Origin: the human T2T-CHM13v2.0 reference genome, Homo sapiens
Length of the DNA stretch: 64,000 nucleotides
Reading direction: 5' to 3' (one strand)
Assembly (NCBI RefSeq): GCF_009914755.1
Contig: NC_060937.1
Position numbers and translations under genes: made by a program. The notes under the pieces were generated by a model. That model worked only from the letters and a program-made list of their open reading frames with translations, did not search any database and was not told the origin of the DNA. Below, piece after piece: positions 1 to 64,000 of the stretch; the first letter of the stretch is position 1; every line of letters starts with the position of its first letter.

Positions 1-781
1 GAGTAAAAATATATCCTTTGAGACAGCATTAAAGAAAGAGCACCTTGTATAAATTCAATTCAAAGAGACAAGATATTCTTGACTCTGAAGTCTTGTTCGT
101 TGATACAGCAATGTAATTAATAATAAGAAGAAAAGCAGGACATAGATGTGGAGACTATTTTAATCAAAAATTGTCTATAGATTTTGATGATAAAATTTAA
201 AAATCTACTGTATTTAGTTAGTTACAAAAAACTAGGTTATAGGAACATATTTGGTCAATAAAACACCCCTACCAAATGCTGACAAGAAAAAAAGTTAGGT
301 ATCACCTTTCTTCTCTGCAGATGGCCTGAGATGGGTTAATTTAAAGGAATGCTTCCAAACCTGAGGTGACCCCTGAGAACAGCATAATCCACTGCTGTCT
401 CCTACATTCAGTTTCTCAGTCTGTGATCTTTTAATTTTGTGGGGAGGGAAGCCAGTCCTTTAAAGCGATCTTCAGCATGATGGCAGAGCCAAGGAGTGTG
501 GACAGGTGGCACGGTGTCTGACTTTGTTCCAGCAGCCACTTGGGCTTTCTCTGGGTCTTCTGTGACCTAGGGATAGCACCACTATTGAAAACATGTCTTT
601 GTGACATTCTCTATGCCAGGAACTCCCAACACATTTTCCTTGAAACTGATGAAATGAATAAAAATAAACCAAGAGGTGTGCTGTTTGTTTCTGTTTCCTC
701 CTTTCTGCAGCCCTTCTTGATCATCTAATATTTTTAAATACATTGTCGATCACCAAAAGGAGCATAAGGGCTTTATTGATT

Positions 782-1185
782 TGTAGTAGATGTATTAATA
801 GTCCAGCCGCTATTCCTTGCCTGTAGCTGCCGGGAAGAAAACCATTCTTAACACTCTACAAGGTCTCATCTCCAGAATTTGCACCTGTTTCTAGCTGAGG
901 ACTTTCTCTAGCAGCACGGGAGCTTGTGACTGGGCATGAAGTGGGAAGAAAAGTGAGGGTAACTAAGAAGAATCTCCCTGGATTCAGTGATGTAATTCTG
1001 AGGCATGTTCCACATAGCTTCCCAGAGAATTAAGCCCAGATATCTAACACAGGAACTTGCCTCTTAACACGTGTGGTATTGGCTTTTCTATCTTTCCTGT
1101 TTTAGTTTGTTCCCTCTTCCTTGTCTCACTTTCACCGTGTCCTCACTCCTGCTTTAAGAATACCCAAACAAATAAATTCATTTAT
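782..1185 (+). mobile_element. Old ERVL-class solo LTR, LTR16-like
   Basis: Starts TGTAG; contains CTGAGGACTTTCTCT, AATTCTGAGGCATGTTCCACA, CTTGTCTCACTT and a terminal CCCAAACAAATAAA, resembling the LTR16 consensus as I recall it; highly diverged. Confidence 0.5.
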
Positions 1186-3399
1186 TTTTTTAGACTCTCA
1201 GAACACAGTTGATAGTTGAACTTGTAATCTATGATAATCAGCTTGGATGCTATACTGACAGGAAGATGGTGAACTCACCATGTCTAATTAAGATAAAATA
1301 TAAAAATATATTGATTCATGTCCAAAGATTTAAAAAATCTAAGCGGCAGTGTCACAATTTCTTCTTTTTAGTTTACATAGTTTCTTAAACGCCTACAATT
1401 ATTTTAAAGGAAGACTTGAGTCTAGGAAAAATTGAGACATATGGAATAAATTACTAACACATTTCTCCTTGAAATCCATTAGATGCTTGATGATTTTTCA
1501 CATATATTTCTGAATTGAAAAGCTAGCTGTGAATTACTTTTATCAGCATATCCTTATGTAATATTTTGTTTTTAACAGTGAATTGAAGCTTTAAAGGTTA
1601 AATTATTCCATCCAGAGAATAAAAAGCAATTATTTCACAAGGAGAACTTGTGTATGTTGACACGACATTTTAAAATCTAGATTTTAAAACAGGTCCTATA
1701 TACTTTTGAGTCAATTAGAATATGTTTGTATCAGTCTGTCTACAGTTTTACACCTGTCAAAACGTACTTGAACTACAACAAGTACCTTGAAAAATTTTGA
1801 AATTTATTATTCCTCTGAAACTGATTAAAAGAATTATGGTAGAGTGAAATTCTGATTGACATAATTTGGGAGAGAAATTATTCCTTGGAGATCAACCTCT
1901 GCCAAGATAGTTTATAACGACATTGAGACTTTTTGATTTACAAAATTTGTTATATAAAAAATACTAAGAAGATGACAGATAATACACAGACTTTAATTAA
2001 AATTGTACTAAAATTAAATGTCTAAATAAATTAGAAGGGTACGTGGTATATCTAACTGTATGTTTACATATCTTAATTGTGCATTTTATTCCTAGGGTTG
2101 CTTTTTCTTTAGTTTGTAAAACGTTCTTATTTTTATGATAATGTAGTATATACTAAATAAAGAAAAATCAGGAAGTAGAAAATGAAGAAGAAAACATTAA
2201 CTATTGTCAACCAAATAAAAATTGTGCAATCTCTAAGTACATGAACTATGTATTATTTGTACAGCATGTACAATGTTTATGCTTCACAGGGTGAGGTAGA
2301 GACTGCAAAACATTGAACCTGGGACAAATAAGAAAGTAAGGAAATTTTCTCAACATATTAATATTATAGAAAATGTTTAACATAACAGTTAAGATACAAG
2401 TAATGAAAAGTGACAGTATTTAAGGAGATCTAGAGAATTTATATCTGTAATGTGTGAGAAGTATTAGAATAATGCTTGTATTTCTGGATTGGCATCGATT
2501 TCTATTGAGACTGGAAACATAATAGAAGTGAGGGAAAAAGAATTTAAATTGTGGATACTTGAGTTTTATACCTAGGAGTTCGAGAAATACATCTTGTGAC
2601 TATCAAAGCAGTTGGCACAAGAGTGTACAAAATTCCCTAATTGTGTCTATGTGGAGAAGACATAGACAAACAGAGAATAGCAAAACAGAAATAGCAAAAA
2701 AGCACAAATAAATTTTACCTGTATTTTTACGTAAAAGCCAATTAGAGTAGGAAAACATGAAATTTGTGTTTTATCAAAATTTTTCCCTTTCTCATAATAT
2801 AGTTGATTATATTACTGGAAAAAAATTGAAGCATTGGTATGTTCACAAAAAAAAGTAAAATATAAGGGCAAAACCATGGGAATGCAGGAAGCAGACAAAA
2901 TATACCTAAACACTGAAACTGATTTTGCCCTACGGACATGTACCAAAATGAATGAGTACAGATTCCTACTGTCATACATCACATAAGACAGTAAAGAAAT
3001 ACATAGTTTTTCCCAAGATAGGGCATCACACAGGAGCTCTTCCCTAAAGCTAGGACCAAAATTTCTATCCTCAGTATAAAGAAGAATCAGAGGTATATTA
3101 GTCCCATTTCACATTCCCTGGAAACGGCAAATAAAAATGACTTGAGATTGGACAGATTTAAAGAAACTCAATCATTAATGATTTACAGCAATTAATTTAA
3201 AAATTGTTTAAATGTGCAGTCCAAACATACGTCCAGACACCTTTAGGACAAGAATTAACATAATGTGGTCCTAGAATGGTGGTGCCCTTAGAAGACTCAC
3301 AAAAAATTCAAATTCTCTTTGGTAAATTTTCTTCCTACTAATCCTCAAAAGTGCACAAAAATAATTTTCAGAGAAAAATAAATATTTGTCATTCAAAGG

Positions 3400-4418
3400 C
3401 ATCTAAGTACGCAAGAAAATGATATTCCACCATTTGAAAAGGAAGTAGAAAAAGAGTACAAACAGATCCACAACGGTTCATTACTAGAAATATCATTGTT
3501 AGATTATAAAGCACATTTGCTGTAGAAAAATTTAAAATAAAATGAATATATTTTTAGGAGACTAAAAAATTGATGCAGTAAATTTTAAAAGCAGTTTGTA
3601 TAAAAATATAGTATTTTAAATTAAAAACTCAAAAATGAACTCATCAGATTAGAGATGGCCATGGTGAGAGTTCATAAATATTTCAGAATGTATTACAGAA
3701 AATTTAAAAAAATGCAAAATGTGGACAGAATCATGAAGAGACATGGAAGATACAGTGAGAAAGTGTAGCATGTGTTTAGTGAGTGTTCTCATAGAATAAG
3801 GCAACTGGGAAGGGACAATATGTGATGGTATTTTGGCTGAAAGTTCTCTAGACTTTTGTAAGACATTAATCCGCATGTTCAAAAATTCCATGCATCCTAA
3901 GCAAGCTACAATGGAGATAAACCTACACCTACGTATCTCCTAGAGAAATAGTAAACCATCAGGAAGGGAAAAATATTTAAATTAGCACTAGAAAAATCAA
4001 ATTACCTTTAATCATATTGAAATCTGAAAGAATGAAAGGTAAAATAAATAATATTATTTGTTAAGAATAATAATGCCATTCTGAAATTCTCAACCGAAAA
4101 AAATATTCATCAACCTATGGCTAAATAACTTATTTAGAGACAAGAAACAAAACGCCACCAGCAGAATTCCACTAAAGAAACTAAAGAGAAACCCTGAAAA
4201 CATGCTTCAGAAAGGTTGAAGTTCTGAAATCAAAGAATGAACACAGAGCAAAATATATTGTAAACATACAGATAGATCTAAATAAAAAATTAGGTGTTGA
4301 AACAAAAAGATATTTAAAATTAGATAGGCACGGAAATAAGTATGTTAGGAAGCAACTTATTAGGGCTGAGGTATTCAAAGACCCCTTAATTGTCTGACAA
4401 GAGCAGAAAGGTGAGTAT
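3400..4418 (+). mobile_element. Degraded ancient L1 (L1M) ORF1-region fragment
   Basis: A-rich plus strand with L1 ORF1-like remnants (GAGACATGGAAGATACAGTGAGAAAG, GACATTAATCCGCATGTTCAA, ACCTACACCTA); no intact frame; boundaries approximate. Confidence 0.45.
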
Positions 4419-4430
4419 GACTTTGCAACT

Positions 4431-4733
<303 letters not shown>

Positions 4734-4745
4734 GACTTTGGAACT

Positions 4746-5710
4746 GTAATAAATTCACTGGACATTATGCATTTCTCTGTTGTATCTATGAAAACAATAA
4801 AAATAAAAGTCATAATTTAAAAACAAGAAGACAGACCCTGATAGGAAAAAATGAGGCATTTTATATATATATATATAACAAATTAATAAAACAAATTTAG
4901 TATAAATGATCAAAGATTAACTTAAACCTAAGTAGACAATGTTTTTGTTAAAATACAAAGATTGGCAAAATTAAAAAATTCCGTCTCTATCATAGTTACG
5001 AGAGGCAACTAATATATAAATTTTCAGAAGCTTTGAAGTTCAAACAATACAGATAGTGTGTGTATATATGATATACATGCAAACACACTACATGAATATA
5101 ATTTTTTAAAAAGTTGCTATGTAGACAAAATAGAATGTAAGTTAGAAACATTTATTAAAATAAGTTAGTCTAACCAGTGTAATAAAAGTTTTAAGTTATT
5201 AAGAAGATGTGATGACTTAAATGTGCATTAGCCTGATACATATATACATATATACACACACACCACACACTCTCTCTCACACGCACACACACAAACACGT
5301 ATTTAGAGAGTCAAATTATATAAAGCAAAAATATCAGCAAGTAAGTAGAAATGGATAAGCCCCCAAATTATTATAGACATTTCAAACACACATCCTTCAG
5401 TAATAAAGAAGAAATTAAAAGAGTAAGTTTTAAAAGAAGCTACTAGATTTTAAAAAGGGCAAATGTTATATAAGGAACATGAATATTATAATTCATGTCA
5501 TTTTCGTGTTCATACCGAATACTTACAAAAATTAACATTTTCTAGACCATACCACAAATTCAAACAATTTTCACGGAAATAACGTGACACAATATATTTC
5601 CTAAACAAACAGCAATGAAGGTAAATATCAGTACAATAAAGAAAGCTAGAAACATAAGTCTAATAATATTGGTTGGAAGCTATTTTAATGACTATTTAAA
5701 TATTTTAAAG
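4746..5710 (+). mobile_element. Degraded ancient L1 fragments (ORF2 5' region) with TA/CA microsatellite at ~5235-5300
   Basis: A-rich strand bias and L1-like remnants (ATGTAGACAAAATAGAATGTAAG, TTATAGACATTTCAAACAC, CATACCGAATACTTACAAAAATTAAC); weak match. Confidence 0.4.
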
Positions 5711-5908
5711 GTGAATAGTCAATGAACCAAACACTTTTGTAAGGCCACTAAGATGCATGTGTAATGTGTAATGCCTCCTTTTATAAGGAGTCAATCTGTA
5801 ACATCACCTGGGCTATTTGACAGCTTCAAAGTGAACGTGAGAAGGAGAGAAACAGTGAGAGAGATATATATAAAACCAGTAAAATAAACATAAAGAATGA
5901 AGGAAATA

Positions 5909-6208
<300 letters not shown>

Positions 6209-8394
6209 GAGGAAATAGTACATGAAAAAGCAGAAATAAAGCAACTGAGTATATATTTAAAAATGCAAAAGCTCACTTTTTCAGAAACATATTAAAATAT
6301 TAAATCTAAGAAATATATAGGTAGACTGATGAAGAAAAATACAGAAAATACACAAAAAGAATTACCTGGAATGCAAAGGATACAAAATGTGAGCAGTTGT
6401 AGATTTTATATAAGCAATGACTTTGAGTTCAACCATGATGGGGTATATTGAAAAGAATCTCTCAGAAAAAAAGGAAAAGAAAACTGTTATAAAGCTATGT
6501 ACAAAATGTTAAGCACTATTGAAATCTTCCAAATCTACCAGTTATGGAGTTATTGGTCTTGGACTAACTCTCCTGAAAAGAAAATAAAAAAACAAAACAA
6601 AATATAAAAACCTAAAAACCTGGATAAAATAGCCTACCGTGGGCACTGGCAATGCAACCAAGCAGGTAGGACCTGGGTGCTACATTCTCTTTGTCATAAC
6701 ACGAAGCATTCATACACTCTTCTCACCCTCACTCTCACCTTTTAATCTTAGATCTATTATTAAATGTATTCAACATTACTATCAATCCTTTGGTCAAAAT
6801 TTATTTACTCACATTGTGCTTGATGCACTTGGATAGACTGTTCAAGAAAGTGTGAGTAATGAATTCCTCAAACTCTTGCATATTTAAAATTACATTTTTG
6901 AGCCTTGATGCTTGAAGTGTAGCTTGGGTAACGAGTGGGCTTTAAGCCAATTTTGGCATGCAAGGAGTTGAGTTTATTAGGCATCAGCACCGCTGAAAAT
7001 CGTGGGGATGCAGGCTTAATTTCAACACTCTTCTAAATACTTGAAAGATATATAATTCTGTAATAAACTCCTGTGTCTACAAATGGTTCACATTAACTCA
7101 ATATCTATGATTAAACATTTATAAAATCAAGGCACTGTTATTTAGTGGAGACTTGCTGGCTATTCTATGAGAGGAGGTATTGTTATTGTAATCTCATCCT
7201 CTCATAAATGTGTATCATATTACTCATAACCAGCCCTTCATATTCGATTCCTATTTTGGTATTTTAAAATAAGATATCTTTGAAACACTTGAATTCAAAG
7301 AGGGAATCTGAATAGTTTTTAAAAGGTCAATGAAATGCCGTTTCTTCATGCTTGAACAAATAAAAATGGACTAAAGTGCTTCTCTTCAAACTTTCTGGAA
7401 CATTTTTTATCTAAATTCTAAGAACAATCGCAATAGGTTTTAACCACAAATGTGAGAATATTCTAAATGTTAGGGTGGAAAAAAATTTAAAATTATTTTA
7501 TAGTAATTTTTTTCATCATAGTGACAGTGTGCTAAATTTTTTTAAGTCAAATATTACTTTAGACATTTAAGTCAAGATTCTAAGAAGCTGTTTTAAAGTC
7601 CAAAATTTAATTTCATATACAATGATATTATATATATATTTGCATATAAAATTAATATATGTAAGCCATGTTTCAAGTAGTTGAGATATTATTATATCAA
7701 AGATTCTTGATTATATAAAATGCCAATTACTTATAGGCACACATGCTTTAAATAATTACAAAGGCAGTTGTGGTTGATTCTACTATTGCTATTGGCATTT
7801 GTGTGGACATAATATTATGGTCTGAAGAATAGGCAAATTTATCACTCATATGAGCAGAAGAACAATGCAAGATAGTTTATATCTGAAAGGAAAAAAAATC
7901 TTTATATGGTTCTGAAAGCATAAATCATTAACAACTTGGATAATAATTAGCATAAAAATACACAAACATGCCCTCTTCCTAGCAGTAAGTACACAGTGAC
8001 AACAGAATCAAAGCATGTGGCTCCTCTTCTCTGCCCTTTCTAGATGGCACAATTCCTCATGAATCTAAGCGCAGTCATAGGATGGATTAGGGTGACCTGC
8101 CATTTGTATGCAACTGATCTCTATTTTGAAAGTAATTAAAGTAAAAATATATTTTTAAAAGATAATTTCAATTTTCAGTGCAAACTAGCATGGTGTCACC
8201 CCTTTTCTTTGTAACATTTTTTCTAAGGTTGGAAAAGTATGGTAGGCTTTAGTACGATTTTTAATAATAAGTTTTCAAAGTGAGACACAAAATGGTGGTG
8301 CCAACACATTTCAAGTCTGCTACATTTTGAATACACTTATTGGAGAAAAGACCTTCTCATCATTTTTCTCTTATAGGAAAGGAAATAACATGTA

Positions 8395-8769
8395 CAGTTG
8401 ACCCTTAAGCAACACGGAGGCTGGGGTGCTGGCCCCCCTTCACAGTAGAAAATCCACTATAAATTTGACTTCCCCAAAACTTAACTACTAATAGCCTACT
8501 GTAAGCCTTACAAATAACACAAGCAGTCAATTAACACATATTTAATATGTTATATGTCTTATATACTGTATTCTTAACAAACATGCCAGAGAAAAGAAAA
8601 AGAAAATCATAAGGAAAATATATTTACTAGTTATTAAATGGAAGTAAATGATCAAACAGATCTTCATCCTCATCCTTTTCATGGGCAGGGTGTGGAGAAG
8701 GATATAGAATTGTTGGTTTTGCTAAGTGGACCTGCACAGTTCAAACCACTGTGGTGCAAAGGCCAACTG
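8395..8769. mobile_element. Tigger2-derived non-autonomous DNA transposon (TcMar-Tigger)
   Basis: Terminal inverted repeats CAGTTGACCCTT ... AAAGGCCAACTG with TA target duplication on both sides; internal CCCCAAAACTTAACTACTAATAGCCTACTG is typical of Tigger2. Confidence 0.8.
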
Positions 8770-8862
8770 TATAGCCATTGAATAGCAATTTATTTTTAGA
8801 AATTAACCTCACTAAAATACTCTTAGAAGGATGCCAAGAAAAAAATGAATAAGTATGTTTGG

Positions 8863-9968
8863 TTCATCTATTTCATCATTTCATTTCATTTCATCATTTC
8901 ATTTCCTCATTTCATCATTTCATTTCATTTCATCCTTTCATTTCATCATTTCATCTAATCATTTCACCTCATCATTTCATTTCATCATTTCATCTCAACA
9001 TTTCATTTCATTTCATCATTTCACTTCATCTCATCATTTCATTATTTCATCTCATCATTTCATTTCATCTCATCATTTCATTTCACCTTTTCATCTCGTC
9101 ATTTCATTTCATTTCATCTTTTCATCTCATTTCAATTCATTATTTCATTTCATCAATTCATCATTTCATTTCATTTATTTCATCATTTCATCGTTTAGTT
9201 TCATCATTTCATCATTTCATCATTTGACTTCATTTCATCATTTCTTTTCATCATTTCATATCATTTCATCATTTCATCTTTTCATTTCATTTCATCATTT
9301 CACTTCATCATTTCATCATTTGATTTCCTCATTTCCTCATTTCATTTCATCATTTCATTTCATTTCATCCTTTAATCATTTCATCTCATCATTTTATCCT
9401 TTCTTTTCATCATTTCATCTCATCAATGCGTTTTATCATTTCCTTATTTCATTTCATTTCATCATTTCACATCATCTCATCATTTCATCATTTCATCTCA
9501 TGATTTCATTTCATCACATCATTTCATTTCATCTCATTTCATTTCATCTTTTCATCTCGTTTCATTTCATATCATCAATTCATCATTTCATCATTTCATT
9601 TCATTATTTCATCATATAATCATTTAACTTCATTTCATCATTTCATTTCATCATTTCATATCATTTCATTTCATCATTTGATCTTTTCATTTCATCATTT
9701 AATTTCATTTCATCATTTCACTTCATCATTTCATTTCTTCATTTCATTTCATTTCCTCATTTCATTTCACCATTGCATTTCATCATTTCCTCATTTCATT
9801 TCATCATTCCATTTCATCTTTTCATTTCATCACTTCATCATTTCATTTCATCTCATCATTTCATCCTTTCACTTCATTATTTCATTTCATCATTTCATCT
9901 CATCATTTCATTTCATCATTTCATTTCATTCCATCATTTCATTTCATTTCATCATTTCATTTCATTTC
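8863..9968. repeat. Degenerate (CATTT)n/(CAT)n tandem repeat island, ~1.1 kb
   Basis: Continuous TTTCATTTCATCATTTCATC pattern, almost no G on the + strand; explains the FHFIISS ORFs. Confidence 0.95.
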
Positions 9969-10845
9969 AGTGATTCATGTATTTAAGTGCTAATTTGATG
10001 CCCAGGAGACACCCTATTTCCCTTTGTAAAACACCTCCTTCAACAAAAGGCAACTTTTCATGGCTGGCTAAGTCTACAGGGATACCAGGCTCTCTTCAAC
10101 CACCCAGTTTGATTTGGAACCTCAAACAGCACCTCAGTTTCATAAAAACCTAAAACATAAACACAACACTTGGTTGTAAGTGAGACAACAGTTTCTTGTC
10201 TCTTTCTCTGCTCAAGGCTTAAGGCCATGTCTCCCCAACTACGTTCAGTGGAAGAAAAGATCCCCTGGACAAATAAGTTTGAGAACTGTTGTTGCAGGAC
10301 TTCTCAGAACCTTTAAAACACAAATCCTCATCCGCAGGGATCTTCAGGAGGGAGATGGCTAATGCAGCACAATTTTCTTTCACAGGATCATCCTGCAGAA
10401 TACAGTATGGGATACAGAAAGGCTGCATTGAGTGTTTTTAAGGGCCAGGGCCTTGGTGGGGGTGGGGTAGGAGCTCTCCAGATAGCATCTAATGAGTAGG
10501 AACATTCAGGTGGCTTTTTTTTTCCTTATTGGCAAAACTGTGTGTGAACCATGAATGAAGCTGGTCTCCCTTATCCATATCAAAACTAAACCCGAATTAA
10601 TTGGCTAAATTGGGACACAACACCTCCAGGAGCCACGCGGAGGAAAGCGCCACCACACTTTAAAGTAGCTTACCTCATCATATTTGAGGAAAGCAAAACG
10701 CTTATGACCAGTATGCTGCTAATACAAGTCTACAGATAATGCTGTAGGAAAAATTATTTTTCCCAATCATAGCTGGCATAGTCCACATTTTGCATTACAC
10801 TTTCCCCCCCTTTTTTAAATTTTAAACACAGGTCTTTCTCTCTTC

Positions 10846-10988
10846 TTTTTTTAAATTTTAATTTAATTATACAAGACGGAGTCTCAGTATCTTGCCCAGG
10901 CTGGTCTTGAACTCCTGATCTCAAGTGATACATCCATCTCTGCCTCCCAAAGTGCTGAGATTACAGGCCTGAGACACTGTGCCTGGTC
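10846..10988 (-). mobile_element. Alu left monomer (FLAM-like)
   Basis: T-rich tail, then GACGGAGTCTCAGTATCTTGCCCAGGCTGGTCTTGAACTCCTG ... CCTCCCAAAGTGCTGAGATTACAGGC; only one arm present. Confidence 0.8.
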
Positions 10989-11352
10989 TTAAATACAAAT
11001 CTTACTTCATTCCTACAATTATCCTGAGGTTAGAAAAATGGAAGGGGAAGAAAAATGGCAAGCAGGTAGGCTGACTTCGGCTTCATTACTTGGAAGGACA
11101 GTTTGCTCGGTTAAAACACACTACTGCCCACAAAGGCCAAGACAACAGAAAAATACAGGCATATAAATAGATTTTATATGTGACAGCAGTTTGAATGGAG
11201 ACTTTTTCAATGCAAACGACAAACAGCTGTGCTTGGGAATGAATGACAATGATTTTTTTTATCTCAACAGCTGTCCTGAGAGCATGTCTCTACATCTCTA
11301 CCTGCATTCTGGAATCAGGGAGAAAGTCAAAACGGACAACAAGACACTAGAT

Positions 11353-11548
11353 CAGCCGTGTCCAACCCTTTGACTACAAGGACTTTTCCGCCTATCTGTG
11401 GTGGTGGGTATCATGAAAATTATGCACAAACCTTTTTCTTTTTTTTTAAGCTCATCCGCTGTTGTTAGCATTAGTGTATTTTATGTGTGGCCCAGGAACA
11501 TTCTTCTTCCAATGTGGCCCTGAGAAGCAGAAAGACTGGACACCTGTG
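11353..11548 (-). mobile_element. MER30 (hAT-Charlie MITE)
   Basis: TTAGTGTATTTTATGTGTGGCCCAGG...TTCTTCCAATGTGGCCC matches the MER30 reverse complement; TIR-like ends CAGCCGTGTCCAA / CTGGACACCTGTG; perfect 8-bp TSD CACTAGAT (11345-11352, 11549-11556). Confidence 0.85.
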
Positions 11549-11669
11549 CACTAGATCAAAAGTCTACTCCTTCTGGAAGCAATTGTAAAGAATTTCTGAC
11601 ATTATCTTGACATGAAAACCAATGGATAGTGGGAAAGAATGCAAAATCTTCAAGAATTTTTCTTGTTGG

Positions 11670-11939
11670 TTTTTTTTTTTTTTTTTTTTTTTGAGTCAAG
11701 GTATTGCTCTGTGGTCCAGGCTGGAGTACACTGGTGAAATCACAGTTCAGTGCAGGCTCGAGTGCTCCTCCTGCCTCAGACACAGTAGCAGCTGGGATTA
11801 CAGATGCACGCAACCACCCCTGGCTAATATTTTATTTTTTGTAGAGACGGGGTCTCACTATATTGTCCAGGTTCGTCTCAAACAACTTGACTCAAAGGAT
11901 CCAGGACAGGATAACAGGTGTGAGCCACCACACCTGGCC
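11670..11939 (-). mobile_element. AluJ, diverged, with internal deletions
   Basis: Long poly-T, CCAGGCTGGAGTACACTGG, TTTTTGTAGAGACGGGGTCTCACTATATTG (J-type), ends GTGAGCCACCACACCTGGCC. Confidence 0.85.
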
Positions 11940-12292
11940 ATGTGCATGAACTTTTAAGACAAACACAAGACCCCACAAAAGTTAAGGTTTTCCCACCTAA
12001 TTTTCAGGAGATCTTTTGGTGCAAGCATAAGAAGCCCTTAAAAGTACACAGACAACTCCAAAGATTCAAGACAGTTCATTCGGGCTGAGCCAGCCCACTG
12101 GGCAGACTGACCTTCAAGAAAGACCCACCCATGACATACACCAGATGGCTCTCCAAGAATCTCTCCAGGCCTCAGGGTCCCTAAAGTACTGGACAGAGCT
12201 AGGAAAGCAAACCCATTTGCTTCTTCCTGCAGGAAACCCCTTGAGGTCAAGACCCCACAATCAGACGAGGATGGAGTGGCTCACCCTCAGTT

Positions 12293-12356
12293 ACTGGCAA
12301 GTCAGTTCTCCCTCAGGCCTTCGGTTTCCTCACCTACAAGATGAAAGGGCTGGACC
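12293..12356 (+). mobile_element. MIR core fragment
   Basis: GGCAAGTCA...GCCTTCGGTTTCCTCACCTACAAGATGAAAGGGCTGGAC resembles the MIR core GCCTCAGTTTCCTCATCTGTAAAATG. Confidence 0.6.
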
Positions 12357-12399
12357 CGGTGGCATCACCCCCGCCACCACCCTCCTTCTTTTCTCCCAT

Positions 12400-13160
12400 C
12401 GCTGCCGCGCGCAAGGCCGCTCTATGCAAGCCTCAGTGGCCCAGGCAGGGGGCTCAGGCGCCTAGGCAAGGAACGCCTGCGCCTGGAGAGCTGGACCAGG
12501 AGATCCCCTCGGCGGTGACCCTGCCAGGACGCCCGTAGAGCTGGGAGCCGAGTCTGCCGCTCCCGCCCTCAGAGCCGCGGCGGTGGGCGCAGAAAGCCGC
12601 AGCGGCGGGGGCAAAAAGACGCAGCGGCCGGGGAAAAAGTCGCAGCGGCGGGAGCAAAAAGCCGCGGCGGCGGGGGCAAAAAGCCACGGCGGCGGGGGCA
12701 AAAAGCCCTGGCTGCAAAAAGCGGCGGTGGCGGGGGCAGAAAGCTGCGGTGGCGGGGACAAAAAGCCTAGGCGGCAGGGACAAAAAGACGCGGCGGGAAA
12801 AAGGTGCAGCGGCGGGGCAAAAAGCCGCGGTGGCAGAAAGCGGCTGAGGCGGGGGGCAAAAAGACGCAAAAGCCGCGGCGGCGCGGGCAAAAAGCCTCGG
12901 TGGCGGGGGCAAAAAGCCGCGGCTGGGGGAAAAAACCCGCAGCGGCGGGGGCAAAAAGCAGCAGAGGTGGGGGTAAAAAGGAGCGTCGGCAAAAGCGGTG
13001 GCGGCAGGGGCAAAAAGCCGCCGCGGAGGGGACAAAAGGCCGCGATGGCAGGGGGCAAAAAGCCGCGGTAGGAGAAAGCTGCATCAGCGGAGGCAAAAAG
13101 CCGTGGTGGGAGAAAGCCGCGGCGGCGGGGGCAGAAAGCCTCGGCGGCGGGGGCAAAATA
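12400..13160. promoter_or_regulatory. CpG island (unique GC-rich part plus GC tandem repeat); possible promoter
   Basis: The only GC- and CpG-dense stretch in 34 kb of AT-rich, CpG-depleted DNA; GC-box/EGR-like GCGGGGGC motifs and one E2F-type GCGGGAAA (12793-12800). Promoter activity is inferred only. Confidence 0.6.
12571..13159. repeat. GC-rich minisatellite, ~22-bp unit GCCGCGGCGGCGGGGGCAAAAA (GGGCAAAAAGCCG-type pericentromeric repeat), ~27 units
   Basis: A5 tracts at 12613, 12634, 12656, 12678, 12700, 12716 and onward, separated by GCCGCGGCGGCGGGGGC variants; explains the Pro/Ala/Arg/Gly/Lys-rich ORFs in all six frames. Confidence 0.9.
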
Positions 13161-13469
13161 GTGGAAATGGGGTAGAAGGCGGCACAGCTTGGCATTGCTG
13201 GAGTGTGATGTGATGGGAAAAGTGCAGTCGAAGACAAAAAAAGATGTAAGTAGGCTTAACTCAGTGGAGCTAAGAACCCAGATGTTATCTTGAGGGTATT
13301 AACTAATAAGCAGTTTAAATCAGAATGGCACATTCTGATTTGTTTTTTGTATGTTCATATTTGGCAGGCAAAGATACTGTTTGAAGAGAGGAAACTCAGT
13401 AGATAGAGGTAACAAACTTAAATATGTGCCAAGTCTAGAAACAAGAGACTAGGGAGATAAGGACCTTTC

Positions 13470-13630
13470 AAAATAAAATGCAAGATTTGAAAACTGATTG
13501 GCTGGGGGATGAGGAAAAGGCAGGTCTTTAAGGTCAATCCCTGTTTTGCTTTAAGTTGTTAGGGGGTGGTTTTATCACATATTGTAGAATGTGTCATTTC
13601 AGTTTTGAACATCTTGAGTTAAACTGTCCT
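13470..13630 (-). mobile_element. L2 fragment
   Basis: GATTTGAAAACTGATTGG...GATGAGGAAAAGG...TTCAGTTTTGAACAT resembles antisense L2; very diverged. Confidence 0.4.
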
Positions 13631-15599
13631 AACATATCTTATGAATTTGATTTTATTCACTGGGAAGCTAATATTTCAAAAACTGAAAGAGTATAGATTT
13701 CCAGCTTGTGTCCCATTTATAAAATTATCTCTAGGCTACTGGTTTCAGGAGGAGGCTCATGAATATTCTATTTGCAGAGAATATATCAGGAGTTAACAAC
13801 AGCATCAATATTTGTGGACGACCAGTTAACTAAACCACCTCTTAGTGTATTTAGATGGGAAATCTTAGCTGAAGATATTCAATAATGAACCAACAGTGAC
13901 TAAAAAATTCAATATTTAAGTATATTTCATTGTAATTAATTTGAAATTAAGTAGCCATATACAGCTAGTATTTACTACATTGAGCAATGCAAATAAGAGG
14001 ACAAAATTAATAACCATCTCTAATGCCACATGCCAAAATCCTCATCAATTTATTCTAGCTAAAGGAGTTTATCAGAAGCAGCAATTGAAAGCACCAACTA
14101 AACCAGCTGGGGTTAATTCACTGTCATTCTCTCAGAACCATCTCTTCTCTGAACAAAACACGTAGAAGAGTTAATTGTGAATCTCCATTTTCCTTGCCTA
14201 TTTTAAGGTTTTGATGTTGACACTAATTTGTGAAATCCCTCCTGTGGTGTGATATTTCGTTTTCATTGCTTTTTGTTAGGACAAGAATGCTTCAGCTCTT
14301 AATTTAAAATTATGTTTCTCCCTCCTAGGTTGAATGAACTTAGAATGCATTCTCTGACATATCTAAGTTTTTGTTAATATGAATTTGGGGGGAAAAGCAT
14401 ACTAAATTAGCTGAGACTTCTTATTCTAGGCTTGACCCTGTGTTCGACATCTTTTGAATTTGTAGTTGCATAGGATGCTCTCTGACACTGGTTAGTGACC
14501 TGGAAGCTATATTAACGTTAGGGGAGGTGGTGTATGAGCATTAGGGGTATCCTTGCAAGGAAAGACTTGTCTTATCTCAATACGTCTTTTTTTACACACA
14601 AGAAAGTCAATGTTTGAGTCTTCTAAAATCTTCCTATTTCCAAGTTGCAGAGTACCATCGATTCCTAAACAAAGACCTAATTTTTGACTCAGAGACGTGG
14701 CAAGGTAGTGAATCACCATTATAATTTAACAAACTTCAAGATAAAATTATCTCTCTGATATTTAGATTTTGCCCAATAATGAAGATATTTGGGTGTTTCG
14801 TTAAGAATGGAAAACTCTAGTCTCTTGAGCAGAGACTCTAAAGGCCTCAGATGATCATTTATAATTTTATGCTCTTTTCTTTAACACCTTCAACAGAGTT
14901 GGAAGCAGCCAATATTCCCCAGATTTGTTGTGTTTTTTAAACCAAATGCATGGTTCAGTGGTAGAAAACTGGGCTGATCCAAGCTGTTTTCAGTAAACAC
15001 TTCATTTCAGGTGACCTATTTCATATTAAATAATCTCTAGATCCTGTCTTCCAAACTAACTAGATCAGATAACCTACCCTAGATTTTCCCCTTTTAGGGT
15101 CTGTTAGCTGCAGTCACTTTTGTGAAAATGATTACAATGAAAAGATAGAGTTGTAGATGGGGAAAATGTTTTGACTAATTTAAGCATAGTAGTATTTAAT
15201 ATGAGAAGTTAAGTTATGCACGTTTGAAAATTATAATGGAGTCTCTTGGCTGAGCTTTAGAAAAAATAGCATTTAGGCTAAACATGGAACTGCTACCTCT
15301 CCTAAAATCAGAAAGATGTTACAGTAATTCTCCATTCTCTAGAATTATCAGGAAGAACCTTTGTGATGATTTACTTTTGTTCTTGGGAGTGTGAGCCCAT
15401 GTAGTCGTGGAACCATCAATTAGAATGATGGCTTTCTGATCCCAAAGTCATTCGTTCGGAAAACAATATTTTTCATAAATTTGAAAGTGAGAAGGTTTGA
15501 TCTTGCCATTCCCAAGTAACTCTCTTAATAAGAGGCATCAGCCTGCTTCAGTGGCAGCTGTCACCTTCCAGTGCTGAGAGTCATCTTTGAGTTCTCCAT

Positions 15600-16340
15600 T
15601 TCACTCCCTACACTCCAATTTAGCTGCAGTTCTCTTGGCCAGTCCTATGAAATACATCCATGGCCTAACGACTTCTCACCACTAATACCACTCATACTCA
15701 CAGCATTCTCACCTAAGTCACTACCTTTTTTCTCTGGATTACAATAGCCTCCCAATTTATTTGCTCACATAACCTACTTATTCTACACGGTGCACCAGAT
15801 ACACCCCATTGAAATGCAAACACAATCATGTTATTCTCTGGTGAAAGTATCTCATATATTCCTATCGCATTTAAAATTAATTCAGAATCATCCTATGATT
15901 ATCAAAACCCTACATGCTCTTCCAAAACATGGTTTACTTCCAAGATATCACTTCAACTTTTTTTTCACTGTACTGAATTGGTGACTAATAGTCATATTTT
16001 TGTTTTTGCTCAAAAAGTCTTGACTTGTAAATTTTTCAGTTTCTCCTTTATCCACAGGTAACTCTTTCCTCATAAGGTGAATTGCTTGCTTCCTTGAGAT
16101 CTGCTCTCAAAGATACCCTTCATTTTCTACCTAATATTAATAACTTTAATCATTCATTATTCCATTACTATGCTCTATAGTGTATACCATTTCTGTTCTT
16201 TGTCATGTTATTAACTAAATTATTTATTTGTTCCAGTAACGTGTTCCATAAATATTGTACACATAAAAATTATGTTATTTTCAATGCTGTATGCTCAGCT
16301 GCCCAATAACAGTCTGAGGATTAACATATTTGTTAAATGC
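15600..16340 (+). mobile_element. L2 3' end (L2a-like)
   Basis: ACTTCTCACCACT...CTGGATTACAATAGCCTCCC...ATCATGTTATTCTCTG...GCATTTAAAATTAATTC, ending ACATATTTGTTAAATG, the usual L2 3' terminus. Confidence 0.55.
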
Positions 16341-16667
16341 ACAAATACATTCTTTCACAAATATTAGTTTAATAATTTTATATTAAACTCCCTCTATGCT
16401 TACAATATGAATTAGATAATTCAGAATAAACATTCCATTGGAAAAAACTAAACAATTTGTTATAAAACATCCTTAAAAGCATCAGAAAGTTAATACAGCA
16501 ACGAAGAATTACAGGACCAAATTAAGAATGGTATGGAAGCCTGTTTGTGGGGCTTATGTTTGGGTTATCTCTTTACTTTGAGTGACTATAAATCTCAAAA
16601 GAGAACTGAAGGGATAAATAACCATACGTACTAACATGGTAAGGGTATTTAAACATCTCTTAGTAAT

Positions 16668-16822
16668 TGAGAAAATTGAAAGAAAAGAAAAAAGAGAAAG
16701 GGAGAAAGAGAAACAGAGCAAAAGGGATAATGAAGGAGAGAAATAAGAGAAAGGAAGAGGATGAAAAGTAAAAAGGAGGAGGAGGGGGAGGGAGGAAGAA
16801 AGAAATGTGAAAAGAATGAATG
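16668..16822. repeat. GA-rich low-complexity tract
   Basis: Near-pure purine run (GAAAAGAAAAAAGAGAAAGGGAGA...GGAGGAGGAGGGGGAGG). Confidence 0.85.
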
Positions 16823-16859
16823 GTAAAGTTTTTAACAACATAATTTAACCTTCTAGAAT

Positions 16860-18370
16860 ATGAATGTTGGTCTATTTGATGATGTCCCACAGATTCCTTA
16901 GTCTCTGCTCATTTTTTATCTGTTTCTCAGAGTCGATATTTTCCATTTTCTTATCTTCAAGCTCATGACTTCTTCTGTGTGTGCAAATATACTCTTAAAT
17001 CCCCCTGGTGATTTTTTAATTTTCATCATTGTAGTTTTCCACTCCAGAATTTCTGTTATCTCTTTGTTGATAGTCCTACTTTTTAATATTTTTTTCTGAT
17101 TCCTTTATTTCTTTGTTTCTGTTTTCCTTTTGACATTTGAGTATCATTAAGATAGTTGTTTTAAAGTCTTTGTCTAGTAAGTTTGATATCTGGGTTTCCT
17201 TAGAGATATTTTCTGTCAATTTATTTTGTTCCTTTGAATGAGCCATACTTTCCCATTCTTCGTATGCCTTGTAACTTTTTGAAAACTGGACATTATAAGA
17301 ATTATAATTACTATGTGGTTACTCTGTATATCAGACCCCCCCCTACAAACACACTAATGTTTTGTTGTTTTAAGTTTTATTTACTTATTATTGTTAAGGT
17401 TTTAATTTTTAGTGAAATTTTCCAAAGTGATTTACAAAACTGTTTGCTTTATAAGGTGTGGTCACCGAAGTCTTTTTGTTTCCTTAACAAATGTTAAGCT
17501 AATGTTTTGACAGTGATTTTCTTGTATGTCAGGAGCTAAGCAAACAGGCAAATACAACAAAAAAAGAAAAACAAGGAATCATTATCCAATAAAATATGTC
17601 TCTGGGCCATGCAGACTGGCTTTGTGCTGGGTTCTTTAATGCCGGCACAAAGTGTGTGTTCACTCTTGCACTGAGTGAAGTTCAAGTTCACTCTTGCTCA
17701 GAGCTTGAACTGAGGGGAGGGATCTGCCAAGGTAAAAGTGTAGGGTCTTCTTATGACATTTGTCAGCATGTGGCTTAACCTATGCATACATGTGACTTTC
17801 TAGACACTCCCATGTCCGTGAATGATTTTGAATGTCTTAGTTTTCCAAATACTCTTCTCCAACTTTTCTTCCTGTGCTGAAGGTGATCTACTATATGTGT
17901 AAACTCTAATTTTTGCCCTAAGCATCTGTGGTTTGTTAGGTCTCCTTGCATAGTTTCTTAATAATGTCCATTCGTTATCTGTTCTGTATTCTAGCAACAC
18001 AGAAGAAAAAAAAGCCTTTCATTAGTCCTTTAGGTATCCCCCAGACCAGTCAGAACAGACACATAACAATTTGCGGGTAAGATCTTCTCTTGTTCCTCTG
18101 GACCATGGACCAGGGTTCCTCACTGGGAACGTGGGCTTCTGACACTTCAAAACTGCCAATTTGCTGGGGCAAAGGCAAGTTAAAAATGTCATAAAGTTTT
18201 CAAGTTGTCTTTTTCTTGAGTCTGCTTTCACTTGGTTGTTGTAATCTTTTGACCATTTTCCAGAGTTTTGGCAAAGTTTATCGACAGTTTCTCTTAGTTG
18301 TGTGATGTTTCTGTGGGGAAATGAAAGATTGCAGCTGTCTCCACTGCTGTTTTGCTGATGCTCCTCTTTT
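16860..18370 (-). mobile_element. Ancient L1M 5'/ORF1-region fragments, antisense
   Basis: TTTGATGATGTCCCACAGATTCCTTAG, TCTTCAAGCTCA, TTGTAGTTTTCCACTCCAGAATTTCT, TTTAAAGTCTTTGTCTAGTAAG are typical antisense L1M ORF1 remnants; T-rich + strand. Confidence 0.55.
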
Positions 18371-18411
18371 GTCAATTTTTGCTTCATGTTATTATGCTTT
18401 GCTATTAGTTC

Positions 18412-18838
18412 ATGTATTAGTTTTCTAGGTTTGCCATAACCAACTAACACAAACTGGGTGCCTTGAACAACATACATTTATAGTCTTATAGTCCTGGAAG
18501 CTAAAAGTCTGAGATTGAGGTGTCAGCAGGGATGGTTCCTTCAAGGGCTATGAGAGAAAGTCTGTTCTATGCCTTGTTTCTAGCTTCTGGTGGTTTAGTG
18601 GCAGTCTTTAGCATTCCTTGGCTAATCTCTGCCCTCATAATCACATGGTACTCTCCCTGTGTGTATGTCTCCCTCTACTCAAATTTTTTCTTTTTATAAG
18701 GACATCAGTCATATGGAATTCAGGCTCATCTGATTTTATCTTAACTTGATCACCTGCAAAGAACCTATTTCCTAATGAGGTCATATTCAGTGGTTAGGAT
18801 TTCAGCATCTATATAGAGGAAACAATTTAGCTCCTATC
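18412..18838 (-). mobile_element. MLT1 (C/D-like) MaLR solo LTR
   Basis: TGTATTAGTTTTCTAGG...CACAAACTGGGTG...AAGTCTGAGATTGAGGTGTCAGCAGGG...TTTTATAAGGACATCAGTCATA...CCTATTTCCTAATGAGGTCATATTC. Confidence 0.8.
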
Positions 18839-19510
18839 TGTGTATACATGATTGTAATAGCTATGTCTTCCAAAAGCGTTGACCCCCTTATTACTACAAT
18901 ATAAATTTTTAAAATCCTATTCACCTTTTTAATAGTCTATATCGTGTGTTATGAGTATAATGAGTTCAGTGTTCTTATGATTGCTCTTTGCATGATATTT
19001 TTTATCATCTTTTTACTTTCAATCCATTAGTATCCTTGCATCTCCGGGTATATTGGGATCACTTGTTTTAATCCAGTCCGACAATCTCTGCCTCTTTATT
19101 GGACTTTAATCTGCTCACATTTAATATTATAATTGGTATAATTCTATTTATGTCTGCCATTTTACAGTTTGTTTTCTATATTTCCCAAATATTTTTCTTT
19201 ATTTCTTTATTTTGCAATGAATGAATATTTTCTAAAACAGGGAACTTTAGATTACTAATGAATTATTTTACTATATATTTTTGAGAATTTTTGTTGTTGT
19301 TGTAAGTTTACCATATAAGTATATGGAAAACTAGTTATTCAAATCGTCTTCCAATTTATACTAATAAACTTTCAGTAATACATAGAAACATCATTATTAT
19401 ACAAATCTCTTTTATTTCCTCCATTTTAAAGTATTATCACTTTACACATTACATCTATTAAAGTCACAAAGCCAACAATACATTTTAGTAATTATTACTT
19501 TACCATCTAG

Positions 19511-19922
<412 letters not shown>

Positions 19923-20299
19923 GTTATACACATATTATTTTATAAACAATTTATGATAAAGAGAAAACATGCATTTATACTGTCTTTTATAATGTTAATA
20001 TTACCTATACCAGTGTTTTTTAAAAAATGTGCATTCAAATGACTGTCTTGTGTAACTTGTTTTTAGCCTTAGGAATTTATTTTAGTTTTTTTTTTTTTTT
20101 ATATGGTAGGTCTGCCAGCAACAACTTCAGTTAATATTTCTGTTTATTTGGGTAAGTCTTTGTGTTATCTTCATTTTTGAAAAATAATTGCTGGATAAGG
20201 AATTGGTGGCTGACAGTTTATTTTCCTTTGCATCTTTTGACTAGATTATTCTACAGCCTCTTGCCTTCCATTGTTTCTCTTAAGTCAGCTGTTACTCTT

Positions 20300-20762
20300 A
20301 CAAAACATAGGTGCTCAAAAAATAAACATGTGCATGAATATTTACAGCAGTAATATTTATACAGTCAAAAAGTGGAAACAATCCATGTGCTTGTTGACTC
20401 ATAAATGGACACCCAATTTCCAGCTATAACAAAGAATGAAGTACTTATACATGGTATAATATGGGTGAAATTTGAAAGCATTATGTTAAGTTCACAGAAG
20501 GACAAACATTACTTGATTTTATTCACATGAAACATCAGGAATCGGCAAATCAATTGGGATATAAATCAGATTAGTGGTCATTAGGGCTCAGGGAAGCAGA
20601 ATAGGGTGTAACAACTTAATGCATAATGGGCTTTTAGAAGGGACATGATGAAATTATCCTGGAACATTGTGAATATTCTGAAAGCAATTGCATTGTATGT
20701 TTTAAAATGGTTAAGTTATTAATTTCATATTATGTGATTTTTGCCTTAGAAAACAAAAAAGA
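20300..20762 (+). mobile_element. L1MB-like 3' end
   Basis: CAAAAAGTGGAAACAATCC, AAGAATGAAGTACTTATACATG, AGCATTATGTTAAG, CAGATTAGTGGT, TTTAAAATGGTTAA and an A-rich end. Confidence 0.7.
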
Positions 20763-21595
20763 GAAAATAGCCTTACTGTATATACAAAAAACTCAAGATG
20801 TGTTACAAATTTATATGTGAAATCCAAAATACTGTAATATTTAAGGGATAGCTAAGTAGAATAACACTAAAATTTAACATAATGAAATATTTCCTTAAAA
20901 AAGAAAAAAGCACAGTAATTAAAAAGGGAGATATAGTTAATATTTTTTCCCTCCATTAAGCATACCATTAACTGATTAAAAAATCAAGCTGCAATTATGT
21001 AAACTACATTTTCTGAAACCATAAAGAAAATAAGAAATGAAAAGGGATTTGGGAAAAAAATCCAAAGGTACAGTCAACTACACAAAAAAAGCTTAATCTC
21101 ATTAATCATTATGAAAATGCAAATTGTAGTTGAAATAAGATAAAACTACAATTCAAAGAGAAAGCCTAAAATTTCAACCCCCCCAAAATTCTGGGTTTTG
21201 CAGAGCTGGGATGGAATAGGGCTCCTAACCTTACAACAATGTAATAACAAAACTAAATTCAAAGTCATGACTTTATTTTTATAGCAACCAGGTTGCCAAG
21301 AACTGAGTCAAAATGTCAGGGAAAGCAAGCACCTGCAAGGAGAAAGGGGACAGATGCACTTACATAGGACAGATGCAAATAGACACCACTATGACAAGTA
21401 AAGCTGGAATAATCAATAAATTCCTAAAGACAAAGTGGGGCTGGTCAGATTGGGAGATGACTGACAGCTGCAGAAGTTGGGAAAGATCCATCATCTTGAA
21501 AACTTTTTCCCCACAAACCCACTGTGATCTCTCAAGCAATTGGTAAGGAATCCAAGAGAGTCTGTATATGATACAGATCAGGGAGAGCAGAACAC

Positions 21596-21875
21596 TTGGG
21601 AGGTGACCAGGTCTTGGGGGCCGAGCCCTTTTGAATAGGATTAGTGCCTTTATAAAATAAGCTCAATGGAGTTCTTGTGTGTCTTCCACTACGTGAGGAC
21701 ATAGAAAGAAGGCACCATCTATGAACCATGAAATGGGCTCTCATCAAAACTGAATTTGTGAGCATTTTGACCTGAGATCTTACAGCCTCAAGAAGTGTGA
21801 AAAAAGAAATATCTGTTGTTTTTTAGTCACCCAGTTCATGTTATTTTGTTATAAGAATCCAAATAGACCAAGATA
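21596..21875 (+). mobile_element. MLT1A-like MaLR LTR (partial)
   Basis: GGATTAGTGCCTTTATAAAA...GTGAGGACATAG...GAAGGCACCATCTATGAACCA...TGTTGTTTTTTAGTCACCCAG...TATTTTGTTATA...AATAGACCAAGATA. Confidence 0.75.
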
Positions 21876-22099
21876 TTCCACTTAATATGTAGGGGAAGGT
21901 AACAAAAACTGACACACCTAGAATACTCATGATGCTGGGAGTATGAAAACAGGAAAAACAAAACAAAACTGCTCTTGAAGGTGAAGGAGGAATATACTGA
22001 GCTCACCAACACAGCCAGGAAAAGAACAGAAGTGTGAGAAGGCTACATTCCTGAGACCCTGAGAAAAAGTACCTGCATAAGACTGAGATGAAATTACCT

Positions 22100-22780
22100 A
22101 CCCTAGTTATAATTGAAATCCCAAAAAGAAAAGAGGAAAAAATAATGGAGCAAAAGAAATATTTTTCAAAATAACTGCCAAATATATTCTAAAAGAAGTG
22201 ACAGAAAATCAAATTTTAGATATAAGAAACTCAGAGAATGTCAAATAGAACAAAAATAAATAAGAATTACATCTTGGAAAATCTTTAAAAAATCAACTCT
22301 AAATTTTATATCTTGCTCCAAATATATAGAGATATAAATAGTTTATCATCAAGATATGGAGAAAGCCATATCATGGAAACACTAAAATAAAGCTGCGGAA
22401 GGACGACATTGATATTAGACACAACAGAGTTCAGAACAAGAAATAGTATCAGAGATGAGAGATAATAGATAATATAATAATCAATTCTCAAGAAGATGTA
22501 AACATCCTACTAATTAGGGTATGCAGCTAACAAAAGAACCTCCAAATACATGAGGTAAAACATGAAAGAATTCAAAGGTGAACTAGAAAAATCCAAAATT
22601 ATATTTGCAGACTTCAAAACTTTTGTCTTAGTAAGGGACAGACTAGGCACAGACTCAGTAATCATATGGAAGATAAGAACAATATCACCAACAAGACACC
22701 CAATCTTCAATGGCAGATACTCTTTCCTTTCAAGTGAAAAAAAAAAAACAGTATGGCATATACTCTAACAAACCCAGAAT
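22100..22780 (+). mobile_element. Degraded L1 fragment including the ORF2 endonuclease region
   Basis: ORF 22562-22768 begins MKEFKGELEKSKIIFADFKTFVLVRDR, which resembles the L1 endonuclease segment ELKGEIDKSTIIVGDFNTPLSVIDR; the upstream TATGCAGCTAACAAAAGAACCTCCAAATACATG resembles YAPNNRASKYM. Confidence 0.65.
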
Positions 22781-22796
22781 TTCTAATATTTGCGGT

Positions 22797-23275
22797 CTTC
22801 CTTCCTTCTTTCCATCTTCCATTTTCTCTTTCCTTCCCTTGCCTTCTTCCTTCCTTTCTTCTTTTCCTCTTCCTTTTCTTTTCTTTTCCTTTTTCTTTTT
22901 TTTCTCCTTCCTTCCTTCTTTGCTTCCTTCTTTCTTTCCTCTGATTCTTCCTTCCCTCCTCCCTCCCTTCCTTTCTCCCTCCCTTCTTTTCTTCCTTCTT
23001 TTCTCTTATTCTTTCTTTCTCACTTCCTTGCTTTCTTTCTTTTTTTCTCCCGTCCTCCCTCCCTCCTTTTCTTCCTTCCTCCCTCCCTTCCTTTCCTCAT
23101 TTTTCCTTCCTTCCTTCCTTCCTTTTCCTCTTTATTTTCTTTCTTTGCCTTCCTCCCTTTTACCGTTCTCTCTTCCTCCTTTCCTTCCTCCCTTCCTCCT
23201 TCCTTTCTTTCTTTCTCACTTTCTTTCTCTCTCTGTTTCTTTCTTTCCCTTTCTTTCTTTCTTTCTTTCTTTTTT

Positions 23276-23323
<48 letters not shown>

Positions 23324-23490
23324 GTGTTCTTTCTTTCTTTTTTCTCCCTTCCTGCCTTTCTCCCTTCCTCCCTCCCTCCCTTCCTTCTCTCATTTCCTCC
23401 TTCTTTTCTTTCTTCTTTCTTTCTTTCCTTCCTTCCTTCTTTCCTTCCTTCTTTTTACTTTCTTTCTTTTCTTTTCTTTCTTTCTCTTTA
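22797..23490. repeat. ~700-bp polypyrimidine compound microsatellite (TTCC/TTTC/CT)
   Basis: Almost purely C/T on +, with a clean (TTTC)n core at ~23250-23320; explains the F/L/S/P-rich ORFs. Confidence 0.95.
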
Positions 23491-23577
23491 CTACAATTCA
23501 TATTATTAAAAAAATTAATACAGGGAGGAAGAAAAATAAAGAACATTTTAATCTGCATGTAAATAGATTATGTCTGC

Positions 23578-24386
<809 letters not shown>

Positions 24387-25365
24387 GTAATTGTATCATG
24401 AAAATGAGAACCATAATTTACAACTGCTTTTAATACTGCACTTGGATGTTTGAAATCACGTACATGGAAATGATCTCTATGTGTATGAGGGAGGATAGCA
24501 AATTGATGTCAAAATAACGCAAATACAATCTTAAACTTATTTCTATGTAGGTTTCTTTTAATCTTTGAAATTAAAATGAAATTAAAGAATTATGATATTT
24601 TGATGAAATTAGACTAAAATGAACAATAAGAAAATAAGAACTTACTTGTATTCTTTATATGGTCAGTAAAGAAGTGATAGTGGAAAAAAACAAGGTCAAA
24701 TGAAGGTGATGATTTAGGAAGTTGGAAAGATAGCCTAAACTACAAAATGGTATATAACTAGTGAACACTTAGACACACTGATTGATGAACTTCAGCTTTT
24801 GGATTGGTGAGAGCATAAAATGAGAGCAGCTGAGGTTTGCAAATCTGCAATCTCCTTGTGGAAAAACAGGCGAAAACACATTTCAGCCTAATAAGATTTA
24901 CCTACTAATGAGTCAAGACTTGATCCATTTGTCCTCGTAATTCAAAAGCTAATTCAAATACTGATTTGATATATTGTGTGAACAACCGTTGCTGATTATC
25001 ATCGCATACCTGGCATTCTCTTTTATCTGATATCTAAAATATTTGGTAATTCCTGGACTTTCTCTTTTCAAACCCAGTACAGTTTAATTTCAATCTTAGA
25101 ACAGTTGTCTTTGAGAAATTCTTCCCTCTACTGCATCTGTGAATGGGCATAGCATGGTTACATACGTACTATCACCACAGAGAACATTTGTTGAATTAAA
25201 GCCAAAGTTTAAAGCAACAGCTTTAACTCACTGGTTTTACTAATATTTTCCTACCCAATAGCCACAAAAATATTGATACCCTCACACCTTTTAACATAAA
25301 GCTTGGTGTTGTCTATTTTTCAGGTGCTGTCATCTATATGATCTCAGTATTTTAAAAATCAGCTT

Positions 25366-25674
<309 letters not shown>

Positions 25675-27156
25675 TAAAAATCAGCTCTCATTGATTTCTA
25701 CATAAATATTCACAGGTGATGTCCATGTAGAATTAAATAATAATATATCTGACAATGGGTCCATATGATCTTCAAAATGTAAAATGCCTATCTGTGTAAT
25801 TGACTGCTCAATCTAATTAACGAATATTGATTCAATTCTACTTTCTTGTTCTAGATAAATTATGTAATCTAGCTTTTCGTTTCACTTATTTATTGATAAC
25901 AACAGGAAGAATGACAAGATATCTATTCTGGAAAATTACTCTTGTAGGAGTAAAGATGAAACAAAGATAGAATTGCATGGAAAACTAGAAAAAAGTATGG
26001 TCTTCCAATAATCTATCACATCATATACAAAAGGCCTCATAAAACTCAGATATTTTATCTAAAAATGTTATTTTCATCTTAGGAATGATCAAAGCATGAG
26101 ACTACAATTGTATTAAAATGTGCTTGTATCACAAGCATAGGTGCTAAAAAGGAGGGGAAAATATCACTACTGATATTTTCAATGTATGTTTTACTTTTCA
26201 TCAACATGAACCTCAACTTGATATGATGCAGATTGAAGGAAATCACCCATAATTCCATCTGAAGAAGGCCTGTGATATTTTATGGGAAAATAAATAAAGA
26301 AAATGCTAACAGAAACCCTATTAAGCATGAAGCTCTATGGAGCAAAGACAAATCCAGTGGTGAAAGATACACACTCGAGTTCTGTTTGTTGTCTTGGAAC
26401 AATACGGTTTAGAGGTGACTGGCGGGTGAGGAGAACATATGCGAGTTCACCAAACAGAAAAGTTGAATGAGGCAATGCCTCTTCCTGACCATATCTCTTA
26501 CTCAGATAACTATATAATTTATTGCCCAGTAAAGGGTATATTAAAAAATCATATTAAAAGTCAAGCAGTGAAGTTGTCCAGGGAAATCAAGACTTAACAG
26601 TCTCACTCTGACAATAATGAACAGGGGGATTCCCTCAAGATAGACTAGGACATGACCCCACACTGGCAGGTAGTAGTACCAGAAAAGAACCCATGGAAAA
26701 TCTTTACCTTATGCTTGAGGTAGGGACCAGGCTAAAGTGAAAGCCAGACATAAAATTCTATCTAAAATAAATCCATAATCGAAGAAAATATGTGGTGTAC
26801 AGGCATAAAATGTCTTTACTGGATCATTGAAATAGTAAGATAAATTCAACTTTTTACATTGTTTTCTTTTCCTCCAGTTAGGGCTTGAGGTTTGTCTCTG
26901 GAGAGTGACTGTCAATTGGAGCCCTGCCTTTCTGGGGTTCTGGTCAGGGCGTTGTGGATGCTTAACATGTGCCTTTCACAGGACACTTCCTTACCCCAGC
27001 AGTGGCCAGGTGTGCATCCCACGACCAGGCCTCCCTCTCACAGAACATCTGTTGAGACTAGGAGATGCCTGGTGACTGTTGCCTGACCTGTGTCCTGTGT
27101 ATTTCTGACAAGAGCCACTCTCAGAGACCCTGGCCAGGAGGAGAGTTAGGTTCCAG

Positions 27157-27930
27157 TGTAGGTCAGCTCAGACACATGGAGGCCACAGGACCAAACATGG
27201 GAAATCACAGAAGTGGTTTTATTACTCACAGATCCAGAGAGAAGAGGGTAGCTGAAAAGAGGGTTTAGCTGTGTCCCCAGCCAAATCTCATCTTGAATTC
27301 CCACATGTTGTGGGAGGGAACAGGTTGGAGGAAATTGAATCATGGGGGCAGGTCTTTCCCATGCTGTTCTTCTGATAGTGAATAAGTCTCACAAGATCTG
27401 ATGGTTTTATAAAGGGGAGTTTCCCTGCACAAACTCTCTTGTCTTGTCTGCTGCCATGTGAGACGTGCCTTTCACCTTCTGCCATGATTCTGTGGCCTAC
27501 CCAGACATGTGGAACTGTGCGTCTATTAAACCTCTTTCTTCTGGAAATTACCCAGTCTTGGGCATGTCTTTACCGGTGGTGTGAAAATGGACTAATACAG
27601 TAGCACACCTCATACGGCTGAACAAAATGGGGAAGACGAGTGGGGAGCAAGAGAGAGAAAAGGGGTCTGTGGGACTCCAGCCTTTATTGGGCCCAGAACA
27701 TTACCCAAATATGTTTTCCTCGGGGCTCTAGTCAGTGGGGTGAGTGCCAGCAGGCATATTTCTTGGCTCCTGCTGCAACTGAGCAGGTCACTCTGGCGTT
27801 TGGGAGCTGTCCATGTGTGCTTTGAGGTCTGTGGAGTGAGTCAGGTAGGTTGTATCCAATGGTTCCATAGCTGGTAGTCACCAGGAGGAGGCAACTGTGT
27901 AGGGTCAATATCTGGGCCAGCCACACTGAG
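27157..27930 (-). mobile_element. Old LTR-like element (family uncertain) hosting the THE1 insertion
   Basis: TGTAGG start, TTTATTACTCACAG (antisense poly-A signal region), GAGAGAG tract and GCCTTTATTGGG; sequence continues across the THE1 TSD. Confidence 0.35.
27253..27599 (+). mobile_element. THE1B-like MaLR solo LTR
   Basis: GCTGTGTCCCCAGCCAAATCTCATCTTGAATT...GATAGTGAATAAGTCTCACAAGATCTGATGGTTTTATAAAGGGGAG...GGACTAATACA; TG...CA ends; 5-bp TSD GTAGC (27248-27252 / 27600-27604). Confidence 0.92.
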
Positions 27931-29912
27931 GAACTGTGAGGAATTGTCAAGGGAATCTCAACCCAGCTACCATATGAGAGAGTTCAACTTACGTTCAATG
28001 TGAATGCCATGGCAATATTAAAAGGTAAGAATTTGCTCCATACGTGCTTGAGGTAAATAGGAGAAACCTAGAATTTATGCAAACAGTAAGAAGTTTGGAT
28101 GCATTTTCTGTCACATATTTTAATACTAGCAGCATATTATATATGTCAATCCATCAGGCATTCAGAAGTACATGCTCATGAAAATTTTTTGCACCATCAG
28201 ACAAAAGACAAGGGTAGAAAACAATTTTAACCCTATAAACACTAGTAAATTAAAAACAGAAGGACATTTATGTCCTAATATATCTATGTTGTGAAAGGCT
28301 ACCCTGTGAAATACGGGAATTCTTAAGCATATTTTAAAAATCATAGGTGTCAATATTTTTTAGAAATCCATTTAAATTTTCTCTTGCTACTTTACAATGC
28401 CTATTTATTTATTTAGTGGTTTTGCTGATTTTGATGTATATCCTAAACTTTACATTTTCTTTAAAGTATGTTTTATACTACTTTATGTAAAATGTTTCAG
28501 TATCTTCACATTCTCTCCCTGTCCTTTTGTTTTGCTCCTATATGGTGGCCTTGAGTCTTTCCTCTGGCTTTTCAAACCTAGTAAGACTAAGACACTAAAA
28601 TAACTTTGCCCGTGGTTTGGTAATGCCTTCTAAAGCACGTCCTAAGCTCTCGTGCATACAGGGGTCTCCTTTGAGCTCTATGCTTTTGAGATCTCATATA
28701 CCTAAATTCCAGTACTCCAAATCAGTACTGCTCAGTTTTAGTTACTAAGTTTAAAAATGTATTTTAATAGCAAGTTAGTTTAGTGCACTCTTACTTCTTT
28801 CTTTGCTGCTGGTATACGTGTATATTCCCTTAAATGAATCTTGGAATTTATTTAAAAATTTTAAATTATACTAATGAAACTGTATATTGTTGTGGATTCA
28901 TAGGTGATTTTGGAAAGAATTTGTCTTTATGATACTAAATCCTTTTTATCCAAGAATCATATGGGCCTTTATTTTTATTCCAGTCTATATTTATATCACT
29001 GAGTAAATATAGAGAAATGTAGATACATACAGCTGTAGTCATAGATAGATACAAATATAGATATAACATGTTAAATCTATATCTATTGCATATAACATGT
29101 ATACATGTTATATGTGTGTGTATATATATATGTTTGTGTTATTAAAGAGCTCCCTTAAAATTTTTCTTTTATTTCCTACATAATTTTAGGTTGAGCTTGA
29201 ATTTTCCTTTTATAAACAAGCAAATATTTATACTGGTTTTAATACTGAGGTTTAGACATTCTATCTTATTTTAGCATTGAATATTTTCACAATTATTGTA
29301 TTATCTAATAATAATGTAACTGTTAAAAATATTTAAAATTTTACCTTTGAATTATTTTATTTTGAATTTAAATTCCTTTAAGTATGATAGTAAATTTCTA
29401 TTTTATGCTTTCTCTATGAATATGCAAATTAATCTATCCATTTCTCTATCTCTATGTAGTAACATATGAAAATCAAGCCTCTCTTCTTCTAATAGACATA
29501 TACACGTTTGCATATAGAATATCAGATTCTTTATAGCATTTAAAATCTTTAAAGACACGAATATTACCTTTTAACAAATATATTTTAGCATGTACTGAGA
29601 ATCCCCTATTTATTGTTTATTTGGAGTAATCAATATGATTATTAATATTATTGGATCACCAAATTTGGAATCACACTTTCATCCTCAAGGTAGATATTTG
29701 TTTTTTTTTTTTTTTTTTGCCAATTTCTTGTCTTACTGTTTCAAATACTGTTGGATATTATTTTTATTTTATTTGGCATTTTAGTATCAATATTTGTAAG
29801 TGATGTACTCTACATATTTTTTCTTCAATATCTGGTAGGTTTTATAATTACTACTATATTGGATTTGTGGTAGACATTGACAAAAATTATTTCTGTATGT
29901 TTTATAGCTGTA

Positions 29913-30455
29913 TGAAGGAATCCAATATATTTTACCCCAAAATGTATTTCCGTGATATATATCAAAATGGCTATTCAGAAGGGCTGGAAATGCAAACTTA
30001 GCTGCAAAACTGTCTTGGGGAGATTTGCATCTGTAGAGAATCTACTTTGATGCAGCCAGGCTTTCTCTGAGGTCTGCTAATTTGCCTGGATCTAGGAAAG
30101 GTTAACTGAGCGTCTGAGGTCTCCAAAGGTCTGAAAGAAACATTTTCTCTCTATTCTCTCTGAGGACTGCTCCCAGTGAGGTTTCACCTACGTAATAAGT
30201 CCACTGTTGCTAGTCAGAGTCCTTTTCTCACATAATCTTTTTTTTTTCCTGTGATCCAAGACCCCATTCTTTCTGTAAACTTCGTGTGGTAGACAAGCTT
30301 CTGCACCCATCTTGTGTGTGGGTCTTCATTCTAAGGGCTCCAGTGTACACACATTGCCGAAACCTGTATGCCTTTTCTACTATTTATCTGCCTCCTATTA
30401 GTGATTTTCAGGGAAACTTCAGAAGGCAAAAGGGACATTCTCCTTTAGCCTATAC
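29913..30455 (+). mobile_element. MER34-family ERV1 solo LTR
   Basis: TGAAGGAATCC...ACCCCAAAAT...GGGGAGATTTGCATCTGTAGAGAATC...GGATCTAGGAAAG...AAAGGTCTGAAAGAAACATT...GTGATTTTCAG...AACTTCAGAAGGCAAAAGGG. Confidence 0.7.
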
Positions 30456-30639
30456 TCAGACAAAATCCCCCAACATTTAAGTGATTCCTAATAGCTTAAA
30501 ATCACTTTGAAAAATCCATATATTTATAACCTTTTCTTCCCTCTATGATTTCTGGTCAGCTTGGGTTTTGTTTTTTATACCATTTACTTCATCCTCGAAA
30601 AGATCTATTTTATGTCTATTTATTCTCATTTATTGACAT

Positions 30640-31092
30640 TGAGAAAAGAAAATAACTTTCATGTGAGAAAAGCAAGTCCTTTGAAATAATCAGGCCCAGA
30701 GAGTTATTCAAATGAGACAGCAGTTCTGTCCTGCTCCTCTTTGAGCTGTGTGTTCATCTAGGCTGCTTGCTGTTGCCACAGTAGCTATAAATTAATCAAT
30801 AATGCCACACCAGACACTACAATCCACACCCAATAATAGTGTAACAGTGTATAGCCAGTCACTAATAAATGTGATTTCCATAAGCCAATGATAATTTGTG
30901 ACAAACCTCTTTGCATCATCCCACTTCTTATCCCTTTTTTGCCTTTAAGAAACTGCTTGTTGCAAAGCTCCCAATGGAGTTCATATCCAAGGATACTTGG
31001 GTCTGTTTCTTCCAGGCAGCTGTCCTCATTTTGGCTCAAGTAAACTCTTTGAATTACGTTTCGTGCTTCAGCCCCTTCCACTTAGATTAACA
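30640..31092 (+). mobile_element. ERV1 MER4-group solo LTR (subfamily uncertain)
   Basis: TG start, ATCAGGCCCAGAGAG, AGCCAAT box, GCCTTTAAGAAA TATA-like, TTTGGCTCAAGTAAACTCTTT poly-A-signal region, ends TTAACA. Confidence 0.6.
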
Positions 31093-31207
31093 ACATGGAT
31101 TTGTGTCACCATGTACAGCAATTAAAATGTTTACGCTTTTCCCCTCGAGGGCACTGATGTGTTTTCCTGAGCACTTGGAATAGCTACATAGTGTTTACTT
31201 TCTATAT

Positions 31208-31400
31208 TACGGTTTCTCAACCTTGGTGTACTTACCTTTAGGACCAGAGGATTCTTTGCTGTGGGAGGCTGCCCTAGCAATGCTAGGTGTTTCGTTTGAC
31301 CTCTAAATTTCACACCTCCACCAGTCTTGACATCCCCACAATAACCCTAGTCATTGACAAATGTCTCCTGGGGAAAACTCTCCACCGGTTGACAGCTCAA
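31208..31400 (-). mobile_element. MER20 (hAT-Charlie)
   Basis: GGTTTCTCAACCTTGG...ATTCTTTGCTGTGGGAGGCTGCCCT...CATTGACAAATGTCTCCTGGGG...CCGGTTGA matches the MER20 reverse complement. Confidence 0.75.
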
Positions 31401-32402
31401 AGTTCTTGAAATATTGGAATTGTCAATTGAGTTTTTATGTTATCCAAAACAAATATTTTTCTTTGTTTTTAAACATCTACTTCCATCTGCTTATCTACTT
31501 ATTTTTACTTTTATTTGTAACTTAATTCCATCAAGGAGAGAGAGTGCATTTTCTGTTATGGTAAATTTTTGAAGAATGCATTGATTTTTTATGACCTGAT
31601 ATATGGATGATATGTAGATATTACATGTTTGTATTATCAAATTTCAGGGTGATAATAAAATAAATACTTATTTATATTGTCACTTTATATTAGTTATTTT
31701 CTTTCTTCACTACAGGAGTTTTTCAACCTGTAGGCTATTTTTCAATTCTAGGTTATCCAGTAGATTTTGAAATGTTAAGATTAAATATCTACTTCTCAAG
31801 CATTCATCTTTGCAAATGAATCAATCCCAAGCTCTTATAATGCACATCATATAAAGGGCAGATTAGTCAATATATGGTTCAGAATTAGTTATGTAACATC
31901 TATAAGAAAACTAGAAATTTAGATCCTTAACTCAGATAACAATAATCCAAATTAAAATTTGATTTCATTACATAATTTAAAATGACACCAGAATACTAGT
32001 AAAAATGTAGATAAGTTTATATAATCCTTTTTAGCTGTAGGACTTTATTATCATAAATTCAAATACAGGAGCCAAAGTAAGATTGAGACCTATAGTCAAG
32101 GGTTAAAGTGTACACATTATAGGGGCATGATTAATCTAATTTAAAGCATAACATGGAGAAATATTGCAAAACATACATGTTACTGTATTAATTGTTAATA
32201 TGTAATCATTAAGTGAGAACAAAGGTAAAGAGTAGCTACACACACACACACACAAAGTGCAATATTGTCAAATATATGTGATGTTCAGCTACACTAGAAA
32301 TCACACCTGTGTTTTCTCCACAGAAGTTTAAAGATTAAAAATCACAATAATATTTATTGTACATATGCAGATAAAGATACTCAAAATATTACCCTAAAAT
32401 AC

Positions 32403-32686
<284 letters not shown>

Positions 32687-33097
32687 AGCTTTTTGACGTA
32701 TTTCAAGATGGCTACTCGGAAGACTGGAAATAGCTTCTTCTACAAGAATAGCTGAAAAGTTGTGTTTGTTGGGGAGATTTGCATTTGTAGAGAAAATCTG
32801 CATTGATATAGACAGGCTTTCCCTGAGATACTCCCTTGTCTGTGTTTACGAAAGATTAACTGAGTCTGGCACGTTTACATTTCTAAAAACCATTTCTTAT
32901 CTACACTTCCCAAGAGGAGGGCTGCTCTCTGTGAGGTTTCATCCATGTAACAAGACTTCCTCTGCTGCCAGGCTCCTCTGTCTTCCTTGTCGTCACTTGT
33001 CTTCCGCAAAGACTGATTGACCAACCTACAGGTCTGTGTTTTCTGTAACCTCAAGACAGCATAGGCGTGTTGACTACCTTGCCATTCCTGGAGTTTT

Positions 33098-33200
33098 TAT
33101 ATATATAGTATATATTTGTATATCTATTTATAATATACAAATATTTGTATATATATTTATAATATACAAATATTTGTATATATATTTATATATATATTAT
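33098..33200. repeat. AT-rich (TA)n-derived repeat with a 29-bp direct duplication
   Basis: TATTTATAATATACAAATATTTGTATATA occurs twice in tandem. Confidence 0.85.
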
Positions 33201-34650
33201 GTAAACTCCAAGTGCATACTTGTGCACGTATCTGTAAACCTTTTTTTCCTGTTGATTTGAACATTATCTGTTTGTTTTATAGACTGAAATAATTAAAGCT
33301 TCAAGGGAAAAATTTAAACTTTCCTATAGAGAAAAGACAAATATGTAGGTGACAAATAATATTTAGAGTGTAAGACGCTTTTTAAAGGTATATTTGTAAT
33401 TTGTGTCAAAACATTTAAATATACATTTGTTGCTTTAACTATAAAATTTCAAATAATTTAAGCTAAATATATAGTATATGCAGAAAATTTAGCAATATTT
33501 GTATGTAGCACCTTACTGTGCATTACTGTAACCAGCTGTCTAATATAAAGAACTAATTAAGGTAACACCTACTTTTCAAATATCTCATTTTTTTCACAGA
33601 CCTATTAAATAAGACAAATAACATATAAACTTTGTTTTTAAATTTACAGAATAGTAGTTTTCAGAAGATGATTTATTTTAGCAAATTCCATCTTCACATT
33701 GTGCTATGCTTTTATGAGTTCCACCTGTTAAAGAATAATATTTTACTGCTGAATCTATCATGTGTGATATAATTGCTCATTATGTGCCTTAAAACACAAG
33801 CAATATAGTTATTTTCATCTTGCAGCAAATTAAAATCTTATCAGCCATTTAAAAACTCTAGAGTTGTCTTCTGGTTAATTATTTTAAACGTATTTTTCTC
33901 TCTATGTTTTTAATGAGTTGTCTTATCAAGGAGAAGAACTCAAGCTGATTATTCTTTTTTTTCTCTTCCATCCACCTCGCAGGTGCGTTAATAATTTCAT
34001 TTCCCAGAAAATGTTCTTTCATATCCATCTTACAAGATGAGAGAGCTTTTAAAATCTTCCATTCGGATGTGATAGGAGTAATGGAAAATATTCCAGCTTC
34101 ATGAATATGGTGATACAAATAGTTATCCGTCTAACCTCTTTCAGTGCCAAATGTATACTTTAGTCAGCGAATTACTCAGTTGACAGGTAATTTCTTCTGA
34201 AATCACTAATGAGAGGATCAGAGGTCTGGCTCTTGTCTGTACCGCATGTGACTCCCAGTGCAGACAATTGTTTCTATGGAGCACAGACAGTTGAAAGGAT
34301 TGACTTCCTGCCTAGAATAGTTTCTGCTGTGCTTCTTATCCTTCTTGTGGAGATTTCAGATTATCTGAATTGCTTTTCTATCTTAAGAAAAAACTCAACA
34401 ATTCTCCCACCTGAGAGGAATGTAAACTGTAGTAAGTTAGCAGAACCAATCCGTAAAGTTTTACATTGTTTTTTTGTAAAATGCAGCTTTGGTGTCTCCA
34501 TCACTAACCTTTTCTATCCCTCATTGCTCTTTCTTTGACTGCAATAGGATACCTCTAGGCAAATCTGTATTCCCGAGACAGAGTGCCGTTTTGGTTAGCT
34601 ATAAGTACACTCAATGGTAGGCGGAAATACTAGTTTTTATCTACGGCGAA

Positions 34651-37600
34651 ATTCCATTCCACTACACTCCACTCCACTCCACTCCACTCCACGCTATTCA
34701 GTTCCATTCCACTCCATTCCATTCCACTTCATTCCACTCCACTGCACTCCACTTCACCGCATTCCATTCCATTCCACTTCACTCCATTCCACTCCACTCC
34801 ACTCCATTCCACTCCATTCCATTCCACTCCAATACACTCCATTCCACTCCATTCCATTCCATTCCGTTCCATTCCATTCCATTCCACTCCACTCAATTCC
34901 ATTCCACTCCATTCCACTCCACTCCAATCCACTCCACTCCACTCCACTCCATTGCATTCCATTCCATTCTAAATCCATTCCATTACATTCCATAATAAAT
35001 CCGCTCCATTCCCTTCCTTTCTTTCGACAGGATTTCACTCTGTCACTCAGGCTGGAGTGCAGTGCACAATCTCAGTTCACATTTCTTTTCACCATTCCAT
35101 TCCATGCCATTGTATTCCATTCTATTCCACTCCACTCCGTACAATTCCATTCCTCCCCATTACATTCCACTCCACTACCTTCCACTCCACTCCTCTCCAC
35201 TCCATTCAATTCCATTCTACCCCATTCCATTCCACTTCATTCCACTCCATTCCACTCCACTTCACCGCATTCCAATCGATTCCATTCGATACCATTCCAT
35301 TCCATTCCATTCCATTCCATTCCATTTGATTCCACTTGATTTCATTTACATTCCATTTCACTCCATTCCATTCCACTCCATTCCACTCCACTTCATTCCA
35401 CTCCACTCCATTCCACTCCATTCCACTGCACTCCAATCCACTCCACTCAACTTCAATCAACTCCACTCCATTCCATTCCACTCCATTCTACACCTTTCCA
35501 CTATACTCCATTCCATTCCATCCCATTCCTTTCCACTCCATTCCACTCCACTCCACTACACCCCACTCCACTCCACTGCACTCCATTCCATTCCATTCCA
35601 TAAGAATCCATACCACACCATTCCACTCCACTCCACTCCACTCCATGATAATCCACTCTACTCCACTCCATTCCATTCCATTCCATTCCATTCCATTTTA
35701 AATCCATTCAATTCCATTCCATTCCATTTTAAATCCATTCAATTCCATTCCTTTCTTTTGACAGGATCTCACTAGGTCACCCAGGCTGGAGTGCAGTGCA
35801 CAATCTCAGCTCACATTTCATTTCACCATTCCATTCCATTCCATTGCATTCCATTCCGCTTCACTCCACTCCACTCTGTTCCATTCCATTCCTTCCCTTT
35901 CCATTCCACTCCACTCCGTTCCATTCCATTCCTTCCCTTTCCATTCCACTCCACTCCATTCCACTCCACTCCATTGAATTCGATTCCACCCCATTCCATT
36001 CCACTCCATTCCACTCCACTCCACACCATTTCACCGCATTCCATTCCATTCCACTCCATTCCATTCCATTCCATTTGATTCCTTTCGATTCCATTCCAAT
36101 TCATTCCATTCCATTCCACTCCACTCCACTCCACTCCACTCCATTTAATTCCATTCCACTCCATTCCATTCCACACCATTCCACTCCACTCCACAACATT
36201 TCACCGCATTCCGTTCCATTCCACTCCTTTCCATTCCATTCCATTTGATTCCTTTCGATTCCATTCCAATTCATTCCATTCCATTCCACTCCACTCCACT
36301 CCATTGAACTGCACTCCATTCCACTCCACCCATTCCATTCCATTCCACTCCATTCCACTCCACTCCAGTCCATTCCACTCTATTACACTCCACTCAATTC
36401 CACTCCATTCCACTGCACTCAATTACATTCCACTCCACCCCATACCATTCCACTCCAGTCCATTCCACTCCACTCCAGTCCATTCCAATCCACTCCATTT
36501 CATTCCACTCCACTCCATTCCACTCCACTCCACTCCTCTCCACTCCACTCCACTCCATTCCATTCCATCCCACTCCATTCCAGTCCTCTCCATTCCACTG
36601 CACTCCACTCCACTCCACGCCACTCCACTCCACTCCATTCCATTCTAAATCCATTCCTTTCCATTCCTTTCTTTTGACAGGGTCTCAGTCTATCACCCAG
36701 GCTGCACTGAGGTGCACAATCTCAGTTCATATTTCATTTCCCCATTCCATTCCATTCCATTCCATTCCATTCCATTCCATTCCATTCCATTCTATTCCAA
36801 TGCATTCCATTCCATTCCATTGCATTCCATTCCACTCCACTCCACCCCACTCCAGTCAATTCCATTCCTTCCCATTCCATTCGATTTGATTCCATTCCAC
36901 TCCACTCCACTCCATTGAATTCCATTCCACCCCATTCCATTCCACTCCATTCCACTGCACTCCAATCCACTCCACTCAACTTCAATCCACTCCACTCAAC
37001 TCCAGTCCACTGCACTCCATTCCATTCCACTCCATTCTACACCTTTCCACTCCACTCCATTCCATCCCATCCCATTCCATTCCACTCCATTCCACTCCAC
37101 TCCACTACACCCCACTCCACTCCACTGCACTCCATTCCATTCCATTCCATAAGAATCCATACCACACCATTCCACTCCACTCCACTCCACTCCACTCCAT
37201 GATAATCCACTCTACTCCACTCCATTCCATTCCATTCCATTTTAAATCCATTCAATTCCATTCCTTTCTTTTGACAGGATCTCACTAGGTCACCCAGGCT
37301 GCAGTGCAGTGCACAATCTCAGCTCACATTTCATTTCACCATTCCATTCCATTCCATTCCATTGCATTCCATTCCACTCCACCCCACCCCACTCCAGTCA
37401 ATTCCATTCCTTCCCATTCCATTCGATTTGATTCCATTCCACTCCACTCCACTCCATTGAATTCCATTCCACCCCATTCCATTCCACTCCATTCCACTGT
37501 ACTCCAATCCACTCCACTCAACTTCAATCCACTCCACTCAACTCCAGTCCACTGCACTCCATTCCATTCCACTCCATTCTACACCTTTCCACTCCACTCC

Positions 37601-40600
37601 ATTCCATTCCATCCCATTCCATTCCACTCCATTCCACTCCACTCCACTACACCCCACTCCACTCCACTGCACTCCATTCCATTCCATTCCATAAGAATCC
37701 ATACCACACCATTCTATTCCACTCCACTCCACTCCACTCCATGATAATCCACTCTAATCCACTCCACTCCATTCCAGTCCATTCCATTTTAAATCCATTC
37801 AATTCCATTCCTTTCTTTTGACAGGATCTCACTAGGTCACCCAGGCTGCAGTGCAGTGCACAATCTCAGCTCACATTTCATTTCACCATTCCATTCCATT
37901 CCATTCCATTCCATTCCATTCCATTCCATTCCATTCCGCTTCACTCCACTCCACTCCACTCCGTTCCATTCCACTCCACTCCACTCCGTTCCATTCCATT
38001 CCTTCCCTTTCCATTCCACTCCACTCCATTCCACTCCACTCCATTGAATTCGATTCCACCCCATTCCATTCCACTTCATTCCACTCCACTCCACACCATT
38101 TCACCACATTCCATTCCATTCCATTTGATTCCTTTTGATTCCATTCCAATTCATTCCATTCCATTCCACTCCACTCCACTCCACTCAATTCCATTCCACC
38201 CCATTCCATTGCACACCATTCCACTCCACTCCACATTTCACCGCATTCCGTTCCATTCCACTCCATTCCATTCCATTCCATTTGATTCCTTTCGATTCCA
38301 TTCCAATTCATTCCATTCCATTCCACTCCACTCCACTCCATTGAACTGCACTCCATTCCACTCCACTCCACCCCATTCCATTCCATTCCACTCCATTCCA
38401 CTCCACTTCAGTCCATTCCACTCCATTCCACTCCACTCAATTCCACTCCATTCCACTGCACTCAATTACATTCCACTCCACCCCATACCATTCCATTCCA
38501 GTCCATTCCATTCCATTCCACTCCAGTCCATTCCACTCCACTCCAGTCCATTCCAATCCACTCCATTTCATTCCACTCCACTCCATTCCATTCCACTCCA
38601 CTTCACTCCACTCCACTCCATTCCACTCCACTCCACTCCAGTGTTCTCCATTCCACTGCAGTCCACTCCATTCCACTCTGTTCCATTCCACTGCACTCAA
38701 CTCCCCTCCACTCCACTCCAATCCACTATATTCCATTCTATTCCATTCTACACCTTTCCACTCCATTCCACTCCACTCAAAACCATTCCATCCCATTCCA
38801 TTCCTCTCCATTCCACTCCAATCCACTCCACTCCACTCCACTCCACTCTATTCCATTCCATTCCATAACAATCCATACCACTCAATTCCACTCCACTCCA
38901 CTCCACTCCACGCCACTGCACTCCACTCCACTCAATTCCATTCCATTCCATTGTAAATCCATTCCATTCCACTCCTTTCTTTTGATGGGATCTCACTCTG
39001 TCACCCAGGCTGGAGTTCAGTGCACAATCTTAGCTAACATTTCATGTCACCATTCCATTCCATTCCATTCCATTCCTTTCGATTCCATTCCATTTCATTC
39101 CATTCCATTCCATTCCACTCCACTCCACCCCACTACACTCCATTCCACTCTATTCCTCTACACTCCATTCCACTACACTCCACTCAACTCCACTCCACTC
39201 CAGTCAACTCCATTCCATTCCATTCCATTCTATAAATTTCCACTCCTCTCCACTCCATTCCATTCCATCCCATTCCATTCCACTCCATTCCAGTCCACTC
39301 CATTCCACCCCACTCCAATACACTCCACTCCATTACATTCCGTTCCATAACAATCCATACCACTCCATTCCACTGCACTCCACTCCACTCCACGCCACTT
39401 CATTCCACTCCATTCCATTACATTCCATTCTAAATCCATTCCATTCCAATCCTTTCTTTCAACAGGATCTCACTCTATCAACCAGGCTGCACTGCACTGC
39501 ACAATCTAAGCTCACATTTCATTTCACCATTCCATTCCATTCCATTGCATTCTATTCCATTCCAATGCATTCCATTCCATTCCACTCCACTCCACTACAC
39601 TCCATTCAATTCCATGCCTTCCGATTCCATTCCATTCAATTCCATTCCACTCCACTCCACTCCATTGAATTCCATTCCACCCCATTCCATTCCACTCCAT
39701 TCCACTTCAGCACATTCCATTCGATTCCATTCAATGCCATTTGTTTCCATTCGATTCAATTCCATACAATTCCATTCGATTCCATTTTTTCCTTTTGATT
39801 CCGTTTGATTCCATTCGATTCCATTCGATTCGATTCCATTCGGTTCGATTTGATTTGATTCGATTCCATTCGATTCCATACGATTCCATTCCGTTCCATT
39901 CCGCTCCACTCCATTCCACTCCACTCCATTGCACTCCACTCCATTCCACCTCATACCATTCCACTTCATTCCATTCCATTCCATTTCATTCCATTGCATT
40001 CTAAATCCATTCCATTCCATTCCTTTCTTTTGACAGGATCTCACTCTCTCACCCAAGCTGGAGTGCAGTGCACAATCTCAGCTCACATTTCAATTCACCA
40101 TTCCATGCCATTCTATTCCATTTCATTCCATTCCATTCCATTCCACTCCATTGCATTCCATTCCTTTCCACTCCACTCCACTTCACTCCATTCCACTCCA
40201 CTCCATTCCCTTTCATTCCAATCCACTCCACTCCATTCCACTCCATTTCACTAAACTCCACTCCACTCCATTCCACTCCACTCCACTCCATTCCATTCCA
40301 TTCTACACCTTTCCACTTCACTCCACTCCACTCCACTCCATTCCATTCCACTCCACTCCACTCCATTCCACTCCACTCCACCCCACAGCACTCCACTTCA
40401 CTCCATTGCATTCCATTCCATAACAATCCATACCATTCTGCTCCACTCCACTCCACTCCCAGCCACTTCACTCCACTTCATTCCATTACATTCCATTGTA
40501 AATCTATTCCATTCCATTCCTTTTTTTATGAAAGGATCTCACTCTGTCACCCAGGTTGGAGTGCAGTGCACAGTCTCAGCTCACATATCATTTCACTATT

Positions 40601-43600
40601 CCAGACCATTCCATTCCATTGCATTCCATTCCACACCACTCCACTCCACTCCATTCAATTCCATTCCTTCCCAGTGCATTCCACTCCAATCCATTCCACT
40701 CCACTTCACTCCACTCCATTAAATTTCATTCCACCCCATTCCATTCCACTCCACTCCAGTTCACCACATTCCATTCAATTCCATTCGATGCCATTCCATT
40801 CCATTCCAATCCATTCCATTCCATTCCAATCCATTCCACTTCACTCCATTCCACTCCATTCCACTCCACTCCACTCCATTCCATTCCCTTCCATTCCATT
40901 CCATTCCACTCCATTCCATTCCATTCCATTCCACTCAATTCCATTCCACTGCACTCCACTCCATTCCACTCAATTCCATTCCACTGCACTCCACTCCATT
41001 CCACTCCACTCTGCTCGACTCCATTCCATGCCATTCCACCCCCCTCCATTTCACTTCTTTTCACTCCATTCCTTTCCATTCCATTCCATTCCATACCACT
41101 CCACTCCATGCCATTCCACCCCCCTCCATGTCACTTCTTTTCAATCCATTCCTTTACATTCCATTCCATTCCATTCCACTCCACTCCATTCCACTCCACT
41201 CCATTCCACTCCACTCCACTCCACTCCGTTCCATTACGTTCCATTCTAAATCCATTCCATTATATTGCATTCTAAATCCATTCCATTCCCTTCCTTTCTT
41301 TCGACAGGATCTCACTCTTTCTCCCAGGCTAGAGTGCAGTGCGCAATCTCAGCTCACATTTCATTGCACCATTCAGTTCTATTCCATTCCATTGCATTTC
41401 ATTCCACTCCACTCTGTTCAATCCCATTCCTTCCCATTCCATTCCACTCCACTCCACTCCACGCTAATCCACTCCACTCCACTCCATTACATTCTATTTT
41501 AAATCCATTCAATTCCATTCCTTTCTTTGGACAGGATCGCACTACATCACCCGGGCTGCATTGCACTGCAGAATCTCAGCTCACATTTCATTTCACCATT
41601 CCATTCCATTCCATTCCATTGCATTCCATTCCACTCCACTCCCCTGCACTCCGTTCAAATCCATTCCTTCCCATTCCATTTGATTCCATTCCACTCCACT
41701 CCAGTCCATTGAATTCCATTCCACCCCATTCCATTCCACTCCATTCCACTCCACTCCATTCCAGTTCTCCGTATTCCATTCGATTCCATTTGATTCGATT
41801 CCATTCAATTCCATTCGATTCCATTTTTTCCATTCAATTCCGTTCGATTCCATTTGATTCCATTTTCTATTCCATTCGATTCGATTCTATTCCATTCGAT
41901 TCCATTCCACTCCATTCCACTCCACTCCACTCCACTCTATTCAACTCCACTCCATTCCACCCCATTCCATTCCACCGCATTCCATTCCATTCCATTTCAA
42001 TCCATTCCATTCTAAATCCATTCCAATCCATTATTTTCTTTTGACAGGATCTCACTCTCTCACCCAGGCTGGAGGGCAGTGCACAATCTCAGCTCACATT
42101 TCGTTTCACCATTCCATGCCATTCCACTCCATTGCATTCGATTCCATTCCATTCCACTCCATTGCATTCCATTCCATTCCACTCCACTCCACTCCACTCC
42201 ATTCCACTCCACTCCATTCCAGTCCAGTCCACTCCATTCCATTCCACTCCACTCCATTTCATTCGAACCCACTCCACTCCTTTCCACTCCATTCCAGTAA
42301 ACTCCACTCCACTCCACTCCATTCCACTCCATGCCATTCCACTCCATTCCATTCCACTCTACTCAATTCCACTCCACTCCACTCCACTCCATTCCATTCC
42401 ATTCTACACCTTTCCACTCTACTCCACTCAACTCCACTCCATTCCATTACATCGCATTCCATGCCACTCCATTCAACTCCACTCCACTCAACCCCACAGC
42501 ACTCCACTCCACTCCATTGAATTCCATTCCATAACAATCCATACCATTCCATTCCACTCCACTCCAATCCACTCCAAGCCACTCTATTCCACTCCATTCC
42601 ATTACATTCCATTGTAAATCCATTCCATTCCTTTCCGTTCTTATGACAGGATCTCACTCTGTCACTCAAGTTGGAGTACAGTGCACAGTCTCAGCTGACA
42701 TATCATTTCACCATTCCAGTCCATTCCATTCCATTGCATTCCATTCCACACCACTCCACTCCACTCCGTTCAATTCCATTCCTTCCCAGTCCATTCCACT
42801 CCACTCCATTCCATTCCACTTCACTCCACTCCATTAAATTACGTTCCACCCCATTCCATTCCACTCCATTCCACTCCACTCCACTTCACCACATTCCATT
42901 CAATTCCATTCGATGACTTTCAATTCCATTCTATTCGATTCCATTCCATTCCATTTGATTCCATTCCATTTGATTCCAATCCATTCCATTCCATTACACT
43001 CAATTCCACTCTATTCCAATCCACTCTACTCCACTCCATTCCACTCTATTCCAATCCAATCTACTCCACTCCACTCCATTCCATTCCCTTCCATTGTATG
43101 GCATTCCACTCCATTCCATTCCATTCCACTCAATGTCGTTCTATTCCACTCCACTCCATTTAACTCCACTCCGCTCGACTGCATTCCATGCCATTCCACC
43201 CCACTCCATTTCACTTCTCTTCACTCCATTCCATTCCATTCCACTCCATTTCACTCCACTCCATTCCGCTCCACTCCAATCTACTCCGTTTCATTACATT
43301 CCATTCTAAATCCATTCCATTATATTCCATTCTAAATCCATTTCATTCCCTTCATTTCTTTCGACAGGATCTCACACCGTCACCCAGGCTGGAATGCAGT
43401 GCGCAATCTCGGCTCACATTTCATTTCAGCATTCCATTTGATTCCATTCCATTGCATTTCATTCTACTCCACTCCACTCCACTCAGTTCAATTCCATTCC
43501 TTCCCATTCCTTTCCACTCCACTCCATTCTACTCCACTCCACTCCATTCATTTCTATTCCACCCCTTTTCATTCCACTCCATTCAAATCCACTCCACTGC

Positions 43601-46600
43601 ATTTCACCGCATTCCATTTGATTCTGTTCCATTCATTTCCATTCCATTGCCTTCAACTCCATTCAATTCCTTTCGATTCCATTCCATTTGATTCCATTTG
43701 ATTCGATTCGATTCGATTTCATTCCATTCCATTGCCTTCCATTACATTCCATTCCACTTCACTCCCTTCCGTTTCATTCTATTCCATTCCACTACACCCC
43801 ACTATACTCCAATACACTCCACTCCATTCCACTGCACTGCAATCCACTCCGCTAAACTCCACTCCACTCCTCTCCATTGCATTCTATTCTACACCTTTCC
43901 ACTCCACTCCACTCCACTTCACCGCATTCCAATCGATTCCATTCGATGCCATTCGATTCCATTCCATTCCATTTCATTCCATTCCATTCCATTTGATTCG
44001 ATTCGATTCCATTCCATTCCATTGCACTCCACTCCACTCCACTCCATTCCACTCCAATCCATTCAACTCCATTCCACTGCCCTTCAATCCACTCCACTCA
44101 TATCCAATCCACTCCACTCCACTCCCTTCCAATCCATTCTACACCATTCCACTCCACTCCACTCCACTCCATTACATTTCATCTCATTCCATTCCACTCC
44201 ATTCCACTCCACTACACCCCACTCCGGTCCACTGAATTCCATTTGATTCCATAAGAATCCATACAACTCCATTCCACTCCAGTCCACTCCACGCTATTCC
44301 ACTCTACTCCACTCAATTCTATTACCTTCCATTTAAAATCCATTCCATTCCATTCCTTTCTTTTGACAGGATCTCACTAGGTCACCCAGGCTGGATTGCA
44401 GTGCATAATCTCAGCTCACATTTGATTTCTCCATTCCATTCCATTGTATTCCATTCCACTTCACTCCACTCCACTCCACTCCATTCAATTCCATTCCTTC
44501 CCATCCCATTCTACTCCTCGCCATTCCACTCCACTCCACTCCATTGAATTCCATTCCACCCCATTCCATTCCAGTCCATTCCACTCCACTCCACAATATT
44601 TCACCACATTCCATTCCATTCCATTCCATTCCATTCCATTCCAATTTCTTTCGATTCCATTCCATTTCATTCCGTTCCATTCCATTCCACTCCACTTCAC
44701 TCCACTCCATTACACTGCACTCCATTCCACTCCACTCCACTCCATTCCATTCCATTCCACTCCATTCCACTCCAGTCAGGTCCATTCTACTCCATTCCAC
44801 TCCACTGCATTCCACTCCACTCCAATGCACTCCATTCCATTCCACTCCACTCCATACCATTCCACCCCAGTCCATTCCATTCCACTCCAGTCCATTCCAC
44901 TCCACTGCAGTCCATTCCACTCCATTCCATTCCATTCCACTCCACTCCATTCCATTCCACTCCACTTCACTCCACTCCACTTCACTCCACTCTGCTCCAT
45001 TCCACTCCACTCAACTCCATTCCACTCCATTCCATTCCACTGCACTCAACTCCCCTCCAATCCACTCCACTCCACTATACTTCATTACATTCCATTCTAC
45101 ACCTTTCCACTCCACTCCACTCCCTTCCATTCCTTTCCATCTCATTCCATTCCACTCCATTACACTCCACTCCACTTCACCCCACTCCACTCCATTCCAT
45201 TCCATTCTATAAGAATCCATACCACTCCATTCCACTCCACTCCACTCCACACGACTCCACTCCACTCCAGTCCATTCCATTACATTCCATTTTATATCTG
45301 TTCCATTCCATTCGTTTCTTTTGACAGGATCTCACTAGGTCACCCAAGCTGGAGTGCAGTGCACAATCTCAGCTCACAATTCATTTCACCACTCCATTCC
45401 ATTGCATTCCACTCCACTCCACTAAACTCCACTCTGTTCAATTCCATTCCTTCCCATTCCATTCCACTCGACTCCATGCCACTCCACTGCACTCCATTCC
45501 ATTTAATTCCATTCCACCCCATTCCATTCCACTCCATTCCACTCCTCTCCACAACATTTCATCGCATTCCATTCCATTCCATTCCACCACACTACACTCC
45601 ATTGCACTGCACTCCATGCCACTCCACTCCAATCCATTCCATTCCATTCCACTCCAATCCACTCCACTCCAGTCCATTCCACTCCACTCCATTCTACTCC
45701 AGTCCACTCTACTGCACTCCAGTCCATTCCACTCCACCCCATACCATTCCACTCCACTCCATTCCATTCCACACCAGTCCATTCCACTCCACTCCATTGC
45801 TTTCCACTCCACTCCATTCCATTCCACTCCACTCCATTCACTCCACTCCACTCCACTCTGCTCCATTCCACTCCACTCCACTCCACTCCTCTCCATTCCA
45901 CTCCACTGCATTCCACTCCATTCCATAACACTGCACTCAACTCCCCTCCCCTTCACTCCACTATATTCCATTCCTTTCCATTCTACACCTTTCCACTCCA
46001 CTCTACTCCTCTCCATTCCATTCCATCCCAATCCATTCCACTCCATTCCCCTCCACACCACTCCACTCCACCCAACTATACTCCACTCAACTCCATTCCA
46101 TTCCATTCCATAACAGTACATACCACTAAATTCCACTCCACTCTACTCTATGCCACTGCACTCCACTTCATTCCATTCCATCCCATTCCATTCCACTCCA
46201 TTCCACTCCACTCCACCCCACTTCACTCCACTCCACTCCATTCCATTCCATTCCATAAAAATCTATACAACTCAATTCCACTCCACTCCACTCCATTCCA
46301 CGCCACTCCACTCCACTCCACTCAATTACATTACATTCCATTGTAAATCCATTCCATTCCATTCCTTTCTTTTGAAGGAATCTCACTCTGTCACCTAGGC
46401 TGGAGTGCAGTGCACAATCTCAGCTCACATTTCATTTCACCATTCTATTCCATTCCATTCCATTGCATTCCATTCCATTCCTTTCGATTCCATTCCACTC
46501 CACCCCACTCCACTCCATTCCACTACACTCCATTCCACTCCATTCCATTCCATTCCACTCAACTCCACTCCACTCCACTCGACTCAATTCCATTCCATTG

Positions 46601-49600
46601 CATTCCATTCTACACATTTCCTCTCCACTCCACTCCGTTCCATTCCATTCCATTCCATCCCACTGCATTCCAGTCCTCTCCATTCCACCCCCCACCACTC
46701 CACTCCACTCCATTCCATTCCATAACAATCCATACCTCTCCATTCCACTGCACTCCACTCCACGCCACTCCACTCCACTCCATTCTATTCTAAATCCATT
46801 CCTTTCCATTCCTTTCTTTTGACAGGGTCTCACTCTATCACCCAGGCTGCACTGAGGTGCACAATCTCAGTTCATATTTCATTTCCCCATTCCATTCCAT
46901 TCCATTCCATTCCATTCCATTCCATTCCAATGCATTCCATTCCATTCCATTGCATTCCATTCGACTCCACTCCACTCCACTCCAGTCAATTCCATTCCTT
47001 CCCATTCCATTCGGTTTGATTCCATTCCACTCCACTCCACTCCATTGAATTCCATTCCACCCCATTCCATTCCACTCCATTCCACTGCACTCCATTCCTC
47101 TTCACCGCATTCCATTCGATTCCATTGATGCCATTTGATTCCATTTGATTCGATTCCATTCGAATCCATTTTTTCATTCGATTCCATTCGATTCCATTCG
47201 ACTCGATTCCATTCAATTCGATTTGATTCCATTCGATTCCATTCCATTACATTCCACTCCACTCCACTCCATTCCATTCCATTCCATTCCGTTTTTCTAA
47301 ATCCATTCCATTCCATTCCATTCCATTCCATTCCATTCCATTCCATTTTTCTAAATCCATTCCATTCCATTCCATTCCATTCCATTCTTTCTAAATCCAT
47401 TCCATTGCATTCCTTTCTTTTCACAGGATCTCACTCTCTTACCCAGGCTGGAGTGTAGTGCACAATCTCAGCTCACATTTCATTTCACCATTCTATGCCA
47501 TTCCATTCCATTGCATTCTATTCCATTCCATTCCAATCCTTTGCATTCCATTCCATTCCACTCCACTCTACTCCATTCCACTTCACTCCATTCCATTCCA
47601 GTCCACTCCATTCCTCACCACTCCACTCCACAACACTCCACTCCCTTTCATTCCAATCCACTCCACTCCATTCCACTAAACTAAACTGTACTCCACACCA
47701 CTCCACTCCATTCCAATCCACTCCACTCCATTCCACTCAATTCCACTCCATTCCACTCCATTCCATTCCATTCTACACATTTCCACTCCATTCCACTCCA
47801 CTCCTCTCCATTCCATTCCATCCCATTCCATTCCACTTCATTCCACTCCACTACACCCCACAGCACTCCATTCCACCCCATTGAATTCCATTCCATAACA
47901 ATCCATACCATTCCATTCCACTCCACTCCATTCCATTCCACTCCACTCCACTGCACTCCATTCCGTTACATTCCTTTCTATATCCATTCCATTATATTCC
48001 ACTCTAAATCCGTTCCATTATATTCCATTCTAAATCCATTCCATTCCCTTCCTTTCTTTCAACAGGATCTCACTCTGTCACCCAGTATGGAGTGCAGTGT
48101 AGATTCTCAGCTCACATTTCATTTCACCATTCCATTCCATTGTATTCCATTCCACTTCACTCCACTCCACTCCGATCAATTCCATTCCTTCCCATTCCAT
48201 TCCATTCCATGCCACTCCACTCCACTCCATTGAAGTCCATTCCACCCCTTTGCTTTCCACTGCATTCCACTACCCTCCACTCCACTTCATCACATTCCAT
48301 TCGATTTCATTCTACACCATTCGAATCTTTCAATTTCATTCCATTCGATTCCATTAGATTCCATTTTTTCCATTCGATACCATTCGATTCCATTCGACTC
48401 CATTCCATTGCATTCGATTCAATTTGATTCGAGTTGTTTCGATTCAATTAGATTCCATTTGATTCCATTTGTTTCCATTCCATTACATTCCATTACATTC
48501 CACTCCATTCCATTACTTTCTGCTCCATTCCATTCCACTCCACTCAAATCCTTTCCACTCCACTCCATTCCATTCCATTCGACTCCACTCCATTTCACTC
48601 CATTATATTTCATTCCATTCCATTCCACTCCACTCCACTCGATTCCATTCCACTCCATTCCACTCCAATCCACTCCACTCCACTCCATTCCATTACATTC
48701 CATTCTAAATCCATTCCATTCCATTCCATTCTGAATCCATTCCATTCTCTTCCTTTCTTTCTACAGGATCTCACTGTGTAACCCAGGCTGGAGTGCAGTG
48801 CATAATCTCAGCTCACATTTCATTTCACCATTCCATTCGATTCCATTCCATTGCATTCCATTCCACTCCACTCCACTCCACTCCGCTCCACTCTGTTCAA
48901 TTCCATTCCTTCCCATTCCATTCCATTCCAATCCATTCCACTCCTCTCCACTCCATTCAATTCCATTCCACCCCATTCCATTCCACTCCATTCCAAGAAA
49001 CTCCACTCCATTTCACCGCATTCCATTAGATTCCATTCAATGCCACTCGATTCCATTTGATTCAATTCCATTCGATTCCTTTCAATTTCATTTTTTTGCA
49101 TTCGATTCAATTCAATTTCTTTTGATTCAATTCAAATCCTTTCGATTCCATATGATTCGATTTGATTTGAGTCGATTTGATTCAAAACCATTTGATTCCA
49201 TTCTTTTCCATTCTATTCCATTCGATTCCATTTGACTCCATTCCATTCGATTCTGTTCCATTCCATTCCACTCCATTCCATTCCATTCCATTTGATTAAA
49301 TTCCATTCCATTCCATTCCATTCAATTCCATTCCACTCCACTCAATCCTACTCCACTCTAATCATTCCCATTCCTTCCCATTCCATTCCACTCCCCTCAC
49401 TTCCACTCCAGTCTACTCCACTCCGTTCAATTCCATTCCCCTCCATTACATTCCAATCCATTCTGCTCCACTCCTCTCCGTTTCACCACATTACATTTGA
49501 TTCACTTCAATGCCATTCGATTCCATTTGATTCGAATCCATTCGATTCCATTGAATTCCGATCTATTCCATTTGATTTGATTCGATTCATTTGGAGTCGA

Positions 49601-50290
49601 TTCAATTCGAGTCGAGTCGATTTGATTCGATTCCATTCCATTCTACTCCATTCCATTCCATTCCATTCCACTCCATTCTTTTCCACTCCACTCCATTCCA
49701 TTCCACTCCACTACATTCCATTCCTCTCCATTCCACTGCTTTCCACTCCATTACATTCCACCCCATTCCATTCCACTCCACTCCACTCCATTTCACTCCA
49801 CTCCATTCCATTCAACTCCATTCCACTGCTTTCCACTCCATTACACTCCACTACATTCCATTCCATTCCACTTCACTCAATTCCACTCCATTCCATTCCA
49901 CACAATTCCACTTCACTCTACTCCACTCCAATCCACTGCACTCCACTTCATTCCATTCAATTCCATTTTAAATCCAATCCAATAATTTCCATTCTAAGTC
50001 CATTCCATTCCCTTCCTTTCTTTCGACAGGATCTCACTCTGTCACCCAGGCTGGAGTGTAGTGCACAATCTCAAATAACATTTTATTTCACCATTCCATT
50101 GCATTCCATTCTATTGCATTCCATTCCACTCCACTCCACTCCGTTCAATTCCACTCCTTCCCATTCCATTCCACTCCAGTACATTCCACTCCACTCCATT
50201 CAATTCCATTCCACCCCAGACCGTTCCACTGCACTCCACGCCACTCCTTTCCAGTTCACTGTATACCATTTGATTAAATTTGATGTCATT
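34651..50290 (+). repeat. Satellite III (HSat3) array, mixed CATTC/CACTC (GGAAT/GGAGT) type with embedded Alu fragments
   Basis: Continuous 5-bp periodicity with abundant CACTC; landmarks CTACACCTTTCC, CATAA(G/C)AATCCATACC, TAAATCC and TTGAATTCC; C-rich strand on + throughout. Confidence 0.95.
35026..50079 (-). mobile_element. 22 co-amplified copies of a ~55-bp Alu 3'-terminal fragment inside the satellite
   Basis: Consensus GACAGGATCTCACTCTGTCACCCAGGCTGGAGTGCAGTGCACAATCTCAGCTCAC starting at 35026, 35760, 36676, 37273, 37820, 38984, 39461, 40032, 40530, 41303, 41530, 42043, 42645, 43363, 44365, 45323, 46374, 46821, 47422, 48061, 48762, 50025 (manual count). Confidence 0.93.
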
Positions 50291-53200
50291 TGGTTCCATT
50301 CCATTTAACTCTATTCCATTCCACACGATTCCATTTGATTCCAGTCCATTCATTTCCCTTCCCTTGCATTCCATTCCATTCCAATCCATTCCATTCCATT
50401 CTATTCCATTCCATTTCAATCCATTAAATTCCATTCCCTTCCATTCCTTTCCATTACATTCCATTCCTCTCCATTCCATTTCATTCTTTTACATTCCATT
50501 CGGGTTTATTCCATTCCATTCCATTCGAATCCATTCCATTGCACTCGCGTTGATTCAATTCCATTGCTTTCCATTCGAGTCCATTCCATTTCATTCGAGT
50601 CCATTCCATTCCATTCAAGGCCACTTCATTCCATTCCATTCCTTTCCATTCCATTCTTTTCGGGTCCATTCAATTCAAATGCATTCCATTCCATTCCATT
50701 CCATTCCATTCCATTCCATTCCATTCCTTTCCAAAATTCGAGTCCATTCCAATCCATTCCATTACACTCGAGTCATTTCCATTCCATTTGCGTCCATTCA
50801 ATTCCATTCCATTCCTTTCCATTCCATTCATTTCCATTCCATTCCATTTCATTACAGTCCATTCCATTCCATTCCATTCGTGTCCATTCCATTCCATTGC
50901 ATTCCATTCCATTCGATTCCATTCCTTTCCATTCAATTCCAATCGTGTCCATTCTATTCCAATCCACTTCAGTTCATTCCATTCCATTCCATTCCATTCC
51001 ATTTGAGTCCATTCCATTCCATTCGAGTCCATTCCATTCCATTTCATTCGAGTCCCTTCCATTCCATTCCATTCCATTCTATTCCTGTTGAGTGCATTCC
51101 ATTGCATTGCCTTCCATTCGAGTGCATTCCGTTCCATTCGACTCCATTCCATTCCATTCCAATACATTCCATTCCATTCTATTCCATTCCATTTCAATCC
51201 ATCCCATTCCATTCCATTCCATTCCATTCCATTCCTTTCCATTCCATTCCATTCTGTTCCATTCCATTCCATTGCATTCCATTCCTTTCCATTCCATTCC
51301 ATTCTGTTCCATTCCATTCTGGTCAATTCCTTTCCATTCCATTCCATTCCATTCCTCTCCATTCCATTCTGTTCCATTCCATTCGGGTCCATTCCATTCC
51401 GTTCCATTCCATTGCACTCAAGTTGATTCCAATCCATTCCATTCCATTAGAGTCCATTCCATTTCATTTGAGTCCATTCCTCTCCATTCCATTCCATTCG
51501 AGGCCACTTCATTCCATTCCATTCCATTCCATTCTTTTCGGGTCCATTCAATTCAATTGTTTTCTATTCCATTCCATTCCATTCCATTTCATTCCATTCC
51601 ATTCGAGTCCATTTCATTCCATTCCTCTCCATTCCATTCCATTCTGTTCCATTCCACTCGGGTCCATTCCATTCCATTCCATTCGAATCCATTCCATTAC
51701 ATTCCATTCCATTCCACTCGAGTTGATTCCATTCCATTCCATTCGAGTTCATTCAATTTCATTTGAGTCCATTCCATTCCATTCCATTCGAGGCCACTTT
51801 ATTCCATTCCATTCCATTCCATTCCATTCCATTCCATTCCATTCCATAATTTGAGTCCATTCAATTCCATTCCATTACACTCGAGGCTTTTCCATTCCAT
51901 TCAAGTCCATTCAATTCGATTCTATTCCTTTCTATTTCATTCAATTCCATTCCATTCGACTGCATTCCATTTGGTTCCATTCAATTAGAGTCCATTCCAT
52001 TCGTGTCCATTCCATTCCATTCCATTCAATTGCAATCCATTTGTTTCCATTTTGTTCCAGTCCTTTCCATTCGAGTCCATTCCATTCCAGTCCATTCCAT
52101 TTGATTTCATTCCATTCAAATCCATTCCATTGGATTCGATTCCACTCGATTCCAGTCCGTTCCATTTTCTTACATTCCATTCTATTCCATTCCATTGCAT
52201 TCCATTCCATTCCATTTGATTACATTCCATTTGATTCCATTCTACTCAAATCAATTACATTGCAATCCATTACATTTGAGTCCTTTCTATTCCAGTCCAT
52301 TCCATTCCTGTCCATTCCATTCGATTCCATTCCATTCGACTCCATTCCATACTGTTGCATTCCTTTCGATTCCATTCTGTTCGAATAAATTGCATTCGAG
52401 AACATTCCTTTCGAGTCCATTCTATTTGAGTCCATTACATTCAAGTCCATTACATTTGAGTCCATTCCATTCCATTCCATTCGATGCCATGCCATTCGAT
52501 TCTCTTCCATTCAAATACAATCGATTAGAGTCCATTCCATTCCATTCCACTCCATTCATTGCCAATCCATTCAATTCTATTGAATTCGAATCCATTCCAT
52601 TCCATTGTGTTCCATCCGATTCCATTCCATTCTTCCTTTCCATTCCATTCCATTTCATTCGTTTCCATTCAATTTGTCTGCATTCCACTCCAGTCCATAC
52701 CGTTCGAGTCTATTCCATTCCAGTCCATTCCATTCGAGTCCATTCCACTCGATATCATTCCATTATGCTACATTCCATTCTCTTCTTTTCGATTCCATTC
52801 AATTCCATTCCATTCGATTCCATTCAATTCCATTGCTTTCGACTCCATTCCATTCGAGTGCATTCCATTCCATTCCATTACATTCTGTTCTTTTCGATTC
52901 CAATCCGTTCCATTCCATTTTGTTCCTGTCCATTCCCTTCGAGTCCATTCCATTTCAGTCCATTCCACTCGATTCCACTCCATTCCATTCTATTACATTG
53001 CATTCTATTCCATTCCATTGCATTCCATTCCATTCCATTTGATTACATTCCATTTGATTCCATTACATTTAATTCAATTACATTGCAATCCATTTCATTC
53101 CAGTCCATTCCATTCCTGTCCATTCCATTCAATTCCATTACATACTATTGCATTCCATTTGATTAAATTCTATTCAAATAAATTCCATTCGAGACCATTC

Positions 53201-56200
53201 CTTTGGAATCCATTCTATTTGAGTCCATTCCATACGAGTCCATTATATTTGGGTCCATTCCATTCCATTCCCTTCCATTCCTTTCCATTCTATTCTGTTC
53301 CATTCGAGTCCATTCCTTTCTAGTCCATACCACTCCATTCCATTCGAGTCCATTCCTTTTGAGTCCATTCCATTCCAGTCCAATCCATTCGAGTCCATTC
53401 CTTTCGAGTCCATTCCATTCCAATCCATTCTATTCGAGTCCATTTTATTCCATTCCATTCCATTTGATATCTTTCCATTACAATCCATTCCATTCTATTC
53501 CTTTCAATTCTATTCAATTCCATTCCATTCGATTCCATTCCATTCAATTCCGTTCCTTTGGAATCCATTCCATTCGAGTCCATTCCATTCCATTCCATTC
53601 AAAACCTTTCCATTACACACCATTGCATTCTATTCCTTTGTATTTTATTCAATTCCATTCCATTCGATTTGATTCCATTTGGTTCCATTCAATTAGATTC
53701 CATTCCATTCAAGTCCATTCCCTTCCATTCCGTTCCATTCGATTGCAATCCGTTCGTTTCCATTTTGTTCCAGTCCATTCCATTTGAGTCCATTCCATTC
53801 CAGTCCATTCCATTACATTCCATTCCATTCGATGCCATGCCATGCGATTCTATTCCATTCGAATACAATCCACTAGATTCCATTCCATTCCATTCCATTC
53901 CATTCCATTCCATTCCATTCCATTCCTCTCCATTCATTTCCAATCCATTCAATTCTACTGAATTCGAATCCATTCCATTCCATTGTGTTCCATCTGATTC
54001 CATTCCATCCTACTCCTTTCCAATCCATTCCATTCCATTCGTTTCCATTCAATTTGACTGCATTCCACTCCAGTTCATACCATTCGAGTCTATTCCATTC
54101 CATCCCATTCGAGCCCATTCCATTCCATTCCATTCCATTCCATTCCATTCGATACCTTTCCATTACGCTCCATTCCATTCTCTTCTTTTCGATTCCATTC
54201 AATTCCGTTCCATTCGATTCCATTCATTTCAACTCCATTCCATTCGAGTGCATTCCATTCCATACCATTACATTCCGTTCCGTTCGATTCCAATCCATTT
54301 CATCCCATTTTGTTCCAGTCCATTCCATTCGAGTCCATTGCATTCCAGTCCATTCCAGTCCATTCCACTCCATTCCATTCTATTACATTGCATTCTATTC
54401 CATTCCATTGCATTCCATTCCATTCCATTTGATTACATTCCATTCTATTCCTTTACTTTCAAATCAATTACATTGCAATCCATTACATTCAAGTCAGTCC
54501 TATTCCAGTCCATTCCATTCCTGTCCCTTCCATTCGATTCTATTCCATTTGATTCCATTACATACTATTGCATTCCATTTGATTAAATTGCATACGAATA
54601 AATTCCATTCAAGACCAATCCTTTTGCATCCATTCTATTTGGGTCCATTCCATACGAGTCCATTACATTTGGGTCTATTCCATTCCATTCCATTCCATTC
54701 GAGTCTATTCCTTTAGAGTCCATTCCATTCCATTCGAGTCCATTCCATTCTATTCTATTCCACTCAATTCCATTCCATTCGATTCCATTCCATTTGATTC
54801 CATTCCACTCGATTCCACTCTGTTCCATTCCATTGCATTCCATTCCACTCCATTCCATTGCATTCCATTCCACTTCATTCCATTTTATTCCATTCCATTC
54901 CATTGCATTCCATTCCACTCCATTCCATTTCATTCCATTCCATTCCATTTGCTTACGTTCCATTCGATTCCTTTCCATTCAAATCAATTATATTGCAATC
55001 CATGACATTCGAGTCCATTCTATTCCAGTCCATATCATTCCAGTCCATTCCATTCGATTCTATTCAATCGATTCCATTCCATACTATTGCATTCTATTCA
55101 ATTCCATTCTATTTGAATAAATTCCATTCGTGACCATTCCTTTCAAGTCCATTCTATTTGAGTCCATTCCATTGGAGTCCATTAAATTTGGGTCCATTCC
55201 ATTCCATTCCATTCCATTCCATTCGATGTCATTCTGTTAGTTTCTATACCATTCGAGTCCATTCCACTCCATTGCATTCCATTCCATTCCATTGCATTCC
55301 ATTCCATTCCATTCCATTCGATGCCATTCTGTTAGTTTCTATACCATTCGAGTCCATTCCACTCAATTGCATTCCATTCCATTCCATTCCATTCGATGAA
55401 ATTCCATTCGACTCTATTCTGTTTGACTCCACTCCATTCAATTCCATTCAATCCGACTCCATTCCATTCTATTCCCTTCTGATCCACTCCATTGCATTCC
55501 ATTCGTTTCAATTCCCTTCGAGTCCATTCAACACCAGTCCATTCCATTCAAATGCATTCCTTTCCAGTCCATTCCATTCGAGTCCATTCAATTCCATTCC
55601 ACTCCATTCCATTTGATATCTTTCCATTACACTCCATTCCATTCTATTCCTTTTGATTCAGTTCATTTCCATTCTATTAGATTCAATTCCATTCGATTCC
55701 ATTCCATTCGACTCCATTCCATTCTTGTCCATTCCATTGCTTTCTGTTCGATTCCAGTCAGTTCGATTCCATTTTGTACCAGTCCATTCCATTCGAATCC
55801 ATTCCATTCCAGTCCATTCCTATCGATACCATTCCATTCGATTCCATTCCATTTGATTCCATTCCACTCGATTACACTCCATTCCACTCCATTGTATTCC
55901 AATCTATTCCATTCCTTTTCATTCCTTACCATTCCATTTTATTACATTCCATTAGATTGCATTCGTTTCGAATCAATTACATTGCAGTCCATTACATTCG
56001 AGTCCGTTCTATTCCAGTCCATTCCATTCCGGTCCATTCCGTTTGATTCCTTTCCATCCGATTCCATTCCATACTATTGCATTCCATTCGATTAGAGTCT
56101 ATTCAAATAAAGTCTATTCGAGAAAATTCCTTTTAAGTTCATTCTATTTCACTCCATTCCATTTGAGTTCATTACATTTGGAATCTTCCATTCCATTCGA

Positions 56201-59200
56201 TACCATTCCATTCCATTCTTTTCCATTTGAGTCCATTCCATTCAGGTCCATTCCATTCCATTCACTTCCATTCCATTCCATTCCATGACATTCCATTCGA
56301 TTCTATTCCTTTCAACTCCATTCCATTCCATTCCGTTCCATCCGATTCCGTTCCATTGTATTCCATTCCAATCCATTCCATTCCATTCCATGCCATTCCA
56401 TTCCATTCCATTCCATTTGATTCCACTCCATTCCATTTTATTGCATTTCATTCTATTCCATTGCCATTCCATTCAATTCTACTCCATGTGAGTCCATTCC
56501 ATTCGAGTCCATTGCATTCCATTCCATTCGATTGCATTCCATATAATTCTGTTCCTTTCGACTCCATTCCAATCCGTTCTCTTCCTTCTGATTCCATTCC
56601 ATTCTTTTCCTTTCCATTCCAATCAATTCCGTTCTATTCGTTTCCTTTCCGTTCGAGACCATTTTCCTGCAGAGCATTCCATTCCAGTCCATTCCATTCG
56701 AGTCCATTCCTTTCCATTCCATTCCATTCTATATCTTGCCATTACACTCCCTTCCGTTCCATTCCATTTGATGTCATTCCATTCTATTCTATTCCATTTG
56801 AGTTCATTCCTTTCGAGTCCATTCCATTCCACTCCGTTTGATGCCACTCCTTTTAACTCCTCTCCATTCGTCTCCATTCCATTCCATTTAGTTCCATCCG
56901 ATTCCATTCCATTCTATTCCTTTCCATTCCATTCTTTTCCCTTCCATTCGAGTCCATTCCACTGCAGTCCATTTCTTTCGAGTCCATTCCATTCCATTCT
57001 ATTCCATTCGTGTCCATTCCATTGCATTCGATATCTTTCCGTTAAACTCCATTAAATTCTATCCTTTCGATTCCATTCAATTCAATTCCATTTGATTCCA
57101 TTCCATTGAATTCCCTTCCATTCGACTGCATTCCATTGGAGGCCAGTGCATTCCATTACACTTGATTCCATTCCGTTCGATTCCATTTTTTTCCAGTCCA
57201 TTCCTTTCAAGTCCATTCCATTCCAGTCTATTCCAATCGATTCCAAGCCTTTCGATTCCATTCCATTCGATTCCATTCCACTCGATTTCACTCCATTCCA
57301 TTCCATTGCATTCCATTCTATACCATTCCTTTGCATTCCATTCCATTCCATTTGATTACGTTCCATTCAATTCCATTCCATTCGAATCAATTATATTGTA
57401 ATGCAAGGTATTCAAGTCTGTTTTATTCCAGTCCATTCCATTACGGTCCATTCCATTCGATTCCATTCCATATTATTGCAATCCATTCGATTCCATTCTA
57501 TTCGAATAAATTCCATTCGAAACCATTCCTTTCGAGTCCATTATATTTGAGTCCATTCTATTTGAGTCCATTACATTTGGGTCCATGCCATTCCATTCCA
57601 TTCCTTTCAATGCCATACAATTCGATTCTATTCCATTCGAGGACATTGCATTCGAGTCCAATTAATTTCAATCCATTCTATTCCATTCCATTCCATTCGA
57701 TGCCATTCCAATTGATTGTATGCCATTCGACTCCATTCCATTGCATTCCATTCCATTCGATGCTGTTCCAATTGATTGTATTCCATTCGACTCCAATCCA
57801 TTCCATTCCATCAGATTCTATTCCATTCTATTCTTTTCTGTTCCATTCCATACCATGCCATTCGTTTCCATTACATTCGAGTCCATTCCACTCCAGGCCA
57901 TTACATTCGAGTCCATTCCATTCCAGTCCATTCCATCCGAGTCCATTCCATTCCATTCCATTCAATATCTTTCCATTAAACTCCATTGCATTCTATTCAT
58001 TTTGATTCCATTCAATTCCATTCCATTCGTTTCCTTTGCTTTTGATTCCATTCCATTTTACTCCATTGCATTCGAGTCCATTCCATTCCATTCCATTCCA
58101 CTCCATTCCACTCCATTCCATTCAGTTCCATTCTATTCCAATCCGTTTGATTCCATTTCTTCCAGTCCATTCCATTCGTGTCCATTCTATTCCAGTCCAT
58201 TCGATTCAATTCCATTCCATTTGATTCCATTCCACTCGATTGCACTCTGTTCCATTCCATTGCATTCCATTCCATTCCATTAAATTGCAAACCGTTCCAT
58301 TCCATTTGGTTACATTCCATTCGATTCAATTCCATTTGAATCATTTGCTTTGCAATCCATTACATTCGAGTCTGTTCTATTCCAGTCCATTCCATTCCGG
58401 TCCATTCCATTCGATTACATTCCTTTCGATTTCATTACCTACTATTGCATTCCATTCGATTCCATTCTATTTTAATAAATTCAATTCGAATCCATTCCTT
58501 TCAAGTCCATTCTATTTGAGTCCATTCCAGTCAAGTCCATTACATTTGGGTAAATTCCATTGCATTACATTGCATTCCATTCAAAGCCATTCCATTTGAT
58601 TCTATCCCATTCGAGTCCACTCCATTCGAGTCCTTTCCATTCCATTCCATTCCATTCCATTCCATTCCATTCCATTCCATTCCATTCCATTCAATGTCAT
58701 TCTATTCGATTCTATTCCATTCAACTCCATTCCATTCCATTCAGTTCCATCCGATTAAATTTCATTGTATTCCTTTCTATTCCATTCCATTCTATTCAAT
58801 TCGTTTCCTTTCCATTCGTGTCCATTCCACTCCAATCCATTCCATTCGAGTCCATTCCATTCCTGGCCATTACATTTGAGTCCATTCCATTCCATTTGAC
58901 ATCTTTCCATTACACTCCCTTCCATTCCTTTCCATTCGATGCCATTCAATTCTATTCAATTCCATTCGAGTCCATTCCATTTAATTCCGTTCCATTCAAT
59001 GCCATTCCATTCGATTTTATTCCATTCGACTCCATTCGATTCCTTTCCATTCCATCCGATTCCTTCCATTCTTTTCCTTTAAATTCCATTCCATTAACTC
59101 CATTCCATTCGTTTCCATTTCATTCGAGAGCACTCTGCTGTAGTCCATTCCATTCCAGTCCATTCCATTCGAGTACATTCCACTCCAGTCCATTCCATTT

Positions 59201-62200
59201 GAGTCCATTCCATTCCAGTCCATTCCATTCAAGTTCATTCCATTCCATTCAATTCCATTCCATTTGACATTATTCCATTACTCTCCCTTCCATTCCATTC
59301 CATTCCATTCCATGCCATGCCATTCCGTTCTATTGTATTCTATTCAAGTGCATTCCATTCAAGTCCATTCCATTCCATTCCATTCCATTCTCTGATGCCA
59401 TTCCATTCGATTCTATTCCGTTTGACTCCATTTCATTTCATTTCATTCCATCTGATTCCATTCCATTCTATTCCTTTCCATTCTATTCCATTCCATTCCA
59501 TTCCTTTCCATTCCTTTCGAGTCCATTCCACTCCAGTTCATTCCATTCGAGTCCACTTCATTCCATTCCATTCCATTCGAATCTATTTCATTCCAGTCCA
59601 TTCTATTCGAGTCTATTCCACTCCTTTCCATTCCATTCGATATCTTTCCATTTCACTCCATTCTATTCTTTTCCTTTCGATTCCCTTCAATTCCATACCA
59701 TTCGGTTCCATTCTATTCGACTCCATTCCATTGACGTCCATTCTTTTCCATTCTATTCCATTCCAATCCATTTGATTCTGATCCGTTCGATTCCATTTTG
59801 TTCCAGTCCATTCCAATCGAGACCATTGAATTCCAGTCCATTGCATTCGATTCCATTCCATTCCATTCCATTCCACTCCGTTCCATTCCATTTCATTCCA
59901 TTCTATTCCATTCCATTTGTTTACATTCCATTTGATTCCATTCCTTTCGAATCAAATACATTGCAATCCATTACATTCGAGTACTTTCTATTCCAGTCCA
60001 TTCCATTCCGGTAGATTCCATTCGATTCCATTCCATACTATTGCTTTCCATTCGATTCCATTCTATTTGAATAAATTCCATTTGAGACCATTCCTTTCGA
60101 GCCCATTCTATTTGAGTCGATTCCATTCGAGTCCATTACATTTGGGTCCATTCCATTCCATTCCATTCCATTCCATTCCATTCCACTCGATACCATTCCA
60201 TTCGATTCTATTCCATTCGAGTCCATTGCATTCGATTCTGTTTCATTTCATTCCATTCCATTTCATTCCATTCCATTCGATGCCATTCCATTTGATTCTA
60301 TACCATTCAACACCATTCCATTCCATTCCATCCGATTCCACTCCTTTCTATTCTTTTCCATTCCATTCCATTCGTTTCCATTCCATTCGTTTCCATTCCA
60401 TTCGAGTCCATTCCATTCGAGTCCATTCCATTCCAGTCAACTCCATCCGAGTCCTTTCCATTCCATTCCATTCGAAATCTTTACATTAAACTCCATTCTC
60501 TTCTATTCATTTTGATTCTATTAAATTCCATTCCATTCAATTCCATTCCATTTGACTTTATTCCATTCGAGTCCGTTCAATTCCATTACATTCCGTTCCA
60601 CTCGATTCCAATCCGTTCTTTTCCATTTTGTTCCAGTCCAATCCATTACAGTCCATTCCATTCCAGTCCATTACATTTGATTCCATTCCATTTGATTCCA
60701 TTCAATTCGATCCCATTCCACTCGATTCCACTCTATTCCATTCTATTGCATTGCATTTTATTCCATTCCATTGCATTCCATTCCATTCCACTTGGCTACA
60801 TTCCATTGGATTCCATTCCATTCGAATCAATTACATTGCAATCCGTTCCATTCAAGTCCGTTCTATTCCAGTCCATTCCAGTCCGGTCCATTCCATTCGA
60901 TTCCATTCCATACTATTGCATTCCATTTGATTCCATTCTATTCTAATAAATTCCATTCGAGACCATTCCTTTCGAGTCCTTTCTATTTGAGGCCATTCCA
61001 TTCGAGTCCATTACATTTGTGGCCATTCCATTCCATTACATTCAATTCGTTGCCATTGTATTCCATTCTATTCCATTTAAGTCCTTTCCATTCGAGTCCA
61101 TTCCATTCCATTCCATTCGATGACATTCAATTCGATTCTTTTCATTCCACTTGGTTCCATTTCATTCCATTCCATCGGATTCCTTTCCATTCTTCTCCTT
61201 TCCATTCCATTCCATTGCATTCCATCGGATTCCATTCCATTCTTTTCCATTCCATTCCATTCCATTGCATTCTATTCCATTTTTTTCCATTCCATTTGAG
61301 TCCATTCCACTCCAATCCATTCCCTTCGCGTCCATTCCATTCCAATCCATTCCATCAAGTGCATTCCATTCCATTCGATATCTTTCAATTACAATCCATT
61401 CCATTCTATTCCTTTCTATTCCGTTCATTTCCTTTCTATTACATTCCATTCGATTCCATTCCATTCGACTCCACTGAAATCAAGTCCATTCCATTCCATT
61501 CCGTTCTGTTCGATTCAAATCTGTTCGATTCCATTTTGTTCCAGTCCATTCCATTCGAAGCCATTCCATTCCAGTCCATTCCATTCGATTCCATTCCACT
61601 TGATTCCACTCCGTTCCATTCCATTGCATTGCATTCCATTCTATTCCATTCCATTGCATTCCATTCCATTCCATTTGATTCCATTACATTCGATTCCATT
61701 CCATTTGAATCAATTAGATTGCAATCCATTACTTTCTAGTCCATTCTATTCCAGTCCATTCCATTCCATTCCATTCCATTCGATTCCATTCTATTCCATA
61801 CTATTGCATTGCATTCGATTCCATTCTATTCAAATAAATTCCATTTGAGTCCATTCCTTTCGAATCCATTCTTATTGAATCCATTCCATTCAAGTCCATT
61901 ACATTTGTGTCCATTCCATTCCACTCCATTCCATTCCATTCAATGCCATTCCATTTGATTCTATTCCATTCAATTCCACTCCATTCGAGTCCTTTCCATT
62001 CCATTCCATTCCACTGGATGCCATTCAGTTCGATTATATTCCATTCGACTCCATTCCATTCCATTCCACTCGATGCCATTCAGTTCGATTATATTCCATT
62101 CAATTCCATTCCATTCCATTCTGTTCCATCTGATTCCATTCCATTCTATTTCTTTCCATTCCACTCCATTCTATTCCATTCGTTTCCATTCCATTCGAAT

Positions 62201-64000
62201 CCATTCCACTCCAATCCATTCCATTCGACTCCATTCCATTCCAGGCCATTCCATTCGAGTCCATTCCATTCAAATCCATTCCACTCGAATCCATTCCATT
62301 CGACTCCATTCCATTCCAGGCCATTCCATTCGAGTCCATTACATTCCATTTGATATCTTTCGATTATGCTCTATTCCATTCTATACCTTTCGATTCCATT
62401 AAATTCCATTAAATTCAATGCCATTCCATTCGTTTCCATTCCATTTGAATCCATTCCCTTCGAGTCCATTCCATTCCATTCCATTCCATTAAATTCCATT
62501 ACGTTCTATCTCAGTCCTTTTGATTCCATTTTGTTCCAGTCCATTCCACTCGATTCCATTCCATTGCATTCAATTCCTTTCCATTCGATTCCATTCCTGT
62601 CATTTCCACTCCATTCCATTCCATTGAATTGCATTATATTCCATTCCATTGCATTCCATTACATTCCATTTGATTACATTCCATTCGAATCCATTCCATT
62701 AGAATAAATTACTTTCCAATCCATTACATTTGAGTCCGTTCTATTCCATTCCATTCCATTCCGTTCCCTTCCATTCGATTTCATTCCTTAATATTGCCTT
62801 CCTTTCTATTCCATTCTAATCGAGTAAATTTTTTTCGAGAACATTCTTTCGTGTCCATTCTATTTGAGTACATTCCATTAGAGTCCATTACATTTGGGTC
62901 GATTCCATTCCATTCCATTCGATACCGTTCCATTGTATTCTATTCCATACGAGTCCATTCAATTCGAGTTGATTCCATTCCATTCCATGCCATTCACTTC
63001 CACTTGATGCCATTCCATTTGATTATATTCCATTTGACTCCATTCCATTCCATTCCATCCAATTCCATTCCTTTAAATTCCTTTGCATTCCATTCCGTTC
63101 CATTCCATTCCTTTCCATTCGTTTCCATTACATATGAGTCCATTCCACTCCAATCCATTCCATTCATGTCCATTCCATTCCAGTCCATTCCATTCGTGTC
63201 CATTACATTCCATTACATTCCATTCGATATCTTTCCATTACAATCCATTCCATTATATTCCCTTCAATTCCATTGAATTCCATTCTATTCGATTCCACTA
63301 CATTTGATTCCATTCCATTCGACTCCAATCCATTCGAGTCCATTCCATACCATTCTATTTCATTCCATTCCGTTTGATTCCTATCCATTCAATTCCATTT
63401 TGTTCCAGTCCATTCCATTCGTGTCCATTCCATTCCATTCCATTCCAATCGATATCTTTCCATTACACACAATTCCACTATATTCTTTTCGATTCCATTC
63501 AATTCCATTACATTTGATTCCATTACATTCGATTCCATTTGATTCGATTCCATTGCACTCGATTCCACTACATTCCTTTCCATTGCATTCTATTCTATTC
63601 AATTCGATTGCCTTCCATTCCATTCCATTAAATTACATTCCATTCAATTGCATTCCATTAGAATCAATTACTTTGCAATCCATTACATTCGAGTCCATTC
63701 TATTCCAGTCCATTTCATTCCATTCCATTCCTTTCTATTCCATTCCACACAATTCCATTCCATTCGATTCCATAGTATTCGAATAAATTCCATGAAAGAC
63801 CATTCCTTTCTACTCCATTCTATTCCATTCCATTCGAGTACATTCTATTTGATTAGATTCCATTCGACTCCATTCCACTCGATTCCACTCTGTTCCATTT
63901 CATTGCATTCCATTCTGTTCCATTTGATTGCGTTCCATTCCATTCTATTTGCTTACATTCCATTCGATTCCATTCCATTTGAAACAATTATATTGCACTC
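50290..64000 (+). repeat. Satellite III (HSat3) array, diverged CATTC/GATTC/GAGTC type, Alu-free; runs off the window end
   Basis: (CATTC)n with frequent CATTCGAGTC, CCAGTC and CATTG; CACTC rare; recurring landmarks AATCAATTACATTGCAATCC, CATACTATTGC, GAATAAATTCC, GATATCTTTCC. Confidence 0.95.

What the first reader, a model, noticed from the sequence alone, without database searches (positions are those of the whole stretch)
34651..50290. Composite satellite: a CATTC/CACTC array punctuated 22 times by one captured Alu 3'-end fragment
Seen: a ~55-bp antisense Alu piece recurs every 227-1263 bp (mean ~714), always in the same orientation and context (TAAATCCATTCCATTCC-TTTCTTTT-[Alu]-ATTTCATTTCACC). 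The copies share the same truncation point and two lesions relative to the Alu consensus: TTTGACAG instead of TTTGAGACAG, and CAGTGCAC instead of CAGTGGC(A/G)C. So one founder was amplified with the satellite; these are not 22 insertions. Known: HSat1B/DYZ2 contains an Alu fragment, and mixed GGAAT/GGAGT satellite III subfamilies exist. I do not know whether this Alu-bearing HSat3 unit has been formally described. It provides a built-in ruler for satellite evolution and is the best candidate for a novel element in this window.
Basis: partly seen in the sequence, partly recalled or inferred. Interest (0 to 1): 0.8.

Follow-up and report, generated by a model that had tools for sequence, protein, structure and literature searches.

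The report
Alu-tagged human satellite 3 array
This is an ordinary stretch of a known human satellite 3 subfamily whose repeat carries a 63-base scrap of one ancient Alu element, a scrap that recurs thousands of times across many chromosomes and was already noted in general terms in the complete-genome papers.

Summary
Window 34651-50290 is a CATTC/CACTC pentamer array with 22 same-strand copies of an antisense Alu 3'-end piece. Each copy is exactly 63 bp with identical ends; shuffles expect 0.

- **Not local.** A 25-mer across the Alu/satellite junction hits 3070 places in the assembly, reversed control 0. The truncated listings show 12 chromosomes.
- **Copied here, not grown here.** The array with its flanks is 99.65% collinear with chr21 and 98.2% with an inverted chr14 copy. 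It is 82-84% collinear with chr17. 17 of 22 copies have a closer relative on chr17/chr10 than in their own array.
- **Known subfamily.** Only the published HSat3A4 (pTRS-47 type) 24-mer matches: 6 hits, against 0 for the 13 other subfamily 24-mers.
- **Only one lesion is universal.** The left-end lesion and the truncation are universal in 303 sampled copies. The one-G deletion marks a derived lineage: 197/197 in eight arrays, 11/106 in six others.
- **Already in print in general terms.** T2T papers say HSat3 units include TE fragments and are intermingled with Alu fragments.

Already known; low interest.

The parts
34651..50290 (+). HSat3 array of mixed CATTC/CACTC pentamers (HSat3A4 type) carrying the 22 Alu pieces
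   Evidence: Pentamer counts per kb; TRF period 5; HSat3A4 24-mer at 36858, 37400, 45440, 46988, 48178 and 48899; 99.65% collinear with chr21
35018..35080 (+). Alu 3'-end piece 1 (antisense, 63 bp)
35752..35814 (+). Alu piece 2
36668..36730 (+). Alu piece 3 (98% like piece 18 with flanks)
37265..37327 (+). Alu piece 4 (identical to piece 5; local 547-bp duplication)
37812..37874 (+). Alu piece 5
38976..39038 (+). Alu piece 6
39453..39515 (+). Alu piece 7
40024..40086 (+). Alu piece 8
40522..40584 (+). Alu piece 9
41295..41357 (+). Alu piece 10
41522..41584 (+). Alu piece 11 (shortest spacing, 227 bp after piece 10)
42035..42097 (+). Alu piece 12
42637..42699 (+). Alu piece 13
43355..43417 (+). 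Alu piece 14
44357..44419 (+). Alu piece 15
45315..45377 (+). Alu piece 16
46366..46428 (+). Alu piece 17
46813..46875 (+). Alu piece 18
47414..47476 (+). Alu piece 19
48053..48115 (+). Alu piece 20
48754..48816 (+). Alu piece 21
50017..50079 (+). Alu piece 22 (last; 1263 bp after piece 21)
30496..34650 (.). Non-satellite flank copied together with the array onto other chromosomes
   Evidence: 95.0% to chr17:22.53 Mb (inverted) over window 30496-34992; 95.6-97.5% pieces to chr22, chr14:8.77 Mb and chr10; 99.65% to chr21 from 31812, the edge of what I fetched

Best explanation
Window 34651-50290 is a diverged array of human satellite 3 subfamily A4 (the pTRS-47 kind), built from CATTC and CACTC pentamers. 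It has no higher-order period.

Its irregular units each hold a 63-bp relic: the 3' end of one Alu element with a short tail remnant, antisense to the CATTC strand.

Proposed history, with each step marked shown or inferred:
1. A single Alu end entered an ancestral pentamer array once. Either it inserted 5'-truncated, or it inserted whole and then lost its 5' part (inferred).
2. It was multiplied passively with the surrounding satellite by tandem duplication or unequal exchange (inferred from the tandem, one-orientation layout).
3. The pentamer tracts between the copies grew and shrank by whole pentamers (shown by the spacing residues).
4. In one descendant lineage a G was lost and an upstream TAAATCC motif arose (shown by the distribution of these characters).
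5. Blocks of many kb, including unique flank, were then copied to chr17, chr10 and the acrocentric short arms (shown by collinear alignments).
6. The chr13 copy has most recently been kept almost identical to chr21, and to an inverted chr14 copy. These three chromosomes carry a known pseudo-homologous region (identity shown; that the array lies inside that region is inferred).

The Alu piece most likely does nothing. It is a neutral hitchhiker that serves as a position marker.
For: - **One founder.** All 303 sampled copies (22 in the window, 281 in 23 fetched stretches) lie antisense to the CATTC strand. They share one consensus with the same ends. 0 of 303 have the GAGAC form of real Alus. 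The 22 window copies are each exactly 63 bp.
- **Genome-wide.** The 25-mer junction at up to 3 mismatches hits 3070 places (1679 forward, 1391 reverse), with 0 for the reversed control. That pattern recovers 276 of my 303 copies. The truncated listings show chr1, 3, 4, 9, 10, 13, 14, 15, 16, 17, 21 and 22.
- **Subfamily.** The HSat3A4 24-mer from Table 1 of PMC4022460 hits 6 times; the other 13 subfamily 24-mers hit 0 times. It is present in 21 of the 22 fetched stretches and window belonging to the G-deleted lineage, the exception being the 5-kb edge stretch L016. Among the six arrays of the other lineage it occurs once, on chr16.
- **Nested lineages.** The G deletion is in 197 of 197 copies in eight arrays and in 11 of 106 copies in six arrays. 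On a FastTree tree the lineage label needs 8 changes, against 78-91 when shuffled. With the Alu columns alone it needs 15, against 82-86.
- **Block copying.** Identity to chr21 is 99.65% over 20 kb. Identity to inverted chr14 is 98.2% over 13.5 kb. chr14:8.77 Mb and chr22 are about 88%. chr17 is 82-84% collinear over 7.5-9.3 kb, with its unique flank at 95%.
- **Old diversity.** Window copies are 85.7% alike pairwise and 91.4% like the consensus. 17 of 22 have a closer relative on chr17/chr10 than in their own array. The array label on the tree is nearly random: 208 changes against 220-227 shuffled.
- **Pentamer slippage.** Spacing modulo 5 equals 2 in 87 of 189 and 56 of 100 spacings in the two lineages, where 20% is expected (p about 1e-15 each).
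- **No sign of selection.** The Alu part is no better conserved than its satellite flanks (85.7% against 87.3% pairwise).
Against: - Membership in HSat3A4 rests on a single published 24-mer, not the full k-mer library or the cenSat track.
- The 1.37-kb period reported for pTRS-47 is not seen here. Self-alignment is about 72% at every offset, and the only strong k-mer period (about 540 bp) comes from one local duplication.
- The lineage split is not clean. 11 of 106 copies in the G-retaining arrays lack the G (6 of them on chr16), and the tree needs 8-15 label changes rather than 1.
- In the window's own 21 spacings the modulo-5 signal is weak: 7 at residue 2, 6 at 3, 5 at 1, 3 at 4.
- The mode of entry is not shown. 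No target-site duplication can be read in a pentamer repeat.
- Rhie et al. call such fragments AluY derived from PAR1. I could neither confirm nor refute the subfamily from about 55 bases.
- My sample is 226 kb of arrays chosen from the best-matching hits, so it is biased towards well-preserved copies.
Confidence: 0.85

Rival explanations
1. Many independent Alu insertions into a preferred site of the satellite, later truncated alike.
For: Alus are abundant. Three ordinary Alus sit in the non-satellite part of the window.
Against: All 303 sampled copies have the same orientation. The 22 window copies have the same 63-bp length. Both ends and the left lesion are shared, with 0 of 303 in the GAGAC form. 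Only 2 of 303 match a pattern for Alu continuing past the junction, and on inspection that match sits inside the piece, so both have the usual right end.
Confidence: 0.01
2. The 22 copies arose by recent tandem amplification at this chr13 locus, making this a young local composite satellite with its own unit.
For: Two copies are identical and lie 547 bp apart (pieces 4 and 5). Three more copies (pieces 2, 3 and 18) have a 98% partner in the array. A k-mer period of about 540 bp is present.
Against: Self-alignment is only about 72% at all offsets. Mean pairwise identity of the pieces is 85.7%. 17 of 22 copies are closer to copies on chr17/chr10 than to any copy in the same array. The array is collinear over 7.5-9.3 kb with chr17, and over its whole length with chr21.
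Confidence: 0.04
3. The Alu piece is kept because it does something in the satellite, for example as a protein-binding or boundary site or part of a transcript.
For: Length is constant, with no indel in 22 of 22 copies, amid a satellite full of indels. About 3000 copies are retained.
Against: Its sequence is no better conserved than the flanking satellite (85.7% against 87.3%). The lack of indels is expected for non-repetitive sequence, which cannot slip. No Rfam family matches anywhere in the window. By recall, the Alu polymerase III promoter boxes lie in the 5' part, which is missing here.
Confidence: 0.05
4. The piece did not enter as a 5'-truncated retrotransposition. It is what remains of a full-length Alu after a deletion, or a patch copied in during break repair.
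For: 5'-truncated Alu insertions are uncommon (recalled). The sequence just after the truncation point (ATTTCATTTCACC) is not a clean pentamer and not Alu, which could be a deletion or repair scar.
Against: A T-rich run directly abuts the Alu 3' end, as a poly(A) tail would after retrotransposition. Nothing else discriminates.
Confidence: 0.3

Closest known systems
HSat3 subfamily A4 (pTRS-47 type satellite III of the acrocentric short arms; Altemose et al. 2014, PMC4022460; Choo et al. 1990, which I could not read)
   Same: Both are pentamer-derived satellite. The subfamily-specific 24-mer is present 6 times, against none for the 13 other subfamily 24-mers. The location is an acrocentric short arm. 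From my recall of the 1990 abstract, pTRS-47 is described as a GGAAT/GGAGT mixture, which matches the CATTC/CACTC mix here.
   Different: No 1.37-kb higher-order period exists in this array. Related arrays also sit on chr17 and chr10, outside the localisation listed for A4 in 2014. I could not compare with the clone sequence.
HSat3-associated Alu fragments described in the T2T-Y paper (Rhie et al., 10.1101/2022.12.01.518724; passages read)
   Same: [quoted passage not shown] I find the same: the array label is nearly random on the tree.
   Different: The passages I read give no unit, no truncation point, no copy number and no single-founder statement. They call the fragments AluY derived from PAR1. 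I could not see their figure or supplements, so I cannot prove that their fragments are these 63-bp pieces.
HSat1B / DYZ2 (Alu-bearing composite satellite, mostly on chrY)
   Same: A satellite whose repeating unit holds one old Alu-derived part that was amplified passively with it.
   Different: HSat1B is an unrelated AT-rich repeat of about 2.5 kb with a regular unit and highly homogenised copies. Here the host is a pentamer satellite with irregular units of 227-1263 bp, old diverged copies and only 63 bp of Alu. Rhie et al. report a deep split between the two Alu clades.
Nested tandem repeats and composite satellites as defined in the T2T centromere and repeat papers
   Same: [quoted passage not shown] This array fits that description.
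   Different: It is not in the class they call composite satellites, which are made entirely of combinations of TEs. The text of Hoyt et al. 2021 that I searched holds no mention of HSat3 or CATTC.

Membership tests
Human satellite 3 (HSat3) | Derived from a tandem (CATTC)n pentamer | tested here: met
   TRF gives period 5, unit ATTCC, 34651-63979. There are 48-74 CATTC plus 27-64 CACTC per kb in every full kilobase of the array, 35-50 kb.
HSat3 subfamily A4 | Subfamily-specific 24-mers of Altemose et al. 2014 | tested here: met
   The one A4 24-mer printed in Table 1 occurs 6 times in the array. The 24-mers of the other 13 subfamilies occur 0 times. Only one 24-mer per subfamily was available, so the test is thin.
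HSat3 subfamily A4 | Localisation on acrocentric chromosomes 13, 14, 15, 21, 22 (and Y) | tested here: met
   The window is on chr13p. Close paralogues lie on chr21, chr14 and chr22. Related arrays with the A4 24-mer also lie on chr17 and chr10.
pTRS-47 higher-order satellite III | Tandem higher-order unit of about 1.37 kb | tested here: not met
   Self-alignment is about 72% at all offsets. There is no strong k-mer peak at 1.37 kb: the leading peaks are about 540, 1540, 1510 and 2110 bp. This array is a diverged relative, not the homogeneous array that was cloned.
pTRS-47 higher-order satellite III | Sequence identity to the cloned unit | not testable with these tools
PMC332295 is not held.
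Alu (SINE) | Sequence homology to Alu, here the 3' end with tail | tested here: met
   The piece aligns base for base with the 3' ends of three ordinary Alus of the window, from the T-rich run to GCTCAC. After that point the Alus continue and the pieces do not. The core 27-mer gives 20 matches against 0 expected.
Alu (SINE) | Complete dimeric element with internal promoter | tested here: not met
   Only 63 bp including the tail remnant are present in 22 of 22 copies. That the promoter boxes lie in the missing 5' part is recalled knowledge.
AluY subfamily (label used in the T2T-Y paper) | Subfamily-diagnostic positions | not testable with these tools
   No Alu consensus library is at hand. By recall, the few diagnostic sites inside these roughly 55 bases point in different directions, and every position that is CpG in at least one real Alu of the window reads CA here.
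Composite satellite (T2T sense) | Tandem array whose unit is made of combinations of TEs | tested here: not met
   63 of about 714 bp per unit are TE-derived. The rest is pentamer satellite.

The most novel reading that the evidence does not exclude
The roughly 3000 Alu scraps in human satellite 3 may all descend from one insertion, forming at least two nested lineages: an older one that keeps the Alu GG, and a younger G-deleted one that carries the A4 marker. If so, this has not been stated in print. It would give a rooted, countable marker for the order in which HSat3 blocks spread between chr3/4/15/16, chr17/10 and the acrocentric short arms. It would also question the published view that these fragments are AluY seeded from PAR1.
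Probability: 0.25. Interest if true: 0.4.

Novelty: already known. Interest (0 to 1): 0.22.

Why it matters
As it stands this is a confirmation. The array is a known satellite 3 subfamily, and the presence of Alu fragments in HSat3 units is already stated in the T2T centromere and Y-chromosome papers.

The useful residue is practical:
- The 63-bp piece and its junction 25-mer form a specific tag for this branch of HSat3. The tag gives 3070 hits and no control hits.
- The G deletion splits that branch in two.
- The unique flank (95% between chr13 and chr17) against the satellite body (82-84%) gives a paired measure of how much faster the satellite appears to diverge than its flank.

These markers could help order the spread of HSat3 blocks among acrocentric and pericentromeric regions once ape T2T genomes are searched.

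Tried and rejected
- **Fuzzy regex.** It found only 11 copies. I replaced it with blastn-short, which found 22.
- **Self-comparison of the array.** A blastn run timed out. I redid it with dc-megablast and a k-mer spacing scan. Neither found a higher-order period.
- **Rfam.** A scan of the whole window at gathering thresholds gave 0 matches.
A smaller request went through. The chr17:27.8 Mb array is therefore sampled over only 10 kb, and chr14:1.44 Mb, chr15:1.65 Mb, chr21:2.12 Mb, chr1, chr9 and chrY not at all.
- **Papers not held.** Choo 1990 (PMC332295), Choo 1992 (PMC1682629) and Jarmuz 2007 (PMC1821104). Bandyopadhyay 2001 I saw only as a citation.
- **Literature search for an explicit description of this unit.** Apart from the general statements, I found nothing. 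There was no 'Alu' in the HSat3 transcription-factor paper or in PMC8125562. PMC4257996 also has none, and Hoyt et al. 2021 has no HSat3 or CATTC.
- **Assigning the piece to AluJ, S or Y.** I weighed diagnostic sites from memory and they tie, so I make no call.
- **Reading a target-site duplication at the two ends.** The pentamer context makes any match meaningless.
- **An SVA-derived origin.** SVAs hold antisense Alu-like parts, but I dropped the idea because the piece ends in its own tail remnant.
Full report
**1. The observation**

Reading 34500-37000 shows the switch at 34651 from unique sequence to CATTC/CACTC pentamers, with the first Alu-like blocks embedded in it.

- A 27-base Alu core pattern at up to 3 mismatches gives 20 matches in the window. 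The expectation from 100 dinucleotide shuffles is 0.00.
- A blastn-short search with one copy (35753-35822) gives 22 plus-strand copies between 35019 and 50073. It also gives four short hits to ordinary Alus elsewhere in the window.
- A MAFFT alignment of the 22 copies with three ordinary Alus of the window shows the same left context in every copy. It shows a T-rich run, the Alu 3' end, and a common stop after GCTCAC, where the real Alus continue.
- Exact coordinates show every piece is 63 bp with no indel.
- Spacings are 227-1263 bp, mean 714.2.

**2. The host array**

TRF calls one 5-bp array (unit ATTCC) from 34651 to 63979. Per-kb counts show two parts:
- From 34.65 to about 50.3 kb, CATTC and CACTC are mixed and the Alu pieces occur.
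- From about 50.3 kb to the end of the window, CACTC nearly vanishes and there are no Alu pieces.

I took the 14 subfamily-specific 24-mers printed in Table 1 of Altemose et al. 2014 (PMC4022460, passages read). Only the HSat3A4 one occurs, 6 times, all inside the first part. That paper ties HSat3A4 to the clone pTRS-47, with a 1366-bp unit.

This array has no such period. Self-alignment is about 72% at any offset. The only strong k-mer spacing, about 540 bp, comes from one local duplication that made pieces 4 and 5 identical.

**3. Not a local element**

The window's own assembly could be searched.
- A 96-base copy with flanks gave 1067 first-look candidates. The 40 that were scored lay on chr3, 4, 10, 13, 14, 17, 21 and 22 at 94-100% identity.
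- A 40-base stretch across the right junction gave 243 matches at up to 3 mismatches, control 0.
- A 25-base junction stretch gave 3070 matches (1679 forward, 1391 reverse), control 0 and 0. In my sample this pattern recovers 276 of 303 copies.
- The truncated listings together show 12 chromosomes: 1, 3, 4, 9, 10, 13, 14, 15, 16, 17, 21 and 22. I did not see whether chrY is hit.

**4. Sample of other arrays**

I fetched 23 stretches, 226 kb in all. With the window this gives 303 copies.
- All 303 lie antisense to the CATTC strand.
- None has the GAGAC form of real Alus.
- The per-array consensus lines have the same two ends.

**5. Two lineages**

The arrays fall into two lineages.

| | G-deleted lineage | G-retaining lineage |
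|---|---|---|
| Arrays | the window, chr21:8.1, chr14:8.3, chr14:8.78, chr22:11.58, chr17:22.5, chr17:27.8, chr10:38.9 Mb | chr3:95.5, chr4:49.5, chr13:5.1, chr13:10.6, chr15:14.3, chr16:35.6 Mb |
| Copies lacking the G | 197 of 197 | 11 of 106 (6 on chr16) |
| Upstream TAAATCC motif | mostly present | mostly absent |
| A4 24-mer | present | absent, except once on chr16 |
| Median spacing per array | about 580-735 bp | about 320-450 bp |

On a FastTree tree of the 303 copies the lineage label needs 8 changes, against 78-91 after shuffling. With the Alu columns alone it needs 15, against 82-86.

The left lesion and the truncation are therefore ancestral. The G deletion is a later, lineage-defining change.

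**6. How the array came to be here**

- The array with what I hold of its flanks (window 31812-51786) is 99.65% identical and collinear with chr21:8.09-8.11 Mb.
- It is 98.2% identical to an inverted copy at chr14:8.30 Mb.
- It is about 88% identical to chr14:8.77 Mb and chr22:11.58 Mb.
- It is 82-84% identical, yet collinear over 7.5-9.3 kb, with two chr17 arrays.
- The unique flank (window 30496-34992) is 95.0% identical to chr17:22.53 Mb in inverted orientation. Shorter pieces of the flank are 95.6-97.5% identical to chr22, chr14 and chr10.

So the array was copied as blocks together with its flank. In line with this, 17 of 22 window copies have a closer relative on chr17/chr10 than in their own array. 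The same count, 17 of 22, holds for chr14:8.77/chr22, with 3 ties. The array label is close to random on the tree: 208 changes against 220-227 shuffled.

The copies are old: 85.7% mean pairwise identity and 91.4% to the consensus.

The orientation pattern matches a known region. The pseudo-homologous region around SST1 is direct on chr13 and chr21 and inverted on chr14 (Guarracino et al., 10.1101/2022.08.15.504037, passages read). That the array lies inside that region is my inference from orientation, identity and distance.

If the flank evolves at the usual primate neutral rate (recalled, about 1e-9 per site per year), 5% between chr13 and chr17 is of the order of 20 million years. The founder would be older still. 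This is inference only.

**7. Mechanism**

- **Shown:** tandem, one-orientation layout; block copying; nested lineages.
- **Shown:** spacing modulo 5 equals 2 in 87 of 189 and 56 of 100 spacings (p about 1e-15 each). Unit length therefore changes mostly by whole pentamers between fixed markers. The window's own 21 spacings show this only weakly (7 at residue 2).
- **Inferred:** a single entry of an Alu end, followed by passive amplification through unequal exchange.
- **Unresolved:** whether entry was a 5'-truncated retrotransposition, or a full insertion followed by deletion.

The piece is no better conserved than its satellite flanks (85.7% against 87.3%), and Rfam finds nothing in the window. 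I see no sign of function.

**8. What is known**

- Altemose et al. [quoted passage not shown] They cite Bandyopadhyay et al. 2001, which I could not read.
- Rhie et al. [quoted passage not shown] They built a tree of these fragments and found no clustering by chromosome and no local homogenisation. They conclude that the fragments derive from AluY elements of PAR1.
- My searches for a description of this exact unit found nothing further (look-ups).
- I did not see figures or supplements. Three older papers are not held. The clone papers or the T2T supplements may well describe the unit.

**9. Verdict**

The finding is real and the single-founder reading is right. However, the array is an ordinary, old, block-duplicated member of a known HSat3 subfamily, and the HSat3-Alu association is in print. 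The points I did not find stated are:
- one 63-bp founder with about 3000 descendants;
- two nested lineages;
- a junction tag;
- a flank-versus-satellite divergence pair.

These are modest refinements.

Noticed in passing
window 50291-63979: A second HSat3 block directly abuts the Alu-bearing array. It is rich in CATTC with almost no CACTC and no Alu pieces, and has motifs such as CATTCGGGTT and CACTCGCGTTGATTC. None of the 14 published subfamily 24-mers occurs in it.
   Followed up: partly
window 30496-34650: Non-satellite flank of the array is shared with chr17:22.53 Mb (inverted, 95.0%), and in pieces with chr22:11.575 Mb, chr14:8.77 Mb and chr10:38.99 Mb (95.6-97.5%). Over the same chromosome pair (chr13-chr17) the satellite body is only 82-84% identical.
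   Followed up: partly
window 31812-51786; L001-L004: This stretch is 99.65% identical to chr21:8.093-8.113 Mb in direct orientation. Part of it is 98.2% identical to chr14:8.297-8.310 Mb in inverted orientation, the orientation pattern published for the acrocentric pseudo-homologous region around SST1.
   Followed up: partly
L017-L020, L022, L023 (chr16:35.64, chr4:49.54, chr3:95.53, chr13:10.64, chr15:14.35, chr13:5.14 Mb): A second lineage of Alu-bearing CATTC/CACTC satellite keeps the Alu GG and has shorter units (per-array median spacing about 320-450 bp). chr4 and chr13:10.64 Mb are 95.9% collinear over 10 kb. chr3 and chr13:5.14 Mb match chr4 at 86-94%.
   Followed up: partly
window 8870-9969: About 1.1 kb of diverged TCATT/ATTTC-type tandem repeat with periods 5, 13 and 18. 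It lies far from the main satellite and was masked in NCBI's file.
   Followed up: no
window 12573-13158: GC-rich tandem repeat of 22/38-bp units (GCAAAAAGCCGCGGCGGCGGGG-like) inside a kilobase of 62% G+C. Elsewhere the non-satellite part of the window is 24-42% per kilobase, apart from 50% at 27-28 kb.
   Followed up: no
window 22797-23485: CTTC/CTTT-type simple repeat of about 0.7 kb.
   Followed up: no
window 35018-50079 (all 22 pieces): Five positions in the piece read CG in at least one of the three real Alus of the window. All five read CA in the satellite consensus, that is the same strand direction of decay each time. By a sign test I worked out by hand (no call), five of five in one direction is not significant (two-sided p about 0.06).
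   Followed up: no
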